From contig CANQIL010000001.1 of the NCBI GenBank assembly GCA_947624045.1, forward strand, positions 28,978 through 92,977: a stretch of 64,000 bases of DNA, in the 5' to 3' direction. Below, one piece after another: positions 1-64,000 of this stretch; within the stretch, counting starts at the first letter, position 1; the number at the start of each line of letters is the position of its first letter. The DNA comes from an uncultured Bacilli bacterium (GTDB lineage Bacteria; Bacillota_I; Bacilli_A; RF39; UBA660). Below the pieces are notes generated by a model. The model had not been told where the DNA came from. It ran no database searches and saw nothing but the letters and a program-made list of their open reading frames with translations. The position numbers and the translations under genes were made by a program.

Positions 1-43
1 ATTTGCATATTGTTCACCTTATATATTTTATTCTTTATGTATT

Positions 44-565
44 TTAAAAATACTTGTCAATTATTTCTTTTATTAAAGATTTGTATTCAACTTTATCAGT
101 AGTAGTTTCTTCTTTTTCTATTAAGCAAAGGGGTGGAAATAAAACGCACCAAAAATTTTTACCTTGACCGTCCCCTAAAGTAATAACAAGTGATTCATAA
201 TAGCCCTCATCATAAATAATATTGTTGTATTCTTTTTTAGGAAAGTAATTTTGGCCATAATTTAGAGAGTAAGCTTGATTAGATTTAGAGGCTTCGAGAG
301 TTGTTTCAATTACTCTTTTAAATTCCGGGAGGCTATTTTTAATATTTTTCCTAGTCATATTTATATCTTGATTAGCCATTTCTTGAAAGTTTATGTTAGT
401 GGTTAAATTATTAACTAGCGTCCTTTTTAAAGACTGGTCTTCTGTAGAGTCACTATTGGCGATTACACGAAAACGAATAGATTCTTTTGGAATGGCAACT
501 TGTTCTTGCTTATTTAGTGTAAGTATTGTAATAATTATTGCTACTACGATAACGGCTTTTTTCAT
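44..565 (-). CDS. spoIIR: stage II sporulation protein R
   Basis: N-terminal hydrophobic anchor. IRFRVIANSDS..EDQ..LK and C-terminal NFWCVLFPPLC motifs as in Bacillus SpoIIR. Confidence 0.85.
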   Translation of the reverse strand: MKKAVIVVAIIITILTLNKQEQVAIPKESIRFRVIANSDSTEDQSLKRTLVNNLTTNINFQEMANQDINMTRKNIKNSLPEFKRVIETTLEASKSNQAYSLNYGQNYFPKKEYNNIIYDEGYYESLVITLGDGQGKNFWCVLFPPLCLIEKEETTTDKVEYKSLIKEIIDKYF

Positions 566-624
566 ATAAAAATCTCACCTTCAATTTAATAGTGAGATAA
601 TATTTGTTTTTTTATACAATTTTT

Positions 625-1446
625 TTAAATATTTTTAAAGATAAAGAAAAAGCGGGGTCTATCGGATAAGTCTTTTTCAATGGATACTTGGACATTTTCT
701 AAGGTGGATTCAACTAGTTTTTGTAAAGCAGGACCTTGAGTTGGGCCAATTTCAAAAGCAACGAGGCAAGTTTTGTCCATATAGTTTTCTAGTCCGGCAA
801 TTATTTTCCGGTAACAGTCAAGACCGTCTTTGCCAGCATATAAAGCTAAGTGGGGCTCATTATTTTTTACAAGTGGGTCTATTTCTTCTGAATCTTTTAT
901 ATAAGGTGGGTTACTGATGATAACGTTATATTTTTTTGAAACGTTTTGCCACATATCACTTTGAAAAAGATGAGCTTTGGAGTGTAAGTTTTGAGCATTT
1001 TTTTTGGCTACTTCTAAAGCTTCGGTACTTATATCGATTAAATCTAGGGAGTTAAGGGCTATTTTTTGTTCTAGGGTTAAGCCGATAACGCCACTTCCAC
1101 AACCTAAGTCTATTAAATTGATGGGTTGTGTGAATTTGGTAGCGATATAATTAATTGTTTTTTCAACTAGTTGTTCCGTTTCAAAACGAGGAATTAAAAC
1201 ATTTTCATTTATATAGAAATTTATTCCATAAAAATTAACATTGCCTAAAACATATTGTAAGGGCTTACCCTCTTTTAAAGCTAAAACTTCTTTTTTGAAA
1301 AGGTCTTCTTTAGCCGGTGGAACTTCTTCATCTAGACAAGTTAGGAGTTCTAAGGGGTTTTTATTTAAAGCTTCGGCTAAGAGAATTTTGGCGTGGTCTT
1401 TATGAATGTGCTCTTTAGCAAAGACAAGTAGTTCTTCAATAGTCAT
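625..1446 (-). CDS. prmC: release-factor glutamine N5-methyltransferase
   Basis: SAM motif DLGCGSGVIG and NPPY (IISNPPYI). Abuts prfA. Confidence 0.9.
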   Translation of the reverse strand: MTIEELLVFAKEHIHKDHAKILLAEALNKNPLELLTCLDEEVPPAKEDLFKKEVLALKEGKPLQYVLGNVNFYGINFYINENVLIPRFETEQLVEKTINYIATKFTQPINLIDLGCGSGVIGLTLEQKIALNSLDLIDISTEALEVAKKNAQNLHSKAHLFQSDMWQNVSKKYNVIISNPPYIKDSEEIDPLVKNNEPHLALYAGKDGLDCYRKIIAGLENYMDKTCLVAFEIGPTQGPALQKLVESTLENVQVSIEKDLSDRPRFFFIFKNI

Positions 1447-2513
1447 TATTCTTCGGTTTTTCCCTCAATTTTTCTTTTTTGGTCTTCTTGAATTAGAGCA
1501 TTGATAATGTCATCTAAATCGCCGTCCATAACACGGTCTAAATTTTTAGTTGTAAAACCGATACGGTGGTCTGTTACTCTATTTTGTGGATAGTTATAAG
1601 TCCTTATTTTTTCAGCACGGTCGCCTGAGCCTATCTTACTTCTTCTTTCGGCTCCGGCTTCTTCTAGTTGACGTTGTAATTCTAACTCATAAAGACGACT
1701 TTTTAAAACTTTTAAGGCTTGCTCTTTATTTTGAATTTGACTACGTTCATTTTGACACGTAACAACAGTATTAGTAGGCAAGTGCGTTATACGAACGGCA
1801 GAATCAGTAGTATTAACGCCTTGGCCACCACAACCACTAGAACGATATATATCAATACGTAAATCATTAGGATTTATCTCAATATCAATTGAATCATCAA
1901 CCTCTGGCATAACTAAAACGGTAGCGGTTGAAGTTTGTAAGCGACCATTAGCTTCGGTAACAGGAACTCTTTGAACACGATGAGAGCCACTTTCATATTT
2001 TAATTTTGAATAAGCATTTTTTCCTTTAATAACAAACTCAATTTGACTGTAGCCTCCTGATGTACCCTCTATAGAATTATATACTTGATAAGTAAAGCCT
2101 TGTTTATCGGCATAGTGAGTATACATACGATATAAATCACCGGCAAAAATATTAGCTTCATCACCACCGGCCGCACCTCTTATTTCCATAATAACGTTTT
2201 TGTCATCATTAGGGTCCTTTGGTATTAAAAGTATTTCTAGTTCTTTATCTAATTGGTCTTTTGTTGCCTCCAAAGTTTTTAATTCTTCTTTAGCCATTTC
2301 CCCTAATTCAGGGTCTTTTAGCATTTCTTTGGTACTAGTAATATCAGTTAGAACTTTTTTATATTTCTTGTAGCAAGACACTATATCTTCTAAAGAAGCC
2401 ATTTCTTTGGAATATTCTTTTGTTTTATTAATATCACTTAAAACTTCATTTTTAGTAAGCTCTTGTTGTAGTGTTTCGTATTTATGCAAAGTTGCTTCTA
2501 ATCTTTCTATCAT
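1446..2513 (-). CDS. prfA: peptide chain release factor 1
   Basis: RF1 tripeptide PVT (RVQRVPVTE) and GGQ motif ([22 protein letters not shown]). Confidence 0.97.
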
Positions 2514-2552
2514 TTTATCACTCTTTTCTCTTTTAAAGTCGAAAAAACTAGA

Positions 2553-3005
2553 TTACTCTTCTAGTTCTAACTCATCTTCATCTATGACTACTAAGTCTTT
2601 TAAATCTTCATTAGTGTCATCATAATCATCATCTTCAGAATTATCATCATAATTATCTTCTTCTAGGGCATCGGCTTGGTCGTCTTTGTCGGCATTTTCT
2701 TCTTCGTCTTCTTCTTCCTCTTCGTCGTCATCTTCTACTTTTATGACTTTATCAGAAGTATGACGAGTTCTTAAGTCCCAAGTGCCGTCTTCTAAAAGGA
2801 TAAATCTTTTATCAGTAGTTAAAGCAGTGTAATAATCAGCTATTTTAGTTTCAAAGTAGCTTTCTGGTAGTTCTAATAGTTTAATTATTTTTTGGAAAAG
2901 ACTGGCAGTATTAAGTGTTTTACTGCTTTCTTCTAATATTAAATAAGTGATGTCCTTATTAGATAATAATTCCAATTCATCTTTTTTCATATTTTTTAGA
3001 CTCAT
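2553..3005 (-). CDS. rpoE: DNA-directed RNA polymerase delta subunit
   Basis: Structured N-terminal domain followed by a long Asp/Glu tail (DDDEEEEEDEEE...), typical of Firmicute RpoE. Start moved to MSLKN, which has GGAGGG 6 nt upstream. Confidence 0.8.
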   Translation of the reverse strand: MSLKNMKKDELELLSNKDITYLILEESSKTLNTASLFQKIIKLLELPESYFETKIADYYTALTTDKRFILLEDGTWDLRTRHTSDKVIKVEDDDEEEEEDEEENADKDDQADALEEDNYDDNSEDDDYDDTNEDLKDLVVIDEDELELEE

Positions 3006-3114
3006 ATCTAGCCCTCCTATATTCAAAACATTATATGCTAATTTTAAAGATATGTTAGTGCTTTAAAATATCAATATCACTTATAACATATATCTTTTAT
3101 AAATACAACACTTT

Positions 3115-4857
3115 TTACATTTTTTTTGGAACTTTTATACCTAAAATATCTAAAAGTAAAAGGTTTAAGTCATATACTATTTTGGTTAAAACAAGACGGC
3201 TTTCTTTTAGGGAGGTATCTTGTTCAGTTAGGATTTTGTTTTCGGCATAAAACTTGTTGTAGGTGGCAGTTAGGTTGTATAAAAACTCGCATATTTCATT
3301 TAAAGATTTGGTTTCTAAAGATTTATCGATAACGGTTGGTAGGGTTAAAATGTACATCGCTAGTTGCCTTTCTTCTTTGGTTGGGAGGGTGGTTATGTTT
3401 TGGTAGGTAGTTTGAGATTTGGTTAAAAGTGATTTCATTCTGATAGTTGAATATAAAAGGTAAGGGCCGGTTTTACCCTCTAGGTCGGCAAATTTTTCTT
3501 CTTCAAAAATGTAGTCGGTACTGCGGAAAGCTAGGAAGTCGGCATATTTTAAAGCGGCAATGGCGACATCTTTAGAGATTTCTGTACGTTCTTGGTCATC
3601 GGTGATGTCAGGGTTTAGACGTTTTAGGGTTTCTTCATTTATTAATTTAATTAGGTCTTTTAAAGGCATAATACCGCCATCTCTAGTTTTAAAAGGTTTA
3701 CCGTCTTTGCCATTCATAGTACCAAAGCCGATGAATTCTAGTTTGACACTATCGGGAACGATTTTAGAAAGACGAGCGGCACGGAAGACTTGTTCAAAGT
3801 GTAAGTTTTGGCGTAAGTCGACACAGTACCATATTTCATCAGGCGCAAATTCTTTTTGACGCTGTAGAATTGTGGCTAAGTCGGTAGTGGCATAAGATAG
3901 GGAGTTGTTTGATTTGATAAATAGTAAAGGTGGCATAGGAGCTTTGTCTTCGGTAGTGGCTACTTCAACTATAGTGGCATTGTCGCTTAGTTTTAAAAGA
4001 TTCTTTTGGGTGAAAATGTCTTTTAGTTCAGAAAGGTAGCTAACGGAATCACTTTCACCTAGCCATAGTTCAAAAGAAACATTTAAGTCATCATAAACTT
4101 TTTTGATAGCTTCTTTAGAAATATTAACTACTTTTTGCCATAGTTCGTAATAGCCTTTGTCGTGATTTTGAATTTTAAAAGTAATTTGACGAGCTTCTTC
4201 AAGATAGGCTTCGTCCTCTTTAGCTTTTAGGGAAGCGGTAGGATAGATTTCTTCTAAGTCGGCATTGGTAATTGGTAGAGAAATTTCACTATAATCGCCT
4301 TGGTAAGATTCATCAAAAAAGGCAAGATGTGGATAACGCTTTTTTATTTCTAATAAGACTAAACCTAGAGGGCGGCCATAGTCGCCTAGATGGGCATCGC
4401 CTAAGCAGTCATAACCTACTAATTTAGCTAGACGTTTTAGGGCTTCGCCTAGATTTGCGCTACGTAAGTGACCGACGTGTAAGGCTTTAGATACATTGGC
4501 GCCACCATAATCAATGATTATCTTTTTAGGCTCTTTTTTATCAATACAAGAAAAATGGTCATTATTAAATTCGTTTAGGACGGAAATTAAAAAGTCCGTT
4601 GAAAGGGTTAAGTTGATAAAGCCCGGAGGAGCAATGTTGATATTAGTAAAACGGCTATCAGTTTGTAGGACGTTTTTTATATCTTCGGCTATTAGCATAG
4701 GATTTTTATGATACGTTTTAGCTAGAGTTAGGGCGTTATTTATTTGATAGTCGCCTAAGTCTTTTCGATTAGACGGTAGTAAGATGACATTATCTTCATA
4801 GCCGGCTTCTAGGACTAGATTAGTTAAATCGGCATTTAATTTTTTTAATATACTCAT
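3115..4857 (-). CDS. argS: arginine--tRNA ligase
   Basis: 580 aa with class-I HIGH motif HVGHLRS. Overall ArgRS-like layout ending ...KKM. Confidence 0.95.
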   Translation of the reverse strand: MSILKKLNADLTNLVLEAGYEDNVILLPSNRKDLGDYQINNALTLAKTYHKNPMLIAEDIKNVLQTDSRFTNINIAPPGFINLTLSTDFLISVLNEFNNDHFSCIDKKEPKKIIIDYGGANVSKALHVGHLRSANLGEALKRLAKLVGYDCLGDAHLGDYGRPLGLVLLEIKKRYPHLAFFDESYQGDYSEISLPITNADLEEIYPTASLKAKEDEAYLEEARQITFKIQNHDKGYYELWQKVVNISKEAIKKVYDDLNVSFELWLGESDSVSYLSELKDIFTQKNLLKLSDNATIVEVATTEDKAPMPPLLFIKSNNSLSYATTDLATILQRQKEFAPDEIWYCVDLRQNLHFEQVFRAARLSKIVPDSVKLEFIGFGTMNGKDGKPFKTRDGGIMPLKDLIKLINEETLKRLNPDITDDQERTEISKDVAIAALKYADFLAFRSTDYIFEEEKFADLEGKTGPYLLYSTIRMKSLLTKSQTTYQNITTLPTKEERQLAMYILTLPTVIDKSLETKSLNEICEFLYNLTATYNKFYAENKILTEQDTSLKESRLVLTKIVYDLNLLLLDILGIKVPKKM

Positions 4858-4872
4858 TGTTACACCTCATTT

Positions 4873-5319
4873 TTAATTTTTAAGATTTGCTAGTTCTATT
4901 TTATAAGTATAATTTTCTTTAGCAAAGCTATACTTGATTTGAAGAGAAGTTTTAGTTTTTTTAATGGATTTGGTTTTGACAGGTAGACTCATTTTTTGGT
5001 CTAGGTCAGAAAACTCAATAGATAGGTATGGGTGTTTATCATTAAAATAGATAGTTAGGGTATACTCATTGGTTTTTCTTATTAATATGAATGAGTCATA
5101 ATCAAAGGTTACAAGGGCATCATCTTCTTGGTAGGTTAAAGTTTTATCAGTATGTGTGGCAGTTGTTTGAAAAGTTTGGTTGTTATCTTTACTTTCTATT
5201 GAGATAGTTAGATTTATTTGGTTGTATTCATCTTTTGATATATTCTTTTCAATTTCAGATAACTTGTCTTGTTGTTTGGTAGTTGCATTTTTTTCGGAAA
5301 TAATCATTTTTCTGGACAT
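4873..5319 (-). CDS. DUF1934 (YwiB-like) protein
   Basis: 148-aa ORF immediately upstream of argS, the conserved position of YwiB/DUF1934 in Bacilli. Called mainly from position and size. Confidence 0.6.
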   Translation of the reverse strand: MSRKMIISEKNATTKQQDKLSEIEKNISKDEYNQINLTISIESKDNNQTFQTTATHTDKTLTYQEDDALVTFDYDSFILIRKTNEYTLTIYFNDKHPYLSIEFSDLDQKMSLPVKTKSIKKTKTSLQIKYSFAKENYTYKIELANLKN

Positions 5320-5538
5320 TTATATCACCCCTCATTCAAAATTTCTAGTTTAAATTATACCAAAAAGTCATTAGTTTTATAAAGAATTTTATTAAAATAA
5401 GTAGCACTTATACCTACTAAATAGGCTTTTTCGATAGAAAAAAATAAGTGCTTGAAGAATAGCTATTTGTATTATATAACATTTGAAGAATAAATAAAGC
5501 CTTTTTTGGTGTTTTGTATTAAATTATTTGAATTAACT

Positions 5539-5571
5539 AAAAAAAGACCCAATTCACAGCTTGAATTAGGT
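5539..5571 (-). terminator. rho-independent terminator (orphan or attenuator)
   Basis: Minus-strand hairpin ACCUAAUUCA-AGCUG-UGAAUUGGGU (10 bp including one G-U) followed by CUUUUUUU. Confidence 0.5.
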
Positions 5572-5657
5572 GCTACACAAATTATTGGGTAACACTCAAC
5601 ACCTTGGAAATATTGAATGTTCCTTTTTTATTTTATGCAAGTTTCCTTGACAAAGAC

Positions 5658-5686
5658 ATAATAACGCGAAAACGCACTTTTAGCAA
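5658..5686 (-). promoter_or_regulatory. candidate sigma-A promoter
   Basis: Minus strand TTGCTA, 17-nt spacer, TATTAT. Lies about 110 nt upstream of the 5539-5571 terminator. Confidence 0.35.
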
Positions 5687-5846
5687 GTACGTTTTTTTTA
5701 CTGATAATTCTCTTTTCTTAATATATATGTCTTTTAAGAATAAGAAAAACTTACTTTGAAATTATATTTATTAAAACTACTTTTTTTATACATAAATTAT
5801 TTTATTTTTTTAATACTAATAGTAGAGTAAGGAGAAGAAGCTTGGT

Positions 5847-7817
5847 ATGAAAAAAAGACATATTTTGAGAAAGTTATTTTTTTTGGGGATATTTTTGATA
5901 ATGCTTGGAGTTGGAGGTAGTTATTTGTATGTTAAAATGTCGCCTAAGTTAAGAATTAATACCGCTAATAATTTGGTTTTATATGATAATAAGGGGGAAG
6001 TGTTTTTTCAGGGGAGTCAGTCAAAAGAATGGGTTAAGTTAAAGGATATATCGGATAATGTTATTAAAGCAACTATTAATACGGAAGATAAGAATTTTTA
6101 TAAGCATAAGGGCTTTGATTTTTTGAGAATTTTAAAAGCGAGTTTTATTAATTTAAAGAATAAAAGTAATGTACAGGGAGCTTCTACTATATCGCAACAG
6201 TATGCGAAGAATTTGTTTTTAACTTTTGATAAGACTTGGAAGAGAAAATGGGATGAAATGCTTTATACAATGCGAATTGAGGCTAATTATTCGAAAGATG
6301 AGATATTGGAGGGATATCTTAATACGATAAATTATGGACACGGTAAGTATGGTATTGAAAATGCGGCTAAGTTTTATTTTAATAAGTCGGCTTCACAACT
6401 TGATTTGGCAGAGGCAACTATGTTGGTGGGCATACCTAAGGCACCATCAAAGTTTTCACCGTTTATTGATTTTGAAACGGCTAAGGAAAGACAGTTATTA
6501 ATTTTAAATTTAATGGTTAAAAATGAGGTTATTAGTGAAGAAGAAAGAGATAAGGCTTATAATGAGGAGTTAACTTTGGTTGGAAAAGATAATGAGGAGG
6601 AAGTTTCTTCAATTATGTATTATCAAGATGCAGTTTCTAAGGAATTAGAAAGTTTGCAGGATATTCCAGCTTCTTATAATGATAATAAGGGTTTGAAGAT
6701 TTATACTAATTTAGATGTGAGAATGCAGAAGAAATTAGAAGATACGGTTAAAGAAACGATTCCGCAAGATGTTTCTATTGAAACGTCAGTTGTGATGATG
6801 AATCCTAATACAGGGGGAATTGTTGCGCTTATGGGCGGAAAGGATTATGATAGTTCTTCTTATAATAGAGCGCTTTCTTCAAAAAGACAGGTAGGCTCAA
6901 CGATGAAGCCATATTTGTATTATGCGGCTTTGGAAAATGGCTTTACTTCTAGTTCGGCTTTTACTAGTGAGGCTACTACTTTTACTTTTGATAATCAAGA
7001 TGATTATTCGCCTAAAAATTATAATGATAAATATGGTAATAAGCCTATTTCAATGGGTACGGCAATTGCTTATTCAGAAAATATTTATGCGGTAAAGACG
7101 CATTTGTTTTTGGGAAGTGATGCGTTAATTAATGTAGCACGCCGTGTTGGAATTACGGCTAAGCTTGAAGATATTCCGTCTTTGCCTCTTGGTACTAATG
7201 AAATAAATATTATTGAAATGGCGGCAGGATACTCGGCTTTTGCGAATGAGGGTTATAAGATAAAGCCACATTTTATTGAGAAAATTGAGGACGGAGAGGG
7301 CAAAGTTTTATATGAGGCACCAAATACTAAGGAGTTAGTTTTAAATAGTAGTTTGACTTTTATTTTAAATAATTTATTGACGGCTACTTATGACGCAGAT
7401 TATATTGATTATAATTATCCAACGGCTATAAGTTTAGCGGCTAAGCTTAAGCATAAGTACGCTTTGAAAAGTGGTACGACTAATAGTGATAATTGGAATA
7501 TAGGTTTTAATAAGGATATTCTTTGTGCAGTATGGGCCGGATATGATGATAATAAGGAGCTTACGACTAGTGATTATAAGTATGCACAAAATATTTGGTA
7601 TAACTCGGTTGAATTTTATGAGGAGGGCAAATCAGATGATGAAACTTGGTATAAGAAACCTCAGAATGTGACAGGTATGTTTGTAGAGCCTATATCAGGT
7701 AGACCGGCTACGGAAGCAGATGAAAAGAAGAAGTTGATGTATTTTATTAAAGGTACGGAGCCGTCTAGTACTGATGAAACTTTTGATGAGATAGCTAGTA
7801 AGGAGCACGCTTCGTAA
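5847..7817 (+). CDS. class A penicillin-binding protein (glycosyltransferase/transpeptidase)
   Basis: N-terminal TM anchor. GT51 motifs EDKNFYKHKGFD, GASTISQQ and KRKWDE. Transpeptidase STMKP (SxxK) and KSGTT. Confidence 0.9.
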   Translation: MKKRHILRKLFFLGIFLIMLGVGGSYLYVKMSPKLRINTANNLVLYDNKGEVFFQGSQSKEWVKLKDISDNVIKATINTEDKNFYKHKGFDFLRILKASFINLKNKSNVQGASTISQQYAKNLFLTFDKTWKRKWDEMLYTMRIEANYSKDEILEGYLNTINYGHGKYGIENAAKFYFNKSASQLDLAEATMLVGIPKAPSKFSPFIDFETAKERQLLILNLMVKNEVISEEERDKAYNEELTLVGKDNEEEVSSIMYYQDAVSKELESLQDIPASYNDNKGLKIYTNLDVRMQKKLEDTVKETIPQDVSIETSVVMMNPNTGGIVALMGGKDYDSSSYNRALSSKRQVGSTMKPYLYYAALENGFTSSSAFTSEATTFTFDNQDDYSPKNYNDKYGNKPISMGTAIAYSENIYAVKTHLFLGSDALINVARRVGITAKLEDIPSLPLGTNEINIIEMAAGYSAFANEGYKIKPHFIEKIEDGEGKVLYEAPNTKELVLNSSLTFILNNLLTATYDADYIDYNYPTAISLAAKLKHKYALKSGTTNSDNWNIGFNKDILCAVWAGYDDNKELTTSDYKYAQNIWYNSVEFYEEGKSDDETWYKKPQNVTGMFVEPISGRPATEADEKKKLMYFIKGTEPSSTDETFDEIASKEHAS

Positions 7818-7820
7818 AGG

Positions 7821-7846
7821 GCACTTTGGGTTGAAAGTGCTTTTTT
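7821..7846 (+). terminator. rho-independent terminator of the PBP gene
   Basis: GCACTTT-GGGTTG-AAAGTGC followed by TTTTTT, 4 nt after the stop codon. Confidence 0.7.
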
Positions 7847-7858
7847 ACTTTATCACAA

Positions 7859-7898
7859 AAACAAAGACTTAATAAGTGCATTAGTTAAGTCTTTGTTT
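7859..7898. terminator. hairpin terminator between convergent genes
   Basis: 14-bp perfect inverted repeat AAACAAAGACTTAA / TTAAGTCTTTGTTT with a 12-nt loop. T-rich on both sides. Confidence 0.6.
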
Positions 7899-7936
7899 AC
7901 TTTTATCAAGTAATTTTTAAGGTTATTCTATTTATG

Positions 7937-9961
7937 TTATGGCACAAAGGACAAGCGACAAGAATAATTTGGATTAGAATATCCATTATTAAAGAACACA
8001 CTAAACACTCCAGCGTCTGTATTACGACTGTAATAGCCACCACGGACAAGCCACGAGGAAGTGCGACTAACAAATTCAGTTTTATCACTATACCAATTAG
8101 CTGTTTCTAACAAACTATGACCATAACAATTTTCTCCGTTGCAAGCTGATTCTAGCTTAGCTAATGCCCAATCTTCCATTGTTGGATTGGCACTTTTATA
8201 TTTGTTATAATATTCAGTGTTAGGTAATTCATATATTCCTGTTGGATTACCCTCTTTATCTAAGCCTTTAAATCCCGAACTTCCTAAATTATCTCCTGCT
8301 GCAATTTGTCCATTATTCTCTCCTACTCCTTGCGCATCATATTCTAATACTCCCATTACATATTCAGAAACTCCTCCACTTATATCATAAATACCATATA
8401 TTGTTCCAGTTGTACTTGCTCCTGGACCTGCTTGACCTTTTCCTGTTCCTAAATTAGTTATATTATTATAAAAAAATTGTTGTTGATTTGTTTCATATTG
8501 ACTTGATGTTCCATTACTGCTTCCCGTTAAATAATAACTTGATTTATTTTGATATATTTCTTTATTTACTCCTATATAATTTTTGTTTCCATATTTGCCA
8601 TATTTACTTTGGGATAGATAGGCGACTGTTCCCCATTCATCATTTTTCATCATGTGTAAATTGCCACTAGCACTAAAGCCATAATTGTTTGCATAGTGTA
8701 GTTGCATACTCCTAGCCATATAGAAAAAACTACTTACTGTTTGATTTCTTATAGATGAAAGGCCAGGTTTTACTGTTACATTACTTACATTACAATTTGT
8801 ATCAATACAAGCTTGAACATCTGATAATAAATTACCTGTTGGTTCAAACTTTCCTACCCATAGGCCACTTCTCTTTTCCCCACCAAAATCAAAGGCTTCA
8901 TTAGTACGCCAATTGGTTGGTGTATCTCCTGTATATTGTGCACTTCCTGTTTCTGTTACTTTCGAAATAAACTTTACATCTATTTCGCCTGGTAAATCTT
9001 CCGTTGGATTATCGTTACCAAAACTGGCTTTTCCAAAATAAGCTTTGCCATTTTCACTTTTTATGGTATATGAGTATCTTGGTATCCACACCCACATGGT
9101 ATTGATATAATCCATCTCTATTGAAGTTCCAACTGCTGCTTCTTTTATTTCATCTCGTTTATCGGCAATTATTGTTACAGCATTGGCCCATTTTTGATTA
9201 GAGTAGTCATACCAATTATTATTCTCATTATTTATATCAGCTTTTTTCCATGTGCCTTCTGTTGCACTAGTTGCTTCATAATATACTGGTATCATATCGC
9301 CATTTAATTCTGGTTTGTTTGGTATATTATCTAGGCTTGAACCATTTTGTCCTTCTGCTTCTTCTTTTGTTAAACTTTCAAAGATAAAGCCTCTATCTAA
9401 TCCTCCTAAAGTAACAGGATTTTTAGGAATGTCTTCGGCACTATGACTAAAGGTTACTCTTAAAGTTACTATTTCTTGTGTTTCTGCTTTTAATAAATCA
9501 ATACTAGAAAAGTCAGTATTTCCATTAATAGCTGTTTTACTATAATTGACCTCATATACTACATTATTTTTTAATAAATCTTGATCACTTGAAGCAGTCT
9601 TACCACTTCCTACAAATGTTAAATTAGAACTTTTGCCTGTTACGTCTACTAATTTAGCAGAAATAGTTCCGGTATTTTTTACAGGAATAGTAAAAGTACA
9701 AGAATCTCCTGGTTTAGTAAATTCGACACTCATTCCAGAAATACTAGTCCCATCAATTGTACCTATACTACATTTAGCCATTCCTGCCTTGGTAGTTTGT
9801 ATTTCATCTTTTAAAAATACTACGTCCCACGTACTAGCCGGCACTTTTGCTGTACCTGTTATATTTAATCTTGTTGACAATAAAGCATAACCAATTGACA
9901 AGACAAGTACTGCTGCGCAAAGACAAGCTATTATAATTAATTTAGTTTTTCTACTATTCAT
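7937..9961 (-). CDS. secreted or surface protein, paralog 1 of the 20282..22366 product (C-terminal C-type-lectin/FGE-like domain); function unknown
   Basis: N-terminal signal anchor KLIIIACLCAAVLVLSIGYALLS. Long blocks shared with the paralog: PELNGDM.PVYY, MDYINTMWVWIPRYSYTIKSENG, HMMKNDEWG.VAYLSQS.YGKYGN, GKGQAGPGASTTG, YVMGVLEYDAQ. Tail ...RGGYYSRNTDAGVF...SCRLSFVP. Confidence 0.8.
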   Translation of the reverse strand: MNSRKTKLIIIACLCAAVLVLSIGYALLSTRLNITGTAKVPASTWDVVFLKDEIQTTKAGMAKCSIGTIDGTSISGMSVEFTKPGDSCTFTIPVKNTGTISAKLVDVTGKSSNLTFVGSGKTASSDQDLLKNNVVYEVNYSKTAINGNTDFSSIDLLKAETQEIVTLRVTFSHSAEDIPKNPVTLGGLDRGFIFESLTKEEAEGQNGSSLDNIPNKPELNGDMIPVYYEATSATEGTWKKADINNENNNWYDYSNQKWANAVTIIADKRDEIKEAAVGTSIEMDYINTMWVWIPRYSYTIKSENGKAYFGKASFGNDNPTEDLPGEIDVKFISKVTETGSAQYTGDTPTNWRTNEAFDFGGEKRSGLWVGKFEPTGNLLSDVQACIDTNCNVSNVTVKPGLSSIRNQTVSSFFYMARSMQLHYANNYGFSASGNLHMMKNDEWGTVAYLSQSKYGKYGNKNYIGVNKEIYQNKSSYYLTGSSNGTSSQYETNQQQFFYNNITNLGTGKGQAGPGASTTGTIYGIYDISGGVSEYVMGVLEYDAQGVGENNGQIAAGDNLGSSGFKGLDKEGNPTGIYELPNTEYYNKYKSANPTMEDWALAKLESACNGENCYGHSLLETANWYSDKTEFVSRTSSWLVRGGYYSRNTDAGVFSVFFNNGYSNPNYSCRLSFVP

Positions 9962-10009
9962 TAACTTTACCTCTTTTTATAAGAATTTAATTATTTACGA
10001 AAAATATTT

Positions 10010-10028
10010 TGAGTATTATCTATACTCA
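10010..10028. promoter_or_regulatory. operator-like inverted repeat 1
   Basis: TGAGTAT-tatct-ATACTCA. Sits at or just downstream of the predicted start of the paralog-1 transcript. Confidence 0.5.
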
Positions 10029-10033
10029 TTTAA

Positions 10034-10062
10034 ATTATATTAAAGCTTTCGAGTATAGTCAA
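10034..10062 (-). promoter_or_regulatory. candidate sigma-A promoter of the 7937..9961 gene
   Basis: Minus strand TTGACT, 17-nt spacer, TATAAT. Confidence 0.5.
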
Positions 10063-10067
10063 TACTC
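10051..10067. promoter_or_regulatory. operator-like inverted repeat 2
   Basis: GAGTAT-agtca-ATACTC overlapping the -35 element of the predicted promoter. Confidence 0.5.
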
Positions 10068-10119
10068 AATTTTGTTTTTTCTTGAGTATTATTGATAATC
10101 TTATAACTAGGTGATGCTT

Positions 10120-10332
10120 ATGAAAATAAAAGCTAATAATTATGAAGCTAAAGAGGTAGTTAGAATTATTAGAGAATGGACTGAATTAACACAAAAAGAG
10201 TTTGGAAAGACTTTATCTAGAAGTAGAGATAGTATTAATAATATTGAAAATGGTAGAAATAGAATGTTTTTAAATGACTTTATTGATATGTGTAAGAAGC
10301 ATAATATTGATATTATAATAGAAAAAAAATAA
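10120..10332 (+). CDS. XRE/Cro-type helix-turn-helix transcriptional regulator
   Basis: About 70 aa with an HTH_3-like core (LTQKEFGKTLSRSRDSINNIENGRN). AGGTGA lies 5 nt before this ATG. Divergent from the paralog-1 gene. Confidence 0.8.
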   Translation: MKIKANNYEAKEVVRIIREWTELTQKEFGKTLSRSRDSINNIENGRNRMFLNDFIDMCKKHNIDIIIEKK

Positions 10333-10351
10333 GCTTATTAAAAGCCTATTA

Positions 10352-10609
10352 TTAAATAGAGTTAGCAAATATTCCAGCAGAAAATACTGCTACAAAGATG
10401 ACTATTAGAATTACTAAAAGGATTAAGTAACAAAAGTAAGACCTAGCATAATTTTTTAAATTGATATTGTTAGTTTCTCCAAAAGCAAATACTAATAAAA
10501 TAATAAAGCCAATGATTGGTAAAGCAAATAAAATTTGATAACCAAAATAGCCCCACATACTTATAGGTTTATATTCTAAGGGGATGTTTTTTAAGTTTTC
10601 TTTTTCCAT
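10352..10609 (-). CDS. small integral membrane protein, unknown function
   Basis: 85 aa with two or three long hydrophobic segments. No recognisable motif. Confidence 0.5.
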   Translation of the reverse strand: MEKENLKNIPLEYKPISMWGYFGYQILFALPIIGFIILLVFAFGETNNINLKNYARSYFCYLILLVILIVIFVAVFSAGIFANSI

Positions 10610-10742
10610 TCGTATACTCTCTCTTTACTGTAGATTAGCATATTTTCATCATATTAAAAATATTTATTTTTAAAATTGGAAATTTCCCTTTTTAATTAAT
10701 TAGTAATTTGATATAATTAAGTTAGTCTAGGAGGTATTTTTT

Positions 10743-11276
10743 ATGCTAGGTATTGTTATTGGAATTTGTGTATTAATACTATTAATTGTTATTTTAATAA
10801 TTGTTTATCATAATAAATATCAGTTTTGTGTTATAAAAATTGATAATGCTGAAGATGATATAGAGATTTATTTGGAAAAAAAGAAAGAGTTGTTAGAAAA
10901 AAGTATTCCTATTATTAATAAAGAATTAAAGAAAAAGGATTTTTTAGAAGAAATACCTTATATTATGGAAAAAGGATTAGACCATTTTGAACTTCATAAT
11001 AGTTTGAAAACAGCTTATAATGAGCTTTTTAAGACTATTGATGATAATGAGAAGTTACTTAAGAGTGATAGTCTTATTAAAATTATAGATGAACTTAATA
11101 GTAATGAAGAGGATATTATTGGAACGATTAAATTTTATAATGATACAGTAGTTGATTATAATAAATTAATAAGTTCTTTTCCGTCTAATGTTGTGGCTTT
11201 GTTTTGTAGATATAAGAAAAAGGATTTTTATAATAATGAAAAAAGAGAAATATATGAAATATTAAATGAAAGATAG
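10743..11276 (+). CDS. LemA family protein
   Basis: N-terminal TM helix. C-terminal FYNDTVVDYNKLISSFPSNVVA resembles the LemA YN..v..yN..i..FP.n signature. Confidence 0.65.
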   Translation: MLGIVIGICVLILLIVILIIVYHNKYQFCVIKIDNAEDDIEIYLEKKKELLEKSIPIINKELKKKDFLEEIPYIMEKGLDHFELHNSLKTAYNELFKTIDDNEKLLKSDSLIKIIDELNSNEEDIIGTIKFYNDTVVDYNKLISSFPSNVVALFCRYKKKDFYNNEKREIYEILNER

Positions 11277-11283
11277 GATAAGT

Positions 11284-12282
11284 ATGGATATTATAGAAGA
11301 TTTGAAAAAAAGAGCAAGGGTAGAAAGAAAAAGAATTGTTCTTCCGGAAATAATGGATAAGAGGGTTATTGAAGCGGCTTGTGCTATTATGGAAGAGGAC
11401 TTTTGTGATGTGATTTTAATTGGGACGAAAAGGGAAGTTGAGGAAGCTTTAGAAGTAGCCGATGTTAGTAAAGCACAAATTTATAGTCCTGATGATGAAG
11501 AACTTTTGGAAAAGTTAGTTAGTAAATTAGTTGAATTAAGAAAAGATAAAGGTATGACGGCAGAGGAAGCTAGGAATTTATTAGTGAGTGACTATATGTA
11601 CTATGCTTGTATGCTAGTAAAGCTAGGTTTAGCCGACGGGGTTGTATCAGGAGCGTGTCATTCGACGGCTAATACGTTGAGGCCGGCTTTGCAGATAATA
11701 AAAACGAAAAAAGATGTTGAGTTGGTATCGGCCTTTTTCTTAATGCAAGTGGAAAACTGTACGTATGGTGAAAAGGGAATTTTTATATTTGCAGATAGTG
11801 GCTTAGTTCAAAACCCAACTAGTCAGGAACTAGCAGAAATTGCAGGTTGTAGTGCTAAGAGCTTTGAGTACTTGGTTGGAGAGGAGCCGAGGGTGGCATT
11901 ACTTTCTTATTCAACAATGGGGAGTAGTAAACACGAAGACGTTGATAAAGTAGTTGAAGCAGTTAAATTAGCTAAAGAGAAATTTGCTAATTATAAAATA
12001 GACGGCGAGCTACAAGTTGATGCGGCAATTATTCCGGAGGTGGCGACTAGGAAAGCTCCAAATAGTGACGTAGCAGGAAAAGCAAATGTGTTGATATTTC
12101 CAAATCTAGACGCAGGCAATATTGGTTATAAATTAGTGCAACGTTTGGCTAAAGCTTCGGCTTATGGACCAATTTGTCAGGGAATGGCGGCGCCTATAAA
12201 TGATTTATCAAGAGGTTGCAGTATGGAAGATATAATAGGAGTCGTAGCCATTACGGCCGTACAAGTGCAAAGTAAAAACTAG
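11284..12282 (+). CDS. pta: phosphate acetyltransferase
   Basis: Collinear with remembered Bacillus Pta (RIVLPE..D.RV, GLADGVVSGACHSTANTLRPALQIIKT, NDLSRGC). Start set at MDIIEDL; the ORF track starts 18 nt earlier. Confidence 0.9.
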   Translation: MDIIEDLKKRARVERKRIVLPEIMDKRVIEAACAIMEEDFCDVILIGTKREVEEALEVADVSKAQIYSPDDEELLEKLVSKLVELRKDKGMTAEEARNLLVSDYMYYACMLVKLGLADGVVSGACHSTANTLRPALQIIKTKKDVELVSAFFLMQVENCTYGEKGIFIFADSGLVQNPTSQELAEIAGCSAKSFEYLVGEEPRVALLSYSTMGSSKHEDVDKVVEAVKLAKEKFANYKIDGELQVDAAIIPEVATRKAPNSDVAGKANVLIFPNLDAGNIGYKLVQRLAKASAYGPICQGMAAPINDLSRGCSMEDIIGVVAITAVQVQSKN

Positions 12283-12298
12283 TAGAAAGTTACTAGTT

Positions 12299-12976
12299 TT
12301 ATTCATCTATAGACCAATTAATTTCTTTAATACCGTGACTTTTTAGAAAGGCATTTGTTTTGGAAAAAGGCTTGCTTCCAAAGAATCCATTGTAAGCCGA
12401 AAATGGTGATGGGTGAGCTGATTCAATGACATAATGAATGGGATTGGTAATTAATTTCTTTTTAGCTCGAGCATAACTACCCCAAAGAATAAAAACAACA
12501 GGAGTAGTTTTTTCATTGATAATTTTAATTATTTCATCAGTAAATGTTTCCCAACCGTGATTTTTATGAGAAGTCGGTGTGTGGGCTTCAACTGTTAAAA
12601 CGGCATTTAGAAGTAATACACCCTCTTTAGTCCAAGGCTTTAAAGAGTTCTTTTTAGGAAAAGGGATTCCTAAATCATCTTGGAGTTCTTTAAAAATATT
12701 TTGTAAAGACGGAGGTTTTAATACTTCATTACTGACTGAGAAAGATAAACCCTCGGCTTGGTTAGGGCCGTGATATGGGTCTTGACCTAATATTACTACT
12801 TTAACATTATTATAATCAGTATAACGAAAAGCATTAAAAATTTCATTCTTTTTAGGATAAATTGTTTTTGTTTTGTATTCTTCATTAACAAAAGATAAAA
12901 GATTAGTGAAGTAGTCTTTTTGATATTCTTCTTGCAATAAAGAATCCCACGTATTGCCTATCATAATAGACATCAT
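12299..12976 (-). CDS. ung: uracil-DNA glycosylase
   Basis: VVILGQDPYHGPNQAEGLSFSV and HPSP motifs. Confidence 0.93.
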   Translation of the reverse strand: MMSIMIGNTWDSLLQEEYQKDYFTNLLSFVNEEYKTKTIYPKKNEIFNAFRYTDYNNVKVVILGQDPYHGPNQAEGLSFSVSNEVLKPPSLQNIFKELQDDLGIPFPKKNSLKPWTKEGVLLLNAVLTVEAHTPTSHKNHGWETFTDEIIKIINEKTTPVVFILWGSYARAKKKLITNPIHYVIESAHPSPFSAYNGFFGSKPFSKTNAFLKSHGIKEINWSIDE

Positions 12977-13033
12977 CCTCTCTTTAGTAAAAGTTTTTTT
13001 GGAAAATTATTGTCAGACTAAGGCTTTTCTTTT

Positions 13034-13489
13034 TTATTTATGATAGCTTTCATTGTTAATTATTTTAAATGAACGGTAAAGTTGTTCTAACAAAAGAACT
13101 CTGAATAATTGATGAGGAAATGTTAGTTTAGAAAAAGATAAGTGTAGTCTAGCAAGGGATTTTATATCCGGACTTAGACCATAGCTGCCACCTATAATGA
13201 AAGTTATGTTACTATTTTCTACTAATATTGTTTGAAGTTTGCAAGCTAGTTGGGGAGATGTTAAGTTTTCACCCTCTATTTCTAAAGTAATAATGTAGTC
13301 TTTGTCGGTAAGGTGCTTTTTTATTTTTGTTGCTTCTAAACTTAAGGCTTTGGACGGCTCAACTAGCCCCTCATCTTTAACTTCAATAATGTCAATGTTG
13401 GTATATTTTTGGAGTCTTTTTAAGTATTCATTTAGGGCTTCTTTTAAGTAAGATTCTTTGATAGAACCTACGGCAATTATTTTTATCAT
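13034..13489 (-). CDS. rlmH: 23S rRNA (pseudouridine1915-N3)-methyltransferase
   Basis: About 150-aa SPOUT protein, MIKIIAVGSIKE... ending ...NESYHK. Follows yycJ as in Bacilli. Confidence 0.9.
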   Translation of the reverse strand: MIKIIAVGSIKESYLKEALNEYLKRLQKYTNIDIIEVKDEGLVEPSKALSLEATKIKKHLTDKDYIITLEIEGENLTSPQLACKLQTILVENSNITFIIGGSYGLSPDIKSLARLHLSFSKLTFPHQLFRVLLLEQLYRSFKIINNESYHK

Positions 13490-13490
13490 A

Positions 13491-14246
13491 CTACACCTCA
13501 ATTAGGGGACTTTCTTCTCTTTGTCTGGCGATTAAAACAGTTATATCTTTATTAATGTTTTCTTCTTCAATAGCTTTTAAGGCAAGTTCTTCGGTGTTAT
13601 TTTGCTCGCTTAGGTGGGCTAATATTATATATTTTGTATTGTCCCCTACTAGTTCTTTTAGATATTTAGCCGTTGTTCTATTGGATAAGTGTCCGTGGTC
13701 ACTGATAACTCTTTCTTTGAGAAAGCGAGGATATGGTCCGTCCATTAACATTGCTTCATCGTGATTACTTTCAATAAAATAGGCATCTTTTTTGTGCATT
13801 TTGGCTAGAAGTTTGCGATTTATGTAACCTGTGTCGGTGATGTAAGCAATACTTTTGTCTTTATGAGTGATGACATAGCCGACGGAAAAAGGGGCGTCGT
13901 GGGAGGTGTGCATTAATTCTACTTCCACATCATTTAATTTAAAAGTGTCAGTGATGAAATGGCAACGTTCTTTGGGAACTTTATCTTTTAGGCTAGCATA
14001 CATTTCTTCCGGAATAAGGACGGGCAAGTCAGTATATTTTAAAAGAGCAGTTAAGCCTTTTACGTGGTCGGCGTGATTATGGGTAATTAAAATACCGGCA
14101 AAAGAAGCAAAGGATAGGGATAATTCTTCAATGCTTCTTTTTAAGGTTAGGTATGAAATACCCATATCAATTATGAAGTTTGTTTTATTGCATAAGACTA
14201 GTGAGCAATTGCCTTTAGAGCCACTAGCTAATATTTTTAGTTGCAT
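13491..14246 (-). CDS. yycJ: MBL-fold metallo-hydrolase (YycJ/WalJ-like)
   Basis: HxHxDH motif (THNHADH). Position between an M23 peptidase gene and rlmH. Confidence 0.8.
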   Translation of the reverse strand: MQLKILASGSKGNCSLVLCNKTNFIIDMGISYLTLKRSIEELSLSFASFAGILITHNHADHVKGLTALLKYTDLPVLIPEEMYASLKDKVPKERCHFITDTFKLNDVEVELMHTSHDAPFSVGYVITHKDKSIAYITDTGYINRKLLAKMHKKDAYFIESNHDEAMLMDGPYPRFLKERVISDHGHLSNRTTAKYLKELVGDNTKYIILAHLSEQNNTEELALKAIEEENINKDITVLIARQREESPLIEV

Positions 14247-14247
14247 T

Positions 14248-15759
14248 TTAGAAGAAGTTCATAGCGTTTTGAGCTATGCCTCCACGATATGGATAGCCAT
14301 ACCATATAGCAAAGTGGACGTGTATTCCTGTTGCCATACCGGTCATTCCCATACCACCAATTACTTGACCTTTAACAACATTATCACCAACACTAACCTT
14401 ACGACAACCTGGACACATATGGGCATACATTGAATAGTAACCGTTATGGTGGTCAATTATTATGTATTCACCATTGTCACCATAACCACCGGCATAGCCA
14501 CCAGGTTTCTTTCTAGAATCAACTACTGTTCCGGCTTGAGCGGCAAAGATATTTGAGCCATAACCACAACCGGCTATATCAGTTCCGTCGTGTAATACTC
14601 CCCAACGATAACCAAATGGACTTGAGATATTTGAACAAGTAGCAGGCCAGCCCCATTGACCTTTTGTTGGTACAGGTACGCCATAGCCTACTGTATATGT
14701 AGGGGTCTTGGTACCTTTAACAATTATTTCGGTAACAGGCTCTTTTAAAGTTTCCGTAGCGGTATTTTGAAGACTAATTATTTCACCATTTCTTTTAATA
14801 ACTCTTTGGGTTACTTTTTCTTCTCCTTTAATACCGGCTTGGATAACTTCTGAATAATCAGTATATTTTTCATCGTCATATTGTGTTTCTGTTGTGAAGT
14901 TTTTTTCTTGACGAAGAACGACATAGTCATCTTCAACAACATTAAATTGTGGTCTTATTATACCTAGTGTTACTTCTTGACCAGGTGATAACAAACTGTT
15001 TTCATCAGTAAAATTAGTATTAGCAATTAGAAATTCCTCAGTTGATAATTTATTTTCAAAGGCTACTTTAGAGATAGTGTCACCTTTTTTTACGGTGTAA
15101 GTAGCTTGCTTTTCCGTTGTACCAAATAGTAAGTATTTTGTTAGGTCTTCTTCATTTTGATAGATTGTTTTGTCAACGGGGATGTTTTGTTTTTTAATTG
15201 TTATCTTATTTTCAATATAGATATTTTTGATAATACTACCGGTGTCTTCAATTTCTTCTTGGGTACCCTCGGCATAGGCATTATAGTCACTTTCAGGAAT
15301 AAAGGATTTTACCGTTTTTTGAATGGCACTTTCGAACATTTTTTTATCTAGACAGTAGATAATTTTGGTAGTTCCTTTTATTTTTTTGCCGTTAGCGTCT
15401 TGGGTATCAAGTCCTTTTATTTTTATCATATATCCACTAATAGTAAAAGGAGAAATATCTTTTATTTCACTGTATATTTCTTCAACGGTTTTGATGTCGT
15501 TAGAGTAAGTTATTTCTTTTACAATGTCTAAGTCTTCGGGTAGGTAAACTTTGGAAACTTTGTATTTGTCTTTTATTTCTTGTTGCTTTTTATCGATGTA
15601 GTCTTCAAGGCGTTCTTTGGATGTTATTAGACCAAGGGATTTGCCTTTTAGATAGACGTGATAGACAGTTTGGGGTTTTAATTCCATAGTTTTAAAGCCT
15701 AAGCTGACAGTTAGGGATAGTATTAAAATTAGGATTAGGATTATTTTGGGTCTTTTCAT
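14248..15759 (-). CDS. LysM/G5-domain M23 family metallopeptidase
   Basis: Signal anchor. LysM-like YTVKKGDTISKVA. M23 motifs HDGTDIA and HMCPG...GMATGIHVHF. Confidence 0.85.
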   Translation of the reverse strand: MKRPKIILILILILSLTVSLGFKTMELKPQTVYHVYLKGKSLGLITSKERLEDYIDKKQQEIKDKYKVSKVYLPEDLDIVKEITYSNDIKTVEEIYSEIKDISPFTISGYMIKIKGLDTQDANGKKIKGTTKIIYCLDKKMFESAIQKTVKSFIPESDYNAYAEGTQEEIEDTGSIIKNIYIENKITIKKQNIPVDKTIYQNEEDLTKYLLFGTTEKQATYTVKKGDTISKVAFENKLSTEEFLIANTNFTDENSLLSPGQEVTLGIIRPQFNVVEDDYVVLRQEKNFTTETQYDDEKYTDYSEVIQAGIKGEEKVTQRVIKRNGEIISLQNTATETLKEPVTEIIVKGTKTPTYTVGYGVPVPTKGQWGWPATCSNISSPFGYRWGVLHDGTDIAGCGYGSNIFAAQAGTVVDSRKKPGGYAGGYGDNGEYIIIDHHNGYYSMYAHMCPGCRKVSVGDNVVKGQVIGGMGMTGMATGIHVHFAIWYGYPYRGGIAQNAMNFF

Positions 15760-17117
15760 TCTTTATTTGCCTCCGTATCAGTTTTGTCTTTACGTAAATT
15801 TAAAAAAGTTGATGTATTTTTTTTGAAAAGTAGTTCTATAGTAGCGGTTGGACCGTTACGATGTTTGCCGATGATTAGTTCGCTTATACTGTTATTGTCT
15901 TCGCTACGAGCTTCTTTATTGTAGTAATCATCGCGGTAAAGGAATGCAACAATATCGGCGTCTTGTTCAATGGAGCCTGATTCACGTAAGTCGCTCATTA
16001 GAGGTCGTTTGTCTTCACGACCCTCAACACTACGAGATAATTGGGATAAGGCTATGACGGGAACATTTAATTCCATAGCTAGAGTTTTTAGGCTTCTTGA
16101 AATATCAGATACTTCTTGTTGACGATTAGCTCCATAATTTTTGCCACCGGATATTAGTTGAAGATAGTCGATGACGATTAAGCTTAAGCCTTGTTCACTA
16201 CTAGCTAGACGACGACATTTAGCTCTTATTTCACCTATCGTTATACCGGGTGTGTCATCAATGACCATATTGGAATTAGCTAGGCGGGAAGCGGCTTCAT
16301 TGATTCTTTTCCAGTCGGTATTTAAAAGATTACCGGTACGTAATTTAAAGCCCTCGATTTGACCTAGGGATGAGAGAATACGCATAGCTAGTTGCTCCGC
16401 ACTCATCTCTAAATTGAAAACGGCAACGGCTTTTTCTTGTTGCATAGCAATATGGGTTGCTAAATTAAGGGCAAAGGCCGTTTTTCCCATAGCGGGACGA
16501 GCCGCAATAATTATGAATTCGTTGGGATGAAGACCGGTTGTTAGTTTATCAAAGTCATACCAACCTGTTGCTAAGCCGGTAATTTCACCTTTATTTTCAG
16601 ATAGTCTTTCTAGGTCTGATTGTGTTTTAGCTAGAACATCTTTAATAGAACGAAACTCACTTGATTTTCTATTTTTGACAATATTTAATATTTTCTTTTC
16701 AGAATTATCTAAAATTTCATTTACTGTTTCATCACTACTGTAGCCCTCTGAGGCTATTTCCGTAGCAGTTTCAATTAGGTTTCTTAAAATGGCAGCTTCT
16801 TCAACACTTTTAATGTAGTAATCAATATTAGCGGCCGTAGGAACAAAATTCAAAACTTCTGATAAGTACTCTACTCCACCAACGGCGTTTAGTTCATTTT
16901 TGTTTTTAAGATAACTTGTTATGGTTGTTAAGTCAATTGGCGTTTTTTGGTCCATTAAGGCTATCATTGCCGAGAAAATTTTTTCATTTTTTTCATCATA
17001 AAATGCTTGTGGGACTAGGTTTTCTACGGCTTTTTGTAAAGCATATTTGGAAAGAAAACAAGCTCCTAGTACAGACTGTTCGGCTTCAAAATTGTTGGGT
17101 AGATTTTTTGTTGGCAT
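15756..17117 (-). CDS. dnaB: replicative DNA helicase
   Basis: Walker A ARPAMGKTAF. DnaB-family blocks (IIDYLQLI, SQLSR, IEQDADIV). Confidence 0.95.
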   Translation of the reverse strand: MPTKNLPNNFEAEQSVLGACFLSKYALQKAVENLVPQAFYDEKNEKIFSAMIALMDQKTPIDLTTITSYLKNKNELNAVGGVEYLSEVLNFVPTAANIDYYIKSVEEAAILRNLIETATEIASEGYSSDETVNEILDNSEKKILNIVKNRKSSEFRSIKDVLAKTQSDLERLSENKGEITGLATGWYDFDKLTTGLHPNEFIIIAARPAMGKTAFALNLATHIAMQQEKAVAVFNLEMSAEQLAMRILSSLGQIEGFKLRTGNLLNTDWKRINEAASRLANSNMVIDDTPGITIGEIRAKCRRLASSEQGLSLIVIDYLQLISGGKNYGANRQQEVSDISRSLKTLAMELNVPVIALSQLSRSVEGREDKRPLMSDLRESGSIEQDADIVAFLYRDDYYNKEARSEDNNSISELIIGKHRNGPTATIELLFKKNTSTFLNLRKDKTDTEANKE

Positions 17118-17150
17118 TTTATCACGTCCTTTTTTGTTGTTTTCTTAGCT

Positions 17151-17591
17151 TTACTTGATTAAATGAACTTTTATTTCGGCAGTTATACTTGGGTAGAGAT
17201 TTATTTTTACATTATGAAAACCTAATGAAGATAAAGGCGTTTCTAGGGCAATAGCACTTTTTTCTATTTTATAGCCTAGTTTCATTAATTCATCTTTAAT
17301 TTGTTTTACACTTATACTACCAAAGACTTTGTCATTAGCTCCTGTTTTTACTTTAAATTCTAAAGTGATTTTAGCAAGTTCTTCTTTTAAGGATAGATAT
17401 TTCTTTTTATTTTCTTCATCTTCTTGAGCCTTTTTTTGTTGTTCGTGAGAAAGCTTGGCTAAAGATTCTTTAGTTTTCTTTATGGCATAACCGTTTTTAA
17501 TTAGGAAATTTTCGGCATAGCCGTCTTTGACATTTTTAATATCCCCTTTTTTTCCTTGATTTTTTAGGTCTTTTAGAAAAATTACTTCCAT
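17151..17591 (-). CDS. rplI: 50S ribosomal protein L9
   Basis: [30 protein letters not shown] matches the L9 N-terminus. Start chosen at MEV. Confidence 0.93.
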
Positions 17592-17704
17592 TTTAATCAC
17601 TTTTCCTTTCTCTATCTTTGGCTTGTGTTTTTAATTTTTTAGAATGTTTTAGTTGGTGGTTGCGTTTAGTTTTGTTAGTGTTTATTTCTGCGTTTTGGGT
17701 GGTA

Positions 17705-18685
17705 TTATTCTTCTTTTAAATATTTTTTTAGTTTTTGTTCAACTTTACTTATAGTTGTTTTTTCGAATTTAGCGGCACCATTGTAGTTGTCACCGCCACC
17801 GCCTAGTTTTTCTAGGATTTTACTTATGTCATAGTTTCCTAGGCTTCGAGCGCTTATACCGATAGTGTCTTTACCAATTTTGCCTATTACGAATGAGGCT
17901 TCAATGTTATTGAAGAATAGTAAAGTGTCGGCTATTTTGGCTAGGTCTTCACGACGATAAATGGTATAGGGTGTTGCTTTGGTAAAGGCTATTTTATCAT
18001 TGATAGTTTCAATACCAGCAAGAAGTTTTTGTCTTTCGGTGTATTCAATGATGTCTTGTTTAAGTAGATATTGCACTTTTTTGGCACTGCCACCTAGACT
18101 TGATAAGTAATAAGCTGAGTAGTAGGTTTCAGGTTTGGTTTTTAAAGTGAAATTGTTGGTATCTAAGACTATGCCGGCTAAGAGAATGGTGGCATAATAA
18201 GATTCAAGTTCTACATCGTAATATTCGATTAGTTGTGTAATCATTTCACAGACACTTGAGGCATCGGTATCGGCTATTATAGTAGCGTCTTTGATAGTAG
18301 TTTTACCAAGTTCGTGGTGGTCGATTATTAATTTTTTATCAATTTTTGTTAGAACTTCTTTACTTTGAACAAGGTCTTCTTTATTGGTATCTAGAATCAT
18401 TAGTAAGTTCTTTTGTTTTCTTGGATACAAATATTTGTCTAGTTCTTCACTTTTAATGATGTCAATACAACCCTCTAGTTCTCTTAAGACTTTTTCAACA
18501 CCTAATTCGTGGGTGGTGTCATCTATTATTAAGAAGCATTTTTTCTTTTTACGCTTTAAAATCATATACATACCAATTGAACTTCCTAAAGCGTCTAAGT
18601 CTAAGTCTTTATGGGCCATTATGAAAATTGTTTTCGCTTGTCGAAGTCTTTTGTTTAGTTTTCTGCGTTCATCTATTATCCCCAT
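17705..18685 (-). CDS. DHH/DHHA1 family phosphoesterase (GdpP C-terminal-half-like)
   Basis: DxD (HKDLDLDALGSS), DHH (IIDHH) and DHHA1 glycine motif (GGGGDNYNGA). Occupies the gdpP position upstream of rplI but is only 326 aa. Confidence 0.75.
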   Translation of the reverse strand: MGIIDERRKLNKRLRQAKTIFIMAHKDLDLDALGSSIGMYMILKRKKKKCFLIIDDTTHELGVEKVLRELEGCIDIIKSEELDKYLYPRKQKNLLMILDTNKEDLVQSKEVLTKIDKKLIIDHHELGKTTIKDATIIADTDASSVCEMITQLIEYYDVELESYYATILLAGIVLDTNNFTLKTKPETYYSAYYLSSLGGSAKKVQYLLKQDIIEYTERQKLLAGIETINDKIAFTKATPYTIYRREDLAKIADTLLFFNNIEASFVIGKIGKDTIGISARSLGNYDISKILEKLGGGGDNYNGAAKFEKTTISKVEQKLKKYLKEE

Positions 18686-18819
18686 TTAGTCCTCCTTTTA
18701 AAGTACATATTTATTATATAATAAATAGCTAGTTTTGTCTAATAAAAGAGGTGGTCAATATAGCTTTTTTAGAAAGCTTTATAATGAAAAGAAAAAGCCC
18801 ACTAAATGTGAAGCTTTTT

Positions 18820-19035
18820 TTATTTTGCGTATGGTAAAAGGGCTATTGCACGAGCTCTTTTAACTTGAGTAGAAATGTATCTTTGATGTAAGGCACAGTT
18901 ACCGGTAATTCTTCTTGGTACTATTTTGCCTTTTTCATTAATATATCTTTTTAATGTTTCTGGGTCTTTGTAATCTACAGTTTTGCCAGCACACATCATA
19001 CATACTTTTTTCTTTCTACGATTAAATTCTGCCAT
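18820..19035 (-). CDS. rpsR: 30S ribosomal protein S18
   Basis: CxxC...YKD...L.R....GKI.PRRITG...HQR signature. Confidence 0.95.
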
Positions 19036-19050
19036 TTTTTATCCTCCTTA

Positions 19051-19542
19051 TTAGAATGGTAATTCATCGTCACTAATTTCAATACTGGCTCCGAAGTCGG
19101 CAAAAGGATTACTGTCAATGTCTGTTCCTTTTTGCTCTGATGAGTCGCTAAAATCATAAGGGGTAGGCTCAGGAATGTCAGTATTATTAGATGACGGCAT
19201 ACTATGATTTGAATTAGTTGAGGAATTTTTTGAGCCTAAGAATTCGACATTATCCGCAACAACTTCCGTAACGTATCTTCTTTGACCGTCATTGCCGTCG
19301 TAAGTTCTTGATTGAAGACGACCGTCAATTGCGACTTGGCTACCTTGAGATAGATAGTTCTTTACGTTTTCGGCTTGTTTTCTCCAAACAACAATGTTAA
19401 TAAAGTCGGCTTCTCTTTCGCCTTGTTGATTTGTAAAATTTCTATTTACGGCAAGGGAAAAAGTTGCGACAGGAATGTTGCTACCTGTATATCTTAATTC
19501 AGGGTCCCTAGTTAATCTTCCTATTAAAAATACCTTATTCAT
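19051..19542 (-). CDS. ssb: single-stranded DNA-binding protein
   Basis: OB-fold N-terminus MNKVFLIGRLTRDPELRYT and acidic tip DDELPF. Confidence 0.95.
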   Translation of the reverse strand: MNKVFLIGRLTRDPELRYTGSNIPVATFSLAVNRNFTNQQGEREADFINIVVWRKQAENVKNYLSQGSQVAIDGRLQSRTYDGNDGQRRYVTEVVADNVEFLGSKNSSTNSNHSMPSSNNTDIPEPTPYDFSDSSEQKGTDIDSNPFADFGASIEISDDELPF

Positions 19543-19553
19543 AAAAATACCTC

Positions 19554-19844
19554 TTATTTTTCTTCTACTTTGACAACTAAATGACGAAGTAGATTTTCAT
19601 TAATTCTTGCGACACGGTCAAATTCTCTTATAGCTTCTACAGGAGATTCTATAGTGTATAGATAGTAGTATCCTGTTTGAAATTTGTTAATTTCATAAGC
19701 TAGTTCTCTTTGGCCCATAGCTTTTTCTTCAATAATTGTTGCTTTTTCATCAGTTAATACCTTTTTCATATCTTCAGCTATTTTTTTGATTTGTGCTTCT
19801 TCAATGTCAGGTCTTACGATGAAAGTAATTTCATATTTGTTCAT
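19554..19844 (-). CDS. rpsF: 30S ribosomal protein S6
   Basis: MNKYEITFIVRPD.... GGAGGTG lies 7 nt upstream of this ATG. First gene of rpsF-ssb-rpsR. Confidence 0.93.
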   Translation of the reverse strand: MNKYEITFIVRPDIEEAQIKKIAEDMKKVLTDEKATIIEEKAMGQRELAYEINKFQTGYYYLYTIESPVEAIREFDRVARINENLLRHLVVKVEEK

Positions 19845-19963
19845 TTTTTGCACCTCCTTTTGGACTTATGGCTATCAAAGATAGCAAGGAGTATTAAAAT
19901 ACTCGGTATTATTATAGCAAACAAAAGTTTATTTGTAAACAACTTTTAAATCAAATTTTTTGG

Positions 19964-19998
19964 ATAAAAAAAGGTTAATTCTAGAAATTCGACCTTTT
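19964..19998 (-). terminator. rho-independent terminator downstream of the template-like repeat
   Basis: Minus strand AAAAGGU..AAUU-ucuag-AAUU.ACCUUUU followed by a U run. Separates the cassette from the rpsF promoter (TTTACA, 17-nt spacer, TATAAT). Confidence 0.55.
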
Positions 19999-20008
19999 GC
20001 CTGAAATA

Positions 20009-20170
20009 GAGTAAATCGCTCTATGGCACGAGAGCTAAACGGCAAGAGTAGTTGCTGTGGGAATAGCCAGAGTTGTTGTGCACCGTCTAGAACACTCCTG
20101 CATTCGTGGTATTGTTGTAGTTGCCGCCGCGTTTGAACCACGGGTTACTGCGGTTGACAAAGTTGGCATA
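20009..20170 (-). repeat. DGR-like template repeat (TR), noncoding GC-rich copy of the 3' end of the upstream gene
   Basis: Homologous to 20264-20428. Carries an in-frame TAG. The 81-nt core 20090-20170 has AAC x5, AAT x2 and AAA where the coding copy varies. Confidence 0.7.
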
Positions 20171-20216
20171 GCAAAACAACCGAGAAACAGAGAAACTTTT
20201 TACGAATAAATCCCTA

Positions 20217-20249
20217 GCGCCCACCTCTGGAAAAAGAGGAGGTGGGCGC
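20217..20249 (-). repeat. GC-rich hairpin between VR and TR
   Basis: Perfect 11-bp stem GCGCCCACCTC / GAGGTGGGCGC with an 11-nt loop, 33 nt past the stop codon. Confidence 0.6.
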
Positions 20250-20263
20250 AGGCCAAAGCAAAA

Positions 20264-20428
20264 GAGTAAATCGCTTACGCTCTATGGCGCGAAAGCCAAG
20301 CGACAAGAGACGTCGCTGTAGGAAATGCCAGAGTTGTCGTACACGTGGAACACTCCCGCACCCGCGGCATCGCTGTAGCTGCCGCCACGTAGGAACCACG
20401 GGTAACTGCGGATGACAAAGGTGGCATA
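20264..20428 (-). repeat. DGR-like variable repeat (VR): last 49 codons plus 18-nt 3' flank of the 20282..22366 gene
   Basis: The core 20348-20428 differs from the TR core at 14 positions, and 13 of these are adenines in the TR sense strand. Locally GC-rich in an AT-rich gene. Confidence 0.7.
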
Positions 20429-22366
20429 ATCACCGTACCAACTCGAAGTTTCTGATAAAGCGTGTCCATAACACACCCCTCCATTACAAGCTGATTCCGG
20501 TTTGGCTGATGACCAAGTGCTTGATGTTGGATTAGCACTTTTGTATTTATTGTAGTATTTCTCATTTGGCAAATCATAACTTCCTGTTGTACTACTTCCA
20601 CTACTATTTAACCCCCTAAATCCTGATGAACCTGCCACGATTTGTCCGCTATGTTCATCTTCTTCTTGAGCATCATATTCTAATACACCCATTACATATT
20701 CATATGCTCCTCCCGACATATCATATATTCCTGTTATATTTCCAGTTGTTGAAGCACCAGGTCCTGCTTGACCTTTTCCACTTTCTAAATTAGTCATATC
20801 ATTATAGACATAGCTTATTGCTGAACTACTTGCACTTGGACTTCCTCCACTATGTCCTGTTATATAGTTACTATCATTATTTATATATACTTCTTTATTA
20901 GCTCCTGTATATTCACTATTTCCATATTTGCCATATCTACTTTGGGAAAGGTATGCTACTGCTCCCCACTCATCATTCTTCATCATATGTAAGTCGCCAT
21001 TATTTTCATCAAATCCATAAGTACTTGCATTATTTTCTTGCATACTTCTTGACATAAAGTAGAAATTGCTTACTTTTTTACTTCTTATTGAAGCTATACC
21101 CGGTTTTACCGTTACACTACTTACATCACAACTTGTATTTGTACAACTTGAAACTGTACCTGTTGGCTCAAATTTTGAAACCCATATTCCTCCTCTTTTT
21201 GTTGGAGTATTGACTTCTTCATCAGTTTCAGGAAAATCAAAAGCTTCATTTGTATACCAACCACTTACTTCATCACCTATGTACCTAGCACTTCCTGTTT
21301 CTCTTTCATCTTCTTTCGATATGAATTTTACATCTACTTCTCCTGGCAATTTTTGGGTTGGCATTGTACAAGATGTTTTCTTACCATAATAATTTGTTCC
21401 TCCATTTTCACTTTTTATTGTATATGAATATCTTGGTATCCATACCCACATCGTATTTATGTAATCCATATCTATTGGAGTATTTACTTCATATTTTTTT
21501 ACTTCTTCTCGCCTATCGGCAATTATTGTTACGGCATTTGCCCACTCTTGATTAGCGTAATTATACCAACTATTATTTAAGTTATTTTCATCGGCTTTCC
21601 GCCACTCACCATTTTTATCATTTATTTTATAATAATATACCGGTACCATATCGCCATTTAATTCTGGTGGATTTGGTGTTGTTGGCTCCTCTACTGTTGG
21701 TGCATATCCATTTATAACTATGTCTTCTAATACATTATCGATTATTATAGTTTCATTAGAAAAGGTATAATCAGTATAATTTCTTCCGTCCATTGTTACA
21801 CTACATACTTCCGAATCTTTTCCTAAATTTTGTTTTAATTGTCCACCTTCTAAGACTTCTTGTACGTAATCATCAGTATTGCCTAGACCATTGTAAGTAA
21901 CAGTATAAATTGGAACAAATTCAAAAGTTAATAAATATGTTTTTGTTTCTGCTTGAGTTGAATTAAAGGTAATAGTGAATTCTTTAATACCACCTGAGCC
22001 TACTAATTTAGTACCTATCATATTTTCTTGTACTTCTACATTTTCATCAGTATCATATATTTCTAAAATACCCATATTTACTGTAGAATAATTAGTAATT
22101 TCAACTGTATAAGTAATACTAGTTGCTTGTTCTAAGGTATTTGTATAGCCTAACTTTACTTGATTCTTAGAATAATCTGAGTATTCTATGGTAACATTAT
22201 CCGGTTTACTATTAGCAGTAAAGTTAGTTACTCTAACATCTTCTTGAGGGCGATAATTTACTTCACCACTTATTTTTAAATCGCTATTTAAAGCAGAATA
22301 ACCTATACTCATACCTATTACAATTACTGCTATTAAGATTAGAATATATTTATTGTACTTTTCCAT
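20282..22366 (-). CDS. secreted or surface protein, paralog 2, with a C-terminal C-type-lectin/FGE-like domain; candidate DGR target
   Basis: Signal anchor MEKYNKYILILIAVIVIGMSIGYSALNS aligns with the paralog-1 N-terminus. Shared central and C-terminal blocks. Tail ...WFLRGGSYSDAAGAGVFHVYDNSGISYSDVSCRLAFAP. The ORF-track ATG at 22417 overlaps the predicted -10 box and was rejected. Confidence 0.85.
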   Translation of the reverse strand: MEKYNKYILILIAVIVIGMSIGYSALNSDLKISGEVNYRPQEDVRVTNFTANSKPDNVTIEYSDYSKNQVKLGYTNTLEQATSITYTVEITNYSTVNMGILEIYDTDENVEVQENMIGTKLVGSGGIKEFTITFNSTQAETKTYLLTFEFVPIYTVTYNGLGNTDDYVQEVLEGGQLKQNLGKDSEVCSVTMDGRNYTDYTFSNETIIIDNVLEDIVINGYAPTVEEPTTPNPPELNGDMVPVYYYKINDKNGEWRKADENNLNNSWYNYANQEWANAVTIIADRREEVKKYEVNTPIDMDYINTMWVWIPRYSYTIKSENGGTNYYGKKTSCTMPTQKLPGEVDVKFISKEDERETGSARYIGDEVSGWYTNEAFDFPETDEEVNTPTKRGGIWVSKFEPTGTVSSCTNTSCDVSSVTVKPGIASIRSKKVSNFYFMSRSMQENNASTYGFDENNGDLHMMKNDEWGAVAYLSQSRYGKYGNSEYTGANKEVYINNDSNYITGHSGGSPSASSSAISYVYNDMTNLESGKGQAGPGASTTGNITGIYDMSGGAYEYVMGVLEYDAQEEDEHSGQIVAGSSGFRGLNSSGSSTTGSYDLPNEKYYNKYKSANPTSSTWSSAKPESACNGGVCYGHALSETSSWYGDYATFVIRSYPWFLRGGSYSDAAGAGVFHVYDNSGISYSDVSCRLAFAP

Positions 22367-22412
22367 TTTTGCAAACACCTTTTTTCCACCAATTATATTT
22401 TTATCTAAGTAT

Positions 22413-22443
22413 ATCATACCCCCCCCCCATTAGGTCTTGTCAA
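22413..22443 (-). promoter_or_regulatory. candidate sigma-A promoter with a homopolymeric G10 spacer
   Basis: Minus strand TTGACA-agacctaatGGGGGGGGGG-TATGAT. The spacer is 19 nt, against an optimum of 17. Confidence 0.6.
22419..22428. repeat. homopolymer tract C10 (G10 on the coding strand)
   Basis: Ten consecutive C read directly from the sequence. Exceptional in this AT-rich context. Confidence 0.95.
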
Positions 22444-22620
22444 GAACTTTTTAATTTTTTTTACAGTTTGCACTATAATTTAATTTTTTATTTTACAATG
22501 GAAATTTTAAGACATTTAAAAAGCCTTGAAATGATACATTTTTTAAGAAAATGTAATTTTCAAGACTAAAAGTATTATAAAAACTAATTTATATAGAATC
22601 TTTTTTGTAATTTTACTTTG

Positions 22621-23721
22621 TTATACATTGAAACGGAAGTAACAAATATCGCCGTCTTGCATTAAATAATCTTTTCCCTCTAAACGAGCTCGACCGGCTT
22701 CTTTTACTTTTAATTCACTACCATATTTTATTAAGTCATCATAAGACATTACTTCGGCTTTAATAAAACCTTTTTCAAAGTCAGTGTGAATAATACCGGC
22801 ACATTTTTTAGCGTTAGTGCCTTTTTTAAAGGTCCAAGCTCGAACTTCATCTTTGCCTGTTGTGAAGAAAGTGGATAAGCCTAAAATATCATAAGTTGCT
22901 TTTATTAATTTATCTAAGCCAGAGATGTCTAGACCTAGTCCCTCTAACATTTCTTTTTTATCTTCTTCGGATAATTCACTTAATTCTTCTTCTACTTTAG
23001 CACATAGACTTATAACACGAGCATTTTCTTTTTGGGCATATTCTTTTACTTTTAAAACAAAAGCATTATCTTCATTACCTAAGTCGGCTTCTTTAATATT
23101 AGCTAAATAAATAATAGGCTTTAATGTTAAGAAGCTATATGATTTTAAAAGTTTTTGTTCTTCATCAGATAAACCTAATTGACGTAATGGCTTATTTTCT
23201 TCAAGAGCTTTTTTACATTTTTCTAGAACTTCTACTTCTAATAAGTCGTCTTTATTTTTGGTAGTACGAGCTTTTTTAGCTACTTTTTCTAGACGATTAT
23301 TGACTATGTCTAAATCAGATATGGCTAATTCTAAGTTTACTGTTTCTATATCTCTTATAGGGTCAATAGTTCCCTCTACGTGAATTATTTTACCGTCATC
23401 AAAACATCTAACAACTTCAACTATGGCGTCAACTTCGCGAATATGGGATAAAAATTTGTTACCTAAACCCTCGCCTTTACTAGCTCCTTTAACTAAACCG
23501 GCTATATCAGTAAATTCATAAGTTGTTGGGATAAAACGGTTTGGGTCATACATTTCTTTTAGTTTGTCCATACGTTCATCTTTAACAGTAACTACTCCAA
23601 CATTAGGCTCTATTGTCGCAAAGGGATAGTTTTCTGCTAAGATTTTTTGATTAGTTATAGCATTAAATAACGTTGATTTTCCTACATTAGGAAGCCCTAC
23701 TATGCCGGCTCTTAAACTCAT
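22621..23721 (-). CDS. ychF: redox-regulated ribosome-binding ATPase YchF
   Basis: G1 motif [13 protein letters not shown] and a C-terminal TGS-like domain (...[11 protein letters not shown]). Confidence 0.95.
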
Positions 23722-23725
23722 AATA

Positions 23726-24322
23726 TTACCTCTTTTCTAACATTTTAGTTAATCTTTTATAATCATTAGACTGCAAAAAATCTTGATAGTTGGATATTTC
23801 AATTAAACTTTCTTTTTCTATATCTTTAATAATTGAGTTGTAGTTAAATAATTTAGTAGCTAGTGGTTTTTCTCTATTTATTTCTAAGGGTAAAATGTAT
23901 TTTGAAAATGTTGTACTTAGAAAATCATTCTTTTCAAAAAAGCTTTTAGATGAAGTTAGACACTGTAAAGAAATATCACAATTTTCTTTTTTGGCGGCGG
24001 ACTTTATATAATTTAAAAGGATAGTACCATAACCTTTATGTCTATTTTCTTCAGTAATTAAAAATTGACTTATATGAAATAAATTTTTACTTGGTCTAGT
24101 AATTAAGGCATAACCTATTTGTTGATTATCTTCTTCTATAATTAGAATTTTTGCGTCTTTAGTTTTGTGTAAAACGATTTTTCGTAAAGCTTCTAGTTCT
24201 TCTTTAGTATTTGATTTTTGATTTGAAAAGGTGCCTGTTGCTCCAAATGTTTCATCATTAAATAAATTCAAACAAAAAGGAATATCTTCTTTTTTTATAC
24301 TTCTTATACTAATATAATTCAT
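23726..24322 (-). CDS. GNAT family N-acetyltransferase
   Basis: Acetyl-CoA motif region QQIGYALI...RHKGYGTILLNYI. Confidence 0.75.
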   Translation of the reverse strand: MNYISIRSIKKEDIPFCLNLFNDETFGATGTFSNQKSNTKEELEALRKIVLHKTKDAKILIIEEDNQQIGYALITRPSKNLFHISQFLITEENRHKGYGTILLNYIKSAAKKENCDISLQCLTSSKSFFEKNDFLSTTFSKYILPLEINREKPLATKLFNYNSIIKDIEKESLIEISNYQDFLQSNDYKRLTKMLEKR

Positions 24323-24432
24323 TAAAATCAGACCTTTCTTTGTAAAAATAACAGTTTAGTAGAATAATTATTTTTAGACTATCTGCCCTTTCTTACATAT
24401 TATATATAGTTTTAAGGATAAAAGCAAGGAAA

Positions 24433-24480
24433 GAAAAGAGTCTGGGCAAAATTAATTCATTTCCACTCAACCTTTATTCG
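24433..24480. repeat. left copy of an imperfect direct repeat of about 45 bp flanking a small islet
   Basis: GAAAAGAGTCTGGGCAAAATTAATTCATTTCCACTCAACCTTT... resembles 25942-25991 (about three-quarters identical by eye). Confidence 0.45.
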
Positions 24481-24623
24481 TAGCATTTTAATATCTATAA
24501 AATTAATAAAAATGTAAATTTTTTCTTATTTTTTGTAATTTTTTTTGGATTTATTGAAAATTTTTTTGGATTATGGTATATTTTTATTGGAAATGTGAAT
24601 AGTATATTATGATGAATATTGCC

Positions 24624-24652
24624 TTGACAAATATATTTTTATAGTGTAATAT
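24624..24652 (+). promoter_or_regulatory. near-consensus sigma-A promoter
   Basis: TTGACA, 17-nt spacer ending TG, TAATAT (extended -10). Confidence 0.6.
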
Positions 24653-24658
24653 ATTCAT

Positions 24659-24730
24659 CACTAGTCCTTTACTTATAGTCTGGGACTTATAGAGGCTTTA
24701 ACCGTTGCGCCAGTAAGCAATGGTTTTTCT
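24659..24730 (+). ncRNA. candidate small RNA of about 70 nt, unknown class
   Basis: Bounded by the 24624 promoter and the terminator AACCGTTGC-gccagtaa-GCAATGGTT plus a T run. Contains the direct repeat ACTTATAG twice. No ORF. Confidence 0.35.
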
Positions 24731-24734
24731 ATAT

Positions 24735-24756
24735 AAAAAAGACTTAATATTAAGTC
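24735..24756 (-). terminator. rho-independent terminator of the two-gene islet operon
   Basis: Perfect palindrome GACTTAATATTAAGTC overlapping the stop codon, followed on the minus strand by UUUUUU. Confidence 0.6.
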
Positions 24757-25181
24757 CATAGTGGCATCTTTCTTATCTCATTTGCAGAATTATCGGCATA
24801 ATAAGCGGTAATAAACTTTGCTGTATTATTACTATTAATTCTAATAATTACAACATAATCTTCTGGACTTATTATAGCAACTCGTCTATCTTTGTTATAT
24901 CTTTTTTTATCTCTATCCCATCCTAAATGCAATTCGGCTTTAGGATTTTTTAATACATATTCTATCCAATCAATTCTTAATGCTCTATTCTCAGAAAACA
25001 CATCTTTATTTCGCTTTAATTTATTTGAAGATTCATAAAATGCGTGTTCAAACTGATCTTCATAAAATTTAACTTCAATTCCATCAAATGTTTGTATTCC
25101 TTTTTTACAGTATTTTTCTACATAATATTTTTTATATTCATCTGGAGTAGATAAAATTACAAAACTTGGCACGTCATACAT
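24750..25181 (-). CDS. hypothetical protein
   Basis: 143-aa ORF separated by 1 nt from the upstream DUF3800-like ORF. No motif recognised with confidence. Confidence 0.6.
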   Translation of the reverse strand: MYDVPSFVILSTPDEYKKYYVEKYCKKGIQTFDGIEVKFYEDQFEHAFYESSNKLKRNKDVFSENRALRIDWIEYVLKNPKAELHLGWDRDKKRYNKDRRVAIISPEDYVVIIRINSNNTAKFITAYYADNSANEIRKMPLWT

Positions 25182-25182
25182 A

Positions 25183-25878
25183 TTATAACCTTATTTCAAA
25201 TAAATTGAATTTTGTAGCATTTTTAGTAGTTGGTTTCAATTCGTGCCCTAATTTAGTTTCAAGATAACTAATTAATTCTAACTTAACTTTTGAATTACCA
25301 TCTTTGCCAAAATTCATTTTATATGATGTTGCACCCATCAATATATCTTCTAATTGTAGAAAAACTGACTCATGTGACTCTATAGCATATATTTTCTCTA
25401 TACTATTAGGATGATTCTTATTATTTAAACATTTCTTTAAATCATTTAGTACATTTGGATCGCTATAAGTTTTTATATCTGTATATATTGTATATTTTGA
25501 TTCTGATGAAATCCAATTATTTAATAATTGATAATAGAACTTATAAAACCCCAATTCAGCATTATCATTATGATACTTTAAATCTATCTTATTTGAGTCT
25601 ATGCAAATTGTTCTAAAATTAATGTTATGAGTAACATATATATCTATCATTTCTTTATATAAATTTAAATACTTTTTAGTCACTCTATTCCATTTTAATT
25701 CAGTTTTAATGTTTAGATTATACTTTTTTTTCAAATCATTTATTTTGTTTTTTATTTCTAACCTATCATCTCTACTAATCATTACTCCACCAATAAATAT
25801 ATATTTATTTGTATTAGATATAACTTCTTTATTATAGAAAAGGTCTTGTCTGCTTTCGTCACAATATAATTCTATCAT
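25183..25878 (-). CDS. DUF3800-like protein
   Basis: N-terminal IELYCDES resembles the DUF3800 y.DESG motif. GAGGTG lies 5 nt before this ATG. Confidence 0.55.
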   Translation of the reverse strand: MIELYCDESRQDLFYNKEVISNTNKYIFIGGVMISRDDRLEIKNKINDLKKKYNLNIKTELKWNRVTKKYLNLYKEMIDIYVTHNINFRTICIDSNKIDLKYHNDNAELGFYKFYYQLLNNWISSESKYTIYTDIKTYSDPNVLNDLKKCLNNKNHPNSIEKIYAIESHESVFLQLEDILMGATSYKMNFGKDGNSKVKLELISYLETKLGHELKPTTKNATKFNLFEIRL

Positions 25879-25941
25879 TACATCACCTCGAATTACAAAC
25901 ATATTATACTATATTTCTACATATTTTTTAAGTATTTTTCA

Positions 25942-25991
25942 GAAAAAAAGAGCTGAGCAAAACTATTAATTTCAACTCAACACCTTTCTTG
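25942..25991. repeat. right copy of the imperfect direct repeat; also the terminator-like region after the AbgT-family gene
   Basis: AAAAAGAGCTGAGCAAAACTATTAATTTCAACTCAACACCTTT... On the minus strand it forms GUUGAG...CUCAGC followed by a U run. Confidence 0.45.
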
Positions 25992-25997
25992 ATATTT

Positions 25998-27593
25998 TTA
26001 AATTGTTGGATATACTCCTGGCCCTATTGGTAAACCTACTAAGTACCACATTATGACTACTAATATCCAAGTTATAGATATTAATATAAAATATGGACTT
26101 ATTAATTTTAAAGAATTTCTTATAGTGTAAGGTCTTTCTTTATGTAGATTATATATATTTAAGTAGCCTATGAAAATTACAAAGGAAGCTAGTAATGGAG
26201 TGAAGCCTTTAGTCATTGAATCGGCTGCTCGCATAACTATTTGAGCAAATTGAGGCGAAATATTTGACTGCATAAACATAGGAACAACAACAGGAGCAAA
26301 GATATACCATTTATTAGCAGTACTGGTAAAGAACAAATTAGCAACCGCAATAAATAATAAAGTTATTAAAATTAAAGGTATGCCTGTTACATCTATATAA
26401 CTTAATAAATTAGCAAGCCAAGCCGTTATTACTAAGCCAATGTTACTTTTTCTAAATATCGCAATAAATTGAGCTACAACAAAGATAAGTATGAAGATAC
26501 TTCCTAATTTTGAGAAGTTTTTACTAGATTTTTCAATTAGCTCTTTATCATTTTTAATAGATTTACTACCAATACCGTAAGCAATACCTGTTGTGATGAA
26601 TAAAAGCGCAACTAAATAAGTAAAGCCGTCTTGGAAATAAGAGTTTGCTCCAAATAATTGAGCTACATAAGTATTTTCAGTCATATCAAGTAACATTCCT
26701 GAGTATGGTAAGTTTGGTATTAAAGAATAAATGAAAATTAATAACACTATTAAGGATACAATTAAAGCAAAACGTAGACCTCTTTTTTCATTTTTATCTT
26801 TTTCAATTTGTTGCTGTTCTATTAAGTCAGTATCAATAATACTGTATTGTTCAGTTTTAGAAAAACCGTCATCTTTTTTGTATTTGCCTATTTTTGGGGC
26901 AATTATTTTTTCAATTATTATAGTTCCCACTATGGATAAAATTATGGAAACGGCTATGATAAAGAAAAGATTAGAACTTAGGGCGATGTGGATATTTTCA
27001 TCTATTAATAAAGCGGCGGCTTTGGTGTAGTCCATAAGTGATACTTCCATTGAGCCAACAAAGATAGATACGCCATAACTAAAGGCTACTCCACAAAAGG
27101 CGGTTGTTATTCCTAGGATAGGGTTACGACCATTGATAAAATAGATAAGAGCTGCTAAGGGGATAAGAATGGCATAACCTACTTCATTTATAAGTGAAGA
27201 AATTGTAGCGATTAGTAATAACAAAAAGGTTAAAGTTGTTTTGGGAATTTTACTTAGATGTCTTCTTGTTAAGGTTTCAATGAAACCTGAACCCTCGGCA
27301 ATAGTTATACCTAGTAAGGAAATTAATAGAGTTCCTAGTGGGCCAAAACTTAAAAAGTTTTTAGCGGCATTACTAATAATAAATTTAAGCCCGGAAAAGC
27401 TTAGGAGGTTTTCTACTACAACAAGGGTTGGCTCTAAGTCTTTGGAATTAGTATTGACAGTGTTGTAAGTAGCTTGCATTTCAAAGGCAGAAAGTATTCC
27501 ACTTAATATAATTACGAAAAATATTAAGAAAAGAAATACAGTTATTGGGTGAAGAAAAAATTTTTTTAGTTTTAGTTTGCGTTTATCTTTCAT
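25998..27593 (-). CDS. AbgT family (aminobenzoyl-glutamate-type) transporter
   Basis: About 530-aa polytopic membrane protein. N-terminal region (LLSFSGLKFIISNAAKNFLSFGPLGTLLISLLGITIAEGSG) resembles the AbgT signature. Start at MKDKRK, with AAGGGG 7 nt upstream. Confidence 0.8.
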   Translation of the reverse strand: MKDKRKLKLKKFFLHPITVFLFLIFFVIILSGILSAFEMQATYNTVNTNSKDLEPTLVVVENLLSFSGLKFIISNAAKNFLSFGPLGTLLISLLGITIAEGSGFIETLTRRHLSKIPKTTLTFLLLLIATISSLINEVGYAILIPLAALIYFINGRNPILGITTAFCGVAFSYGVSIFVGSMEVSLMDYTKAAALLIDENIHIALSSNLFFIIAVSIILSIVGTIIIEKIIAPKIGKYKKDDGFSKTEQYSIIDTDLIEQQQIEKDKNEKRGLRFALIVSLIVLLIFIYSLIPNLPYSGMLLDMTENTYVAQLFGANSYFQDGFTYLVALLFITTGIAYGIGSKSIKNDKELIEKSSKNFSKLGSIFILIFVVAQFIAIFRKSNIGLVITAWLANLLSYIDVTGIPLILITLLFIAVANLFFTSTANKWYIFAPVVVPMFMQSNISPQFAQIVMRAADSMTKGFTPLLASFVIFIGYLNIYNLHKERPYTIRNSLKLISPYFILISITWILVVIMWYLVGLPIGPGVYPTI

Positions 27594-27606
27594 TGGGTAC
27601 CCCTTT

Positions 27607-27792
27607 CTAATCAATTATTTTTTTAAGTTTCTTATTAAATTCTATGCGTGGTAGAAGAATAGTTCTTCCACAATGTAAGCATTTTATTTTAATGTCGGCA
27701 CCGAGTCTGACAATTTCCCATTCGTTTGTTCCGCAAGGGTGTTGTTTTTTCATTATTACTTTGGTACCTATTTGATAATTATTTTTTTCCAT
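27607..27792 (-). CDS. DUF951 (YyzM-like) protein
   Basis: 61 aa with KKQHPCG...W.I.R.GADIKIKC..CGR pattern. Conserved neighbour of ychF/parB in Bacilli. Confidence 0.8.
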   Translation of the reverse strand: MEKNNYQIGTKVIMKKQHPCGTNEWEIVRLGADIKIKCLHCGRTILLPRIEFNKKLKKIID

Positions 27793-28603
27793 AATTGTTG
27801 TGCACCTCTATTTGTGGATAAGGTATTTTGATGTTGGCTTCATCAAAAGCTATTTTTATCTCTCTTTTTAATTTACGTTCAATAGTGAATTGTTGCATTG
27901 ATTCAACTTCAACGGCTATTCTATATGTGACGCAGTTGTCGTTTAGGCCCTCTACTCCTAAGATTTGATAGTCGCCTTTAACTTCTTTGATAGTGCCAGA
28001 TAATTTTTTGAAGAGTTTGCTTAGGACTGCTTCAACATCTTTAGGGGAATGGTCGTAAGATACGCCGATGTCTACTACTGCGAGTGAGTTGTTCATACTG
28101 TAATTTATTATTTTGTCCATATTTCTATTAGAAACTATTTTGACGGCGCCTTTGAAGTTTTTGATTTTAGTGGTCTTTAGGCCGACGGATATGACTTCAC
28201 CCATAAAGCCATCTATTTCAATAGTGTCCCCTACTTCGTATTGGCCCTCGGTTATTATAAATATACCGGCGATTATATCTTTAGCTAAGTCTTGAAAGGC
28301 AAGTCCGATAATGGCTGTTCCAATACCTAGGCCGGCTAAGATAGATTTGACATTTACACCATATAAAGCTAGTATGGCTAGTAAGACAAAGATACTTATT
28401 AAATATTTGGAAATATTTAGAGTAATAATTTGAATGGTCTTAACTTTTTGGGACTGCTCTTTATTTAGGTGCTTTTTACGAAAGACGGTCGCTTTGTTGA
28501 CGAAGTGGCTTATTATTGTGTAGATTATGACGCCTATTAGTATGTAGACGAAAGCGATGATGATGTTTTTGATGTTTATATTTAAACCTAAAATGTTTAC
28601 CAT
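27779..28603 (-). CDS. small-conductance mechanosensitive channel (MscS family)
   Basis: Three N-terminal TM helices, then GLAFQDLAKDIIAGIFII.EGQYEVGD.I.I.G..G.V. Confidence 0.85.
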   Translation of the reverse strand: MVNILGLNINIKNIIIAFVYILIGVIIYTIISHFVNKATVFRKKHLNKEQSQKVKTIQIITLNISKYLISIFVLLAILALYGVNVKSILAGLGIGTAIIGLAFQDLAKDIIAGIFIITEGQYEVGDTIEIDGFMGEVISVGLKTTKIKNFKGAVKIVSNRNMDKIINYSMNNSLAVVDIGVSYDHSPKDVEAVLSKLFKKLSGTIKEVKGDYQILGVEGLNDNCVTYRIAVEVESMQQFTIERKLKREIKIAFDEANIKIPYPQIEVHNNYGKK

Positions 28604-28689
28604 AAATAGACTCCTACTTTTAATTCTTGTTTCATTTTTTTACTTTTTTTGTTTAGAATTTTTGGATTTTTAATTTTAGTTTTGTCTTT

Positions 28690-29598
28690 TTAATTTTTAG
28701 TTTCTAAAGACATTATTTCAAGTAAACGATTTAAATCATTGGTGTTGACAAAGCTTATTTCTATTTTTTTGTTTTTGATTTTTACTTTGGTGCCTAGCTT
28801 TTCACATAATTCTTCTTCTAGATATTTGTATTCATTAGTTGGAGTGTGTTTGGTGATTTGATGAGTTCTTACATATTTTTCTTTGGATGTTGTTAGTTCT
28901 TCAAGAGCGTGAACGCTTAGGCCCTCATCTATAACTTTGGTTGCTAGTTGTTTTTGTTGCTCAACATCATCAAGTTTACTAAGAACGCGGGCGTGGCCCA
29001 TAGAAATAAGTTTTTGACCAACTTGGTCTTGAATTTCTTTTGGTAAAGTTAGTATGCCTAACATATTGGTAATGTGACTACGACTTTTACCTAGTCTTTT
29101 AGATAGTTCTTCTTGGGTTAGAGCTAGGGTTTCTTGAAGTTTTTTGTAGGCATTTGCTTCTTCGATAGCGTTTAGGTTTTCTCTTTGAAGATTTTCAAGT
29201 AAGGCAATTTCCATCATTTCGGTATCATTAAAGTCGCGCACAATGGCAGGTATTTCTTCTAGGCCGGCTAAAAGAGAAGCTTTAACACGACGTTCACCGG
29301 CTATTATTTCATAACCTTTGATACTTTTTTTGATGATAATTGGTTGGAAAACACCGTGTTCTTTTATTGAGGTTGCTAGTTCTTCTAGGGCTTGTTGGTC
29401 GAAGACTTTACGTGGTTGATATGGGTTTGCGCGTAGGTCTTTTAGTTTTACTTTGATTATGCCCTCTTTGGGTGTTTCGTTAATTATCTTTTCTTCTACT
29501 CGACTGTAGTCTAAAATTTCATTGTTAAATAGTTCTTCTAGGCCACGACCTAGAGCTCTTCTTTTTGGAGCGGTAGCGTTATTGTTAGTTGTTTCCAT
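28690..29598 (-). CDS. parB: chromosome partitioning protein ParB/Spo0J
   Basis: RRALGRGLEELF and the arginine patch IIAGERR. ParB-type HTH region GKSRSHITNMLGILTLP...GHAR. Confidence 0.93.
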   Translation of the reverse strand: METTNNNATAPKRRALGRGLEELFNNEILDYSRVEEKIINETPKEGIIKVKLKDLRANPYQPRKVFDQQALEELATSIKEHGVFQPIIIKKSIKGYEIIAGERRVKASLLAGLEEIPAIVRDFNDTEMMEIALLENLQRENLNAIEEANAYKKLQETLALTQEELSKRLGKSRSHITNMLGILTLPKEIQDQVGQKLISMGHARVLSKLDDVEQQKQLATKVIDEGLSVHALEELTTSKEKYVRTHQITKHTPTNEYKYLEEELCEKLGTKVKIKNKKIEISFVNTNDLNRLLEIMSLETKN

Positions 29599-30373
29599 TA
29601 CGAGAAATCACTTCCTTTGCTAGATTAATGTAGGCTTCTGAGCCTCTACTTTTGGGGTCATAAGCAACAATTGGCTCGCCGTGTGAGGGAGCTTCGGTTA
29701 ATCTGACTAAGCGGGGAATTATGGTATTGTAAACTTTTTCTTTGAAAAATTTTCTTATGTCATCGACTACTTCAAAGCCTAAGTTTGTTCTAGAATCAAG
29801 CATTGTTAAAAGGACACCCTCGATGTCTAGGGTTGGGTTTAAGTTCTTTTGAGCAAGCATTATTGTTTTTAAAAGTTGAGTTATTCCCTCTAGTGCGAAG
29901 AATTCACATTGAACAGGTATGATGACGGAATTAGCGGCAGTTAAGGCATTGGTAGTAATGATACCTAGTGATGGTGGGCAGTCTATTATGATATAGTCAA
30001 AGCTATCTTTTATGTCTTGCATTCTTATTTTTAATTGCTCACCTTTGTTGAAGTTGTTTTCTTGATGACTTTTTTCGACTAATTCGATGTCTAAACCGGC
30101 TAAGTTAATGGTAGCAGGAAGAACGTATAAATTTTTGTATTTTGTTTTAATCATTGCTTCTGAAATGTTACACTCCCCTATTAAGACATCATATATGCTT
30201 CTTTCTATGTCGCCTTTATTTATACCTACTCCGGTAGTGGTATTGCCTTGGGGGTCTAAATCAATTAATAAAACTTTTTTACCTAGTACGGCTAAGGAAG
30301 CTGATAAATTGATGCTTGTTGTAGTTTTGCCTACTCCACCTTTTTGATTTACTAATGCTATTACTTTTCCCAT
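29585..30373 (-). CDS. parA: chromosome partitioning ATPase ParA/Soj
   Basis: Deviant Walker A NQKGGVGKTTT. Overlaps parB by 14 nt. Confidence 0.95.
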   Translation of the reverse strand: MGKVIALVNQKGGVGKTTTSINLSASLAVLGKKVLLIDLDPQGNTTTGVGINKGDIERSIYDVLIGECNISEAMIKTKYKNLYVLPATINLAGLDIELVEKSHQENNFNKGEQLKIRMQDIKDSFDYIIIDCPPSLGIITTNALTAANSVIIPVQCEFFALEGITQLLKTIMLAQKNLNPTLDIEGVLLTMLDSRTNLGFEVVDDIRKFFKEKVYNTIIPRLVRLTEAPSHGEPIVAYDPKSRGSEAYINLAKEVISRNGNN

Positions 30374-30521
30374 ATAATCACCTGTTTCCTATTGACTTAA
30401 TATATTGTATCAAAATTTGGAGCTTTTTGAAATGTTTTTGACAAAAAAAGTAGATTTTTTGGAGGAGAAACATTTTATATTAATATTAATGAGAAAAATT
30501 AATAAGAAAAGAATATTGTAA

Positions 30522-30548
30522 CTTGAAATCGCAAATTGCGATCTCAAG
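30522..30548. repeat. 27-bp inverted repeat (possible operator or RNA hairpin)
   Basis: CTTGAAATCGCAA-a-TTGCGATCTCAAG with one mismatch. Followed by a second inverted repeat CGTAACAAAA...TTTTGTTACG. Confidence 0.4.
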
Positions 30549-30724
30549 AAGAAAACTCGTAACAAAATATGGTGTTAAATAAAGTTTTTGTTACGTATTA
30601 TTATTTTAAGGGTGTTAGTTATGATTAATCTATTTTTGATTTAGATATTAGTTGCAGTTTTTGATTAGTTGATTATTTTTGGTATTTGTGGTAATATATA
30701 CTTCGTTTCTTAGGAGGGGTTTTA

Positions 30725-31807
30725 GTGTTTTTAAAAGAGATGAGAGAAAAAAAGGAAAAGAGCATTTTTCAATATAAAAGAAATAAATTTTTGAAAAATA
30801 TTTTTAATAATATTGGGGAAATTTATGAAGATGATAAGAATATTACTTGTGTTGTAAAACAGGAATTGTTGGAAAAGACTAAGAAAAGGGATTTTTATAA
30901 ACTTAATTTGTATGGTATTAGTGATATTTTCTATAAGGAAATGAATTATTTTAAATTAAATAAAAACGTTCATTATATTTTTGAGGGTATTGTTTTTGAT
31001 AAGCCATTGATGATTTATTCACATTACTGCGATATTACTTTTAAGAATTGTGTTTTTAATAATGCTAATATAAAGATATTTTATGCCGATAAAATTACTT
31101 TTAGTGATAATAAATATTATTGTGATGATAAGGTAGTGCAAGATACTTTTTTGAAAACGAATATGACGGAAGTTGATGAGTTACTTTTTATAAAGGAAAA
31201 ATTTGAAAATGGGACTTGTAGTGAGAAAAAGAGTAATGGAACTTGGGAAGATTTGTTAGTTTTAAAAATGAGCGATAGTGAAGATAGTTCTAAAATGTTA
31301 GAGAAAGGACATTCATTTGAAAAAGGGAAAGAGGAAAATAAGCATTTTGGAATTGATGTTAAGGCTAAGAAAATTATTATAAAAGATTCTTTGGTAAATA
31401 CTGGAGGTAATTGTGATGTTACGGTAAAAGCAAAGGAAGTTGATATTGATAATTCTACTATTGTAGGGGGCAATATTTTTATAAAGTCTGATTATGTTAA
31501 AAATGATAATAGTGTAATTGAGGCTTTAAAAATTGTGAATGTTACTAATGATGAAAAAAATTGTGATTTAGAGAGTGAAAATTCTAGAATAAATGGGCAT
31601 TTTGTTATTTTAAATGGGTTGGCAAGACAAAATAATGATAATAAAAATAGTGTTGAGAGTGCTAAAAAGTTAAGTAAAAAAAGAATGGAACTTATAGGAA
31701 TGCTTGCTAAGATTAGAGATATGTGTAATAAAGATGTTGAGGAAAGAGTGCTTGAATTTAGGACTCAAGAAGAAAAGAAAAATATAAAAATGTTATTAAA
31801 AAAATAA
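30725..31807 (+). CDS. hypothetical protein (no TM segment or signal seen)
   Basis: 360-aa ORF with GTG start preceded by AGGAGGGG. Inserted between parA and noc on the opposite strand. No motif recognised. Confidence 0.55.
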   Translation: MFLKEMREKKEKSIFQYKRNKFLKNIFNNIGEIYEDDKNITCVVKQELLEKTKKRDFYKLNLYGISDIFYKEMNYFKLNKNVHYIFEGIVFDKPLMIYSHYCDITFKNCVFNNANIKIFYADKITFSDNKYYCDDKVVQDTFLKTNMTEVDELLFIKEKFENGTCSEKKSNGTWEDLLVLKMSDSEDSSKMLEKGHSFEKGKEENKHFGIDVKAKKIIIKDSLVNTGGNCDVTVKAKEVDIDNSTIVGGNIFIKSDYVKNDNSVIEALKIVNVTNDEKNCDLESENSRINGHFVILNGLARQNNDNKNSVESAKKLSKKRMELIGMLAKIRDMCNKDVEERVLEFRTQEEKKNIKMLLKK

Positions 31808-31819
31808 AGAACAAATAGG

Positions 31820-33205
31820 TTATTCGCCTGCTTGTTCTTTTTCTTCGCTTTCTGCTTGTGGTAATTGGTCTTTTTCAATTTTTATTATCATTTGATAAGA
31901 TTTATCAAAGTGCATTTCGTCGTAAGAAGCTTTGATACTGTGGTCGTTTAGGTCTTTGATTAAATCTTTTAATTTGGTTGTTGCTTGTTCTAGGGTGTAG
32001 GTTGTACTTTGCATATCATCAGTTACACTTTTTACAGATGTAAGTTGAGAGTTTTGAGAATTTATAGTTGGTATCATTGTTGGAATGTTTATGGCAGAAA
32101 GGTCTGGTGTTTTGAAGTAGTCTTCGGTTGATTCCATTTCTGTTGAATCGGTTTTTACTATTTTTTCGGCAGGTGTTATAAAATTAGTGTCAGTATCGCC
32201 TGTTGGTACTTTAGCATTGTTTAAGTTTAACATATTGTCTAAGTCGGCGGCATTTTCTGAGGTGTTATTTATATCCATAGAATTTTCTTTTACATTGTCA
32301 ATATCAACAGGGATAATTGATGAATCTAAGCCACCGGGTTGTTCAGTTTCATCGTCGTCATCGTCATCTTCAATTTCGCCATAATTGATAAATTTAGGAA
32401 TACCGGCAGGCATTTCTTCGCCGTCTGGTGGCGCAATTGTAACTTTGCCATAATTTGATGTGTCTTCTGGTAGGTCGGCAGTTGGCATTAATGGAGATGT
32501 ATTAACAAAGTTGTTAATTGAAGGTGTCTGCTCTGGTGCTTGGTCGGTTGGTGTTGAAATTTCAGACTCTGATGTTGACTCGTCTTGTTCTTTTGGATAT
32601 TCCTTTTTAATTTCTTCTTCTAATTGGCGAACACTCATTTTGGTATCAATAATTTGTTTTAACATATCCTTTTGTTTTTTGGCATCAGGTATGTTTAGTA
32701 AAGACCTAGCGTGGCGCTCAGATATTTGCTCTTTTAAAAGGGCTTCTTGAATTTCTTCTGGTAAAGATAGTAATCTTATTTTATTCGCAACGGCAGATTG
32801 ACTTTTGCCCATTGTTTTAGCTAGTTCTTCTTGGGTCATTTCATCTATTTCTAGTATCTTTTGGTAAGTTCTAGCTTCTTCGATAGCATTAAGATTTTTT
32901 CTTTGTAAATTTTCAAGAAGTGCTACTTTGGAGCTTTCTTTATCATCTAAATCTCTTATGATAGCAGGTATTTTAGTAAGGCCTGCTAAGGCAGAGGCTT
33001 TGTATCGTCTTTCACCGGCTATTATTTCATATTTGCCATTGACACTTCTTACTATTATAGGTTGAATTACACCGTGTTCTTTTATAGATACAGCTAGTTC
33101 TTTCAATGCTTTTTCATCAAAGACTTCTCGTGGTTGAAATCTATTTGGAATTATATCGTCTAAATGTAATAATACAACTTCATCTTTTTCTTTATCTTGA
33201 TTCAT
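31820..33205 (-). CDS. noc: Noc-like ParB-family nucleoid occlusion protein with a long low-complexity insertion
   Basis: NRFQPR and IIAGERR. Noc-type HTH signature GKSQSAVANKIRLL...SERHAR (compare parB SRSHITNMLGIL...GHAR). Sits next to rsmG as Bacillus noc does. 461 aa against about 280 expected. Confidence 0.8.
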   Translation of the reverse strand: MNQDKEKDEVVLLHLDDIIPNRFQPREVFDEKALKELAVSIKEHGVIQPIIVRSVNGKYEIIAGERRYKASALAGLTKIPAIIRDLDDKESSKVALLENLQRKNLNAIEEARTYQKILEIDEMTQEELAKTMGKSQSAVANKIRLLSLPEEIQEALLKEQISERHARSLLNIPDAKKQKDMLKQIIDTKMSVRQLEEEIKKEYPKEQDESTSESEISTPTDQAPEQTPSINNFVNTSPLMPTADLPEDTSNYGKVTIAPPDGEEMPAGIPKFINYGEIEDDDDDDETEQPGGLDSSIIPVDIDNVKENSMDINNTSENAADLDNMLNLNNAKVPTGDTDTNFITPAEKIVKTDSTEMESTEDYFKTPDLSAINIPTMIPTINSQNSQLTSVKSVTDDMQSTTYTLEQATTKLKDLIKDLNDHSIKASYDEMHFDKSYQMIIKIEKDQLPQAESEEKEQAGE

Positions 33206-33364
33206 TTACTTCCCCTCGCTATTCTTTTTTCCCTATGTTAACATTATATACCAAAAAAGCTTATCTTTCAATAGGCTTTTTTTTTCGATTTATGACATTT
33301 GACTTGGGAATTTTTCCGGTTGACATATCTTTCTTATATTAGAGGAAACTTTATTTAAAAACCT

Positions 33365-34000
33365 TTATTTATTTTTCATAACGACTAAGCTTCTAGTACT
33401 ATTTTCGATAGGTAAAGTAAAAGTTTCTATGCTTACAATTTTATATTTTGAAGATAATTTGTTTTGGACTTCCTCATTTAATTCTTCTGAGATGTTGCCT
33501 TTCATTGCGATAAAGATGCCCTCTTTTTTTACTAAAGGCATTGTGTAAGTTACAAGCTTTTCTATGTTCGCAACGGCTCTAGCGGTAACTATGTCGTATT
33601 TTTCTTTGTGAAACTCCCCTCTTTCGTGGATAGCTCTTATGTCTGTAAGGGAAAGTTTGGTGATAATGTCATTTAGATAAGTTACTCTTTTTTGAAGAGC
33701 ATCTAGTAAAGTTATGTTTAAATTAGGAAAAACTATTTTTAATACTATACCGGGGAATCCGGCTCCACTGCCTACATCACATAAGGTGAGATTTTTAGTT
33801 AAATCAACTACTTTAATGAGGGTAAGACTATCGTAGAAGTGTTTCAAATAAACTTCGTTTTTCGTTGTGATTGTGGTTAAGTTAATCTTGTCATTCCACT
33901 CAATTAATAGCGTATAAAATGTTTCTAGTTGAGCTAGTTGCTTGTCCGTTAAAGAGATATTTAGTTTGGCTAGTTCGGTAATAAATTCTTCTTTAGTCAT
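33365..34000 (-). CDS. rsmG: 16S rRNA (guanine527-N7)-methyltransferase
   Basis: SAM motif DVGSGAGFPG. Overlaps the mnmG stop. Confidence 0.93.
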   Translation of the reverse strand: MTKEEFITELAKLNISLTDKQLAQLETFYTLLIEWNDKINLTTITTKNEVYLKHFYDSLTLIKVVDLTKNLTLCDVGSGAGFPGIVLKIVFPNLNITLLDALQKRVTYLNDIITKLSLTDIRAIHERGEFHKEKYDIVTARAVANIEKLVTYTMPLVKKEGIFIAMKGNISEELNEEVQNKLSSKYKIVSIETFTLPIENSTRSLVVMKNK

Positions 34001-35852
34001 TTTTGTACCTCCTTAAATAGACCATTAATATAGAAATGTCGGCAGGATTTACGCCACTTATTCTGGTTGCTTGCCCTATCGTCGTGGGATTTATTTCGAC
34101 TAATTTTTGACGAGCTTCACTAGCTAAGTTAGGTATTTTAGTGTAGTCTATATCTTTTGGAATTAGTTTTTCTTCCAGGGCTAGCATTTTTTGAGCTTCT
34201 TTTTCGGCTTTTTTGATGTAACCCTCGTATTTTGTATTGATTTCAACTTGCTCTTTTATATCATCGGCATAAGGAATATTTACGAATTTTTCTAAGTGGT
34301 CTATTTTAACCTCAGGACGTTTTAGTAAGTCATAAAGAGATAGGCCGTCTTTTAGAGGATTGGTATGAATTTCTTCTAAGTAGTCATTAACTTCTTTTTT
34401 AGGAGTTATTCTAGTTGTTTTTAATAAGTCAAAAAGGTCTTTAATATCTTGCTTTTTTTGTTCGAAACGGGCATATTTTTCAGAAGAGATTAGCCCTACT
34501 TGATAGGCATAGTCAGTTAAACGGAAGTTAGCGTTATCGTGACGTAAAAGTAAGCGGTACTCGGCCCGCGAAGTTAATAAGCGATAAGGGTCTTTGATAC
34601 CTTTGGTTACTAAGTCATCTATTAAAACTCCAATGTAGGCTTCGTTTCTTTTTAAAATTAAGGGGTCTTTTTTTTCTAGTTTTAAAGCGGCATTTATTCC
34701 GGCAATTAGGCCTTGACCGGCAGCTTCTTCGTAGCCACTTGTGCCATTTATTTGACCGGCCGTATAGAGATTTTCTATTAATTTTGTTTCAAGTGTTCTT
34801 TTCAATTGAGTAGAATCAATGGCGTCATACTCTATGGCATAAGCATATTTTAAGATTTGGGCGTGTTCTAGACCGGAAAGACTATGGACCATTTGCTCTT
34901 GAATGTTATGAGGCATACTGGTAGAAAAGCCTTGAAGATAAATATCATCGTAATAAAGGCTTTCGGGCTCTAAAAATAGTTGATGACGTTCTTTATCGGA
35001 AAAACGAACAACTTTATCTTCGATAGATGGACAATAGCGGGGTCCTACTCCCTCTACATAGCCACCATACATACTAGATTCTTTTAAATGCTCTTTGATT
35101 ATTTCGTGTGTTTTTTTAGTTGTATATATTAAATGACAAGGTATTTGCTTATCTACATCGTAGTAAGGCTTGTTGTCAAAAGAAAAGGTACGAACAATTT
35201 TATCACCTGGCTCTTCACTAGTAACGGAAAAGTCAATGGAATTTTTGGCAATTCTTGGAGGGGTTCCTGTTTTTAAACGAAGAATTTTAAAGCCTAGTTC
35301 TTTTAGGTGGTTGCTTAAAAATTTACTGTCTTGTTCACCGTGAGGGCCACCAGGTGTTTTGTTTGCGCCGGTTAAAATCATAGCGCGTAGATAAGTGCCG
35401 GTTGTTAGAATAACGGCTTTAGAAATAATCTTGGTAGAGTCAGATAAAATTACTCCCCCTACTCTGTTGTTTTCAACGATAAGATTTTCTACCATAGCTT
35501 CTTTTATTTCTAGGAATGGCTCATTTTGGAGAGTTTTGAGCATTTCTTTTGGATAAGTTATTTTATCGGCTTGGATTCGTAAGGCTTGAACTGCTGGTCC
35601 CTTTTTTGTATTTAACATTTTTACTTGAAGAGCGCTTTTGTCGGCATTTTTACCCATTTCACCACCAAGAGCGTCAATTTCTCTTACGACGATGCCTTTA
35701 GCGGGACCCCCTATAGAGGGGTTACAAGGCATATCCGCAATATTTTTTATGTTTCCGGTAATTAGTAAAGTATGATGTTTTTTACGAGCACAAGCTAAGG
35801 CGGCTTCACATCCGGCGTGGCCTCCACCTACTACAATTATTTCATAATTCAT
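33993..35852 (-). CDS. mnmG: tRNA uridine 5-carboxymethylaminomethyl modification enzyme MnmG
   Basis: FAD motif VVGGGHAGCEAA. 619 aa. Confidence 0.97.
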   Translation of the reverse strand: MNYEIIVVGGGHAGCEAALACARKKHHTLLITGNIKNIADMPCNPSIGGPAKGIVVREIDALGGEMGKNADKSALQVKMLNTKKGPAVQALRIQADKITYPKEMLKTLQNEPFLEIKEAMVENLIVENNRVGGVILSDSTKIISKAVILTTGTYLRAMILTGANKTPGGPHGEQDSKFLSNHLKELGFKILRLKTGTPPRIAKNSIDFSVTSEEPGDKIVRTFSFDNKPYYDVDKQIPCHLIYTTKKTHEIIKEHLKESSMYGGYVEGVGPRYCPSIEDKVVRFSDKERHQLFLEPESLYYDDIYLQGFSTSMPHNIQEQMVHSLSGLEHAQILKYAYAIEYDAIDSTQLKRTLETKLIENLYTAGQINGTSGYEEAAGQGLIAGINAALKLEKKDPLILKRNEAYIGVLIDDLVTKGIKDPYRLLTSRAEYRLLLRHDNANFRLTDYAYQVGLISSEKYARFEQKKQDIKDLFDLLKTTRITPKKEVNDYLEEIHTNPLKDGLSLYDLLKRPEVKIDHLEKFVNIPYADDIKEQVEINTKYEGYIKKAEKEAQKMLALEEKLIPKDIDYTKIPNLASEARQKLVEINPTTIGQATRISGVNPADISILMVYLRRYKND

Positions 35853-35902
35853 TTTTGTATCATTCCTCTCACGATAAAATCACGTTTTTATACGTAAAAT
35901 TT

Positions 35903-37252
35903 TTATTTGCCTACACAAAAATTAGCAAATAAGTTATCAATTATTTCATCACTATACGTTATGCCTATTATTTCTCCTAGGGTGTCAAAGCAAGCTTTCA
36001 AGTCAATTTCTATCATATCGATAGGATTATTATTTTGAAGTGAAAGTTCGGCATCTTCTAAATTTTGGTAAGCTTTTTTAGCTAGGGATATTTGTCTTGT
36101 ATTAGCAAGGTAGGCAGAATCACTAACTTTGAGCTTTTCTAAATTAAAGAGTTCTTTTATCTTATCTTTTAAAGGTTTTAGGCCGTCGGCATTTAAGGCT
36201 GTTGTACTTATGATGTTTTCTAAGTTGTCAATTTCTAAGTGGCGGGGTAAATCGGTTTTATTAAGAACTATTATACGTAGTTTGTCTTTGGTTTTGTTTA
36301 GTATTTCTTCATCTTCGGAAGATAGTTCCTCGTTACTATTTAGAACGGTTATTACTAAGTCGGCTTCATCAATTAAAGAAAGGGATTTGTTGACACCTAT
36401 TTTTTCAACAAGGTCATTTGTTTGTCGTATGCCGGCAGTATCAATGATATTTAGTAAGATACCGTCAAGATAGATTTCACCCTCTACAGTATCGCGGGTG
36501 GTACCAGCTATGTTAGTAACAATGGCTTTTTCTTCTTGTAAGAGATTATTTAAAATACTACTTTTACCAACATTGGGCTTACCTACTATGACCGTTTTTA
36601 TACCATTTTTTAAATAGTTGGTGTTTTCTGAAAGGTCTATTAAATTTTGGAGGTCGCATTTTAGTTTTTTTATTTCTGTGTTAAGTTTTTCTAAGGTTAC
36701 GACTTCAATATCATAATACTCGGGATAGTCAATATTTACTTCAATTGAAGAAAGCAAATTTTTTAAATTAGTACGATAGTTTTGAATTAAATTGGAAATA
36801 TTGCCTTTTAGGTTGGATACGGCTAGTTTGCGGGCTTCATCACTTTTACTTTCAATTATGTCCATTACGGCTTCACTTTCGGCTAGGTCAATGCGACCAT
36901 TTAGAAAGGCACGTTTGGTGAACTCTCCCCTATCTGCTAAGCGTGCTCCTTTTGTTAGGCATAGTTGTAGTACTTTGTTGGTAGCAATAATTCCGCCGTG
37001 ACAGTTTATTTCGACTATATCTTCAGTTGTGTAGGTTTTGGGTGCTTTCATTACTGATACTAAGACTTCATCGATTAATTCATCATTATCGTATATGTGG
37101 CCGTAAGAAATGGTATGGCTTTTTACTTTAGTTAGGTCTTTTTCTTTAAATAATTGGCTTGCTATGGAAAGAGCGTCGGGTCCACTTAGTCTAACAATTG
37201 CTATGGCCCCTACTCCTAAGGCTGTTGAAATCGCAACTATAGTGTCATTCAT
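35903..37252 (-). CDS. mnmE: tRNA modification GTPase MnmE
   Basis: G1 motif GKPNVGKSS and G3 motif DTAG. C-terminal CVGK. Confidence 0.96.
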   Translation of the reverse strand: MNDTIVAISTALGVGAIAIVRLSGPDALSIASQLFKEKDLTKVKSHTISYGHIYDNDELIDEVLVSVMKAPKTYTTEDIVEINCHGGIIATNKVLQLCLTKGARLADRGEFTKRAFLNGRIDLAESEAVMDIIESKSDEARKLAVSNLKGNISNLIQNYRTNLKNLLSSIEVNIDYPEYYDIEVVTLEKLNTEIKKLKCDLQNLIDLSENTNYLKNGIKTVIVGKPNVGKSSILNNLLQEEKAIVTNIAGTTRDTVEGEIYLDGILLNIIDTAGIRQTNDLVEKIGVNKSLSLIDEADLVITVLNSNEELSSEDEEILNKTKDKLRIIVLNKTDLPRHLEIDNLENIISTTALNADGLKPLKDKIKELFNLEKLKVSDSAYLANTRQISLAKKAYQNLEDAELSLQNNNPIDMIEIDLKACFDTLGEIIGITYSDEIIDNLFANFCVGK

Positions 37253-37360
37253 AGTAACTATCCCTCCTTTTTTCTTTTTGTATTATAGCATAGTTGGACT
37301 TTTTTGGAAACATTTAATTGCAATGAAAAAGCAAACTTTTAAAGCTTACTTTTTGGGTAT

Positions 37361-37978
37361 TTATTCAGTTTCTTTGGGTTTTATTACAACGTATCTATTT
37401 GGCTCTTCGCCCTCACTTTCAGTATAGACTCTTTTGTGATTTGTTAGAGCATTGTGAATTATTCTTCTTTCATAAGAATTCATCGGGTCAAGTTTAGCTT
37501 CTATTTTGGTTGTTGCGACTTCTCTGGCGATGTTTTTGGCTAAACGTTCAAGTGTTTTGTCGTGTTTTTCTTTGTAGTCATTGATGTCTAAAATGAATTT
37601 GAAAGATTGACCTAATTCTTTATTGATATGTTGATTAATAACTAATTGTAAGGCTTTTAAGTTTTTACCATTGCGACCTATCAATATAGAATTGTTATCA
37701 GAAAAGATAGTGTAAGTAGGTACTTCGTCTTTGTTTTTTACTTCAACATTGGCTGTTACACCGATATTTTTTAACAACTTTATGGTGTAGTCTTTGATGT
37801 ATTTTACTACTTCACGTCTTTCGATAACTTCGATTTCAACTTTTTTACTTTTGAAAAGGCCGCCTTTTATTTCGCTTAGTTCTTTTATTATTAAGTTATT
37901 TTCTGTTTCTTGCAATGACACTTCGGCCGTTTTAATGGCTTCTTCTTTGGTCTTGCCACTATAATTATGCTTTTCCAT
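37361..37978 (-). CDS. jag: Jag/KhpB RNA-binding protein (KH and R3H domains)
   Basis: R3H motif SYERRIIHNAL. Overlaps yidC as in Bacilli. Confidence 0.85.
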   Translation of the reverse strand: MEKHNYSGKTKEEAIKTAEVSLQETENNLIIKELSEIKGGLFKSKKVEIEVIERREVVKYIKDYTIKLLKNIGVTANVEVKNKDEVPTYTIFSDNNSILIGRNGKNLKALQLVINQHINKELGQSFKFILDINDYKEKHDKTLERLAKNIAREVATTKIEAKLDPMNSYERRIIHNALTNHKRVYTESEGEEPNRYVVIKPKETE

Positions 37979-38900
37979 AGACTTCTTTACTCCTTTTAAC
38001 TAATATATTTTGGATAATTGTAAAGACATTAGATGTTACCCAATAGATACCTAGACCTGATGGCATAAAGATTGCAGTTACTACTATCATACCACACATC
38101 ATTATAGGCATCATTTTCATTGAGGGGTCTTGCATATTGCCGGTTGAGTTCATTTTGAATGAGTAGAATGTTGTAAAGGCAATTATTAACATTAAGATTA
38201 AGTAAGAATAGAAAGTTGCGGATGTGATACCAACGGCAGGAGTTGTTCCTAGTTCTAAGCCTAACATAGTGTCTTCGAAAATAGCCGGTGTTCTTTGGAT
38301 AGCTTCTAAGAAAGCGATGAATAATGGCAATTGTAAAAATGCAAATAGACAACCGGATAGGGGATTGATGTTATATTTTTTGTAGACCATCATCATTTCT
38401 TGATTTTGTTTTATCATAGATTCTTGGTCGTCTTTGCCACTGTATTTTCTTTGGATTTTATCAAGTTCTGGTTGAGCTTTTTTGATTAATTCAGACTGTA
38501 AGGCCGTCTTTTTCGTAACAGGAAAGGCGATTAATCTTATCGCAAGGGTTACGGTGATTACGGATAGGGCATAGTTGTTTAATAATTTTCCTATTATAAT
38601 AAGAATAAAGGCTAGGGGTTTTACGAAAATGCTCGTCCATAAGCCCTCATATTTGCCTGATGTTATCTTAAAGTTTTTACAGTCAGGTAGTTTTTCAATG
38701 TTGACTTTATTTTCCTTATATGTTTTTAGGCTTTCTTTGTTAGTTGGTTTACATAATATGTTAGCAGTTAAGTTTTGGCCGGTTAATTCATTTTTTACGG
38801 GTTTGTTATTTTTGTCAGTTAATATTTTGGTACAGCCCGTTGATAGAATTATGAGGCATAGGATAAGTAGTAACTTTAGTTTTTGATGATTTTTCTTCAT
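37965..38900 (-). CDS. yidC: membrane protein insertase YidC/SpoIIIJ (lipoprotein)
   Basis: Lipobox ILSTGC. YidC core with multiple TM segments. Confidence 0.9.
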   Translation of the reverse strand: MKKNHQKLKLLLILCLIILSTGCTKILTDKNNKPVKNELTGQNLTANILCKPTNKESLKTYKENKVNIEKLPDCKNFKITSGKYEGLWTSIFVKPLAFILIIIGKLLNNYALSVITVTLAIRLIAFPVTKKTALQSELIKKAQPELDKIQRKYSGKDDQESMIKQNQEMMMVYKKYNINPLSGCLFAFLQLPLFIAFLEAIQRTPAIFEDTMLGLELGTTPAVGITSATFYSYLILMLIIAFTTFYSFKMNSTGNMQDPSMKMMPIMMCGMIVVTAIFMPSGLGIYWVTSNVFTIIQNILVKRSKEVYGKA

Positions 38901-38901
38901 T

Positions 38902-39237
38902 TTAGATGTCCTTTCTTTGTTTTTTCATTAGAAAGAGAAAATCTTGTTCTAATTCCTTAAAAGTTTTATTTTCTCCTCCTTTTCTAAATATTATAATATA
39001 ATCTTGACTATTATTGTAGTGTTTTTTGTAATTATCGATAATTGAGCGGATTTTTCGTTTGTATTTGTTGCGATAAACGGCATTGCCTAGTTTTTTACTT
39101 ACGGAAATACCAAAGCGGTCATAGGGGAGGGTATTTTTTTTTGCGTATATTACAAAGCTTTGATTTTTTACACAGTTTTTTGTACTTATTATTTTTTCAA
39201 AGTCTTGATTTGTTTTGACTATGTATAATTTTTTCAT
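38902..39237 (-). CDS. rnpA: ribonuclease P protein component
   Basis: 111-aa basic protein with GISVSKK.GNAV.RN..KR. Confidence 0.9.
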   Translation of the reverse strand: MKKLYIVKTNQDFEKIISTKNCVKNQSFVIYAKKNTLPYDRFGISVSKKLGNAVYRNKYKRKIRSIIDNYKKHYNNSQDYIIIFRKGGENKTFKELEQDFLFLMKKQRKDI

Positions 39238-39291
39238 ATTGGACTCCCTCCTTTTAAAAGTAAAAAACCACTGTAATAGGCAGCGGCAGTT

Positions 39292-39414
39292 TTATGCGCA
39301 AAGTTTCTTACGACCTTTACGACGGCGACGATTTAAAACGTTTGTTTTCTTACGTGCAAAGAAACCTAGTCTTTTTGCTTTTTTACGATTATTTGGTTGA
39401 TAAGTTCTTTTCAT
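39292..39414 (-). CDS. rpmH: 50S ribosomal protein L34
   Basis: MKRTYQPNNRKKAKRLGF...RRRRKGRKKL. GGAGGTG lies upstream. The ORF-track start at 39474 is too long. Confidence 0.9.
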   Translation of the reverse strand: MKRTYQPNNRKKAKRLGFFARKKTNVLNRRRRKGRKKLCA

Positions 39415-39599
39415 CAGTTCCACCTCCAGACATAAATCTACATTATTATAATAAGAATAGGGGAGGTTTGTCAATTAAAAATTGGGGAAATTTGCTTATT
39501 GCAGTACTTCTGATTTAGATAAGGGTAAGGGGTTTAGCTTTTTGGTTTTTAGGATGAGTACTTAATTTTTAGTAATATGCTTTAGGAGAGGCTGTTGAT

Positions 39600-39790
39600 T
39601 TTGTGGGATATTGTTGTTAGGGGAGTGTGGATAAATTTTTAGAAAAATATTTTATCCACAAGAAATAGTGGATAACTATTGAGATGAAATATGGGTAAAG
39701 AGGTGTTTTTCACAATTTCAACAGACTTGTGGAAAGACTTTTCAATAGATGTTAATAGAAAAGTTGTGGAAAATGTGGAAAACTAAGGAA
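39600..39790. promoter_or_regulatory. oriC: oriC DnaA-box cluster upstream of dnaA
   Basis: Perfect boxes TGTGGATAA (39626-39634) and TTATCCACA (39652-39660). One-mismatch boxes at 39667-39675, 39765-39773 and 39774-39782. Confidence 0.8.
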
Positions 39791-39935
39791 AAGCTTGTAG
39801 TATAAAGATTTAAGTTGTTGAAAAAATTGGGGATTAATTGTTGATAAAAATTTTTGTAAAAATTGGGTTTATTTTTTTGAAAAATTGGGTTATAGTAAAC
39901 GTAACTTGATTTTATTCTTGTGGGGAGATGGTAGA

Positions 39936-41324
39936 ATGAATGTCGATATTTTATGGTCTAAATTCTTAGATTCTATTAAAGATGACTTATCTTCACTATC
40001 TTTTTCTACGTGGTTTCAAGATACGAAACTTTATAGAATAGAAGATAATAATGCTTATATAGTTGTGCCAATGCCTATTCATAAAAAACATTTAATGGAT
40101 AATTATTCAGAATTAATAAATAATCGCTTAATTGAAATTACAGGTAATAGTTATGAGTTAGTCTTTATATTAAAAGAAGAAATAAGTGGTTTGGAGTTTG
40201 AAGAAGAACAAAAGGTTGAAGAAAATGTGAATGTACAAGATGTGGATAAACCGAAGATATATAATTCAACAAATCTAAAGAGAAAATATTTATTTGATAA
40301 TTTTATAGTCGGAAATAGTAATAAGTTTGCTCACGCGGCGGCGCTTTCGGTAGCGGAAAATCCGGGCAATATGTATAATCCTTTGTTTCTTTATGGAAAT
40401 AGTGGACTAGGGAAAACACATTTAATGCATGCGATAGGGAATTATATTGTGGATAATTCTAAGAAGCGAGTCTTATATGTAACAAGTGACCAGTTTATCC
40501 AAGATTTTATTGGTATTAATAAAAAAGATGAAAATGATACTAATTTCAATTATGTTGATTTTTTCAAAAATAAATATCGTAATATTGATGTGCTTTTAAT
40601 TGATGATATTCAGTTTTTAGGAGGAGCATCAAAGACCCAACAGGAGTTTTTCCATACCTTTAATACATTGTATAATGATAGTAAGCAGATAATTATTTCC
40701 TCTGACCGGTCGCCTGATGATTTGAAATTACTTGAAGACCGTTTGAGAACTAGGTTTTGTTGGGGATTAACGGTGAATATTTTTCCACCTGACTTTAATC
40801 TGAAAATGGAAATAATAAAAAAGAAGATTATTGCCGGTAACTTTGAAAAGGAAATTCCAGAAGATGTCATTGAGTATATTGCTTCTAATATAGGACCAGA
40901 TGTTAGGCAATTAGAGGGTTCTATAACAAGACTTATTGCTTATTCTACAATAATGGGGGGAGCTGATATTAACTTAGATTTGGCAATTGAAGCTCTAAAA
41001 GACTTTATCAGTAAAGGAATGGGTGAAAAAAATGACATTCAACGAATACAAAAAATTGTTTCTGAGTATTTTCAAATATCGGTTGAAGATATAAGAAGTA
41101 AAAAGCGAAGTTCAAATATTTCTTTCCCAAGACAGATTGCTATGTACTTATGTAGAGTAATAACAGGCGAATCTTTTCCTAAGATAGGAACAGAATTTGG
41201 GGGAAAGGACCATTCAACAGTAATGCACTCAGTGGAAAAAATTGAAACAGAAAGAAAAGTTAATAAAGACTTAAATAATATTATTGAAAAATTAAAAGAT
41301 GATATAGGCATTGTGCAAAAGTGA
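39936..41324 (+). CDS. dnaA: chromosomal replication initiator protein DnaA
   Basis: Walker A GNSGLGKTHL, sensor and box motifs, C-terminal DNA-binding KDHSTVMHS. Start at MNVDILW, with GGGGAG 8 nt upstream. Confidence 0.97.
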   Translation: MNVDILWSKFLDSIKDDLSSLSFSTWFQDTKLYRIEDNNAYIVVPMPIHKKHLMDNYSELINNRLIEITGNSYELVFILKEEISGLEFEEEQKVEENVNVQDVDKPKIYNSTNLKRKYLFDNFIVGNSNKFAHAAALSVAENPGNMYNPLFLYGNSGLGKTHLMHAIGNYIVDNSKKRVLYVTSDQFIQDFIGINKKDENDTNFNYVDFFKNKYRNIDVLLIDDIQFLGGASKTQQEFFHTFNTLYNDSKQIIISSDRSPDDLKLLEDRLRTRFCWGLTVNIFPPDFNLKMEIIKKKIIAGNFEKEIPEDVIEYIASNIGPDVRQLEGSITRLIAYSTIMGGADINLDLAIEALKDFISKGMGEKNDIQRIQKIVSEYFQISVEDIRSKKRSSNISFPRQIAMYLCRVITGESFPKIGTEFGGKDHSTVMHSVEKIETERKVNKDLNNIIEKLKDDIGIVQK

Positions 41325-41448
41325 TAATTTTCCATAAATTTTCCACAGTTGAATTTTGGAAAAAAACATTATAAAATAAAGAAATGAGAAGTTTTAAACT
41401 TTTTCCACTGTAATAATATAAAAAATAAAAAGAAAGAAGGAATAATAA
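41325..41448. promoter_or_regulatory. oriC: dnaA-dnaN intergenic oriC segment (DnaA-box-like sites and an AT-rich unwinding region)
   Basis: TTTTCCACA (41339-41347), further TTTTCCAnn sites, and a very AT-rich stretch before dnaN. Confidence 0.6.
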
Positions 41449-42579
41449 ATGAAATTAACTATAAAAAAAGAATTATTATTGGAGGCTTTAAATAAAGTTT
41501 CAAAAGCGATATCTACTAAAAATCTTATCCCCGTTTTAGCAGGAATTAAATTTGAAGTAAAAAAGAAAAAGCTAACTTTAACGGCTAGTGATAATGATAT
41601 AACGATACAAACGGTAATAGAAGCTGTTAATGAAGAAGATTTTAAAATTGAATCAGAGGGTAGCATTATAATACAAGGTAAGTATATTTTGGATATAGTT
41701 AGAAAATTACCTGATGAGTTTATTAATATTGAAGTAGTTGATGATTTAAAAATACTTATTTATACAAAAGAGGATAGAGAATTTAATTTGAATGGAATTA
41801 GTGAAAGTGAATATCCTAATATTTCTTTAGAGGAAAGTAAAAAGAAAGTTGATGTTAAAGCAGGAGTTTTTAAAAATATTGTTAATCAAACAGCTTTTGC
41901 TTCTTCTAATGAGGAAAGTAAACCAGTCTTAATGGGTATTAATTTCAATATTGCCGGAAATGTCCTTGAATGTAATTCAACAGATTCTTATCGTTTAGCT
42001 AGAAAAGTTGTTAAATTAGATAAGGAAAGCGAAGATAGTTATAATATTATTATTCCTAGTCATAATATTTTAGAGTTTGTAAAAATATTGGGTGATGATG
42101 AAGAAATCGTTGAGTTACATATATTTAGTAATAAGATTTTATTTAAAGTGGGAAATTTAAAGTTTGAGTCACGCTTAATAAATGGAACTTATCCTAATAC
42201 ATCTAATTTATTACCTGATGAATCTTTAATGACTGTTAATACGAATTTAAATGACTTTTATAATGTTATAGATAGAGTTAGTATTTTAACTAGTGATAAA
42301 GAGAAGAATATTGTTACACTTGAAACGGAGGGAAATGCTTTAATATTAAGAAGTAGTTCTTTGGAAGTTGGTAGAGTAGAAGAAAAAATGCTTGTTAATA
42401 AAGATAGTGAAGAAGATATAAAGATTTCCTTTAGTGCTAAATATATGATGGAAGCTTTAAAAAGCTTTTCCACAGAAACTGTGGATATTCATTTTGTCGG
42501 AGAGATTAAGCCAATACTAATAAAATCTAAGGAAGATGATACTTTAACACAACTAGTGTTACCAATTAGAACTTATTAA
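41449..42579 (+). CDS. dnaN: DNA polymerase III beta sliding clamp
   Basis: 376 aa. MKLTIKKELLLEALNKVSKAIS... and ...LVLPIRTY are typical of DnaN. Position after dnaA. Confidence 0.95.
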   Translation: MKLTIKKELLLEALNKVSKAISTKNLIPVLAGIKFEVKKKKLTLTASDNDITIQTVIEAVNEEDFKIESEGSIIIQGKYILDIVRKLPDEFINIEVVDDLKILIYTKEDREFNLNGISESEYPNISLEESKKKVDVKAGVFKNIVNQTAFASSNEESKPVLMGINFNIAGNVLECNSTDSYRLARKVVKLDKESEDSYNIIIPSHNILEFVKILGDDEEIVELHIFSNKILFKVGNLKFESRLINGTYPNTSNLLPDESLMTVNTNLNDFYNVIDRVSILTSDKEKNIVTLETEGNALILRSSSLEVGRVEEKMLVNKDSEEDIKISFSAKYMMEALKSFSTETVDIHFVGEIKPILIKSKEDDTLTQLVLPIRTY

Positions 42580-42742
42580 TTATAAGAATTAAAAGAAGAA
42601 TTTTCTTAAAAATATTAAAAAAGTTCTTTTTTTTATGCAAATTTTTAAATTTATTACTAATAATATATATGAAAAGGAAAATTTTATTCATTTTTCGACA
42701 AAATAAGACAAAATTCGACAAAAGAAAGTGCTAATATGTAAG

Positions 42743-42771
42743 TGGAAAACGCGGGTACTAGACGTTTTCCA
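42743..42771. repeat. inverted repeat in the comK-like leader
   Basis: TGGAAAACG, 11 nt, CGTTTTCCA (perfect 9-bp arms). Preceded by the direct repeats TTCGACAAAA twice. Confidence 0.35.
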
Positions 42772-42787
42772 TATAGGGGGAATTAAA

Positions 42788-43240
42788 ATGAAATATGAAG
42801 TAAATTATGGTACACTGGCAATAATGCCAAATAATACTGATGACAGCTTAGTTTATGAAGATGAACAAAGATATCTTGTTGATGGGACACCTTTTGAAAT
42901 AATGGAAGATAGTTGCCGTTATTTTGGAAGTACTTATGAGGGAAGAAAAGAAAGTGCTAAGGCTATTTTAGGTGCTGAATATAAAGTACCGATAATTGTT
43001 GAGGATACTAATAATTTGATAGTCTTTCCAACAACATCACCATCAGCAAATGACTGTATTTGGATATCACTAAATAGGATAAGAAAATTTGAGCCTATTG
43101 ATAATCAACATACAAAAATTATTTTTGATAATGAAATGGAAATTATCGTTCCATCAACTTATAGAAGTATACAAAATCAAGTTTCTAGAGCAACAAGATT
43201 AGATTACATAATAAGAAAAAGAAAAAATCCACAAGTTTAA
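42788..43240 (+). CDS. comK: ComK-family competence transcription factor homolog
   Basis: YEVNYGTLAIMP, SCRYFGSTYEGRK, KVPIIV...IVFPTTS and NQV.R motifs collinear with remembered B. subtilis ComK. GGGGGA lies upstream of this ATG. Confidence 0.8.
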   Translation: MKYEVNYGTLAIMPNNTDDSLVYEDEQRYLVDGTPFEIMEDSCRYFGSTYEGRKESAKAILGAEYKVPIIVEDTNNLIVFPTTSPSANDCIWISLNRIRKFEPIDNQHTKIIFDNEMEIIVPSTYRSIQNQVSRATRLDYIIRKRKNPQV

Positions 43241-43379
43241 TTAAATTTAGCTAAAAATAGTTTTATTTTAAAGCTATTTTTTGTGTTTTAAGGGCTTTTT
43301 TATGGTATAATAGATACGTACGTATAGGAATACCGTAATGGGGATGGGTGAAGTATATGAGAGTTTTAAAGGTAAATAA

Positions 43380-44498
43380 ATGAAAATTACTAAATTAAAT
43401 CTTATTAATTTTAGAAATTATTCTAATGAGAGTTTAAATCTTGGTGAAAGAATGAATATTTTTATTGGGGATAATGCTCAAGGGAAGACCAATATATTAG
43501 AAGCTATTACGATTTTAGCTTTAACAAAATCACATCGAGTTAATTATAATCCTAATATAATTCAGTTTAATAAGAAAAAAAGTACTATTAAAGGAGTAGT
43601 TAAAAAAGATAAAATTATATCTAAATTAGAAATTGAAATAAGTGAAGAGGCAAAGAAATTTAAAATAAATAAAACAGAAATAAAGAAAGTTGCGGATTAC
43701 ATAGCTCATTTAAATATAATTATTTTTACACCAGATGACTTAGAAATAATAAAAGCTTCTCCAAATGTACGAAGAAATTTATTGAATATACAACTTTCAC
43801 AAATATCTAAGACATATTTAAATACTTATAATCAATATAATAAGCTTTTAAAAACAAGAAATGAATATTTGAAGATTCTATTTAATAACAATATAGCCGA
43901 TAAAACGTACTTGGATGTTATAACAGATAAATTAATTGAAAAAGCTATTGTTATTTATCAACTGAGGAAAGAATATATTGATTTAATTAATTTAAGAATA
44001 AATAAGTATTATAATGAAATAGCCGATAATGAGGTCTTAGAAGTTGAATATGTACCTAATGTAGAAATTACAGATTATGAATATGAAGCTCTTAGAAAGA
44101 CTTTAAAATATAAGTATAAAAAATATTACTTGAAAGAGTTAAATTATGGTATGACTATATATGGTCCTCATCGTGATGAGTTTTTGTTCAAATTTAAGAC
44201 AACTGATAGAGATTTGAAATTTTTTGGCTCACAGGGACAACAAAAATTAGCAATTATATCCTTTAAGTTAACGGAAATTGAAATTTTTAAAGAAAAATGT
44301 GGTGCTTATCCGGTTTTGCTTTTAGATGATATTTTTAGTGAACTTGATATTGCTAAGAGAAATAAAATACTAAAGTTAGTTGGAAATTATGATATACAAA
44401 GTATTATAACGACAACAGATTTGAAAAATATTCGGAAAAATTTTATAAAAGATGCTTTTATTTTTGAAGTTAAAGCAGGTAAAGTAGAAAGAAAGTAG
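43380..44498 (+). CDS. recF: DNA replication and repair protein RecF
   Basis: Walker [10 protein letters not shown], signature SQGQQK, Walker B LLLDD. Confidence 0.93.
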
Positions 44499-44506
44499 GT
44501 ATTAAC

Positions 44507-46432
44507 ATGAGTGATGAAAAAGTTATGACAAATTATGATTCTTCAGCTATTCAAGTTTTAGAGGGTTTAGAGGCTGTTAGAAAAAGACCAGGTATGTATA
44601 TAGGTACTACTAGTTCTAGAGGGCTACATCATTTGGTTTGGGAAATTGTGGATAATGCTATTGATGAAGCTTTAGCTGGTTATTGTTCTCATATTGAAGT
44701 TACTATTGGTAAAGATAATAGTATTACAGTAAAAGATGATGGACGTGGTATACCAGTAGATATTCATCCTAAGACAGGAAAAAGTACTGTTGAAACAGTT
44801 TATACCGTTTTGCATGCTGGAGGAAAGTTTGGCGGTGGCGGATATAAAGTTTCCGGTGGATTGCATGGTGTAGGTGCTAGTGTCGTTAATGCTTTGAGTG
44901 ATTGGCTTGAAGTTAGAGTCTATAAAAATGGTAATGTTTATTATCAAAGATTTAGTAAGGGTGGACATCCGGAAGATGATTTGAAAATAATAGATAAATG
45001 TGATGAAAATAGAACAGGTACTACGGTACATTTTTTACCAGATGATGAGATTTTTACGGAAACAACAGTTTATGATTATGAGATATTAAAATCTAGATTA
45101 AAAGAGTTGGCTTTTTTAAATAAGGGACTTAGAATTTCTTTATACGATGATAGGGAGCCAGATAAGAAAGATTCATTTTATTATGAGGGCGGTATTATTG
45201 AGTATGTCCAAATGATAAATAAGAATAAGGGTCCAATTCATGAAAGTATTGTCTATGTTGAGGGAGAAGAAAAGGATATTAAAGTAGAGGTTGCTTTACA
45301 ATATAATGAAACTTATAACTCAAGTATTTATTCTTTTGTTAATAATATTACGACGCCAGAGGGTGGTACGCATGAAGACGGTGTTAGAAGAGCTTTAACG
45401 AGGATTCTTAATAAGTACGCAGTTAATGCTAATTTAATGAAAGAAAAGGATGACTCTTTAACTGGTGATGATGTTCGTGAGGGTATAACAATGATTATTT
45501 CTATAAAGCATCCTAATCCACAATTTGAGGGACAAACTAAAACAAAATTAGGTAATAGTGAAGTTAGAGGTATTGCGGATAAGATTTTTTCGGAGGCTTT
45601 TGAGAGATTTTTAATGGAAAATCCGGACCAAGCTAGAATTATTTTGGATAAATCAATGACGGCTAGTAGGGCTAGAGTGGCAGCTAAGAAAGCTCGTGAG
45701 CTTACTAGAAGAAAAGGTGATTTGGATATAACTAACTTTTATGGTAAGTTGTCTGACTGTAAAAGTAAGAATGCCGAGGAAAGTGAGATATTCTTAGTCG
45801 AGGGTGATTCGGCAGGTGGGTCTGCGATTAAGGGAAGAGATAGTATGACGCAAGCTATATTGCCTTTACGTGGAAAGATTTTAAATGTTGAAAAGGCTAG
45901 GTTGGATAGGGCTTTATCTAATGAAGAGATAAGGACGATAATTACAGCTTTTGGTACAGGAATTGGTGAAGAGTTTGATTTGTCGAAGCTTCGTTATCAT
46001 AAGATTATAATTATGACTGATGCCGATGTTGATGGTAGTCATATTCGTGTGTTACTTTTAACGTTGTTCTATAGATTTTTTAAGCCAATTGTGGAAGCCG
46101 GTCATGTTTATGCGGCTCAACCTCCGTTGTATCGTATTACGCATGGTAAGACAAGAAAGTATGTGTTAGATGATGCGGAACGAGATGAGTATTTGGCTGG
46201 TTTGGGTCCTAATGTGAAGTATGAGATTGCTCGTATGAAAGGTTTGGGCGAGATGGATGCGGAAGAGTTAAATGAAACTACTATGGATATTACGCAGAGA
46301 GTTTTAAGAAAAATAACGGTAGAGGACGCTATAGCTGCTGATGAGATTTTCTCTAAATTAATGGGTGAAGAAGTTGAACCTCGTAGAGAATTTATTGAAC
46401 AAAATGCAACTTATGCTAATTTAGATGTTTAG
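44507..46432 (+). CDS. gyrB: DNA gyrase subunit B
   Basis: GHKL ATPase ([23 protein letters not shown]), Toprim EGDSAGG and [10 protein letters not shown]. Confidence 0.98.
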
Positions 46433-46444
46433 GAGGTTTTATAC

Positions 46445-48955
46445 GTGGATAGATTAGAGAAAAATAATATTGTTAAAGAGGTACAAGATTCTTTCTTAGA
46501 TTATTCAATGAGTGTTATTACGGCTCGTGCTATTCCTGACCTTAGAGATGGTTTGAAACCGGTACATCGTCGTATTTTATATTCAATGTTTGTATCTGGT
46601 TATACGCCTGATAAGCCACATAGGAAGAGTGCTAAGACAGTCGGTGAGGTTATGGGTAATTTCCATCCGCATGGAGATTCTTCTATTTATGAAGCTATGG
46701 TTAGAATGGCTCAAGATTTTTCTTACCGATATATGTTAATTGATGGGCATGGTAATTTTGGTAATATTGAGGGATATGGAGCTGCGGCTATGCGTTATAC
46801 TGAGTCGCGTTTGTCTAAGATTTCTCTAGAATTATTAAGAAATATCAATAAAGATACAGTTGATTTTATTCCTAACTTTGATGAAAGTGAGAAAGAGCCT
46901 ACAGTTTTGCCATCTCGTTTTCCAAATATTTTGGTAAATGGAACTACGGGTATAGCGGTTGGTATGGCTACGAATATTCCTCCTCATAATTTGGGTGAGG
47001 TTATTGATGGCTGTGTTGCTTATATTGATAATCCGGATATTGATTTAGATGGGTTGATGAAGTATATTAAGGGTCCTGATTTTCCGACTGGTGCGATTAT
47101 TTTAGGAAATAGTGGTATTAGAAAGGCTTATGAAACGGGTAGAGGAACAATTACTATTCGTAGTAAAGCGCAAATTGAGGAGAAAAATGGTAAGCAATAT
47201 ATTATAATTGATGAGGTTCCTTATGGGGTTAATACTTTGGAGCTTAAAAATAAAGTGGCCGAGCTTGTTCATAATAAGGTAATTGATGGTATTAGTGATT
47301 ATCATTCTGATTTGAAAGATGGTATAAAGATAACTATTACTTTAAAGAAAGATGCTAATGCGCAGGTTGTTTTAAATAAGTTGTACAAGCATACGGCTTT
47401 TCAAACTAGTTATGGTATAATCTTTTTAATGTTAGACCAAGGGGTACCTAAGACTTTGGGTCTTAAGGATATTATCGTTAAATACATTGATTATCAAAGG
47501 GAAGTAATTATTAGAAGAACGAAGTTTGATTTAGATGTAGCGGAAAAAAGAGTTCATATTTTAGAGGGCTTAAAGATTGCTTTGGATAACATTGATGCGG
47601 TTATTAAGTTAATTCGTGGGTCTGATAGTGATGATGAGGCTAGAGCTGGCTTGATGGAGAACTTTAAGTTAACGGAGATTCAGGCTAATGCAATTCTTGA
47701 GATGAGATTACGTCGTTTGACTGGTTTGGAACGTGAGAAAATTGAGAATGAGTTAAAGGATTTGCTTGCGACTATTGAGGAGTTGAAGTCTATTTTAGCT
47801 AGTGATGAGAAGATTTTGGAAGTTATAAAGAATGAGCTTCTTGAAATTAAGGCTAAATATGATGATGAAAGACGTACGAATATTGATATGACGGCTATTG
47901 AGTATATCGAAGATGAGTCTTTAATTCCTGAGGAAGATATTATTGTTACTTTGACAAATAATGGTTATATTAAGAGATTACGTACGGATACTTATCGTAC
48001 ACAGAACCGTGGTGGTGTAGGTATCAAGGGTATGTCGACGAATGAGGAAGATTTTGCTAAGCATTTGGTTTCTATGAAAACTCATGATTACATTTTGTTC
48101 TTCTCTAATAAGGGTAGAGTCTATAGAATGAAAGGTTACGAGATTCCGGAATTTTCTAGACAGTCTAAGGGATTACCTATTGTTAATTTATTGCCATTAG
48201 AAAAAGAAGAGAACATAAGTTCGATAGTAGATTTAAAGGCTAGTGATGATGATTTTACTAAGTATTTGGTTTTTGCTACTAAAGATGGTATTGTTAAGCG
48301 TACGGCAATTGAAGAGTTTGATAATATTAGGAAAAGTGGTAAGATTGCGATTGTTTTAAAGGAAAATGATGAGCTTATCAGTGTTCGAAAGAGCTGTGGA
48401 AAAAATGAAATTATAATCGGAGCTAGTAATGGTAGAATGGTTCGTTTTGATGAAAATGAAATTCGTTCTATGGGACGTAGTAGTTCTGGTGTTAAAGGTA
48501 TTGACCTTGAGGGTAGTAAGGTTGTAGGAGCTGAGGTTATTCAACCTGGTGAGTATGTCTTGATTGTTACTGAAAAGGGTTATGGTAAAAAAAGTTTAAT
48601 TGATGAGTATAGACTAACACATAGAGGTAGTAAGGGTGTTAAGGCTTACAATATTACTGATAAAAATGGTACTATGGTTGCTTTGAAGACATTTAATGGT
48701 GATTATGAAAAAGAATTAGATGTTATTGTTGTTACGGATAGTGGGGTATTTATGAAGATGCCATTAGACCAGATTTCTACTTTGAAACGTGCTACGCAAG
48801 GTGTTAGATTGATTAATTTGAAAGATGAGCAATTGGTATCAACTGTTACTATTGTAAAGAAAGAGGAAGAGATTCCTGATGATGACAGTGATAGTGATAG
48901 TGAGAACTCAGAGGTTACTGCTACAGATACGGTTGTGGAAAGAACTGAAGAGTAG
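46445..48955 (+). CDS. gyrA: DNA gyrase subunit A
   Basis: GTG start. Active-site region AAMRYTE, QRDR-like [14 protein letters not shown], acidic C-terminal tail. Confidence 0.98.
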
Positions 48956-49235
48956 TTAAAGTAAAAAATTAACTTAGTTATAAAGGGTAAATCGATAGTG
49001 GTTTACTCTTTTTTTGTAAAATAGTTTTGTGTTTTATGTAAATTTTTGTCTGTGGAAAAAATATTTTTTGAGTAGAATAGTTTTTTCTTTTGAATTAATG
49101 TGTTAGAAATTTGTAGATATTTTATGTGAGTGTAATAGTAACAGGTATTTTGATAATTAGTTTAAATAGTTATATTACTATCACTGTAAAAATTGTGTCT
49201 GTGGATATTTATTTTATAAAAATATATAGTAAATT

Positions 49236-49249
49236 ATTTCCCGGGAAAT
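49236..49249. promoter_or_regulatory. Noc-binding site (NBS), perfect ATTTCCCGGGAAAT
   Basis: Exact match to the B. subtilis NBS palindrome. Embedded in a 24-bp perfect palindrome AAATTATTTCCCGGGAAATAATTT. Confidence 0.75.
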
Positions 49250-49294
49250 AATTTAGTGAAAATGAAGATAAAATATTATAAGCAAAAAATATAA

Positions 49295-49310
49295 TGTTCC
49301 ACGTGAAACA
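49295..49310. promoter_or_regulatory. parS: parS centromere site, perfect TGTTCCACGTGAAACA
   Basis: Exact 16/16 match to the Firmicute parS consensus TGTTNCACGTGAAACA. Confidence 0.85.
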
Positions 49311-49591
49311 ACAATTCAAATTTGAAATGTGTTTTTATTATTTTTAGTTAATTATTTAAAGTCAAAAAATTGTGGTAATTGAAATAAAAATTATCTTATT
49401 TTTTAATAATTTAATATAATGTCATTATCAATATGTCGAAGTGTGCTTTTTAATCAATTGTTAAAGATAGACGAAGAAAGTATTTAGATATCTATTTATT
49501 ATTTTGATATTTATTAAAATTAATAGATATTTTGCTTAATGATGTAAAATTGTGTCTGTGGATATTTTATTTTATATAACTATAGTAAATT

Positions 49592-49605
49592 ATTTCCCGG
49601 TAAAT
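49592..49605. promoter_or_regulatory. NBS-like site with one mismatch (ATTTCCCGGTAAAT)
   Basis: 13/14 match to the NBS. Same flanks as the other copies. Confidence 0.55.
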
Positions 49606-49646
49606 AATTTGCTGAAATAAAGATAAAATATTATAAGAAAATGAAA

Positions 49647-49662
49647 TGTTTCACGTGGAACA
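49647..49662. promoter_or_regulatory. parS: parS site, perfect (TGTTTCACGTGGAACA, opposite orientation)
   Basis: Reverse complement of TGTTCCACGTGAAACA. Confidence 0.85.
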
Positions 49663-49698
49663 TAGTAGATATATGGTAAAACTAACATAAGAAAAAAT

Positions 49699-49712
49699 AT
49701 TTCCCGGGAAAT
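49699..49712. promoter_or_regulatory. NBS, perfect ATTTCCCGGGAAAT
   Basis: Exact match. Confidence 0.75.
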
Positions 49713-49754
49713 AATTTATTGGAAAAGAAGATAAAATATTATAAGAAAATGAAA

Positions 49755-49770
49755 TGTTTCACGTGGAACA
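49755..49770. promoter_or_regulatory. parS: parS site, perfect (TGTTTCACGTGGAACA)
   Basis: Exact match in reverse orientation. Confidence 0.85.
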
Positions 49771-49806
49771 TAGTAGATATATGGTAAAACTAACATAAGA
49801 AAAAAT

Positions 49807-49820
49807 ATTTCCCGGGAAAT
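49807..49820. promoter_or_regulatory. NBS, perfect ATTTCCCGGGAAAT
   Basis: Exact match. Confidence 0.75.
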
Positions 49821-49862
49821 AATTTATTGGAAAAGAAGATAAAATATTATAAGCAAATATAA

Positions 49863-49878
49863 TGTTCCACGTGAAACA
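49863..49878. promoter_or_regulatory. parS: parS site, perfect TGTTCCACGTGAAACA
   Basis: Exact match. Confidence 0.85.
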
Positions 49879-50315
49879 TTAAATTAGTATTTACTTTTTT
49901 TATTCTTGTCTTTGACAGTTGTTGAATGAAATAACTCTCTAAACTATTAAAAAATAAGGAAAAAATGAGAGCTTTTTTTCTCAAAAAAGTTGCGTACCTT
50001 TCTACTTATTTAATCACTAGAAAAATTTTTTTAGAAATTAGTTAAAAGCTTGTTTTTAAGCCAAATTCTTGAGGTACATTCATTTTTATACAGTTTATGT
50101 CTTACAAATGTTACTCCTTTAGATAGTATTATTATAGGATTCAAATTTAAAATCTTCTATTATCTTTTATTAATCATTTATAGTCATTTGTAGAATCTAT
50201 TTTTAGTTTTAATAATTTAATTATCTCATGACAGGTTGTTTTTTAGAACAAGTGTCAAAGATAGGTGGATATTTTATTTTATAAAAATTTATTGAAATAT
50301 TATAAGAAAATAAAA

Positions 50316-50331
50316 TGTTTCACGTGGAACA
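50316..50331. promoter_or_regulatory. parS: parS site, perfect (TGTTTCACGTGGAACA)
   Basis: Exact match in reverse orientation. Confidence 0.85.
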
Positions 50332-50375
50332 TAGTAGATATATGGTAAAACTAATAACTAAACATAAGAAAAAAT

Positions 50376-50389
50376 ATTTCCCGGGAAAT
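50376..50389. promoter_or_regulatory. NBS, perfect ATTTCCCGGGAAAT
   Basis: Exact match. Confidence 0.75.
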
Positions 50390-50429
50390 AATTTACTAAA
50401 ATAAAAATAAAAATTATAAGAAAATACAA

Positions 50430-50445
50430 TGTTCCACGTGAAACA
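50430..50445. promoter_or_regulatory. parS: parS site, perfect TGTTCCACGTGAAACA
   Basis: Exact match, about 50 nt upstream of the SRP RNA. Confidence 0.85.
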
Positions 50446-50489
50446 TTAAATTAGTATTTACTTTTTTTTTATAATAATATAAAATATGT

Positions 50490-50566
50490 TTGTGCAATGA
50501 AAGTGATTGAAACAGGTCAGGATTGGAAAATAGCAGCCTTAAGGTCCTCCTTTCATGTGCACTTTT
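50490..50566 (+). ncRNA. ffs: small (4.5S-type) signal recognition particle RNA
   Basis: Domain IV core CAGGUCAGGAUUGGAAAAUAGCAGCCUUAAGG parallels E. coli CAGGUCAGGUCCGGAAGGAAGCAGCCAAGG (GGAA tetraloop, AGCAGCC). Closing helix GUGCAAUGAAAG / CUUUCAUGUGCAC, then a T run. Confidence 0.8.
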
Positions 50567-50587
50567 TATTTTGGAGTTGAAAAAATT

Positions 50588-51031
50588 ATGAAAAATGAGT
50601 TTTTTGATTTGGCTTTTGCTGAAGCTGAAAAAGCTTTTAACATAAATGAAGTCCCTATTGGTGCTGTTATTGTTAAAGATGGAAAAATTATTGCTAAAGG
50701 TCATAATATTAAGGAAAATCAACGAAATGTTATTTGCCATGCTGAGATGTTAGCTATTAATGAAGCTTCAAAAGTTTTAAATAATTGGCGTTTAAGCGAC
50801 TGCGATATTTATGTAACTTTGGATCCTTGTCCGATGTGTGCTAGTGCAATTAAGCAAGCTAGAATTAAAAACGTATATTCTGCTTTAGAAAATTTGGATA
50901 AATCTAATAGTGAGATTGTTAATAGAATTTTTGAAAATTCTGATATAAATTCGGCTACTAATTTTATTACTAATTTATCTGTGGAAAAAGCTAAAAATTT
51001 AATGCAGTCTTTTTTTAAAAATAGACGATAA
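50588..51031 (+). CDS. tadA: tRNA-specific adenosine deaminase
   Basis: Zinc motifs CHAEMLAI and PCPMC. Start at MKNEFF (GGAG upstream), because the ORF-track start at 50555 lies inside the SRP RNA. Confidence 0.9.
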   Translation: MKNEFFDLAFAEAEKAFNINEVPIGAVIVKDGKIIAKGHNIKENQRNVICHAEMLAINEASKVLNNWRLSDCDIYVTLDPCPMCASAIKQARIKNVYSALENLDKSNSEIVNRIFENSDINSATNFITNLSVEKAKNLMQSFFKNRR

Positions 51032-51081
51032 ATTAACGATTTCTTATGATATAATTGATATAGATGGAGGTGCTCTTTTTA

Positions 51082-52779
51082 ATGTATCAAGCTTTGTATA
51101 GAAAGTATCGTCCAACTGATTTTAATTCGGTTGTAGGTCAGGATAGTATTATAAGAACTTTAAAAAATTCGATTATTAATAAAACCTTTACCCATGCATA
51201 TATGTTTTTTGGTCCTAGGGGTACTGGAAAAACGACTATTTCTAAAATTTTTGCTCGTAGTATTAATTGCTTGGAGCCAGTGGATGGTGTTGCTTGTGGA
51301 AAGTGTAAAAATTGTCTAGAATCTTTTAAAAATTCTTGTGTGGATATTATTGAAATTGATGCTGCGTCAAATAATGGTGTTGATGAGATTAGGGAACTTA
51401 GAAGTAAGGTTTCTTTAGTACCTGCGGAATTAAAATATAAAGTTTATATTATTGATGAAGTTCATATGTTATCAATTGGTGCTTTTAATGCCTTGTTGAA
51501 AACTTTAGAGGAACCGCCTGAGCATGTAGTTTTTATTTTAGCAACTACTGACCCACAGAAAGTTCCGGAGACTATTATTTCTAGATGTCAATGTTTTTCT
51601 TTTAAGCGAATTTCTACTGATATGATTGTGGATAGGTTAAAATTTATATGTTCAGAGGAAAATATTTCTATTGATGATGATGTTTTAACTGAAATTGCTA
51701 CATCTTCGGAAGGTGGAATGCGTGATGCTTTAGGTTCTTTGGACAAATTATCTTCTTTTTCAAATTCTAAAATTACTTTAGATGATTTTTATGAGTTAAA
51801 TGGGATGATTACTAAAGGTGAATTAAAGAATTTTTATGATAATTTATTTAGTTATAATATTTCAGAAGTTTTAAAATTAATTTCTGATTATAATAGTGGA
51901 GGTAAAAATTTAATTCAAATATTTACACAAATTATGTTTTCAGTGCGAAATATGATTGTGGATTTTTATATTTCAGGTGTGCAAAGTTCTTATAATGTTG
52001 ATTTAATGCAAGATTTTGTAAATTTAATAAACGAAAATATGTTCGATATAAAAAGAAGCGGAAATCCTAAAATATTTCTGGAAATGTTGGTTATTAAGTT
52101 TATAAAGGAGCATGAATCTTCAAAGTCAACGGATGTTATTGTTAATAAAGAAGAAGTAGTCGTTCAAAGTAATAATGTGGAGAAAGAAGTAAAAAAGGTA
52201 AAAAAAACTGTGGAAATTACGGAAGATAAACCGGTAGAAATTATTTCCCGGGAAATAATTGATGAGAAAAATATTTCCCGGGAAATAAAATTGGATACTT
52301 TGCCAGTTAAAAATATTCAAGAAATTATGGATGCTAGGGTTAATAATATTATGGCTTTGGCTGATAAGAATATTTTAAAGTTGGAAATGCAGAAATTTCA
52401 GTTACTAAATGATTATACGTTTGATCAAAATATAGGATATTTAGTTTGTAGTTTGTTAGATGCTAAGATAAGAGCTGCTAGTGATAAGGGTATTATAATT
52501 AGTTATGAATATGATTCTAATGTTAAGCAAAATTTAATTAATTTAGATAAATTGGTGGAAGTTTATAACAAAATTACAAAATCTAATAAAAGTTTGGCTA
52601 TTATTAGTGATGAAAAATGGGAAATTGAAAAAAATAAGTATATAAAGGCTTTAAAAGAGGGAAAAAAATATCAAGTTATGGAAGAACCTGAAGAAGTCTT
52701 GGAAGAAATTGAAAATAATGATATAATATCAAGTAGTAGTGCAGTTGAGCTTTTTGGCGATATTGTCGAAGTTGAATAG
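51082..52779 (+). CDS. dnaX: DNA polymerase III subunit gamma/tau
   Basis: MYQALYRKYRP, Walker A GPRGTGKTT, zinc module CGKCKNC, and the SRC motif. GGAGGTG lies 9 nt upstream. Confidence 0.95.
   Translation: MYQALYRKYRPTDFNSVVGQDSIIRTLKNSIINKTFTHAYMFFGPRGTGKTTISKIFARSINCLEPVDGVACGKCKNCLESFKNSCVDIIEIDAASNNGVDEIRELRSKVSLVPAELKYKVYIIDEVHMLSIGAFNALLKTLEEPPEHVVFILATTDPQKVPETIISRCQCFSFKRISTDMIVDRLKFICSEENISIDDDVLTEIATSSEGGMRDALGSLDKLSSFSNSKITLDDFYELNGMITKGELKNFYDNLFSYNISEVLKLISDYNSGGKNLIQIFTQIMFSVRNMIVDFYISGVQSSYNVDLMQDFVNLINENMFDIKRSGNPKIFLEMLVIKFIKEHESSKSTDVIVNKEEVVVQSNNVEKEVKKVKKTVEITEDKPVEIISREIIDEKNISREIKLDTLPVKNIQEIMDARVNNIMALADKNILKLEMQKFQLLNDYTFDQNIGYLVCSLLDAKIRAASDKGIIISYEYDSNVKQNLINLDKLVEVYNKITKSNKSLAIISDEKWEIEKNKYIKALKEGKKYQVMEEPEEVLEEIENNDIISSSSAVELFGDIVEVE
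52243..52256. promoter_or_regulatory. NBS, perfect ATTTCCCGGGAAAT, inside the dnaX coding sequence
   Basis: Exact match read in frame as I-S-R-E-I. The flanks extend the palindrome (AAATTATTTCCCGGGAAATAATT). Confidence 0.7.
52273..52286. promoter_or_regulatory. NBS, perfect ATTTCCCGGGAAAT, inside the dnaX coding sequence
   Basis: Exact match 30 bp after the first, again read as I-S-R-E-I. Confidence 0.7.
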
Positions 52780-52790
52780 GAGGAAAGAAT

Positions 52791-53084
52791 ATGAATATGC
52801 AAGCAATGTTAAAGCAAGCCCAAGCTTTACAAAAAGATATGTTAAAAATAAAGGATGGAATTGATAAAACAGAATTTAATGGTGAAAGCTCTTTTGTTAA
52901 AGTTGTAGTTATGGGAGATAAAACTTTAAAAAGTGTTAAGATAGATGCAGAAAATTTGGATAATGATGATATTGAAGCTCTTGAAGATATGATTGTTGTT
53001 GCGATAAATGAAGCAAATAAGAAAATTGATGAGGAAACTGAAAAGAAAATGAGTAAATTTGGTAATATTCCAGGTTTATTCTAG
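52791..53084 (+). CDS. ybaB: nucleoid-associated protein YbaB/EbfC
   Basis: 97 aa, MLKQAQALQKDM... Conserved dnaX-ybaB-recR order. Confidence 0.92.
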   Translation: MNMQAMLKQAQALQKDMLKIKDGIDKTEFNGESSFVKVVVMGDKTLKSVKIDAENLDNDDIEALEDMIVVAINEANKKIDEETEKKMSKFGNIPGLF

Positions 53085-53092
53085 GAAATGTT

Positions 53093-53689
53093 ATGTATCC
53101 TGATAGTATTAAAAATTTGATAGAATCATTTAAATATTTGCCTGGTATAGGTGAGAAAACAGCTGAAAGGTTGGCTTTTTCTGTCTTAGAATTGGAAGAT
53201 GAGCAAACGGATTTTTTTAGAGAGAGCCTTAAGGATGTTAAGGAAAAAGTTCATAAGTGCAAAAAATGTAATTCTTTGACTGAAGATGATGAGTGTTATA
53301 TTTGTAAAGATGAAAGTCGTCAAAATGGAACACTTTGTGTTGTTGATGATACCAAAAATGTAATTCTTTTCGAGAAATTGGGTGTTTTTCAAGGAAAGTA
53401 TCATGTTTTAAATGGACTGATTTCTCCACTTGAGGGGATAAATCCTGAGGATATTGGCATTGATATTTTGATTGATAGGATTACTAAAGAAAAATTTAAG
53501 GAAATTATATTTGCTTTTAAGCCTAGTATAGAGGGTGAAACGACATCATTATATATAAAAAAGATATTAGATGGTATGGATTTAAAGATTACTAGATTAG
53601 CAAGTGGTGTTCCTATGGGTGCAGACATGGAATATTTGGATAGTCTAACTTTGGAAAGAGCAATTAATGATAGAAAAGAAATTGAATAA
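53093..53689 (+). CDS. recR: recombination protein RecR
   Basis: HhH LPGIGEKTAERLAF, zinc finger CKKC...CYIC, Toprim domain. Confidence 0.95.
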   Translation: MYPDSIKNLIESFKYLPGIGEKTAERLAFSVLELEDEQTDFFRESLKDVKEKVHKCKKCNSLTEDDECYICKDESRQNGTLCVVDDTKNVILFEKLGVFQGKYHVLNGLISPLEGINPEDIGIDILIDRITKEKFKEIIFAFKPSIEGETTSLYIKKILDGMDLKITRLASGVPMGADMEYLDSLTLERAINDRKEIE

Positions 53690-53748
53690 TTAAAAATATT
53701 TTTCATACTCTTTATAAAGAGATAAATTTGTTAGGAAAGGATAAGGGT

Positions 53749-53934
53749 ATGAATAAAATTTTTTATTGTTTAAAGAGATTTATACTTAGTGCATTTATTT
53801 TATATGGTTATAATTTGTTTTCTGTTAATTTTAATATGATTATTCCTATTAATTTTGTAACTTTAGGTATGATTTTTTTGTTGGGGGCACCTGGATTAGT
53901 TGCTTTAGTGTTATTTAAAATTATTTTATTATGA
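53749..53934 (+). CDS. bofA: BofA-family pro-sigma-K processing inhibitor
   Basis: About 60-aa two-TM protein with LGAPGL motif. Position after recR as in Bacillus. Start at MNKIFY. Confidence 0.65.
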   Translation: MNKIFYCLKRFILSAFILYGYNLFSVNFNMIIPINFVTLGMIFLLGAPGLVALVLFKIILL

Positions 53935-53945
53935 GGTAGATAATA

Positions 53946-54794
53946 GTGGTGGAGTCTGTAGTAAAGCAAAAATTTTTTGAAATAGTTGATAATTATATAA
54001 ATAATAAGAAAATATCCCATGCTTATTTAATTGAAGTTGGTAATTATGAAGAGGACTTTTTGGATGTTTTGGAATTTGTTAAAATGATTCTTTGTAATTG
54101 TACGAAAGATAATTTAAAAAACGATAAGACAAATATAGGTAGTTTGATAGATACGTTTAATTATCCGGATTTGAAAATTATTGAGGCAGATGGTCAGTGG
54201 ATAAAAAAGAATCAATTGGTTGAATTAATTGATGACTTTCAAAATAAATCATTACTTGATAATAAAAGAATTTATATAATTAAAGAAGCTGAAAAATTAA
54301 ATAGTTCTTCAGCTAATACAATTTTGAAATTTTTAGAGGAGCCAGAAGAAAATATTGTGGCTATTTTGCTTACTAAAAATAGGTTTCAAGTAATTGAAAC
54401 TATTTTGTCTAGGTGTCAACTTTTAACTTTAGGTTGTGAAAATGAAAATTATAATATTGATGATAATGTAAAATTATTTTTAGATTATCTTATTCATAAG
54501 AATGAATTATTTATTAATTATGGTACAATAGTTACAGAGGTAATGCCTGATAAGAATCAAGCTAAAATTATTTTGAATGAAATTAGTCAAGTAATAATTA
54601 GTTATATTAATTATAGTTCTAATAAAGAATATGCTTGCTCGGTTGAAGTTATTAATCTTTTGCAAGGAGTAGAACTTGAATTTTTAACAAATGTTCTTTC
54701 AATAATTGAAGAAGAAATAGCTAAACTTGAGTATAATGTAAATTATAAACTTTGGCTTGATTGTTTGTTTGCTCGAATTATTTTGGAAAGTTAA
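53946..54794 (+). CDS. holB: DNA polymerase III delta-prime subunit
   Basis: GTG start after GAGGTAG. HAYL motif, LKFLEEP and SRCQ motifs. Confidence 0.85.
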   Translation: MVESVVKQKFFEIVDNYINNKKISHAYLIEVGNYEEDFLDVLEFVKMILCNCTKDNLKNDKTNIGSLIDTFNYPDLKIIEADGQWIKKNQLVELIDDFQNKSLLDNKRIYIIKEAEKLNSSSANTILKFLEEPEENIVAILLTKNRFQVIETILSRCQLLTLGCENENYNIDDNVKLFLDYLIHKNELFINYGTIVTEVMPDKNQAKIILNEISQVIISYINYSSNKEYACSVEVINLLQGVELEFLTNVLSIIEEEIAKLEYNVNYKLWLDCLFARIILES

Positions 54795-54857
54795 TACTTA
54801 AAAAAATTATTGTTTTAGAGTTTATAGAAATGGATTTTGTAATGGAGGATTAAAGAA

Positions 54858-55646
54858 ATGGTTGATGTAGTTGTTGTTAGTGTTAGACATTTAGGAAATA
54901 TATACTATCTTTCACCGGGTGACTGGAATTTGAAAAAGGGTGATAATGTAGTTATTAATACGGAAAATGGTATGCAGATTGGTGTTGTAGTTAAGGCTAA
55001 GTATAAAGAAAAGGCAGAAAATTTAGTGTTGCCTCTTGATAAAATAGTAAGACTTTGTACGGAAGCAGATATAAGAAATGATAATGAAAATAAAAAGCAG
55101 GCAGTTGAAGCTTTGGCATATGCTAAAGTTTGTAAAAATGATTTAGGGTTAGATATGAATTTTGTTGATTCTTATTATAATTTGGATAAGTCGCAGTTAG
55201 TTTTTTCGTTCGTTTCAGAAAATAGAATTGATTTTCGTGATTTGGCTAAGAAATTGGCGCAGAAATATAGAACGAGAATTGAGTTAAGACAAATTGGTGT
55301 TAGAGATAAGGCTAAGCGAGTAGGTGGTATTGGACCTTGTGGATTATTTTTATGTTGTAATACGTTTTTAACAGACTTTAATAGTGTTTCTATAAATATG
55401 GCAAAAAATCAATTTTTAGCTTTAAATCCAGCAAAGATAAACGGTGTATGTGGAAGACTTCTTTGTTGTTTAGGATATGAAAACGATGTATATTCTGAAT
55501 TAAAAGTTGATTTGCCCCAATTAGGTATGATGGCGGATACTAGTATGGGAATGGGAAAAGTTGTAGAGGTTGATATTTTTAAACAAACTTATAAAGTTGA
55601 ATTAGGTGAAAAAGGTATTATAGAATTTTCTAAGGATGAAAAGTAA
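54858..55646 (+). CDS. ricT: PSP1-domain protein YaaT/RicT (stage 0 sporulation)
   Basis: PSP1 C-terminal domain with a cysteine cluster (GPCGLFLCC...CGRLLCCL). Conserved after holB. Confidence 0.85.
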   Translation: MVDVVVVSVRHLGNIYYLSPGDWNLKKGDNVVINTENGMQIGVVVKAKYKEKAENLVLPLDKIVRLCTEADIRNDNENKKQAVEALAYAKVCKNDLGLDMNFVDSYYNLDKSQLVFSFVSENRIDFRDLAKKLAQKYRTRIELRQIGVRDKAKRVGGIGPCGLFLCCNTFLTDFNSVSINMAKNQFLALNPAKINGVCGRLLCCLGYENDVYSELKVDLPQLGMMADTSMGMGKVVEVDIFKQTYKVELGEKGIIEFSKDEK

Positions 55647-56386
55647 TGGAAGTAATTAATGATATTTTAGGTTATAAAAATAGAAAAATTTATCAAGATA
55701 CTAATTGTTTTTCTTTTTCATTAGATAGTGTTATGTTGGCGAACTTTGCGACAATACGTATGAGGGATAAAAATATTGTTGATTTAGGTACAGGAAATGG
55801 AGTTATTCCTTTAATAATGACTCTTAGAACTGATAAAAAAATTATTGGTGTTGAGTTACAGAAAAAATTGAGTAATTTAGCTTGCAAATCGGTTTCTTTG
55901 AATAAGTTAGATGAAGCTATTGAAATAGTGAATAAAAATATGAAAGATTTTTGTAGTGATACCAACAATATTAATAAGTTTGATTTAGTTGTTTGTAATC
56001 CACCTTATTTTAAAGTGAATGTGGATAAGAATTATTTTAATGAATCGGAGGAAAAATTAATTGCTAGACATGAGGTGGGAATAACATTAGAGGAAGTATT
56101 TGCTTGTGTAAAAAAAATTATTAGTAATGATGGTAATTTTGCAATAGTGCATAGACCAGAGAGATTATTGGAAATACTTGATTTATATCGAAAAAATGGA
56201 ATTGAGCCTAAGAAAATTAGATTTGTTTATGAAACGGTAGAAAAGGAATCTAATTTGGTATTAATTGAGGGACAACGTAATGGAAAAGTTGGTTTAAAAA
56301 TTGAAAAGCCTTTTATTTTATATAATAGTGACGGTAGTTATAGTGATGAATATAAAAAATTATTGGTGGAGGTTAAGAGTGAATGA
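55646..56386 (+). CDS. SAM-dependent methyltransferase (YabB / tRNA m6A37-type)
   Basis: DLGTGNG and NPPYF motifs. Confidence 0.8.
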   Translation: MEVINDILGYKNRKIYQDTNCFSFSLDSVMLANFATIRMRDKNIVDLGTGNGVIPLIMTLRTDKKIIGVELQKKLSNLACKSVSLNKLDEAIEIVNKNMKDFCSDTNNINKFDLVVCNPPYFKVNVDKNYFNESEEKLIARHEVGITLEEVFACVKKIISNDGNFAIVHRPERLLEILDLYRKNGIEPKKIRFVYETVEKESNLVLIEGQRNGKVGLKIEKPFILYNSDGSYSDEYKKLLVEVKSE

Positions 56387-57222
56387 TTCAAAAAAGTTTT
56401 GATGGTAGGAGTAGTTTATATTTAATACCAACTCCAATTGGTAATTTAGATGATATAACGGTACGAGCTTTGAAAACTCTACAAATGGTTGATTTTATTT
56501 TATGTGAGGATACACGGGAAACTTCTAAATTGTTAAATAGTTATGATATAAAAAATAAGTTAGTTAGTTGTCATGAGTATAATGAGGAAAAAATAAAGGC
56601 TAATGTTATTGAGTCTTTAAAAGAGGGTAAAAATATTGGTTTAGTTACGGACCAAGGAACGCCTGTTATTAGTGACCCAGGCTATATTATTGTAAGGGAA
56701 GTTATAAGAAATAATTTTAATGTAATAAGTTTGCCTGGAGCAACGGCTTTTGTTCCAGCTTTAACGGCTTCGGGTATAGAGCCGGCTAAGTTTTTGTTTT
56801 ATGGCTTTTTAAATGCTAAGAATGCTAAGCAAAAAAGTGAGCTTGAGGGTTTAAAAAATTTGAAATATACAATAATATTTTATGAAAGTGTTCATCGTAT
56901 TCACGATACATTGCAGAATATCTTGGATGTTTTTGGCGATAGAGAAGTTGCGATTGGACGGGAAATTTCTAAAGTGCATGAAGAATACATAAGAGGAAAA
57001 TTAAGTGAAGTTATAAAATGTGAGCTTAATTTGAAAGGGGAATTTGTTATAGTAGTTGAGGGTAATAAAGAAGTTACTAACTATGATGATATAAGTGTTA
57101 TTAATCATGTTAAATTATATGTTAATGATGGTATGAGTGAGAATGAGGCTATAAAAAAAGTAGCTAAGGAAAGAAATGTAGCTAAATCTTTGATATATAA
57201 AGAATATCATATGAATAAGTAG
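56383..57222 (+). CDS. rsmI: 16S rRNA (cytidine1402-2'-O)-methyltransferase
   Basis: LYLIPTPIGNLDDIT.RAL......ILCEDTR signature. Confidence 0.93.
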   Translation: MIQKSFDGRSSLYLIPTPIGNLDDITVRALKTLQMVDFILCEDTRETSKLLNSYDIKNKLVSCHEYNEEKIKANVIESLKEGKNIGLVTDQGTPVISDPGYIIVREVIRNNFNVISLPGATAFVPALTASGIEPAKFLFYGFLNAKNAKQKSELEGLKNLKYTIIFYESVHRIHDTLQNILDVFGDREVAIGREISKVHEEYIRGKLSEVIKCELNLKGEFVIVVEGNKEVTNYDDISVINHVKLYVNDGMSENEAIKKVAKERNVAKSLIYKEYHMNK

Positions 57223-57233
57223 GAGGAATTTAG

Positions 57234-57803
57234 ATGAAGTTAATTGTTGGCTTAGGAAATCCGGGAAGAGAATATGAAAAAACTAGACATAATATGGGCT
57301 TTATGATGATAGATAAATATGTTAATTCTAAAGGTATCAAAGATAAATGGAGTCTTAAATTTAATGGTTTATATATGGAAAGTATTTTATTTGATGAGAA
57401 AGTTTTATTTTTAAAGCCTCAGTCTTATATGAATTTATCAGGTGAAGTGGTTAAGAAGTTTGTTGATTATTATAAAATTGATATTAAAGATATTTTAGTT
57501 ATTTCTGATGATTTAGATTTGAGTATTGGTAATTTTAAATTACGTGATAAGGGCTCAAGTGGTGGCCATAATGGTTTAAAAGATATTGAAAATAATTTGG
57601 GAAGTAGTGAATATAAAAGATTAAAAATTGGTATTAATAATGATAAAAATATTGATACAAAAGATTATGTTCTTGGAAAAATTGATAAAAATACTTTAGA
57701 AGAATATGATAAGTTGTTTACTGATTTAGTTTCAGTTATTGATGATTATTTTGTAAGTGATTTTGCTTTGTTAATGAATAAGTATAATAAGAAAAATAAA
57801 TAA
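57234..57803 (+). CDS. pth: peptidyl-tRNA hydrolase
   Basis: MKLIVGLGNPG..Y..TRHN.GF and GGHNGLK motifs. Confidence 0.95.
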   Translation: MKLIVGLGNPGREYEKTRHNMGFMMIDKYVNSKGIKDKWSLKFNGLYMESILFDEKVLFLKPQSYMNLSGEVVKKFVDYYKIDIKDILVISDDLDLSIGNFKLRDKGSSGGHNGLKDIENNLGSSEYKRLKIGINNDKNIDTKDYVLGKIDKNTLEEYDKLFTDLVSVIDDYFVSDFALLMNKYNKKNK

Positions 57804-57878
57804 TAGAGAAAAGCTAATAAAAAATAAAAGTTGCTTTTTAGAATAAAAAAAGTAAAATTTTTTTAGGTCTTAAAGTAC

Positions 57879-60800
57879 TTGTTTAGAGAGGATGTGTTGT
57901 TAGTTGTGAATTTTCTTAATAATTATATTGATTTAGATATAGAAAAAGATATGAGTATAACTAATCTTAATGATGAGTTTTTTTGCGTTTATGTAAATAA
58001 ATTATTTGTGGAAAAAAAGAAAAATATTTTGATAGTTGTGAATAGTTTATTTGAAGCTAATAAGTTGTATGCAACATTGAGTAATTATAATGATAGTGTT
58101 TGTTTGTTTCCAATGGATGATTTTTTGACTAGTGAAGCTTTGGCTATATCACCAGAGTTAAGAGTTAGTAGACTTGAAGTTATTAATAAAATTTTAAGTG
58201 GGAAAAAAGTTATTGTTATTACAGACTTGATGGGGTATTTAAGATTTTTGCCAACTAAGGAAAATTATGCTACCTTCATTTTAAATCTAAAAGTAGGCGA
58301 TGTTTGGGCACCGGAAAAGTTGGTTAAAAAACTATTACAAGCCGGTTATACGAGAGATACTATTGTTAATAAAACAGGAGAAATTGGAGTTAGAGGTTTT
58401 ATAATAGATGTATTTCCGGTTGATGAAGATAAGCCCGTTAGAATAGAATTTTTTGATGATGAAATTGAATCAATACGTTACTTTGATGCAGATACGCAAA
58501 AGTCTTTAAAAAATATAGAAGAAATTCAAATAAAGCCGTATTTTGAATTTTTGACGGAAAAAGATGTTTTGGAAGAAGAATTTGGTAAGCAAAAATACTT
58601 ACAAAAATATGAAAAGGTTAGTAGCATTTCTGATTATTTAGATGGAGCCATTACCTTTTATAAAGATTATGAGCAGTTAAATACTAGTTTTCTTAATATA
58701 ATGAATGAAGTTGCAACATATAAAGAAGAAAAAGATAGAGATTTTAAAATGGAGTATATGTTTAATTTTAAAGATATTGTTCCAAATTATCCTGTTTATT
58801 ATATGAGTCTTAATAATGTTCGTTCTAAGGATATGGGTAGGCTTGTTGATTTTAATGTTAAGACAATTAATAATTTTAATGAGAATGTTGAAAATATTAA
58901 TAATTTTATTAGGAAATGTGTTAGTGAAGAAAAAACGGTTATTATTGCTTTAAAGTCATATCAATTAAAAAGTATTATAAAAAAATTAAATATGCCAGTT
59001 GTTTATGTTGAAGATGAGAAAATTCAAGACAATAAAGTTAATTTAATTGAAGCGGAAATGACTAGTGGTTTTATGTATAAGTCCTTGGTTGTCTTAACGG
59101 CTAATGAGTTATTTAATATTCAAGAGAAAAAGAAAAAGTATGTAACTAAATATAAGTATACTTCTAAAATTGAAGATATTACTAAATTAGAAGTAGGTGA
59201 TTATGTAGTTCACAATGTTCATGGTATTGGTGTTTATAATGGTATTAAGACATTGACTTCTAATGGTATTAGTAAAGATTATTTGGAAGTTTTGTATGAG
59301 GGTACTGATAAAATATATATACCTGTTGAGAAAATAGATTTACTTACTAAGTATTCTGGTAAAGACGGAGTGGCTCCGAAAATTAATAAATTGGGTGGTA
59401 GTGAATGGAAGAAGACGAAAGCTAGAGTAAAAGATAAAGTAAAAGATGTTGCTTCTAAATTGCTTAAGCTTTATGCAGAAAGAGAAAGAAGAGTAGGTTA
59501 TGCTTTTTCTCAGGATAATGAGATGTCTAGGGACTTTGAGAAAGATTTTCCTTATGAGTTGACTGTTGACCAAAGAAAGGCTATTCAAGTTATTAAGGAA
59601 GATATGGAAAAAGCTGTGCCTATGGATAGGCTTTTATGTGGTGATGTGGGCTTTGGTAAAACGGAAGTTGCTTTTGTGGCGGCTTTTAAGGCTATCTTAG
59701 ATTCTAAGCAAGTGCTATTTTTGTGTCCTACGACTATTTTATCTAATCAACATTATGATAATGCGAAAGAAAGATTTAAAAATTTTCCGGTATCAATAGG
59801 GCTTTTGAATCGTTTTACTTCGCCTAAAGAAAGAAATAGAATTTTAGCGGGGTTACAAGACGGAACAATTGATATGGTTTTTGGTACTCATCGATTATTA
59901 AGTGATGATGTTAAAGCACGAGATTTGGGCTTGTTGATTATTGATGAGGAACAACGTTTTGGAGTTATGCATAAAGAAAAAATCAAGCAGTATAAAGCTA
60001 ATATTGATGTGTTGACTTTGACGGCGACGCCTATTCCTAGAACTTTGCAGATGTCACTTGTTGGTATTAGAAGTTTATCTTTAATTGAAACACCACCGAT
60101 GAATAGGTATCCCGTGCAGACTTATGTAGTTGAGGAAAGTAGACAAATTATGAGGGATGCTATTTATAAAGAGTTAGCAAGAGATGGACAGGTTTTTGTT
60201 TTATATAATAGAGTGCAGTCTATTGAGGAAGAGGCTGTAAAGATTAAGACGTTGGTACCGGAAGCTAGAATTACTGTTGTTCATGGACAAATGACTAAGA
60301 TAGATTTGGAAAGTAGGATTTTTGATTTTATAAATCATGAATACGATATTTTGTTATGTACGACAATTATTGAAACAGGTATTGATATTCCTAATGTTAA
60401 TACGTTGATTATAATGGACGCCGATAGGTTTGGGTTAAGTCAGTTGTATCAAATTAGAGGACGTGTTGGGCGAAGTGATAAGTTTGCTTATGCTTATTTG
60501 ATGTATAAACCTTATAAAGTGCTTACGGAAACAGCTATGAAAAGATTAAATGTTATTAAGGAGTTTACGGAATTGGGTAGTGGCTTTTCTATTGCGACGA
60601 GGGATTTGTCAATTAGAGGAGCCGGAGATATTCTTGGTAGTGAGCAAGCGGGCTTTATTGATTCAGTAGGAATTGATTTGTATTTGAAAATGTTAAATGA
60701 TGAGGTTAATAGAGAAAAGAGTAATGATGATAAAGAAGATTTAGAAGAAGAGGAGAATAATACTCAGCCGCTTATCAATGTTACAACACATATTGAAGAT

Positions 60801-61226
60801 AGTTATGTTCGTGATGATGAATTAAAGATTGCTATCCATAGGAAGATTAATGAAATTGAAGATGAGGAATCATTTAAGAGAATAAAAGAAGAATTAGAAG
60901 ACCGTTTTGGTAAACTTAGTGAAGATTTAATTATTTATATGTATGAAGAATGGTTTGAAAAATTAGCAGAAAAATTAAAAATTACGAAAGTTCGACAGAC
61001 AAAAAATTCTATTGAGTTAAACTTTATACCGGAAGTGGTGGCTAAATTAGATATAGAAGATATTTTTATGGAAGCTTTTTATGTTAGTAATATGTTTCGG
61101 TTTGTAAGTAAAGATAATGGGTTATGTATTGTGCTTGATATTATAAGATTAGATAAGCATCATATTTATTATTTGGTGTCTTTATTAGATAAAATTTGTA
61201 AAAAATATGGAAATAAACTTGACTAA
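57879..61226 (+). CDS. mfd: transcription-repair coupling factor
   Basis: 1115 aa. Helicase motifs GDVGFGKTEVA and DEEQRFG, plus a CarD-like domain (GDYVVHNVHGIG). The exact start (TTG/GTG region) is uncertain. Confidence 0.95.
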   Translation: MFREDVLLVVNFLNNYIDLDIEKDMSITNLNDEFFCVYVNKLFVEKKKNILIVVNSLFEANKLYATLSNYNDSVCLFPMDDFLTSEALAISPELRVSRLEVINKILSGKKVIVITDLMGYLRFLPTKENYATFILNLKVGDVWAPEKLVKKLLQAGYTRDTIVNKTGEIGVRGFIIDVFPVDEDKPVRIEFFDDEIESIRYFDADTQKSLKNIEEIQIKPYFEFLTEKDVLEEEFGKQKYLQKYEKVSSISDYLDGAITFYKDYEQLNTSFLNIMNEVATYKEEKDRDFKMEYMFNFKDIVPNYPVYYMSLNNVRSKDMGRLVDFNVKTINNFNENVENINNFIRKCVSEEKTVIIALKSYQLKSIIKKLNMPVVYVEDEKIQDNKVNLIEAEMTSGFMYKSLVVLTANELFNIQEKKKKYVTKYKYTSKIEDITKLEVGDYVVHNVHGIGVYNGIKTLTSNGISKDYLEVLYEGTDKIYIPVEKIDLLTKYSGKDGVAPKINKLGGSEWKKTKARVKDKVKDVASKLLKLYAERERRVGYAFSQDNEMSRDFEKDFPYELTVDQRKAIQVIKEDMEKAVPMDRLLCGDVGFGKTEVAFVAAFKAILDSKQVLFLCPTTILSNQHYDNAKERFKNFPVSIGLLNRFTSPKERNRILAGLQDGTIDMVFGTHRLLSDDVKARDLGLLIIDEEQRFGVMHKEKIKQYKANIDVLTLTATPIPRTLQMSLVGIRSLSLIETPPMNRYPVQTYVVEESRQIMRDAIYKELARDGQVFVLYNRVQSIEEEAVKIKTLVPEARITVVHGQMTKIDLESRIFDFINHEYDILLCTTIIETGIDIPNVNTLIIMDADRFGLSQLYQIRGRVGRSDKFAYAYLMYKPYKVLTETAMKRLNVIKEFTELGSGFSIATRDLSIRGAGDILGSEQAGFIDSVGIDLYLKMLNDEVNREKSNDDKEDLEEEENNTQPLINVTTHIEDSYVRDDELKIAIHRKINEIEDEESFKRIKEELEDRFGKLSEDLIIYMYEEWFEKLAEKLKITKVRQTKNSIELNFIPEVVAKLDIEDIFMEAFYVSNMFRFVSKDNGLCIVLDIIRLDKHHIYYLVSLLDKICKKYGNKLD

Positions 61227-61271
61227 TAATCTTTTAACTAGTAAATTTAAGATACTAGGAGTGGTGAGTTA

Positions 61272-61934
61272 GTGCAGATAGAAGTAGAAGAATTTAAAAA
61301 ACAACATTTTGCTAATTATAAGCAAGCAATTATTGAAAATATAAAAAAGAATACAAGTACTTTGGTAGATGAAGATATTATGTCTTTATTAAAAAAGCCA
61401 CCTTTAGAGGCAATGGATTTGATTAAAGTTAAATTTCTGGATATGGCTAAAAAAGAAAAGATAGTTTTAAATACCGAGAACTTGGATAAGATTATTGATA
61501 ATTATCGTCGGAAAGTTATTGGTTGCTTAGATGAAGTAAAAGAAAATAGAGAGATGAGTTTGATAAAAAAAGTTGATGATTTTAAAATGATAAAAGAAAC
61601 TAATATATTTAAGTTATCTAAAAAAGACTTTGGAGAAGTTAATAAGACTAATAAAAATTTAATTAAGAAGACAATACAAGAAGCTTTAGTTACAGAAATA
61701 CTAGATAAGATAAAGACAGTTTTTAAAGATGAAGAAGAGCTTCATGAGGAAAAATTAGCAAATGAATTAGGTAAATATTTAAAAGGAACCTATCTAAGGC
61801 AAGTACTTGAGAATATTGAATTTAAAGTTATTGTGAAAGATACGACTTTAATTAATGGAGTTAAAGAACAAGCGGACCATTACTTGTTTACGCTTAGTAA
61901 CTCAAGACTTTTGAATGAAGATTTAGAAAAATAG
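61272..61934 (+). CDS. hypothetical protein (Lys/Glu-rich)
   Basis: 220-aa ORF with GTG start after AGGAGTGGTG. No motif recognised. Confidence 0.5.
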   Translation: MQIEVEEFKKQHFANYKQAIIENIKKNTSTLVDEDIMSLLKKPPLEAMDLIKVKFLDMAKKEKIVLNTENLDKIIDNYRRKVIGCLDEVKENREMSLIKKVDDFKMIKETNIFKLSKKDFGEVNKTNKNLIKKTIQEALVTEILDKIKTVFKDEEELHEEKLANELGKYLKGTYLRQVLENIEFKVIVKDTTLINGVKEQADHYLFTLSNSRLLNEDLEK

Positions 61935-61985
61935 TATAAATCTTTTTTCTTTTCTCAAACTATATATGAGAAGGAGAAAGAGTAT

Positions 61986-62516
61986 ATGAAGTCAACAGGT
62001 GTAGTAAGAAGAATAGATGAATTAGGTAGAATAGTTGTGCCTAAAGAGATAAGAAGAAATTTAGGGATAAAAGCTTTTGAACAGTTGGAGATATTTATAG
62101 AAGATGAAAGTATTATATTAAAAAAATATTCTAATTTTAATAAGCTAGATAAAATAGCTAATATATTAGTTGATATTATTACAAATAATTTTTCTAAGGA
62201 TATAATAATTACAGATAGAGAAAAGATAATTGCCGCTAGTAATAAATATAAAAATGAATATGTTAATCAAAGTATTTCAGGGTATGTTGAAAAAGCGATG
62301 AATGAAAGAAAAAGGGTTATTGAAAATAATTTTTTTGATTTAGAAATAGGGAAGAGTATGCTAGAAAAGGTGTCTTTTGTGATGTTGCCTATTTTAGTTA
62401 ATAGTGATGTGTTGGGAGTAGTTATTATTTTGTCGGATAAAGAGAAAGTTTCAGAGTTAGATGAGAAGCTTGCTAAATTTGTTGTTAATTTTTTAGAAAA
62501 GATAGTTGAAGAATAA
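61986..62516 (+). CDS. spoVT: stage V sporulation protein T (AbrB-family regulator)
   Basis: SpoVT/AbrB swapped-hairpin N-terminus TGVVRRIDELGRIVVPKEIRRNLGI plus a C-terminal domain of about 120 aa. Position after mfd as in Bacillus. Confidence 0.85.
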   Translation: MKSTGVVRRIDELGRIVVPKEIRRNLGIKAFEQLEIFIEDESIILKKYSNFNKLDKIANILVDIITNNFSKDIIITDREKIIAASNKYKNEYVNQSISGYVEKAMNERKRVIENNFFDLEIGKSMLEKVSFVMLPILVNSDVLGVVIILSDKEKVSELDEKLAKFVVNFLEKIVEE

Positions 62517-62539
62517 TATTTTATGTGCTATACTATGTC

Positions 62540-62775
62540 CATAAATGTTGTGAAGAAGAGTTTTATAATTAAATGGCTATTGAAGAGAACTCTTGGATGG
62601 TGTGAAAGAGTATAGTTAAATTATAAAATATGGCTTTGGAGCAGTTATATCGATAGGTAGGTATAAACGTTAATAGGCGTTAACTATTAAGAAGTGTATA
62701 ATACAAGCTATTATAAAATAAGGTGGTACCGCGATTAATCGTCCTTATGTTATGGTAGCTTTTTTATTTTAAGGA
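62540..62775 (+). promoter_or_regulatory. T-box riboswitch leader (methionine specifier)
   Basis: Conserved T-box GGTGGTACCGCG at 62722-62733. Stem I with an AGAGA-type bulge and a candidate AUG specifier at 62573-62575. Downstream helix plus TTTTTT before metG. Confidence 0.8.
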
Positions 62776-62786
62776 GGATTTTTGTT

Positions 62787-64000
62787 ATGGAAAAATATTA
62801 TTTATCAACTGCTATTGCGTATACTTCAGCTAAGCCACATATAGGAAATACTTATGAAATAGTGTTAGCTGATGTGATAGCTAGATTTAAAAGATTACAA
62901 GGATATGATGTGTATTTTCAAACAGGTACAGATGAGCATGGAGAGAAAATTGAATTAAAGGCTAAGGAAGCTAATGTTACGCCAAAAGAATATGTTGATG
63001 AAGTTGCTTCTATAGTTAAAAATATTTGGGATTTAATGGATACTAGTTATGATAGGTTTGTTAGAACTACTGATGAGCAACATGAAAAGGTAGTTCAACA
63101 TATTTTTAAGTATATGTATGATAAAGGCGATATCTATAAGGGAGTTTATAAAGGACTTTATTGTAATCCGTGTGAATCATTTTGGACAGAAAGTCAATTA
63201 GTAGACGGGAAATGTCCGGACTGTGGTAGAGAGGTGCAACCTAAAGAAGAAGAAGCTTATTTCTTTAAGTTGTCTAAATATCAAAAACAATTGGAAGATT
63301 ATATTGAAGCACATCCGGATTTTATTCAACCTGTCGCAAGAAGAAATGAGATGATTAATTTTATTAAGTCTGGTTTACAAGATTTATGTGTATCAAGGAC
63401 TTCGTTTACGTGGGGAATACCAGTTGATTTCGATGATAAGCACGTTATTTATGTATGGCTTGATGCGTTAACTAATTATATTACTAATATTGGTTTTGAT
63501 TTTGATAATTCTACAGAGGAGTTTAAGTATAAGTGGCCTTGTGATTTACATTTGATTGGTAAGGATATTATTAGATTCCATACGATATATTGGCCTTGCT
63601 TTTTGATGAGTTTAGAGTTACCACTACCTAAGCAAATATTTGGACATCCTTGGGTATTGATGAATTCAGATAAGATGAGTAAATCAAAGGGAAATATAAT
63701 TTATGCCGATGAATTAGTGGAAAAATTTGGGGTAGATGCCGTTAGATTTTATTTATTGAAAGAGATACCTTTTGCGAGTGATGGAAATATTAGTTATGAG
63801 CTTATTATTGAAAAAATTAATGGTGAGCTTGCGAATATATTGGGAAATTTAGTACAAAGAACGATTTCAATGGGGCACAAGTATTTTGAGGGAAAAGTTA
63901 CAAATACTAAGGCAAGTGAAGAAGTGGATAGAGAATTTATTAAGAATATTAATGAGTTACGTGAAGCTACTTTTGAGAAAATGGATAATTTGCAGGTAAG
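62787..64000 (+). CDS. metG: methionine--tRNA ligase (partial; runs off the window)
   Basis: AAGGAGG RBS. HIGH-type motif KPHIGNTYE, zinc knuckles CNPCESF / CPDCG, and KMSKSKGN. No stop codon before 64000. Confidence 0.95.
   Translation, partial: MEKYYLSTAIAYTSAKPHIGNTYEIVLADVIARFKRLQGYDVYFQTGTDEHGEKIELKAKEANVTPKEYVDEVASIVKNIWDLMDTSYDRFVRTTDEQHEKVVQHIFKYMYDKGDIYKGVYKGLYCNPCESFWTESQLVDGKCPDCGREVQPKEEEAYFFKLSKYQKQLEDYIEAHPDFIQPVARRNEMINFIKSGLQDLCVSRTSFTWGIPVDFDDKHVIYVWLDALTNYITNIGFDFDNSTEEFKYKWPCDLHLIGKDIIRFHTIYWPCFLMSLELPLPKQIFGHPWVLMNSDKMSKSKGNIIYADELVEKFGVDAVRFYLLKEIPFASDGNISYELIIEKINGELANILGNLVQRTISMGHKYFEGKVTNTKASEEVDREFIKNINELREATFEKMDNLQV

Follow-up and report, generated by a model that had tools for sequence, protein, structure and literature searches.

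A probable non-adjacent target of a chromosomal diversity-generating retroelement, with an apparently chimeric template-repeat copy beside it, in an uncultured gut Bacilli bacterium

Introduction

The diversity-generating retroelement (DGR) of Bordetella phage BPP-1, laid out as mtd-avd-TR-brt, transfers sequence from a template repeat (TR) to a variable region (VR) in an adenine-specific manner, and it encodes an Avd protein that forms a four-helix bundle and a reverse transcriptase (RT) with the motifs IGxxxSQ and YMDD. Its VR ends in an adenine-free, GC-rich IMH with a hairpin downstream, and this phage hairpin has a tight tetraloop. Targets that are not adjacent to the retroelement have been described for 45 of 372 DGRs, with that of Treponema as the extreme case (PMC5758913), and in Treponema denticola one RT/Avd/TR cassette is combined with an adjacent target, TvpA, and at least one remote paralogue (PMC5758913). 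In this and other non-adjacent-target DGRs the VR differs from the TR at adenines only and lies in a C-terminal variable domain with a C-lectin/FGE-like fold, while a further C-lectin DGR variable protein is known from Thermus aquaticus (TaqVP, 5vf4). It has also been proposed that RNA motifs associated with RT genes, among them RT-14, play roles in DGRs, and in BPP-1 the RNA between TR and RT is RT-10 (PMC5737381).

Here we describe a related arrangement in a 64,000-nt stretch of DNA from an uncultured Bacilli bacterium, referred to below as the window. It is probable that the tail of one gene of the window (target B) is a non-adjacent VR of a chromosomal DGR, the cassette of which, with a full-length template (the master TR) and a second target (target A), lies beyond the window, and that the TR-like block next to target B is a chimeric scar of gene conversion with no role as template. 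The system resembles that of Treponema denticola in combining a single cassette with an adjacent target and a remote paralogue, and shares with the non-adjacent-target DGRs the restriction of VR changes to adenines and the fold of the C-terminal domain. Unlike the elements of Treponema and of Wu et al. 2018, the remote target is accompanied by a truncated, seemingly chimeric TR copy and by a perfect 220-nt copy of IMH, hairpin and spacer; unlike in Treponema, it belongs to a different family, for which no Pfam model passes the threshold and which has a very large membership among gut Bacillota MAGs. With the BPP-1 element it shares adenine-specific transfer, an Avd of the four-helix-bundle type, an RT with both motifs, an adenine-free GC-rich IMH-like sequence with a hairpin downstream, and an RNA between TR and RT, here RT-14. 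It differs from BPP-1 in being chromosomal, with no phage sign and a position between ftsH and mscL, in having two targets, one on each strand and some 57 kb from each other, and in that the IMH-like 21-mer is the same in TR and VR, which diverge only afterwards. Target B is thus a known type of DGR target, its chimeric TR copy is a minor oddity, and our understanding of how DGRs work is unchanged; what is added is a chromosomal two-target DGR for an uncultured, low-GC, spore-forming lineage of gut Bacillota.

The target gene and its variable tail

Target B (20282-22417, minus strand) is a 711-aa open reading frame, the true start of which is possibly M18 at 22366, and it is flanked by ychF and a GNAT gene on one side and by rpsF-ssb-rpsR downstream. 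Its product carries an N-terminal hydrophobic anchor, compatible with a surface protein, and a C-terminal FGE/C-lectin-like domain at the end of which lies the variable region (VR-B; 20288-20428, minus strand; 141 nt, 47 codons, residues 664-710). Twenty-three of these 47 codons are variable, which allows about 10^23.7 different proteins. For the 711-aa protein 3632 homologues were retrieved, in which a conserved C-terminal framework surrounds hypervariable positions (C.GG.CYGHALSET..WY.DY..F....PW..RGG.....AGVF......S.RL.L.P). The target B protein has the same sequence as P0121, the NCBI entry in cluster P0001, and relatives found in a scan of genome contigs from rabbit, human and other gut MAGs are at most 61% identical.

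An earlier reading of the window, made from its letters only (the sequence-only reading), had proposed that the tail of this gene and a non-coding block downstream of it form a VR/TR pair. Both homologous blocks were reproduced on the minus strand, as were the counts for their 81-nt cores (20090-20170 against 20348-20428), which differ at 14 positions, namely 13 of 24 adenines and 1 of 57 other bases (Fisher p=7.9e-8), the sole non-adenine mismatch being C>T. A pattern made from the core by masking adenines occurs at two sites in the 64-kb window, the two blocks themselves, and in none of 100 shuffles. The 3' parts (20021-20084 against 20282-20345) show the mixed mismatches that had been reported, 14 of 64, together with a 3-nt indel and an in-frame TAG in the downstream copy, and the homology extends 16 nt beyond each stop codon (AGCGATTTACTCT). 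The two blocks are likewise GC-rich (50% and 57% GC, against 31% in the window and 32% in the rest of the gene), and the view that these islands are template-derived sequence is supported.

The proposed C-type-lectin/FGE-like fold also held. An AlphaFold2 model of residues 240-711 (pLDDT 95.5, pTM 0.95) retrieves TaqVP as its best Foldseek match in the PDB (E=2.8e-9, probability 1.00), with TvpA (2y3c) in fourth place (6e-4) and Mtd at 5.5e-3, followed by formylglycine-generating enzymes and their relatives, so that the modelled domain can confidently be assigned to the C-lectin/FGE fold of DGR variable proteins. Identity to TaqVP is only 14-16% and the TM-scores are low (0.33-0.41), and unlike TaqVP the protein of the window has large insertions and an extra N-terminal region. 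Searches with the target B sequence gave no match in PDB or NCBIfam and no significant one in Pfam, where a sub-threshold FGE-sulfatase match (E=0.0035) was located around the motif GIYDMSGG; target B is therefore placed by structure comparison only.

A complete retroelement on the same chromosome

A scan for the YxDD motif in six frames of the 64-kb window found no RT-type ORF, and Pfam searches with ten ORFs neighbouring target B found no RT. On ENA contigs, on the other hand, a paralogue (P0005, target A), 82% identical to the query over the 58% of the query length that aligns, adjoins bAvd and an RVT_1 gene. One of these contigs, ERZ27249368:NODE_119, also encodes the pth gene of the window; two fetched pieces of it were stitched into 40,273 nt, the first 16,767 nt of which match window positions 47234-64000 at 100% identity with no gaps, and the RT locus was read from this sister assembly, identical to the window over the 16.8-kb overlap. 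For each of P0121, P0005 and the third member of the family, P0032, the NCBI record moreover gives a contig of 161,290 nt, presumably one and the same. The identity of the contigs and the linkage of these proteins indicate that the chromosome of the window carries a complete DGR. The sequence-only reading had regarded the lack of a DGR-type RT from the whole genome as an argument against itself; an intact one is present about 57 kb away.

The order of the DGR locus is ftsH, target A (903 aa), its variable region (VR-A), hairpin, master TR, a non-coding RNA region of about 300 nt, bAvd, RT and mscL. Projected onto window coordinates, it occupies about 74.8-79.5 kb of the plus strand, opposite to target B, with the RT some 14 kb beyond the right end of the window and the cassette about 57 kb from target B. 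The master TR is 141 nt long and contains 16 AAY codons, AAA and several single-A codons; VR-A differs from it at 21 of 43 adenines and 3 of 98 other positions. The RT, which follows the master TR at a distance of about 680 nt, matches RVT_1 at 5e-18 and has the motifs IGNYTSQ and YMDD; its best PDB relative is 8ub7_A, which we take to be the bRT of BPP-1 (full length, 8e-45). The Avd gene (13277-13615 of L026, the sister sequence containing this locus) matches PF22296 (bAvd) at 1.4e-12 and 48.5 bits, above the 40-bit cut-off, and NF033474 (DivGenRetAVD) at 1.4e-14 and 54 bits, below the 80-bit cut-off of that model.

Between the master TR and bAvd, and immediately adjoining the former, the RT-14 RNA (Rfam RF02921) was found at L026 12987-13128, window-equivalent about 77.8 kb, with 50.4 bits against a gathering score of 48.1, in a region that is conserved with the DGR of a second species (L004). 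Its position supports the published idea that RT-associated motifs other than RT-10 belong to DGRs (PMC5737381).

The DGR of L004, a rabbit-gut Bacilli MAG (CANQIM010000008), is similar in its target family (59% identity), hairpin, homologous TR, bAvd (80%), RT (72%) and post-TR RNA region, and has the canonical layout of target, hairpin, TR, Avd and RT, with 22 mismatches that affect adenines only. Its target adjoins TR, Avd and RT, unlike the locus of the window, which has lost these parts or never had them. L004 differs further in an additional 133-aa ORF (2491-2892) with MutS domain I (PF01624, 8e-8) between TR and bAvd, which is absent from the DGR of the genome studied here; to our knowledge MutS_I proteins have not been described as DGR accessory genes.

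The template of the variable region

In a four-way alignment of master TR, VR-A, VR-B and the local copy, VR-B differs from the master TR over its full length at 23 of 43 adenines and at 1 of 98 other positions (p=1e-13). This upholds the claim of the sequence-only reading that the gene tail is a DGR variable region, and the 3' end of the gene has every appearance of a genuine hypervariable region written by a DGR. The core of the local copy is identical to that of the master TR (0 of 24 adenines and 0 of 57 other bases changed), and consequently it cannot tell the two templates apart; the statistics of the sequence-only reading had in effect measured the master TR. It is the 3' half that discriminates. 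Here VR-B differs from the master TR at 10 of 19 adenines and 0 of 41 other positions, and from the local copy at 6 of 13 adenines and 10 of 47 other positions, in addition to the 3-nt indel, so that VR-B fits the master TR and not the local copy. The 3' half of VR-B is purely adenine-specific against the master TR, and what had been taken for an IMH/IMH*-type boundary is adenine mutagenesis relative to a remote, full-length template.

An adenine-free 21-mer, TCTTGTCGCTTGGCTTTCGCG, at the 3' end of VR-B (20288-20308, minus strand) is the same in VR-A, VR-B and master TR, and TR and VR sequences part immediately after it; it is predicted to be a real IMH-like element. At 38 nt downstream of it lies a GC-rich hairpin (20217-20249, minus strand) with a stem of 11-14 bp and an 11-nt loop, unlike the tight tetraloop of the BPP-1 hairpin. 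Folded as DNA it has z=-4.8, and 0 of 200 shuffles were equally stable. The hairpin is identical at VR-A and VR-B and is conserved after the VR in L026 and L004, in the latter with a compensatory G-C to A-T change at the base of the stem, and it is a candidate for the target-recognition hairpin of the DGR. It was also considered as an intrinsic terminator of target B and rejected, given that it lacks a T tract, has an 11-nt loop, was not flagged by a terminator scan and is associated with DGRs at two other loci.

The downstream copy and its origin

The local block (20005-20170, minus strand) consists of two dissimilar parts. The 81 nt of its 5' core (20090-20170) are 100% identical to the core of the master TR, with all 24 adenines intact. 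The remainder (20005-20089) looks like a relic of an older VR end: the positions of AAC and AAT in the master TR read CAC, TCT, TAT, CAC and TAC, the IMH (20027-20047) is degenerate, with mismatches at 5 of 21 positions and all five of them transitions, and there are a 3-nt insertion with the in-frame TAG, a CCATAG stop codon of its own and, after it, 16 nt of VR-type 3' flank, in which 6 nt are deleted. Since the TRs of this lineage (L004 and L026) lose homology to the VR at the IMH, the 3' part of the local copy is evidently VR-derived, and the block is, as far as can be judged from its sequence, a chimera of a TR core and an old VR.

Equipment of the kind that follows the master TR was likewise sought around this block. 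An RT-14 search of 19700-20500 returned no match even at E<=10, the conserved post-TR motif does not occur in the window when up to 3 mismatches are allowed, and the relic bears no similarity to the conserved post-TR region. The element is bounded by the rpsF promoter (19911-19939, minus strand; TTTACA-17-TATAAT with TG), which begins about 70 nt past the block and leaves no space for Avd or RT after it. The downstream block is thus not the complete or self-sufficient TR for which it had been taken, and lacking post-TR RNA, Avd and RT it is most likely unable to act as a working template. A literature search for truncated, orphan or second TR copies was unproductive.

The origin of the block is suggested by a shared tract of 220 nt (20090-20309, minus strand), the longest common substring of the two loci, which is perfectly identical to L026 12685-12904 and spans IMH, stop codon, flank, hairpin, spacer and TR core. 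Around it the gene bodies of targets A and B are only 75-95% identical and target A has an insertion of about 640 nt, so that the identity of the tract would reflect recent gene conversion between the loci. Every adenine in the tract is unchanged, including the 24 of the TR core, which points to transfer at the DNA level rather than through the RT; an RT-mediated origin from a long read-through cDNA was ruled out on the same ground. Ectopic gene conversion between targets A and B is seen directly between strains: in a patch of 137 nt (21201-21337, minus strand), target B of a sister strain from ENA (L001) has the target-A sequence at 8 of 8 differing sites, including a 6-nt indel. We infer that the local block was left as a scar when the master cassette and the paralogous gene at this locus, target B, underwent out-of-register gene conversion. 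The relic, with its divergence of about 15% at non-adenine positions next to zero in the 220-nt tract, would imply either an older divergence of the relic or repeated conversion.

The two 220-nt copies are also inverted repeats that flank a 57-kb segment with dnaA, dnaN, gyrB and gyrA, and ERZ27249370 NODE_211 (57,274 nt) has its two ends exactly at the two copies. Recombination between the copies could invert this segment, and with it the origin region, and bring the Avd-RT module to target B in place of target A; the inverted arrangement was seen in none of the available assemblies.

Alternative explanations and present activity

The simplest alternative is that 20005-20170 is a working TR for the VR at 20264-20428, with an IMH*-type 3' boundary and an RT elsewhere. 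The adenine-specific pattern of the 81-nt core would be expected under such an arrangement, and the order of VR, hairpin and TR mimics the canonical layout of L004 and L026. However, the core is shared with the master TR and does not discriminate between templates, the 3' half fits the master TR only, the local copy has the rpsF promoter directly after it in place of an RT-14-matching post-TR RNA, and its 3' end bears a stop codon and VR-type flank, as no TR of the lineage does; a self-contained local pair is therefore very improbable. Still less credit can be given to the idea that the local copy is an assembly artefact, created by misjoining across the repeat that recurs at the master DGR locus. 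It is true that the exact 220-nt repeat occurs at two loci and that ERZ27249370 breaks exactly at both copies, yet the window/NCBI contig and, independently, ERZ27249363 NODE_108 agree on this join, the complementary join (from VR-A through the 3' half of the master TR to Avd) is found in two other contigs, the relic at 20005-20089 is unique and must have something before it, and the flanking synteny of ychF, the target gene and rpsF is coherent.

A question of a different nature is whether VR-B is still being rewritten. It may have been written by the DGR in the past and then frozen, either in a quiescent element or because remote homing is negligible, and we regard this as an unlikely but serious possibility. 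The four or five available assemblies agree completely in VR-A and likewise in VR-B, although the genes differ elsewhere by substitutions and the conversion patch: VR-B is the same in the window/NCBI and ENA strains, with differing gene bodies (two haplotypes per target among 4-5 consensus assemblies from neighbouring accessions, a weak test), and VR-A is the same in P0005 and P0122 from these same few consensus assemblies. There is thus no sign of turnover since the strains split, and of the polymorphism among strains anticipated by the sequence-only reading none appears in the available VRs. These consensus assemblies, however, come from neighbouring ENA accessions and could stem from a single study and a single clone. 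In JGI metagenomes no match was obtained to the master TR with its adenines masked. Against a frozen target stand the intact RT and Avd ORFs with their catalytic motifs, the perfect copies of IMH and hairpin, the identity of VR-B to the master TR at 97 of 98 non-adenine positions and its 59% GC in a genome of 31% GC; the relic and the tail of the third paralogue, by contrast, have decayed to 47% and 41% GC. Intact ORFs, perfect cis elements, non-adenine identity and GC content speak in favour of recent writing of VR-B.

Proposed mechanism and significance

In the reading preferred here, homing would proceed in three steps, a scheme inferred from established DGR biology. The master TR would be transcribed together with the RNA element downstream of it, bAvd-RT would make adenine-mutagenised cDNA from this RNA, and the cDNA would replace any VR that has a matching adenine-free IMH (20288-20308) and a downstream GC hairpin (20217-20249), both of which are present at VR-B as copies identical to those of VR-A. 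In the conversion that left the scar, the donor TR may have been aligned out of register with the old VR of the recipient; the ychF-rpsF locus would have acquired a new VR with IMH and hairpin in this way, and half a TR would have stayed behind. On a more tentative note, and with rather less than an even chance of being correct, the chimeric block could be the footprint of a DGR that recruited a paralogue, or re-armed it, as a remote target and left a dead half-TR there.

Several consequences follow for the study of such elements. Finding a TR-like repeat beside a VR does not suffice to establish a local, self-sufficient DGR, and where a cassette has been partly copied, detectors based on TR/VR pairs as well as human readers may assign the wrong template; in the present case the true one can be identified only via the 3' half of the repeat and sequence outside the window. 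The locus is also a concrete case of gene conversion moving IMH and hairpin between paralogues, which is a plausible route to a larger repertoire of targets.

Additional features of the window

A third member of the target family (P0032, 674 aa) is encoded at 7937-9961 on the minus strand. Its VR-equivalent tail has 41% GC, shows no adenine-specific relation to the TR and is followed by an ordinary terminator at its end; the gene does not look like a current DGR target, and would be either a former one or never one.

A DUF3800 gene (PF12686, 3.5e-11) and, directly downstream of it, a 143-aa ORF with a weak DUF4258 match occupy 24750-25902 on the minus strand. Structured RNA motifs have been described in association with DUF3800 genes (PMC5737381), and none of these was detected at 24750-25902 at the Rfam gathering score. 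A T-box leader (RF00230, 111.6 bits) is located at 62541-62749 on the plus strand, and about 270 nt downstream of it the sister contig shows a gene for a class-I aminoacyl-tRNA synthetase (Pfam tRNA-synt_1g). Finally, a 108-nt tandem repeat (49587-49879; 2.7 copies, 93% match), with further dispersed copies to about 50468, lies in the non-coding gap of about 1.6 kb after gyrA, just upstream of the SRP RNA (50481-50575), and contains the palindromes TTTCCCGGGAAA and TGTTTCACGTGGAACA.

Follow-up and report, generated by a model that had tools for sequence, protein, structure and literature searches.

The 64,000 nucleotides of uncultured gut Bacilli DNA analysed here ("the window") contain a run of ten Gs just upstream of the gene at 20282..22366, between what appear to be the -35 and -10 hexamers of its promoter. 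This raises the question as to whether the run serves as a slipped-strand switch for the gene, as the first-pass annotation had proposed, whether it is a promoter element with a fixed preferred length, or whether it has no function at all. The run certainly stands out from its surroundings. The window DNA is 31% GC, the G10 is the sole G/C run of at least 7 nt within it (the next longest is 6), and an analytic first-order Markov estimate from the window sequence gives about 0.009 expected runs of at least 10 nt in 64 kb, so that the earlier statement that a 10-nt G/C run is unlikely by chance in such AT-rich DNA holds. The reading that we favour, with a probability of about 70%, is that the G10 acts as a slipped-strand switch in the spacer of a sigma-A-type promoter that would drive a membrane-anchored, DGR-diversified surface protein.

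The candidate promoter and the start codon

On the minus strand, positions 22443..22413 read TTGACA-agacctaat-G10-TATGAT with a 19-nt spacer, exactly as had been described. The -35 hexamer TTGACA (22438..22443) matches the consensus at 6/6 positions. It is followed by the non-repetitive part of the spacer, agacctaat (9 nt, 22429..22437), by the G10 homopolymer (C10 on the plus strand; 22419..22428), which is the proposed slipped-strand length switch, and by the -10 hexamer TATGAT (22413..22418), which matches the consensus at 5/6 positions and contains an ATG at 22417. All four elements were read directly on the minus strand, and with the G10 lying between recognisable -35 and -10 hexamers, the length of the tract sets the spacer of the candidate promoter. 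The predicted 5' leader of 46 nt (22367..22412, minus strand) has a Shine-Dalgarno-like AGGTG at 22380-22376. It is similar in length to the 40-nt leader of a tract-less paralog (L084) and nearly identical to the leaders of the sister promoters at L092 and L093. The leader also holds a second TATAAT (22397-22392), 21 nt downstream of the tract, which has no -35 partner; GGTATG occupies that position.

Upstream, the gene ychF ends in an intrinsic terminator (22516..22567, minus strand), with a hairpin of -15.6 kcal/mol (z = -4.95) followed by UUUUU. This terminator isolates the promoter of the target gene, which therefore requires a promoter of its own. A consensus scan of the ychF-target intergenic region with spacers of 16-18 nt returned no other promoter candidate, and the TTGACA/TATGAT pair around the G10 appears to be the sole good candidate promoter of 20282..22366.

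Gene callers have begun the protein at ATG 22417, which is in frame and lies within the -10 hexamer, giving products of 709 or 711 aa (P0001, P0121). The true start is ATG 22366, giving 694 aa, because the paralogs P0003, P0004 and P0005 begin with MEKYNKY and because a stop codon follows the ATG that corresponds to 22417 in the leaders of the sister paralogs. In addition, ATG 22417 lacks a usable Shine-Dalgarno spacing. An upstream reading frame running through the tract was also considered and rejected; the TTG of the -35 hexamer would be in frame at G8 or G11, but has no ribosome-binding site.

Two further regions of the window deserve mention. At 24750-25902 (minus strand), a DUF3800 gene is paired with a weakly DUF4258-like gene, and the pair is flanked by an abgT-family transporter gene on one side and, on the other, by the gene for a GNAT acetyltransferase, which in turn precedes ychF. 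At 48960-50480 (plus strand), 1.5 kb separate an ORF ending at 48955, presumably gyrA, from the SRP RNA. This stretch holds no ORF of at least 120 aa. A unit of roughly 108 nt occurs in it 5-6 times, every copy containing the palindromes TTATTTCCCGGGAAATAA and TGTTCCACGTGAAACA; a comparison of the repeat stretch with Rfam gave no match.

The gene product as a DGR target

The product of the target gene (20282..22366, minus strand; 694 aa) is predicted to have an N-terminal transmembrane anchor, beta-sandwich domains and a C-terminal DGR variable-protein fold. Searches of the protein against Pfam, NCBIfam and PDB sequences gave no family match. The AlphaFold model (pLDDT 77.9) has an N-terminal helix at residues 2-29, and TaqVP (5vf4) is its sole significant structural match in the PDB (Foldseek E = 2e-6, probability 1.00). 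As modelled, the product would be a membrane-anchored surface or interaction protein of the contingency type.

A DGR variable region (VR; 20281..20428, minus strand) occupies the 3' end of the gene and was compared with the TR of L092, the locus of the paralog P0005. This locus contains a VR, a TR, bAvd and an RT (RVT_1), with bAvd and RVT_1 located after P0005. The target VR has 26 mismatches to the L092 TR, and 23/26 of these fall at TR adenines. P0005 shares a 161,290-bp NCBI contig with the window protein, which is identical to P0121, and on the ENA contig of L002, one of the two other assemblies of the target locus, a P0005 variant (P0123) is located about 52 kb away. Since the VR matches the distant L092 TR nearly perfectly except at adenines, the target gene is, judging by its sequence, a genuine DGR target that is served in trans, with the working TR, Avd and RT about 50 kb off and outside the window. 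Its earlier designation as a candidate DGR target is therefore borne out by the adenine-specific mismatches, the TaqVP-like fold and the RT and Avd encoded in the genome. Within the window itself, neither RT nor Avd was found by Pfam searches of candidate ORFs and a YxDD motif scan. A YADD match in the 628-aa ORF at 33996-35879, which we take to be MnmG/GidA, was dismissed as a chance occurrence.

A second TR-like sequence lies just downstream of the target gene (20017..20170, minus strand). Over the first 84 nt it does not differ from the L092 TR (L092 5813-5970), and its 3' half has a 3-nt insertion and non-adenine changes relative to that TR. Compared with this adjacent copy, the target VR shows 40 differences, of which 18/40 are at TR adenines, plus a 3-nt indel. 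The copy is probably a decayed remnant. The target thus resembles TaqVP both in fold (E = 2e-6) and in the adenine-specific mismatches between VR and TR, and it differs from described DGR variable proteins by an RT acting in trans from some 50 kb away and by the decayed TR copy adjoining the gene. The VR is identical in three assemblies, a weak test of ongoing diversification since these are consensus sequences of near-identical strains.

Avd and RT cassettes adjoin the sister gene P0005 and also an ortholog. In the ortholog locus L085, which has a complete DGR cassette in the order target, Avd, RT, a 133-aa protein with a MutS domain-I-like region is encoded at 3291-3692 between target and Avd, an unusual accessory gene for a DGR. 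We also noted that the VR/TR repeats interrupt assemblies: the 57-kb ENA contig NODE_211 (L002) has both its ends there, and the L011 contig begins exactly at a G9 tract. These breaks are consistent with repeat or heterogeneity problems at the elements concerned.

Besides the DGR, the paralogs show signs of exchanging sequence with each other. Between the window allele and the L001/L002 alleles, the only differences are clustered SNPs and a 6-nt indel, all within a single patch (window 21201-21337, minus strand), and the L001 version of this patch, 154 nt long, matches the P0005 paralog at 100% identity. Likewise, the nine SNPs between L092 and L094 are clustered within 52 nt. These patterns suggest gene conversion between paralogs.

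Poly-G tracts in sister promoters and across the family

The same species carries two further promoters of this kind. The sister promoter of P0005 reads TTGACA-ggacagtat-Gn-TATGAT, with G9 in assembly ERZ27249368 and G10 in ERZ27249370. The flanks of the tract are identical in the two, and the single G is the only indel in 3 kb between the two sequences. The third promoter, that of P0003 (L093), has G10. Other paralogs do without a tract. As had been stated for paralog 1 (7937..9961), its promoter, TTGACT-17 nt-TATAAT, has none, and the tract-less paralog P0002 has an 18-nt spacer. At 10030-10340 of the window, the paralog 1 promoter is flanked by palindromes (GAGTAT...ATACTC), and nearby there is an apparent divergent small ORF that is helix-turn-helix-like by eye. 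This suggests classical repressor control of paralog 1 instead of a poly-G switch.

Tracts are by no means restricted to this species. A profile search with one genome per species returned 79 family loci, nearly all of them from gut MAGs labelled "uncultured Bacilli" or "Tenericutes" from rabbit, zoo animals and chicken (Candidatus Onthousia), often with at least ten paralogs per genome. The tract-bearing MAGs come from at least five unrelated studies. These 79 loci plus the window contain 52 G/C runs of 7-11 nt, and in every case (52/52) the Gs are on the family gene's sense strand. A tract (G7-G11) lies within 300 nt of the 5' end of the reading frame in 39 of the 73 family genes with an evaluable 5' end. 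Thirteen tracts could not be assigned automatically, and nearly all of these precede genes that are cut off or genes with the same signal-anchor N-terminus; the exceptions are one tract before a different secreted protein and one G7 that is a ribosome-binding site.

The context of the tracts falls into several classes. TTGAC is found 0-9 nt upstream of the tract in 21/52 cases, with TTGACA-N9, -N8, -N5 and -N1 arrangements, and in further classes the tract lies 12-14 nt upstream of a perfect TATAAT. The N9 architecture, that is, the distance from the -35 hexamer to the tract seen in the window, is shared by L092, L093, L003, L085, L052 and L017, and throughout this class TAT(A/G)AT directly abuts the tract. 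Among these seven independent loci, G10 with its 19-nt spacer is present in 5/7, G9 in 1/7 and G7 in 1/7, and a 17-nt spacer in 0/7. In two genes the tract is located within the coding region: L059 has a G9 inside its first 15 codons, in frame, and L073 has a G9 in the 5' coding region that ends the ORF after 13 codons, the full ORF being restored by G8 or G11. The presence of the tract in promoters as well as in coding 5' ends is best explained by its mutability, since hypermutability is the property for which a tract would be kept in both places.

Outside the family, a generic scan for TTGACAAAATNNNAC-G7+-TATAAT gave six matches, all before unrelated secreted proteins and with G8-G10 spacers. 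Two JGI/ENA metagenome contigs (L086 and L089) have TTGACA-N9-G10-TATAAT, again with a 19-nt spacer, before unrelated signal-peptide proteins, and the arrangement occurs in other organisms, one of the contigs having come from a sample of European hare. Promoters with a poly-G spacer may be widespread in gut metagenomes.

Proposed switch mechanism, parallels and alternatives

In the proposed switch, polymerase slippage during replication would add Gs to the tract or remove them. Tract length would set how far apart the -35 and -10 hexamers lie (19 nt at G10, 18 at G9 and 17 at G8), and promoter strength would consequently change in a fraction of cells, in a manner that is heritable yet reversible. 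By analogy with the systems discussed below, the promoter would be weak or silent in the assembled G10 state, partly active at G9 and fully active at G8. The first-pass annotation had pointed to the loss of two Gs as the way to the optimal 17-nt spacer. It is correct that G8 gives 17 nt, but the one-step change from G10 to G9 (18 nt) may suffice, and this single step may be the working switch. The claim of phase variation itself has gained indirect support from the recurrence of tracts in the family, the tracts in coding regions and the G9/G10 difference at the sister promoter; on the other side, the target's own tract is G10 in 3/3 assemblies (window, L001 and L002). This constancy speaks against a switch, but it is a weak test because the assemblies are consensus sequences of near-identical strains. 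Additional alleles were sought with little return: the exact flanks of the target locus with free tract length had 0 matches in JGI metagenome contigs, exact-protein look-ups of the 711-aa window product, P0004 and P0122 gave no match, and among the matches listed for P0001 were L001 and L002 again.

Switches of this type have been dissected in other bacteria. In Treponema pallidum, the poly-G of tp0126 separates the -35 from the -10, and transcription is best when the spacer measures 17 nt; the tprE/G/J/L promoters permit expression up to G8 and are off at G10 (PMC7864442). The tprL promoter is active with G8 and close to background with G10, tracts of 7-11 nt occur together in vivo, and the poly-G position served to correct a start codon that had been mis-annotated (PMC7864442). 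The poly-G spacer of porA in Neisseria meningitidis works as in tp0126, with an optimum of 17 nt, and in Neisseria porA and opc more generally the length of the homopolymer sets the -35/-10 spacing and provides a graded "volume control" (PMC7864442). The likeness between T. pallidum and the present family lies in poly-G tracts of ~7-12 nt in the promoters of paralogous surface-protein genes, and on our side further includes the family of paralogs, the polymorphism between G9 and G10 and an annotated ORF that is too long. The differences are equally clear: T. pallidum is a GC-rich spirochaete pathogen in which outer-membrane beta-barrel proteins are switched and the mechanism was tested experimentally, whereas the target belongs to AT-rich uncultured gut Bacilli and to membrane-anchored DGR variable proteins predicted from sequence. 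Opc, with its poly-C over the -35 region, is resembled by the family classes with the tract 12-14 nt upstream of TATAAT. The Neisseria systems differ in belonging to Gram-negative pathogens, and for porA the fully expressed 17-nt state is commonly observed, whereas the common assembled state of the target promoter is 19 nt.

Two other systems are instructive. In Mycoplasma hyorhinis, poly-A tracts in the promoter spacers of the vlp genes switch each lipoprotein gene independently. As in the target family, this concerns multigene surface proteins with a spacer homopolymer for each gene, in this case in a low-GC Bacillota relative with a small genome. The vlp tracts are poly-A and their products lipoproteins, compared with poly-G in the target family, and the second layer of variation in vlp is a change in size (repeat number) rather than DGR retroelement mutagenesis. 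In the "phasome" of Campylobacter jejuni, G/C runs of at least 8 nt are scarce in an AT-rich genome, cluster in genes for surface structures and serve as contingency loci. L059 and L073, with their intragenic tracts, resemble these loci; the Campylobacter tracts are mostly intragenic, whereas those of the target family are mostly in promoters.

The main rival, to which we give a small but real share of the probability, holds that the G-tract is a fixed cis-regulatory or structural promoter element with a preferred length near G10, for example the binding site of a regulator or a rigid A-like stretch allowing a spacer of 19 nt to function, and that differences in length are incidental. The prevalence of G10 in the N9 class speaks for it. 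The 19-nt G10-N9 arrangement recurs in diverged orthologs and paralogs (window, L093, L003, L085, L052), no locus of the class is at 17 nt, and the target locus has G10 in all three assemblies, so that G10 could be a selected functional length and not an "off" state. The class with TTGACN-(t/ta)-G8/9-N6-TATAAT moreover holds a 16-nt spacer despite differing G counts (L048 vs L051). The N9 pattern by itself fits either populations that are mostly "off" or a selected functional G10. A fixed element does not account for the tracts within coding regions (one of which is frameshifted), since a promoter element would be meaningless there, nor for the variable position of the tract relative to -10 and -35 between classes, nor for the sister promoter that differs by one G between otherwise identical strains. 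In addition, the G-rich spacers of porA and tp0126 are still optimal at 17 nt (PMC7864442). Two details of the target promoter also weigh against a simple length switch. One is the second TATAAT, 21 nt downstream of the tract; the other is that the Gs from position -14 upstream might serve in part as an extended -10, which would make spacer length less critical.

Much less probable is that the promoter lies elsewhere and that the tract is transcribed, acting post-transcriptionally through mRNA structure, stability or reiterative transcription, or affecting translation from ATG 22417. This alternative draws on the reading frame, which is open back to ATG 22417 just after the tract (the start chosen by gene callers), and on the perfect TATAAT downstream of it at 22397-22392. 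That TATAAT, however, has GGTATG where its -35 partner should be, and upstream of the tract the scan with 16-18 nt spacers gave no promoter candidate; what precedes the tract is the ychF terminator. Translation from ATG 22417 fares no better given its lack of usable Shine-Dalgarno spacing, the stops that follow in the sister leaders and the MEKYNKY start of the family N-termini. An intramolecular G-quadruplex was considered separately and is impossible, as there is only one G10 run.

Finally, a functionless tract, whether a chance homopolymer or a sequencing or assembly artefact, is already effectively refuted: two-colour Illumina chemistry is a known source of poly-G artefacts and all assemblies are consensus sequences, but chance predicts only about 0.009 such runs per window, L001 and L002, independent ENA assemblies of this species, share with the window an identical intergenic region that includes the G10, always internal to the contig and flanked by unique sequence, which excludes a poly-G sequencing artefact, and tracts of 7-11 nt occur on the sense strand in MAGs of at least five unrelated studies, nearly all 5' of the same family.

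The slipped-strand switch thus remains our preferred reading. Its mechanism is of a known kind, that of porA, T. pallidum tp0126 and tpr, and vlp, and not a new principle; new are the lineage (commensal uncultured gut Bacilli), the family-wide deployment and the coupling to a DGR target. In a full-text literature search, no account emerged of a DGR target whose promoter is switched by a homopolymer. Taking the data together, we lean towards the view that three variation systems are stacked on one membrane-anchored surface-protein family of uncultured gut Bacilli (MAGs from rabbit, hare, chicken and zoo animals). At the first level, each gene would have its own slipped-strand poly-G switch, placed in the promoter as a rule and within the first codons in some cases. 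At the second, a DGR would mutagenise the C-terminal ligand-binding site, with some RTs acting in trans on several paralogs, and at the third, the paralogs would undergo patchy gene conversion with each other. If true, this would allow a combinatorial choice of which receptors are expressed and with which binding site. We know of no description of this combination of poly-G switch, DGR and gene conversion for commensal Bacillota.

There are practical consequences for annotation and for the interpretation of DGRs. The start codon of the target gene is miscalled, and frameshifted "pseudogenes" of the family may be genes that are off-phase. The VR of a DGR target may be silent in most cells, which would bear on how such targets are interpreted. 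A G-tract of G8 or longer on the sense strand, 5' of a gene, could serve as a signature for contingency loci in MAGs. Pathogens such as Neisseria, Treponema, Campylobacter and Mycoplasma are the classic users of homopolymer switches, and the present case points to pathogen-style switch logic, genome-wide, in an uncultured commensal gut lineage. If confirmed, the expression and the binding specificity of one receptor family would be randomised independently of each other, which may bear on how gut bacteria evade phages or host IgA.

Follow-up and report, generated by a model that had tools for sequence, protein, structure and literature searches.

The gap between gyrA and tadA, within the 64-kb stretch of DNA analyzed here (the window), is probably a chromosomal centromere at which ParB and a Noc-derived ParB paralogue would both be loaded from interleaved sites; we put the probability of this reading at about 65%. 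The gap extends for 1.5 kb from the gyrA stop codon (48955) to the start of the SRP RNA gene (50481). A motif scan of the window confirmed the six exact parS sites (TGTTNCACGTGAAACA), three in each orientation, that the initial annotation had reported in this gap. They are located at 49295..49310 (plus orientation, TGTTCCACGTGAAACA), 49647..49662 (minus, with the single asymmetric base in the opposite orientation), 49755..49770 (minus), 49863..49878 (plus), 50316..50331 (minus), and 50430..50445 (plus), the last ending 36 bp before the SRP RNA gene begins. The five Noc-binding sites (NBS, ATTTCCCGGGAAAT) were recovered as well, four of them exact (49236..49249, 49699..49712, 49807..49820, and 50376..50389) and one with a single mismatch (49592..49605, ATTTCCCGGTAAAT). 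A 16-bp form of the NBS, TATTTCCCGGGAAATA, is found at array sites, and at the first NBS a perfect palindrome of 22 bp, AATTATTTCCCGGGAAATAATT, extends over 49232-49253. A 108-bp tandem module containing one NBS and one parS occupies 49587..49879 in 2.7 copies with 93% matches. Distances between NBS and parS centers are 60, 56, 51, 57, 51, 57, 59, and 55 bp; the 55-60 bp given initially thus holds for six of the eight, the other two being 51 bp.

The density of six parS sites in 1.15 kb compares with a chance expectation of 0.04 in 64 kb for a scan allowing up to two mismatches. At that threshold the sole further match in the window is at 42312, in dnaN, with two mismatches, and no exact parS was found in the 64 kb outside the gyrA-SRP RNA gap. 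For the NBS, with a chance expectation of 0.42 in 64 kb at up to two mismatches, the window total is six exact sites and one single-mismatch site, none of them outside the gap and dnaX, as the initial annotation had also claimed for both motifs. The two dnaX sites are exact: one (52243..52256) encodes IISREII in the variable linker and the other (52273..52286) encodes NISREIK. About 20 other species carry NBS at the corresponding point within dnaX; these sites are read in two frames, an indication that selection acts on the DNA.

No gene other than that for the SRP RNA (50481..50575, plus strand, Rfam match), which forms the right border, was detected in the gap. The longest internal ORF is 47 amino acids, consistent with the earlier statement that no ORF of 60 or more is present, and a spurious 108-amino acid antisense ORF (50414-50740) merely clips the gap end. 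An Rfam scan of the gap returned no family except SRP RNA at gathering score, and promoter-like sites are not more common there than in shuffled sequences. A hidden gene or RNA was ruled out on these three grounds. The presumed oriC is a cluster of two perfect and four one-mismatch DnaA boxes upstream of dnaA (39626..39847), and gene strand bias flips at dnaA. The array is 9.4 kb from this cluster; its claimed position near the origin stands, and the distance from the dnaA start codon, given as about 9.5 kb, measures 9.35 kb. That the gap is itself part of oriC was ruled out, with the DnaA-box cluster located at dnaA and only three one-mismatch boxes in the gap. One such box lies inside a repeated 27-mer, AAAATTGTGTCTGTGGATATTTATTTT, just upstream of the first NBS (49189..49215, plus strand), and a second copy of the 27-mer (49546-49572) precedes the second NBS.

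An origin-proximal location, parS consensus sites, and a cognate ParB with a ParA partner characterize chromosomal ParABS centromeres, and all of these are found in the window. The parB gene (28690..29598, minus strand) encodes a 302-amino acid protein with ParB_N, HTH_ParB, and ParB_C domains. Its specificity residues are of the parS type (R, M, T, G, with R and G at the equivalents of positions 173 and 201), and it carries the CTP motifs NPYQPR, GERR, and ENLQR. At residues 16-20 it has the N-terminal ParA-binding motif LGRGL, as defined in PMC12704722. The soj/parA gene (29585..30373, minus strand, 262 amino acids) overlaps the parB start. The Noc-like protein, which like ParB had been reported to be encoded in the window, is specified by 31820..33205 (minus strand, 461 amino acids), in the gene order rsmG-noc-(insert)-soj-parB.

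This second protein is closer to Noc than to ParB, and its position beside rsmG and soj-parB is that of Noc. Its best structure matches are Noc structures 7nfu, 7ng0, and 7ol9, with E-values down to 4e-63, compared with 1e-51 for ParB. A Noc-type HTH (Q, K, S, R) is followed by a disordered linker and a C-terminal dimerization domain. Noc specificity depends on Q173, K179, K184, and R201, a single lysine at 179 or 184 being enough for NBS preference (PMC7383237), and the equivalents of Q173, K179, and R201 are present in the paralogue; the NBS palindrome of the Noc system is likewise present in the array. Among 119 typed proteins of the 120 listed homologs, the four residues are QKSR in 108, QKAR in 6, QKGR in 3, and QKTR in 2. 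The paralogue retains FQPR (YQPR in ParB) and the CTP-binding motifs GERR and ENLQR, and the LGRGL motif is absent from it.

The paralogue differs from Noc at its N terminus. The alignment to Noc structures begins at Noc residue 20-23, and only 19 acidic and polar residues precede PNRFQPR, compared with 39 in B. subtilis Noc. PNRFQPR is found in 118 of the 120 listed homologs, preceded in all 118 by 16-19 residues, and in each of the 16 syntenic loci containing noc as well as the gap the N-terminal segment is 14-24 residues long. The N-terminal amphipathic membrane-targeting helix (approximately residues 1-10) is therefore absent from the window protein, the 118 listed homologs, and the 16 syntenic loci. 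This helix was described as present in all Noc homologs examined, and the NocNΔ10 protein is non-functional (PMC4331003); the helix is required for Noc function (PMC4331003; bioRxiv 10.1101/2021.02.11.430593). The linker of the paralogue (approximately residues 205-400, about 200 amino acids) is predicted by AlphaFold2 to be disordered, with pLDDT of 34-60, and a folded domain within it was rejected on that basis. Across homologs the linker varies from about 40 to 230 amino acids and retains invariant short motifs: FVNxxPLxPTAxLP...SNYGKVTIAPPEGE...KFINYGE, ADLDxLLN, FITPAEKIVKTD, and DYFKTPDLS. The paralogue scores 286.4 bits against the NCBIfam nucleoid occlusion protein profile TIGR04285, below the cut-off of 315 bits; since the C-terminal domain lies beyond the linker, the match covers only positions 2-209 of the 255 in the profile. 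Judged by its sequence, without the membrane-targeting helix and with a long disordered linker, the paralogue is not a canonical nucleoid-occlusion protein.

The array is not peculiar to this genome. We scanned 185,579 species genomes with the pattern NBS-N30-60-parS and obtained at least 120 matching stretches, and of the matches listed, 118 of 120 carry gyrA and/or tadA/dnaX homologs, with GyrA 37-89% identical. The comparison of the gyrA-tadA interval in relatives, proposed in the initial annotation, thus places the array at a conserved locus. More than 100 related species share the layout at this one locus, and all matches listed are from uncultured gut "Bacilli"-type metagenome-assembled genomes. 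In the listed stretches, 459 of 461 exact parS sites are in gaps between gyrA, tadA, and dnaX homologs or between these and the stretch end. In 21-kb loci chosen solely by DnaN homology, parS is found only in the gyrA-tadA/dnaX gap, and the 16 syntenic loci with noc and the gap all carry an array as well. One relative, L186, keeps the synteny but has no array, which is therefore not indispensable at the locus. Many matching stretches stop at a contig end beside the array; assemblies of these uncultured gut bacteria may thus often break there. A module dispersed over many loci had been named as the outcome that would speak against a composite platform; its confinement to one conserved locus favors the platform instead. 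A dispersed repeat or mobile element was ruled out on the same ground, together with the absence of any match on viral contigs and of similarity to plasmids.

In an unbiased 1.02 Mb, the numbers of exact, one-mismatch, and two-mismatch sites are 115, 23, and 14 for parS and 103, 24, and 6 for NBS. Exact sites exceed one-mismatch sites about 5:1, and spacers cannot be aligned between distant species, whereas extended cores are retained. On this comparative evidence, purifying selection acts on parS and NBS. Within origin-proximal sequence the NBS concentrate strongly at the array, in dnaX, and at a few junctions near oriC. We considered whether the NBS and parS units could be diverged copies of one 54-bp repeat, a period reported by TRF, and ruled this out, flank identity being 0.393 within and 0.385 between loci. 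A k-mer enrichment gave no third conserved element in the NBS-parS spacers, returning only SRP-RNA words, degenerate NBS and parS variants, and lineage-specific spacer words. The NBS-parS spacing shows a phasing of about 11 bp in the pattern-selected set that is robust to clustering thresholds. It was not reproduced in the small DnaN-selected set (28 clusters, p = 0.21), and helical phasing is therefore only suggestive.

We infer that both proteins bind their sites, form clamps, and occupy the array together. The six parS sites would nucleate ParB dimers, which CTP would close into sliding clamps; these would leave parS, accumulate on neighboring DNA, and contact Soj/ParA as well as, if B. subtilis is a guide, SMC. 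The NBS between the parS sites and the two dnaX NBS 1.8 kb away would nucleate the paralogue, also as a CTP clamp, on the shared DNA. With both proteins loading on one stretch, two ParB-family proteins would share the partition complex, which lies 9 kb from oriC. Interleaved, tightly bound dimers could, however, be mutual sliding roadblocks, which fits poorly with simple co-spreading. The paralogue appears to have lost the tethering helix of Noc in this clade and to present a long motif-bearing disordered linker instead. It is most likely an adaptor bound at the origin or centromere that presents docking motifs to a partner, rather than a genome-wide nucleoid-occlusion factor. The composite ParB/Noc platform of the initial annotation is therefore supported by the conserved locus and by the specificity residues of both proteins. 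Its proposal of two clamps on the same DNA agrees with the retention of GERR and ENLQR in both; it needs amendment in that the platform is clade-wide rather than unique to this genome and the second protein is not a canonical Noc.

The array could instead be a locally dense patch of a classical nucleoid occlusion system, with NBS scattered along most of the chromosome, the pattern of B. subtilis and S. aureus, DNA still tethered to the membrane through another segment of the paralogue such as a linker motif, and parS and some NBS co-amplified by tandem duplication. We regard this as unlikely, although several observations are compatible with it. The NBS, unlike parS, also occur outside the array, in dnaX and in some species at the pth|rsmI, mnmG|mnmE, and mnmE|jag junctions, and at a B. 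subtilis-like density of about one site per 60 kb the rest of the window would be expected to be empty. The 108-bp module, at 93% identity, is a recent tandem duplication, so site alternation comes partly from duplicating one unit. Against this, NBS-parS pairs recur in species with dissimilar spacers, which is more than a single inherited duplication would explain. The density of NBS in the origin region, approximately 100 per Mb (103, with 115 parS, in 1.02 Mb), contrasts with about 17 per Mb in B. subtilis, which has about 70 sites in 4.2 Mb. The membrane-targeting helix is missing from every homolog inspected, though needed for Noc function (PMC4331003).

An origin-control module, in which the paralogue at NBS around oriC would act with ParB and Soj mainly on DnaA and initiation rather than on segregation or division, is less probable again. 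S. aureus Noc restrains initiation, and small ChIP peaks flank dnaA (PMC5540599). Among the 120 loci listed, array regions have an 8-fold higher density of perfect DnaA boxes than the flanks, the 27-mer with its one-mismatch box directly precedes two NBS, and in some relatives NBS also lie on the other side of oriC. However, the box enrichment is confined to a minority of species (31 boxes in 20 loci, about 17% of arrays), the array in the window has no perfect box and is 9 kb from the cluster at dnaA, and coupling of Noc to DnaA has no known mechanism even in S. aureus. Least probable is a boundary or insulator, with NBS-bound paralogue dimers blocking ParB clamps, or the reverse, and so setting the size of the partition complex. 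ParB-family clamps are halted by tightly bound proteins in vitro, and the interleaving is strict, with 405 of 586 adjacent site pairs alternating in the loci listed compared with 308 ± 10 in shuffles. Insulation would nevertheless call for flanking rather than alternating sites, ParB-family dimers occupy nucleation sites only transiently once CTP is bound, and the NBS in dnaX and near mnmE flank no parS.

The proposed dual platform resembles the Spo0J/Soj centromere of B. subtilis in its identical parS consensus, origin proximity, CTP motifs, ParA-binding N terminus, and adjacent soj. In B. subtilis, single parS sites are distributed across the origin-proximal region, whereas here all those seen share a single intergenic array, 1-2 kb long, at a conserved locus, and parB itself contains no parS. 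With the Noc systems of B. subtilis and S. aureus it shares the identical 14/16-bp palindrome, the rsmG and soj-parB neighborhood, the Q/K/R residues, and the CTP motifs; it differs in the missing N-terminal helix, the disordered linker before the C-terminal domain, and the clustering of sites with parS beside oriC rather than their spread across the half or two-thirds of the chromosome nearest the origin. The sopC locus of F, 12 tandem repeats of 43 bp bound by the ParB-family SopB, is similar in having head-to-tail units that each contain an inverted-repeat ParB-family site, in arrays that expand and contract. The array described here lies on a chromosome, with units that are irregular from one species to another and two site types for two paralogues. 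In Caulobacter, Corynebacterium glutamicum, Myxococcus, and Streptomyces, several parS sites lie within kilobases to tens of kilobases near oriC and form one partition complex, as would be the case here; we know of no sites for a second ParB paralogue interleaved in those clusters, and the present array is denser and from a Firmicute lineage. RacA, in sporulating B. subtilis, is also a second site-specific DNA-binding protein with origin-near sites (ram) beside Spo0J/Soj, and may offer an analogy for an adaptor. RacA, whose partner is DivIVA, is unlike the paralogue unrelated to ParB, and its sites extend over hundreds of kilobases. We found no description of an interleaved parS/NBS array in the literature.

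ParB and Noc are the standard example of duplication giving a DNA-binding protein a new site and a new role. Functional studies of Noc rest on B. subtilis and S. aureus, with their dispersed sites and essential N-terminal helix, and this clade provides a natural variant: sites for ParB and for its paralogue lie next to each other at one conserved locus, and the paralogue has no such helix. A tentative and broader proposal, which may well prove wrong, is that Noc serves as a second centromere protein, and not as a nucleoid-occlusion factor, in a large clade of uncultured gut Bacilli with small genomes: an anchor-less, linker-bearing paralogue would be loaded from NBS interleaved, possibly with rotational phasing, with parS, and the two-clamp centromere would couple the origin region to a partner that anchors the origin, controls replication, or acts in division. 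Such a state could be a derived repurposing, or a surviving intermediate of ParB-to-Noc neofunctionalization in which the new sites are still at the centromere. A 1.2-kb fragment and two small proteins make it possible to test whether two CTP clamps can share a track, whether ParB and the paralogue interact, and which role Noc had before membrane tethering or has in its place. The array would also mark where the centromere lies in a large set of uncultured gut bacteria.

A motif scan of the window placed perfect copies of the Firmicute parS consensus at 49295, 49647, 49755, 49863, 50316 and 50430, the single asymmetric base pointing one way in three of them and the other way in the other three, together with exact Noc-binding sites (NBS, ATTTCCCGGGAAAT) at 49236, 49699, 49807 and 50376 and a single-mismatch NBS at 49592. 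These are the sites reported in the initial annotation, which also stated correctly that the only other exact copies in the 64 kb are two NBS inside dnaX (52243 and 52273). When up to two mismatches were allowed, parS occurred beyond the gap only as one two-mismatch site in dnaN (shuffles give 0.04), and the chance expectation for NBS was 0.42. The full 16-bp NBS TATTTCCCGGGAAATA is found at array sites, a perfect 22-bp palindrome (49232-49253) surrounds the NBS at 49236, and one NBS plus one parS form a tandem 108-bp unit present in 2.7 copies at 93% identity. Neighboring NBS-parS centers are separated by 60, 56, 51, 57, 51, 57, 59, and 55 bp, so the 55-60 bp originally given holds for six of the eight distances and not for the two of 51 bp. 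The gap extends from the gyrA stop at 48955 to the SRP RNA gene (50481-50575) and its internal ORFs reach 47 aa at most, in keeping with the claim of none of 60 aa or more; an Rfam scan of the gap gave SRP RNA as the sole family at gathering score, and promoter-like sites were no more frequent there than in shuffles. With sites, repeat, and gap content re-checked, the original observation holds, apart from minor corrections.

At 39626-39847, directly upstream of dnaA (39885-41324, + strand), lies a cluster of six DnaA boxes, of which two are perfect. This cluster is the presumed oriC, which puts the array about 9.4 kb from it; the earlier placement near the origin stands, and its figure of about 9.5 kb from dnaA is corrected to 9.35 kb from the dnaA start codon. 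The order from dnaA is dnaN, a ComK-family gene, recF, gyrB, gyrA, the gap, SRP RNA, tadA, dnaX, ybaB, and recR. The ComK-family gene (42728-43240, + strand; Pfam E = 3e-43) lies between dnaN and recF in many related loci as well, a position occupied by yaaA in B. subtilis. The minus strand carries parB (28690-29598, 302 aa), soj (29585-30373), and the noc-like ParB paralog (31820-33205, 461 aa). The genes rsmG, mnmG, mnmE, jag, yidC, and rnpA come next, in this order. Here noc is separated from soj by a 360-aa ORF that runs the other way (30725-31807, + strand) and has no Pfam or NCBIfam match; since noc and soj are directly adjacent in L122, the locus of a close relative, this ORF seems to be an insertion specific to the strain. 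Positions 40555-61031 recur unchanged in the ENA metagenome contig ERZ27249363 (NODE_108).

Some smaller features were also recorded. A repeated 27-mer beginning AAAATTGTGTCTGTGGATATTT (49189-49215 and 49546-49572, with weaker copies near 49040 and 50255) contains a one-mismatch DnaA box and a promoter-like TGGATA-N16/17-TATAGT directed into the following NBS. A promoter-like TTTACT-N17-TAAAAT that would drive the SRP RNA gene lies 12 bp downstream of the end of the last parS (50430-50485), so transcription of that gene could be influenced by ParB loading at this site. The start called for tadA (50555) falls within the 3' end of the SRP RNA; translation more probably begins at an ATG at 50589, which has GGAG ahead of it. 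The T-box leader at the right window end (62541-62749, + strand; Rfam 111.6 bits) is unrelated to the array.

One genome per species from 185,579 prokaryotic species was scanned for ATTTCCCGGGAAAT-N30-60-TGTTNCACGTGNAACA, and at least 120 stretches matched. The matches listed are all MAGs, labeled as uncultured Bacilli, Erysipelotrichaceae, Tenericutes/Mollicutes, 'Mycoplasma sp.', 'Clostridium sp. CAG:417', and Candidatus Onthousia ('Bacilli incertae sedis' according to NCBI), apart from a few with evidently mis-binned names. Using tblastn with the window proteins, gyrA and/or tadA/dnaX homologs were found in 118 of the 120 stretches listed, where GyrA is 37-89% identical to that of the window, arrays comprise 2-19 sites, and 459 of 461 exact parS fall in gaps among gyrA, tadA, and dnaX or between one of these genes and the stretch end. 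The composite pattern was not found in viral contigs, and a comparison with 72,556 plasmids showed none similar to the array. A module dispersed regardless of origin proximity, which the initial annotation had named as its possible refutation, is ruled out by this placement and by the lack of viral or plasmid matches; among relatives, arrays recur in the gyrA-tadA interval, both in these stretches and in loci selected by DnaN.

Several records (loci L048, L097, L110, L029, L039, and others) are titled Bacteroidaceae, Lachnospiraceae, Agathobacter, or Muribaculaceae and have a Bacilli-type locus, with GyrA, where present, 63-73% identical to that of the window; these titles point to mis-binned or mislabeled records. 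Many stretches end at a contig end beside the array (e.g., the loci L093/L098, L033/L068, and L016/L052; L002-L121), which suggests that assemblies break there, and in three MAGs the array is split over two contigs, with gyrA on one and tadA on the other. Since assemblies seem to break repeatedly at the repeat array, true array lengths probably exceed those seen.

An independent sample of loci from metagenome contigs and assemblies was chosen by DnaN homology alone (DnaN 55-86% identical) and taken with 10-kb flanks, spanning noc to dnaX. Exact parS sites in these loci are confined to the gyrA-tadA-dnaX gaps, and NBS are found in the same gaps and inside dnaX. Across this unbiased 1.02 Mb, the ratio of exact to one-mismatch to two-mismatch sites is 115:23:14 for parS and 103:24:6 for NBS. 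There are 42 single-mismatch neighbors per exact site, and neutral decay would place mismatched copies in the majority; the excess of perfect copies over this expectation shows, as judged from site counts, purifying selection on both motifs. Spacers are unalignable between distant species, with the extended cores AAWTATTTCCCGGGAAATAWTT and ATGTTYCACGTGRAACAT kept, and site number and order vary among close relatives, so the arrays turn over while sites are maintained. The metagenome contig Ga0247611_10000679 (L186), from a relative, has identical synteny, with gyrA and tadA separated by only 305 bp; its 21 kb contain no match to parS at up to two mismatches, a degenerate NBS (ATTTCCCAAGAAAT) is still there in dnaX, and the centromere of this lineage has been lost or moved. 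Four related loci of one sub-lineage have exact NBS at the mnmG-mnmE and mnmE-jag junctions (L167 at 4594 and 5996, L176 at 4442 and 5973, L177 at 4637, L178 at 4441 and 5973), and therefore Noc sites on both sides of oriC.

In the window, the two dnaX NBS fall in the stretch that codes for the variable linker of DnaX, where they read EIISREII and NISREIK. Exact NBS occur at the matching relative position in about 20 other species, in most at 0.63-0.71 of protein length. Among 24 dnaX matches listed, which count the two window sites twice, 22 share a frame that reads IISREI and the other two, in a different frame, read NYFPGNN, and the surrounding peptide is not conserved; in sequence terms, conservation is of the DNA site and not of the peptide.

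In the pattern-selected set, NBS-parS center distances peak at approximately 24, 35-38, 45-49, 57-58, 67-70, and 78-80 bp, with a periodogram peak at 10.6-11 bp (R = 0.29, n = 322). The period is kept after collapsing related spacers (186 clusters, R = 0.24; reached by 0 of 3000 jittered controls). With other thresholds for clustering it persists (p = 0.0005-0.02), but not at distances beyond 76 bp; adjacent parS-parS distances have no such period. Periodicity was not significant in the small DnaN-selected set of 28 clusters (p = 0.21), so rotational phasing of NBS relative to parS is suggestive and not established. Adjacent pairs alternate in 405 of 586 cases versus 308 ± 10 in shuffles, a count to which tandem duplication of the two-site unit adds.

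Both presumptive cognate proteins named initially are encoded in the window. ParB has ParB_N, HTH_ParB, and ParB_C domains, the motifs NPYQPR, GERR, and ENLQR, and an N-terminal LGRGL that fits the motif for ParA binding published as (L|F|I)G[KR]G(L|F|I) (PMC12704722). At the four positions setting parS versus NBS preference, ParB has R, M, T, and G, and the paralog has Q, K, S, and R (from GKSQSAVANKIRLLSLP...ISERHAR). Jalal et al. reported that Q173 and R201 switch specificity to NBS, that one lysine at position 179 or 184 is enough as a permissive residue, and that RTAG to QKKR fully reprograms Caulobacter ParB (PMC7383237). The best structure matches of the paralog are Noc (7nfu, 7ng0, 7ol9; E = 4e-63 to 7e-57), ahead of ParB structures (1e-51 and weaker), and it occupies the canonical noc position beside rsmG. 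Specificity residues, structure matches, and gene position thus make NBS binding by the paralog and parS binding by ParB a well-supported prediction.

The paralog is not a canonical Noc. It scores 286 bits against the NCBIfam Noc model, under the 315-bit cut-off, and its alignment to Noc structures starts at Noc residue 20-23. Ahead of PNRFQPR it has only 19 residues, acidic or polar (MNQDKEKDEVVLLHLDDII), versus 39 in B. subtilis Noc, and the N-terminal segment that in canonical Noc contains the 10-residue amphipathic membrane-targeting helix is missing. Published work reports this helix as predicted in every Noc homolog examined there, and NocNdelta10 as non-functional (PMC4331003; bioRxiv 10.1101/2021.02.11.430593). 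Among 120 homologs listed (425-533 aa), 119 have QK[SAGT]R and 118 matched a PNRFQPR motif search, with 16-19 residues before the motif in those 118; all 16 loci containing both noc and the gap have an array, with 14-24 residues before the motif and a Noc-type protein of 326-514 aa. A linker of about 200 aa separates the HTH from the C-terminal dimerization domain of the paralog. AlphaFold2 predicts it to be disordered (pLDDT 34-60, compared with 70-85 in the N-terminal and HTH domains and 77-87 across most of the C-terminal domain), and it contains the invariant short motifs FVNxxPLxPTAxLP, SNYGKVTIAPPEGE, KFINYGE, ADLDxLLN, FITPAEKIVKTD, and DYFKTPDLS.

The best-supported reading is that the gap is the chromosomal centromere of this organism and its clade, and the conserved interleaved sites and specificity residues likewise favor the composite ParB/Noc platform that had been proposed. 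Its chief competitor, less likely on the origin-proximal sequence analyzed, is classical nucleoid occlusion in which NBS happen to be dense in this one place; it is weakened by the absence of a membrane helix from the paralog and by an NBS density in that sequence of about 100 per Mb, equal to that of parS. The membrane-targeting helix is, to our knowledge, the only route by which Noc reaches the membrane, and the paralog, which has a disordered linker rich in motifs instead, is most likely an origin-bound adaptor rather than a genome-wide occlusion factor. A role in replication control is a minority alternative, favored by the precedent of S. aureus Noc (PMC5540599), by NBS that flank oriC left and right in certain relatives, and by an 8-fold enrichment, across the 120 related loci listed, of perfect DnaA boxes in array regions (0.36 per kb versus 0.05 per kb in flanks), with such boxes present in only 20 of the 120 loci; a pure insulator role seems unlikely.

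Origin-proximal parS clusters and the Noc-NBS system are already known. In the literature searched we found no description of parS/NBS interleaving conserved at a single locus across more than 100 species, of intragenic NBS in dnaX, or of a Noc lineage without the membrane helix. As a centromere, the parS array would load ParB for an origin segregation that depends on Soj and probably on SMC, and the interleaved NBS would load a Noc-derived second ParB-family CTP clamp. The array is of clear interest for the ParB/Noc field and is open to direct in vitro testing.

Follow-up and report, generated by a model that had tools for sequence, protein, structure and literature searches.

The textbook case of a DNA-binding protein and its site diverging after gene duplication is that of ParB and Noc. 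A parS site was reportedly found inside the coding sequence of B. subtilis spo0J by Lin and Grossman in 1998. Noc nucleates at a 16-bp Noc-binding site (NBS), from which it spreads as a CTP-dependent clamp (PMC8429893). In the model organisms NBS are scattered singly in the origin-proximal part of the chromosome, with ∼70 sites in B. subtilis and 41 in S. aureus (PMC5540599, PMC4331003). The core consensus is the same for the S. aureus protein, whose coverage amounts to 8-10 kb around every site (PMC5540599). Four positions set the preference for NBS or parS, and a single lysine at 179 or 184 is enough (PMC7383237). An N-terminal amphipathic membrane-targeting helix of ∼10 aa is required for nucleoid occlusion (PMC4331003). 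The NBS consensus used here was taken from PMC7383237 and PMC8429893.

The locus described here lies in a stretch of 64,000 nucleotides from an uncultured Bacilli bacterium (the window). Its NBS are identical to those of B. subtilis and S. aureus in the 14-bp core and in the 16-bp palindrome TATTTCCCGGGAAATA, and a Noc-type protein of the Q173/K179/R201 type is encoded beside rsmG and the parAB genes. In contrast to the scattered NBS of the model organisms, the sites form tandem arrays interleaved with parS, with a conserved satellite inside dnaX. With the chromosomal parS clusters of Streptomyces coelicolor, Listeria innocua, Caulobacter and Pseudomonas the locus shares several perfect copies of TGTTNCACGTGNAACA within ∼10 kb of oriC as well as genes for Spo0J/ParB and Soj/ParA nearby. 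It differs from them in a regular composite repeat of ∼108-125 bp, in which each parS is paired with a site for the Noc paralogue, and in the presence, in some lineages of the clade, of parS in frame inside the dnaX linker. Like the parS within spo0J, the dnaX sites are ParB-family sites that lie in frame within an origin-proximal protein-coding gene. Here, however, the host sequence is a dnaX linker free of constraint, the site is retained through a frame change, and NBS and parS are exchanged among lineages.

Two perfect NBS matches in the linker of dnaX

A preliminary description of this DNA had placed two perfect NBS, 30 bp apart and translated in frame as ISREI, in a poorly conserved linker of dnaX. 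Exact matches to the 14-bp core ATTTCCCGGGAAAT are indeed present at 52243 and 52273, and a flanking T and A extend both to the full palindrome (Table 1). In frame 0 each copy supplies the codons ATT TCC CGG GAA ATA (I-S-R-E-I), and the DnaX protein runs ...KPVEIISREIIDEKNISREIKLD... across them. The longest dnaX ORF opens at 51064, the called start being probably 51082. Pfam domains of DnaX stop near aa 226-240, and both sites are positioned past the end of dnaX_nterm (aa 342) and before the conserved C-terminal block. The linker (∼52110-52310) is variable in length and its alignment columns are unconserved, in agreement with the earlier characterization. By sequence, the two dnaX copies and four intergenic copies match the 16-bp palindrome perfectly. 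An extended palindrome had been described as common to copy 1 and the intergenic copy at 49236. The two do share 23 nt, but AAAAWTATTTCCCGGGAAATAWTTT is the extended consensus for every NBS of the clade, and the identity is therefore generic and no special tie between these two copies.

Base composition predicts 1.6e-4 copies of the exact 14-mer in 64 kb. In shuffled sequence 0.42 matches with ≤2 mismatches were obtained, compared to 7 observed in the window. The six perfect NBS and six perfect parS all fall inside 3 kb, and the remaining 61 kb contain none. A codon comparison bore out the impression that TCC and CGG are atypical for this genome. In the window TCC accounts for 7.3% of Ser codons and CGG for 2.0% of Arg codons, and among 16,846 codons the dicodon TCC-CGG is confined to the two dnaX sites. 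From codon usage, the observed encoding of ISREI has an expected frequency of ∼6e-4. CCCGGG hexamers occur six times in the window, each time inside an NBS.

Table 1. Features of the dnaX locus, the neighbouring array and the predicted reader proteins (window coordinates).
Feature	Position	Strand	Basis or remark
Spo0J/ParB, 302 aa, presumed parS reader	28690..29598	-	R-M-T-G at specificity positions; N-terminal LGRGL motif
Soj/ParA ATPase	29585..30373	-	ParA-family matches
Noc-type ParB paralogue, 461 aa, presumed NBS reader	31820..33205	-	TIGR04285, 286 bits
DnaA-box cluster upstream of dnaA (oriC)	39626..39847		box search
Intergenic NBS, first module of array	49236..49249		motif match
parS TGTTCCACGTGAAACA	49295..49310		motif match
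Two tandem ∼108-bp composite units (NBS, ∼45 bp, parS, ∼40 bp)	49587..49802	+	repeat family D3
Degenerate NBS ATTTCCCGGTAAAT	49592..49605		1 mismatch
parS TGTTTCACGTGGAACA	49647..49662		motif match
Intergenic NBS	49699..49712		motif match
parS	49755..49770		motif match
Intergenic NBS	49807..49820		motif match
parS	49863..49878		motif match
parS	50316..50331		motif match
Intergenic NBS	50376..50389		motif match
parS, 36 nt upstream of SRP RNA gene	50430..50445		motif match
Small SRP RNA gene (ffs), between array and tadA-dnaX	50481..50575	+	Rfam RF00169, 54.8 bits
dnaX (DNA polymerase III tau/clamp-loader subunit)	51064..52779	+	NF004046, 482 bits; dnaX_nterm covers aa 8-342
NBS copy 1 in dnaX	52243..52256 (16-bp palindrome 52242-52257)		no mismatch; I-S-R-E-I; aa 394 of long ORF, aa 388 of called protein
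NBS copy 2 in dnaX	52273..52286 (16-bp palindrome 52272-52287)		no mismatch; I-S-R-E-I

An interleaved parS/NBS array beside the origin

In the spacer between gyrA and the SRP RNA gene (49.2-50.4 kb), six perfect parS alternate with four perfect NBS and one degenerate NBS. Besides the two tandem composite units, a third, diverged unit is located at 50256-50363. Measured from the DnaA-box cluster, the array lies to the right of the origin at a distance of 9-12 kb. Near the array, DnaA boxes with one mismatch were noticed at 49051, 49200 and 49557; the window holds 49 such boxes. DnaA boxes were rejected as a component of the array because one-mismatch boxes are common across the window and the true cluster lies upstream of dnaA. 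The array recurs across a clade of uncultured gut and rumen Bacilli. Judged by motif and position, the dnaX NBS are outliers of this previously unnoticed origin-adjacent array, in which predicted Noc sites alternate with parS. Searches of the available literature retrieved no paper on NBS or parS in dnaX or on interleaved parS/NBS arrays. The supplementary tables of S. aureus Noc ChIP were searched for dnaX, gyrA and recR, and nothing was found.

Predicted readers of the two site types

The gene of the Noc-type paralogue is located ∼18 kb from the dnaX sites. It lies next to rsmG/gidB (33365-34000) and soj-spo0J and near oriC, the gene context of noc, with one unknown ORF between it and soj. 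The protein scores below the cut-off of TIGR04285 (286.4 against 315), yet this is its best-scoring family. Its best solved-structure matches are those to Noc (7NFU/7NG0/7OL9, 196-216 bits), compared to 143-179 bits for ParB. Alignments to the Noc structures gave Q173, K179, S instead of K at 184, and R201 at the specificity positions, and QKSR was found in 102 of 120 homologues. With Q-K-S-R, the genome encodes a cognate-type Noc carrying NBS-type specificity residues. The N-terminus comprises 19 residues ahead of the NRFQPR motif and has no amphipathic helix. The ATG is preceded by a good Shine-Dalgarno sequence, and a stop codon lies immediately upstream. A short N-terminus is common to 110 of the 120 homologues, and the domain layout is kept throughout the family. 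The linker ahead of the C-terminal domain is long and conserved in part, with motifs such as IPKFINYGEIE. The score below the cut-off, the serine at 184 and these other points suggest that the cellular role may differ from that of canonical Noc.

The best solved-structure match of Spo0J is B. subtilis Spo0J (6SDK, 206 bits, compared to 155-160 bits for Noc). Six perfect parS (49295-50445), a Spo0J with R-M-T-G, a ParA and the oriC boxes at 39.6-39.8 kb make up the elements of a ParABS centromere. The six parS among the intergenic NBS, the clade-wide conservation and the Noc-type protein without membrane-targeting helix go beyond the preliminary description.

Conservation of the dnaX site among relatives

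Loci of close relatives were obtained singly by exact-protein look-up. Four species were compared, the window and loci L162, L163 and L164, with a DnaX identity of ∼70-75% to the window. Copy 2 forms an island of 17/17 invariant nt, TATTTCCCGGGAAATAA, in all four. In the rest of the linker 17% of the positions are invariant, the longest invariant run is 4, and the sequences are otherwise unalignable. Copy 1 is perfect in the window only; it has one mismatch in L162, is decayed in L163 and is absent from L164. On this comparison, copy 2 is the conserved and evidently ancestral copy of the subclade, and copy 1 looks like a younger duplicate that arose within it. Being unconserved even in close relatives, copy 1 may be dispensable. 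The alternative raised earlier, insertion of a palindromic element into a tolerant linker, is correct in part for copy 1, with its apparent duplication within the subclade.

Orthologues keeping ISREI with different codons, which had been named as evidence for selection on the protein, were looked for, and the opposite was found. All ISREI orthologues examined at the DNA level use codons identical to those of the window. In both ISQEI cases checked (L162 and L165) the string differs from this by one change, in the central CpG, giving ATTTCCCAGGAAAT. In L166, L167 and L165 the site occupies the same DNA position just past domain III, with 1-nt indels on either side. The readings there are NYFPGNN (a perfect site in the +1 frame), NISREII (a perfect site in frame 0) or NISQEII (one mismatch). 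The +1 frame is also used in L008, L076, L085 and L110, and frame 0 in L019 and L081. Three further loci (L006, L011 and L084) carry 2-3 perfect parS in the dnaX linker, read as VSRET/VPRET, in place of NBS, and no NBS was found anywhere in the loci retrieved from them. The identical codons, the frame switch to YFPGN and the encoded cognate-type paralogue uphold the DNA-level selection that the preliminary description had suggested. A third reading frame (FPGK) in dnaX was rejected, since the sole DnaX match, P0097, has no NBS at the DNA level. Only in L089, downstream of dnaX, was an NBS in the FPGK frame encountered.

A linker peptide of the ISREI, YFPGN or ISQEI type was found in 106 of the 120 closest DnaX homologues, counts that are not phylogenetically independent. 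The commonest state is the one-mismatch peptide ISQEI, alone in 54 of the 120 proteins and together with ISREI in 2 more. No recognizable site was present in 14 of the 120, and none was found in dnaX of the nearest species-representative genomes, L001 and L002. Among 30 clade loci, 11 NBS and 7 parS lie in dnaX, all of them at aa 341-404, within the linker. The remaining 324 kb of these loci hold 12 NBS and 5 parS, which corresponds to a ∼30-fold enrichment in the linker over other flanking sequence. Relatives also have single sites farther downstream, as much as ∼4.4 kb from dnaX, in holB, pth, rsmI and methyltransferase genes; within the 64-kb window all NBS are confined to 3 kb. In 136 dnaX loci of other Firmicutes (1.30 Mb) neither NBS or parS nor an array was found.

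Discussion

The dnaX locus carries non-random sequences that have a codon cost, are conserved as DNA across a frame change, are replaced by parS in some lineages and are accompanied by genes for cognate-type proteins. We consider it probable (about 0.75) that the dnaX palindromes are real NBS of the Noc-type paralogue, under DNA-level purifying selection, and downstream members of a loading zone. This zone would span ∼3 kb (49.2-52.3 kb) on the right-hand side of dnaA/oriC, at a distance of 9-12 kb. Its core would be the tandem composite repeat between gyrA and the SRP RNA gene, with parS, for Spo0J/ParB, and NBS in alternation. As a variable spacer that connects clamp-loader domain III to the C-terminal tau domain and appears to tolerate almost any peptide, the dnaX linker could accommodate a palindrome of 16-24 bp, the cost being a few rare codons. 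A Noc domain would in this way be built next to, and overlapping, the ParB/SMC-loading domain, and the dnaX sites would let Noc load beyond the SRP RNA gene as well. Noc is predicted to bind and spread here and might affect segregation, division or replication.

The dnaX copies might instead be neutral spill-over, duplicated or converted from the array or from each other, tolerated, and adding nothing beyond the array. Local duplication predicts copies such as these, 30 bp apart with shared flanks. The decay of copy 1 (52243) or its absence in the closest relatives, the siteless DnaX homologues and the lack of a dnaX site in L001 and L002 point the same way. The invariance of copy 2 amid unalignable linkers, the persistence of the site through a change of reading frame and in spite of rare codons, and the linker enrichment argue against this explanation, which we regard as rather unlikely. 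Selection could also act on the mRNA, where hairpins might slow ribosomes, stabilize the message or aid production of a shorter, gamma-like DnaX. E. coli dnaX has a -1 frameshift at A AAA AAG that is stimulated by a downstream hairpin ∼6 nt away. The window shows a similar arrangement in the same gene and at the same place past domain III: an in-frame A AAA AAG at 52191-52197, a stop in the -1 frame at 52227-52229, and strong downstream hairpin potential, as the two copies can pair as one long hairpin (-33.8 kcal/mol, z = -5.25). This hairpin, however, starts ∼41 nt past the heptamer (palindrome from ∼52238), outside the usual 5-9 nt, and a programmed frameshift signal was therefore rejected. 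Most relatives have a single site, and a generic hairpin would not need the exact NBS, a protein-binding-site sequence. The identical 16-24 bp recur between genes in the array, and other lineages have at this place parS, a different palindrome that is likewise found in their arrays. An RNA element is therefore very improbable.

Recurrence of ISREI/ISQEI in many DnaX homologues could mean that the tau linker has a functional peptide there, such as a partner-binding one, with the palindrome being incidental. The same rare codons are used in all verified cases, though, the verified ISQEI is the same DNA with one base changed, and other species show YFPGN, the parS-encoded VSRET/VPRET or nothing at this position. 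Codon identity and frame switch led us to discard ISREI as a protein motif, and we give this explanation hardly any weight. A target of another factor, either a restriction-modification system acting on CCCGGG or an unrelated regulator, would account for the location of all CCCGGG hexamers of the window inside these sites, and cytosine methylation would fit the recurrent decay at the central CpG. The conserved stretch, however, comprises 16-24 bp and not 6, it is identical to the NBS determined by experiment in B. subtilis and S. aureus (PMC7383237, PMC8429893, PMC5540599), it alternates with parS, and the gene of a Noc-type reader is close by. Such a target is highly unlikely.

A further-reaching version of the preferred reading, NBS read by the Noc-type paralogue, is offered tentatively and is rather doubtful. 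In these small-genome Bacilli of gut and rumen, the paralogue may have lost its membrane anchor and no longer be a classical nucleoid-occlusion factor. It might act as a second centromere-type clamp beside ParB on the interleaved array, a composite centromere of two paralogues that recruits tolerant neighbours including the dnaX linker. With such recruitment, a coding segment would be shaped mainly as a chromosome-organizing DNA site.

For annotation and motif mining, the locus means that a DNA site can show up as a "conserved peptide" of a disordered linker. With one site read as ISREI or YFPGN, it is a very clean case of DNA selection overriding the reading frame. The field itself openly asks why parS sites cluster and how many of them are required (PMC7333895). 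The clade is a natural system that keeps both site types, with two differences per half-site, side by side and in register, and either type has colonized the same coding linker. Its anchor-less Noc lineage offers a test for functions of NBS binding other than nucleoid occlusion.

Two predicted Noc-binding sites in the dnaX linker

The preliminary description had placed two perfect Noc-binding sites (NBS) in dnaX, and both 14-mers were recovered with zero mismatches. Once the flanking T and A are counted, each copy extends to the complete palindrome of 16 bp, TATTTCCCGGGAAATA, that defines the NBS in B. subtilis (PMC7383237, PMC8429893). Translation in frame 0 (ATT TCC CGG GAA ATA) gives the expected I-S-R-E-I for both copies. 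They lie between the clamp-loader core, covered by the dnaX_nterm model over aa 8-342, and the conserved C-terminal block. Alignment columns in between show no conservation and vary in length, as expected of a poorly conserved linker. The codons TCC and CGG had been suspected to be atypical, and indeed make up only 7.3% of Ser and 2.0% of Arg codons. Among 16,846 codons, the TCC-CGG dicodon occurs at the two dnaX NBS only, and all CCCGGG hexamers of the window (n = 6) fall within NBS. From base composition, 1.6e-4 exact 14-mers are expected per 64 kb; at ≤2 mismatches, 7 matches were observed versus 0.42 in shuffles. With positions, frame, codons and linker location all verified, every factual statement made about the pair was confirmed.

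The first copy had been said to share an extended palindrome with an intergenic one. This 23-nt match of 52238 with 49231 is real, but a special link between these copies is not supported: the shared stretch equals the clade consensus, AAAAWT-ATTTCCCGGGAAAT-AWTTT (86-100% at several flank positions in 59 perfect clade NBS), and thus gives no evidence of a specific copying event. The biased flanks also account for the recurrent K-N ahead of ISREI and the I or N-N behind it.

Coordinates of features in the window (bare numbers) and in dnaX loci of other genomes (L-numbers)
Feature	Location	Strand	Description
NBS, first copy	52243-52256		dnaX; ATTTCCCGGGAAAT, no mismatch
NBS, second copy	52273-52286		dnaX; ATTTCCCGGGAAAT, no mismatch
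dnaX	51064-52779		longest ORF; start 51082 in gene calls of public assemblies
DnaA-box cluster	39626-39847		replication origin
parS/NBS array	49189-50445		gyrA-SRP RNA spacer
DnaA-box-like 9-mers	49051, 49200, 49557	-	1 mismatch
Noc-type gene	31820-33205	-	461 aa, adjoining rsmG
ORF	30725-31807	+	360 aa
Small gene	42728-43240	+	between dnaN and recF
SRP RNA gene	50481-50575		
tadA	50555-51031		longest ORF
T-box leader	62541-62749		Rfam RF00230, 111.6 bits
One-mismatch NBS	L162 11153, L165 11048, L009 1184, L082 5009, L166 8668; L003 7570, L009 5302		
Perfect NBS in frame	L008 9448, L009 3570		holB
Perfect NBS in frame	L008 11199, L009 5302		pth
Perfect NBS in frame	L007 10806, L076 10608		methyltransferase gene
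Perfect NBS in frame	L003 11907		rsmI

The linker site is conserved as DNA

DNA-level selection had been proposed for the pair, and the suggested ortholog alignment supports this for the second copy. In three close relatives (L162, L163 and L164; DnaX ∼70-75% identical to that of the window) the linkers cannot be aligned with the window except at the second NBS. Across the window and these three loci, this site is a 17/17-nt invariant block; elsewhere the linker has 17% invariant columns and a longest invariant run of 4. Only the window has a perfect first copy: in L162 it carries one mismatch, in L163 it has decayed and in L164 it is missing. This pattern suggests a duplicate born within the subclade, presumably under weaker or no constraint.

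At 60-66% identity, most relatives carry a site right after domain III, the last clamp-loader domain before the linker (aa ∼350). It is a perfect NBS in L167 (NISREII, frame 0) and L166 (NYFPGNN, +1 frame) and has one mismatch in L165 (NISQEII, ATTTCCCAGGAAAT). These three sites share one DNA position, with 1-nt indels on either flank. Further sites are in the +1 frame in L008, L076, L085 and L110 and in frame 0 in L019 and L081. ISREI encoded by different codons, which would point to protein-level selection, was not found in the DNA sequences compared; the reverse was seen, one DNA sequence giving different peptides. Three loci (L006, L011, L084) have 2-3 perfect parS, the ParB/Spo0J centromere site, in the dnaX linker (read VSRET, VPRET or VSRGT) and no NBS anywhere in the locus. 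Among the 120 closest DnaX proteins, which are not phylogenetically independent and whose encoding is inferred where only the protein was in hand, ISREI was found in 33, YFPGN in 18, ISQEI only in 54 and another one-mismatch form in 1, and 14 had no recognisable site peptide.

In 30 clade loci, dnaX contains 11 NBS and 7 parS, all in the linker (aa 341-404), and the remaining 324 kb contain 12 NBS and 5 parS. Taking the linker as ∼300 bp per locus, NBS are enriched there roughly 30-fold. As a negative control, 136 dnaX loci (1.30 Mb) from other Firmicutes and from outside that group, among them Bacillus, Staphylococcus, Streptococcus, lactobacilli and Clostridia, were free of perfect NBS and parS. 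We consider it probable (about 75%) that the dnaX copies are functional Noc-type sites under DNA-level selection.

Neutral spill-over from the neighbouring array would fit the first copy but neither the invariant second copy nor the frame switch, and we regard it as unlikely. The two copies can also form an mRNA hairpin (-33.8 kcal/mol, z = -5.25), and the heptamer A AAA AAG, which is the frameshift sequence of E. coli dnaX, occurs in frame directly behind domain III (52191-52197), with a -1 frame stop (52227-52229) 14 nt ahead of the first NBS. The heptamer is probably a chance product of the lysine-rich, AT-rich linker. A hairpin or frameshift role appears improbable, since heptamer and hairpin are ∼41 nt apart, a single site is the rule among relatives and the identical sequence is used between genes.

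A target of another DNA-binding factor or of restriction-modification is more doubtful still, since this would leave both the 16-24-bp conservation and the interleaving with parS unexplained. Selection for a protein motif, which the codon and frame data contradict, is the least probable.

A composite parS/NBS array close to the origin

The window includes the replication origin, with dnaA, dnaN, recF, gyrB and gyrA rightward and rsmG, the Noc-type ParB paralogue, soj and spo0J leftward. Within the 1.5-kb gyrA-SRP RNA spacer, five NBS, of which four are perfect and one carries a mismatch, alternate with six perfect parS (TGTTNCACGTGNAACA), and a ∼108 bp composite tandem repeat makes up part of this array. 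The order (N, NBS; P, parS) is N49236 P49295 (n49592) P49647 N49699 P49755 N49807 P49863 upstream and P50316 N50376 P50430 downstream, then N52243 and N52273 in dnaX. The remaining 61 kb of the window contain no NBS at ≤2 mismatches and no parS at <2 mismatches, which makes the dnaX pair downstream outliers of a predicted loading zone that spans 3 kb at a distance of 9-12 kb from oriC.

Several further features were observed in the window. Two of the DnaA-box-like 9-mers (49200, 49557) lie within AAAATTGTGTCTGTGGATATTT, a motif that is repeated and directly precedes NBS modules; all three were rejected as true DnaA boxes, the true cluster being that at the origin. The SRP RNA gene shares its 3' end with the longest tadA ORF; in public gene calls (147 aa), whose start lies 33 nt inside that ORF, the overlap is gone. 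No Pfam or NCBIfam model matched the 360-aa ORF, which separates the Noc-type gene from soj and is encoded on the strand opposite to them. The small gene corresponds to one annotated as ComK-family in relatives (PF06338 in L162, L163, L165 and L166), an unusual location for comK. The T-box leader precedes a gene that in relatives is an aminoacyl-tRNA synthetase.

Predicted readers of the two sites

The 302-aa protein adjoining soj is Spo0J/ParB (top solved-structure match B. subtilis Spo0J, 206 bits), with an LGRGL motif in its N-terminus. Preference for parS or NBS is set at positions 173, 179, 184 and 201 in Caulobacter numbering (PMC7383237), which are R, M, T and G in this protein. The 461-aa protein matched Noc structures at 196-216 bits versus 143-179 for ParB and has Q, K, S and R. 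As Q173 and R201 switch specificity and one lysine at 179 or 184 is enough (PMC7383237), the Noc-type protein is predicted to prefer NBS. By sequence, the dnaX sites are NBS, and a cognate-type reader is encoded.

The 461-aa paralogue is not a canonical Noc. Its family score (286 bits) is under the 315-bit cut-off, and the NRFQPR motif is only 19 residues from its start. The ATG has a good ribosome-binding site and a stop codon directly ahead, so the N-terminal amphipathic helix, which B. subtilis Noc needs for membrane recruitment and nucleoid occlusion (PMC4331003), is absent. Conserved motifs (NYGKVTIAPPDGEEMP, IPKFINYGEIE, NFITPAEKIVK, DYFKTPDLS) are present in an extra linker of ∼200 aa. 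The 120 closest homologues share this architecture (110/120 with the motif offset of 19, 102/120 with QKSR).

Arrays and embedded sites in the clade

In relatives, uncultured Bacilli from rumen and gut metagenomes among which the dnaA-to-mfd gene order is conserved, dnaX is preceded at a distance of 0.6-1.5 kb by mixed or alternating parS/NBS arrays. Alternation is strict in L002, a 1.52-Mb circular chromosome (period ∼125 bp), and has a ∼119 bp period in L082; in L001, NBS recur every 62 bp and are interspersed with four 1-mismatch parS, and L163, L166, L081, L089 and others bear further arrays. The array is a clade character. Recurrent one-mismatch NBS all alter the central CpG (ATTTCCCAGGAAAT or ATTTCCTGGGAAAT), and the dnaX-linker site is found most often as ISQEI, which the one-mismatch variant encodes wherever this was checked. 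The centre may be tolerant for binding, or else the variants may reflect decay by cytosine methylation and deamination.

ParB-family sites within genes are known in principle. In some relatives, single perfect NBS, read in frame as ISREI or YFPGN, also occur in other origin-proximal housekeeping genes (holB, pth, rsmI and a methyltransferase gene), some of them at an identical residue position in two divergent species. NBS embedded in coding sequence are thus a general feature of this clade, and the dnaX linker is their preferred place. Classical NBS are scattered over the chromosome; within the 64 kb covered here, NBS form a tandem array interleaved with parS, plus the dnaX pair. In the incompletely covered literature we found no such interleaved arrays, no conserved coding-linker satellite kept across frames with NBS and parS swapped, and no Noc lineage without a membrane anchor.

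Noc nucleates at NBS, binds CTP, closes as a clamp and slides onto adjacent DNA (PMC8429893); ParB does likewise at parS and loads SMC (PMC8429893, PMC7333895). In S. aureus, Noc covers 8-10 kb around each site (PMC5540599). The array may be a joint loading zone for both paralogues beside oriC, and the dnaX sites would be extra Noc loading points 1.9 kb further, past the SRP RNA gene, the linker being perhaps the nearest stretch without evolutionary constraint in surroundings that are otherwise densely packed. Once loaded, the helix-less Noc may be tethered to the membrane via another motif, organise the origin or control replication, as in S. aureus.
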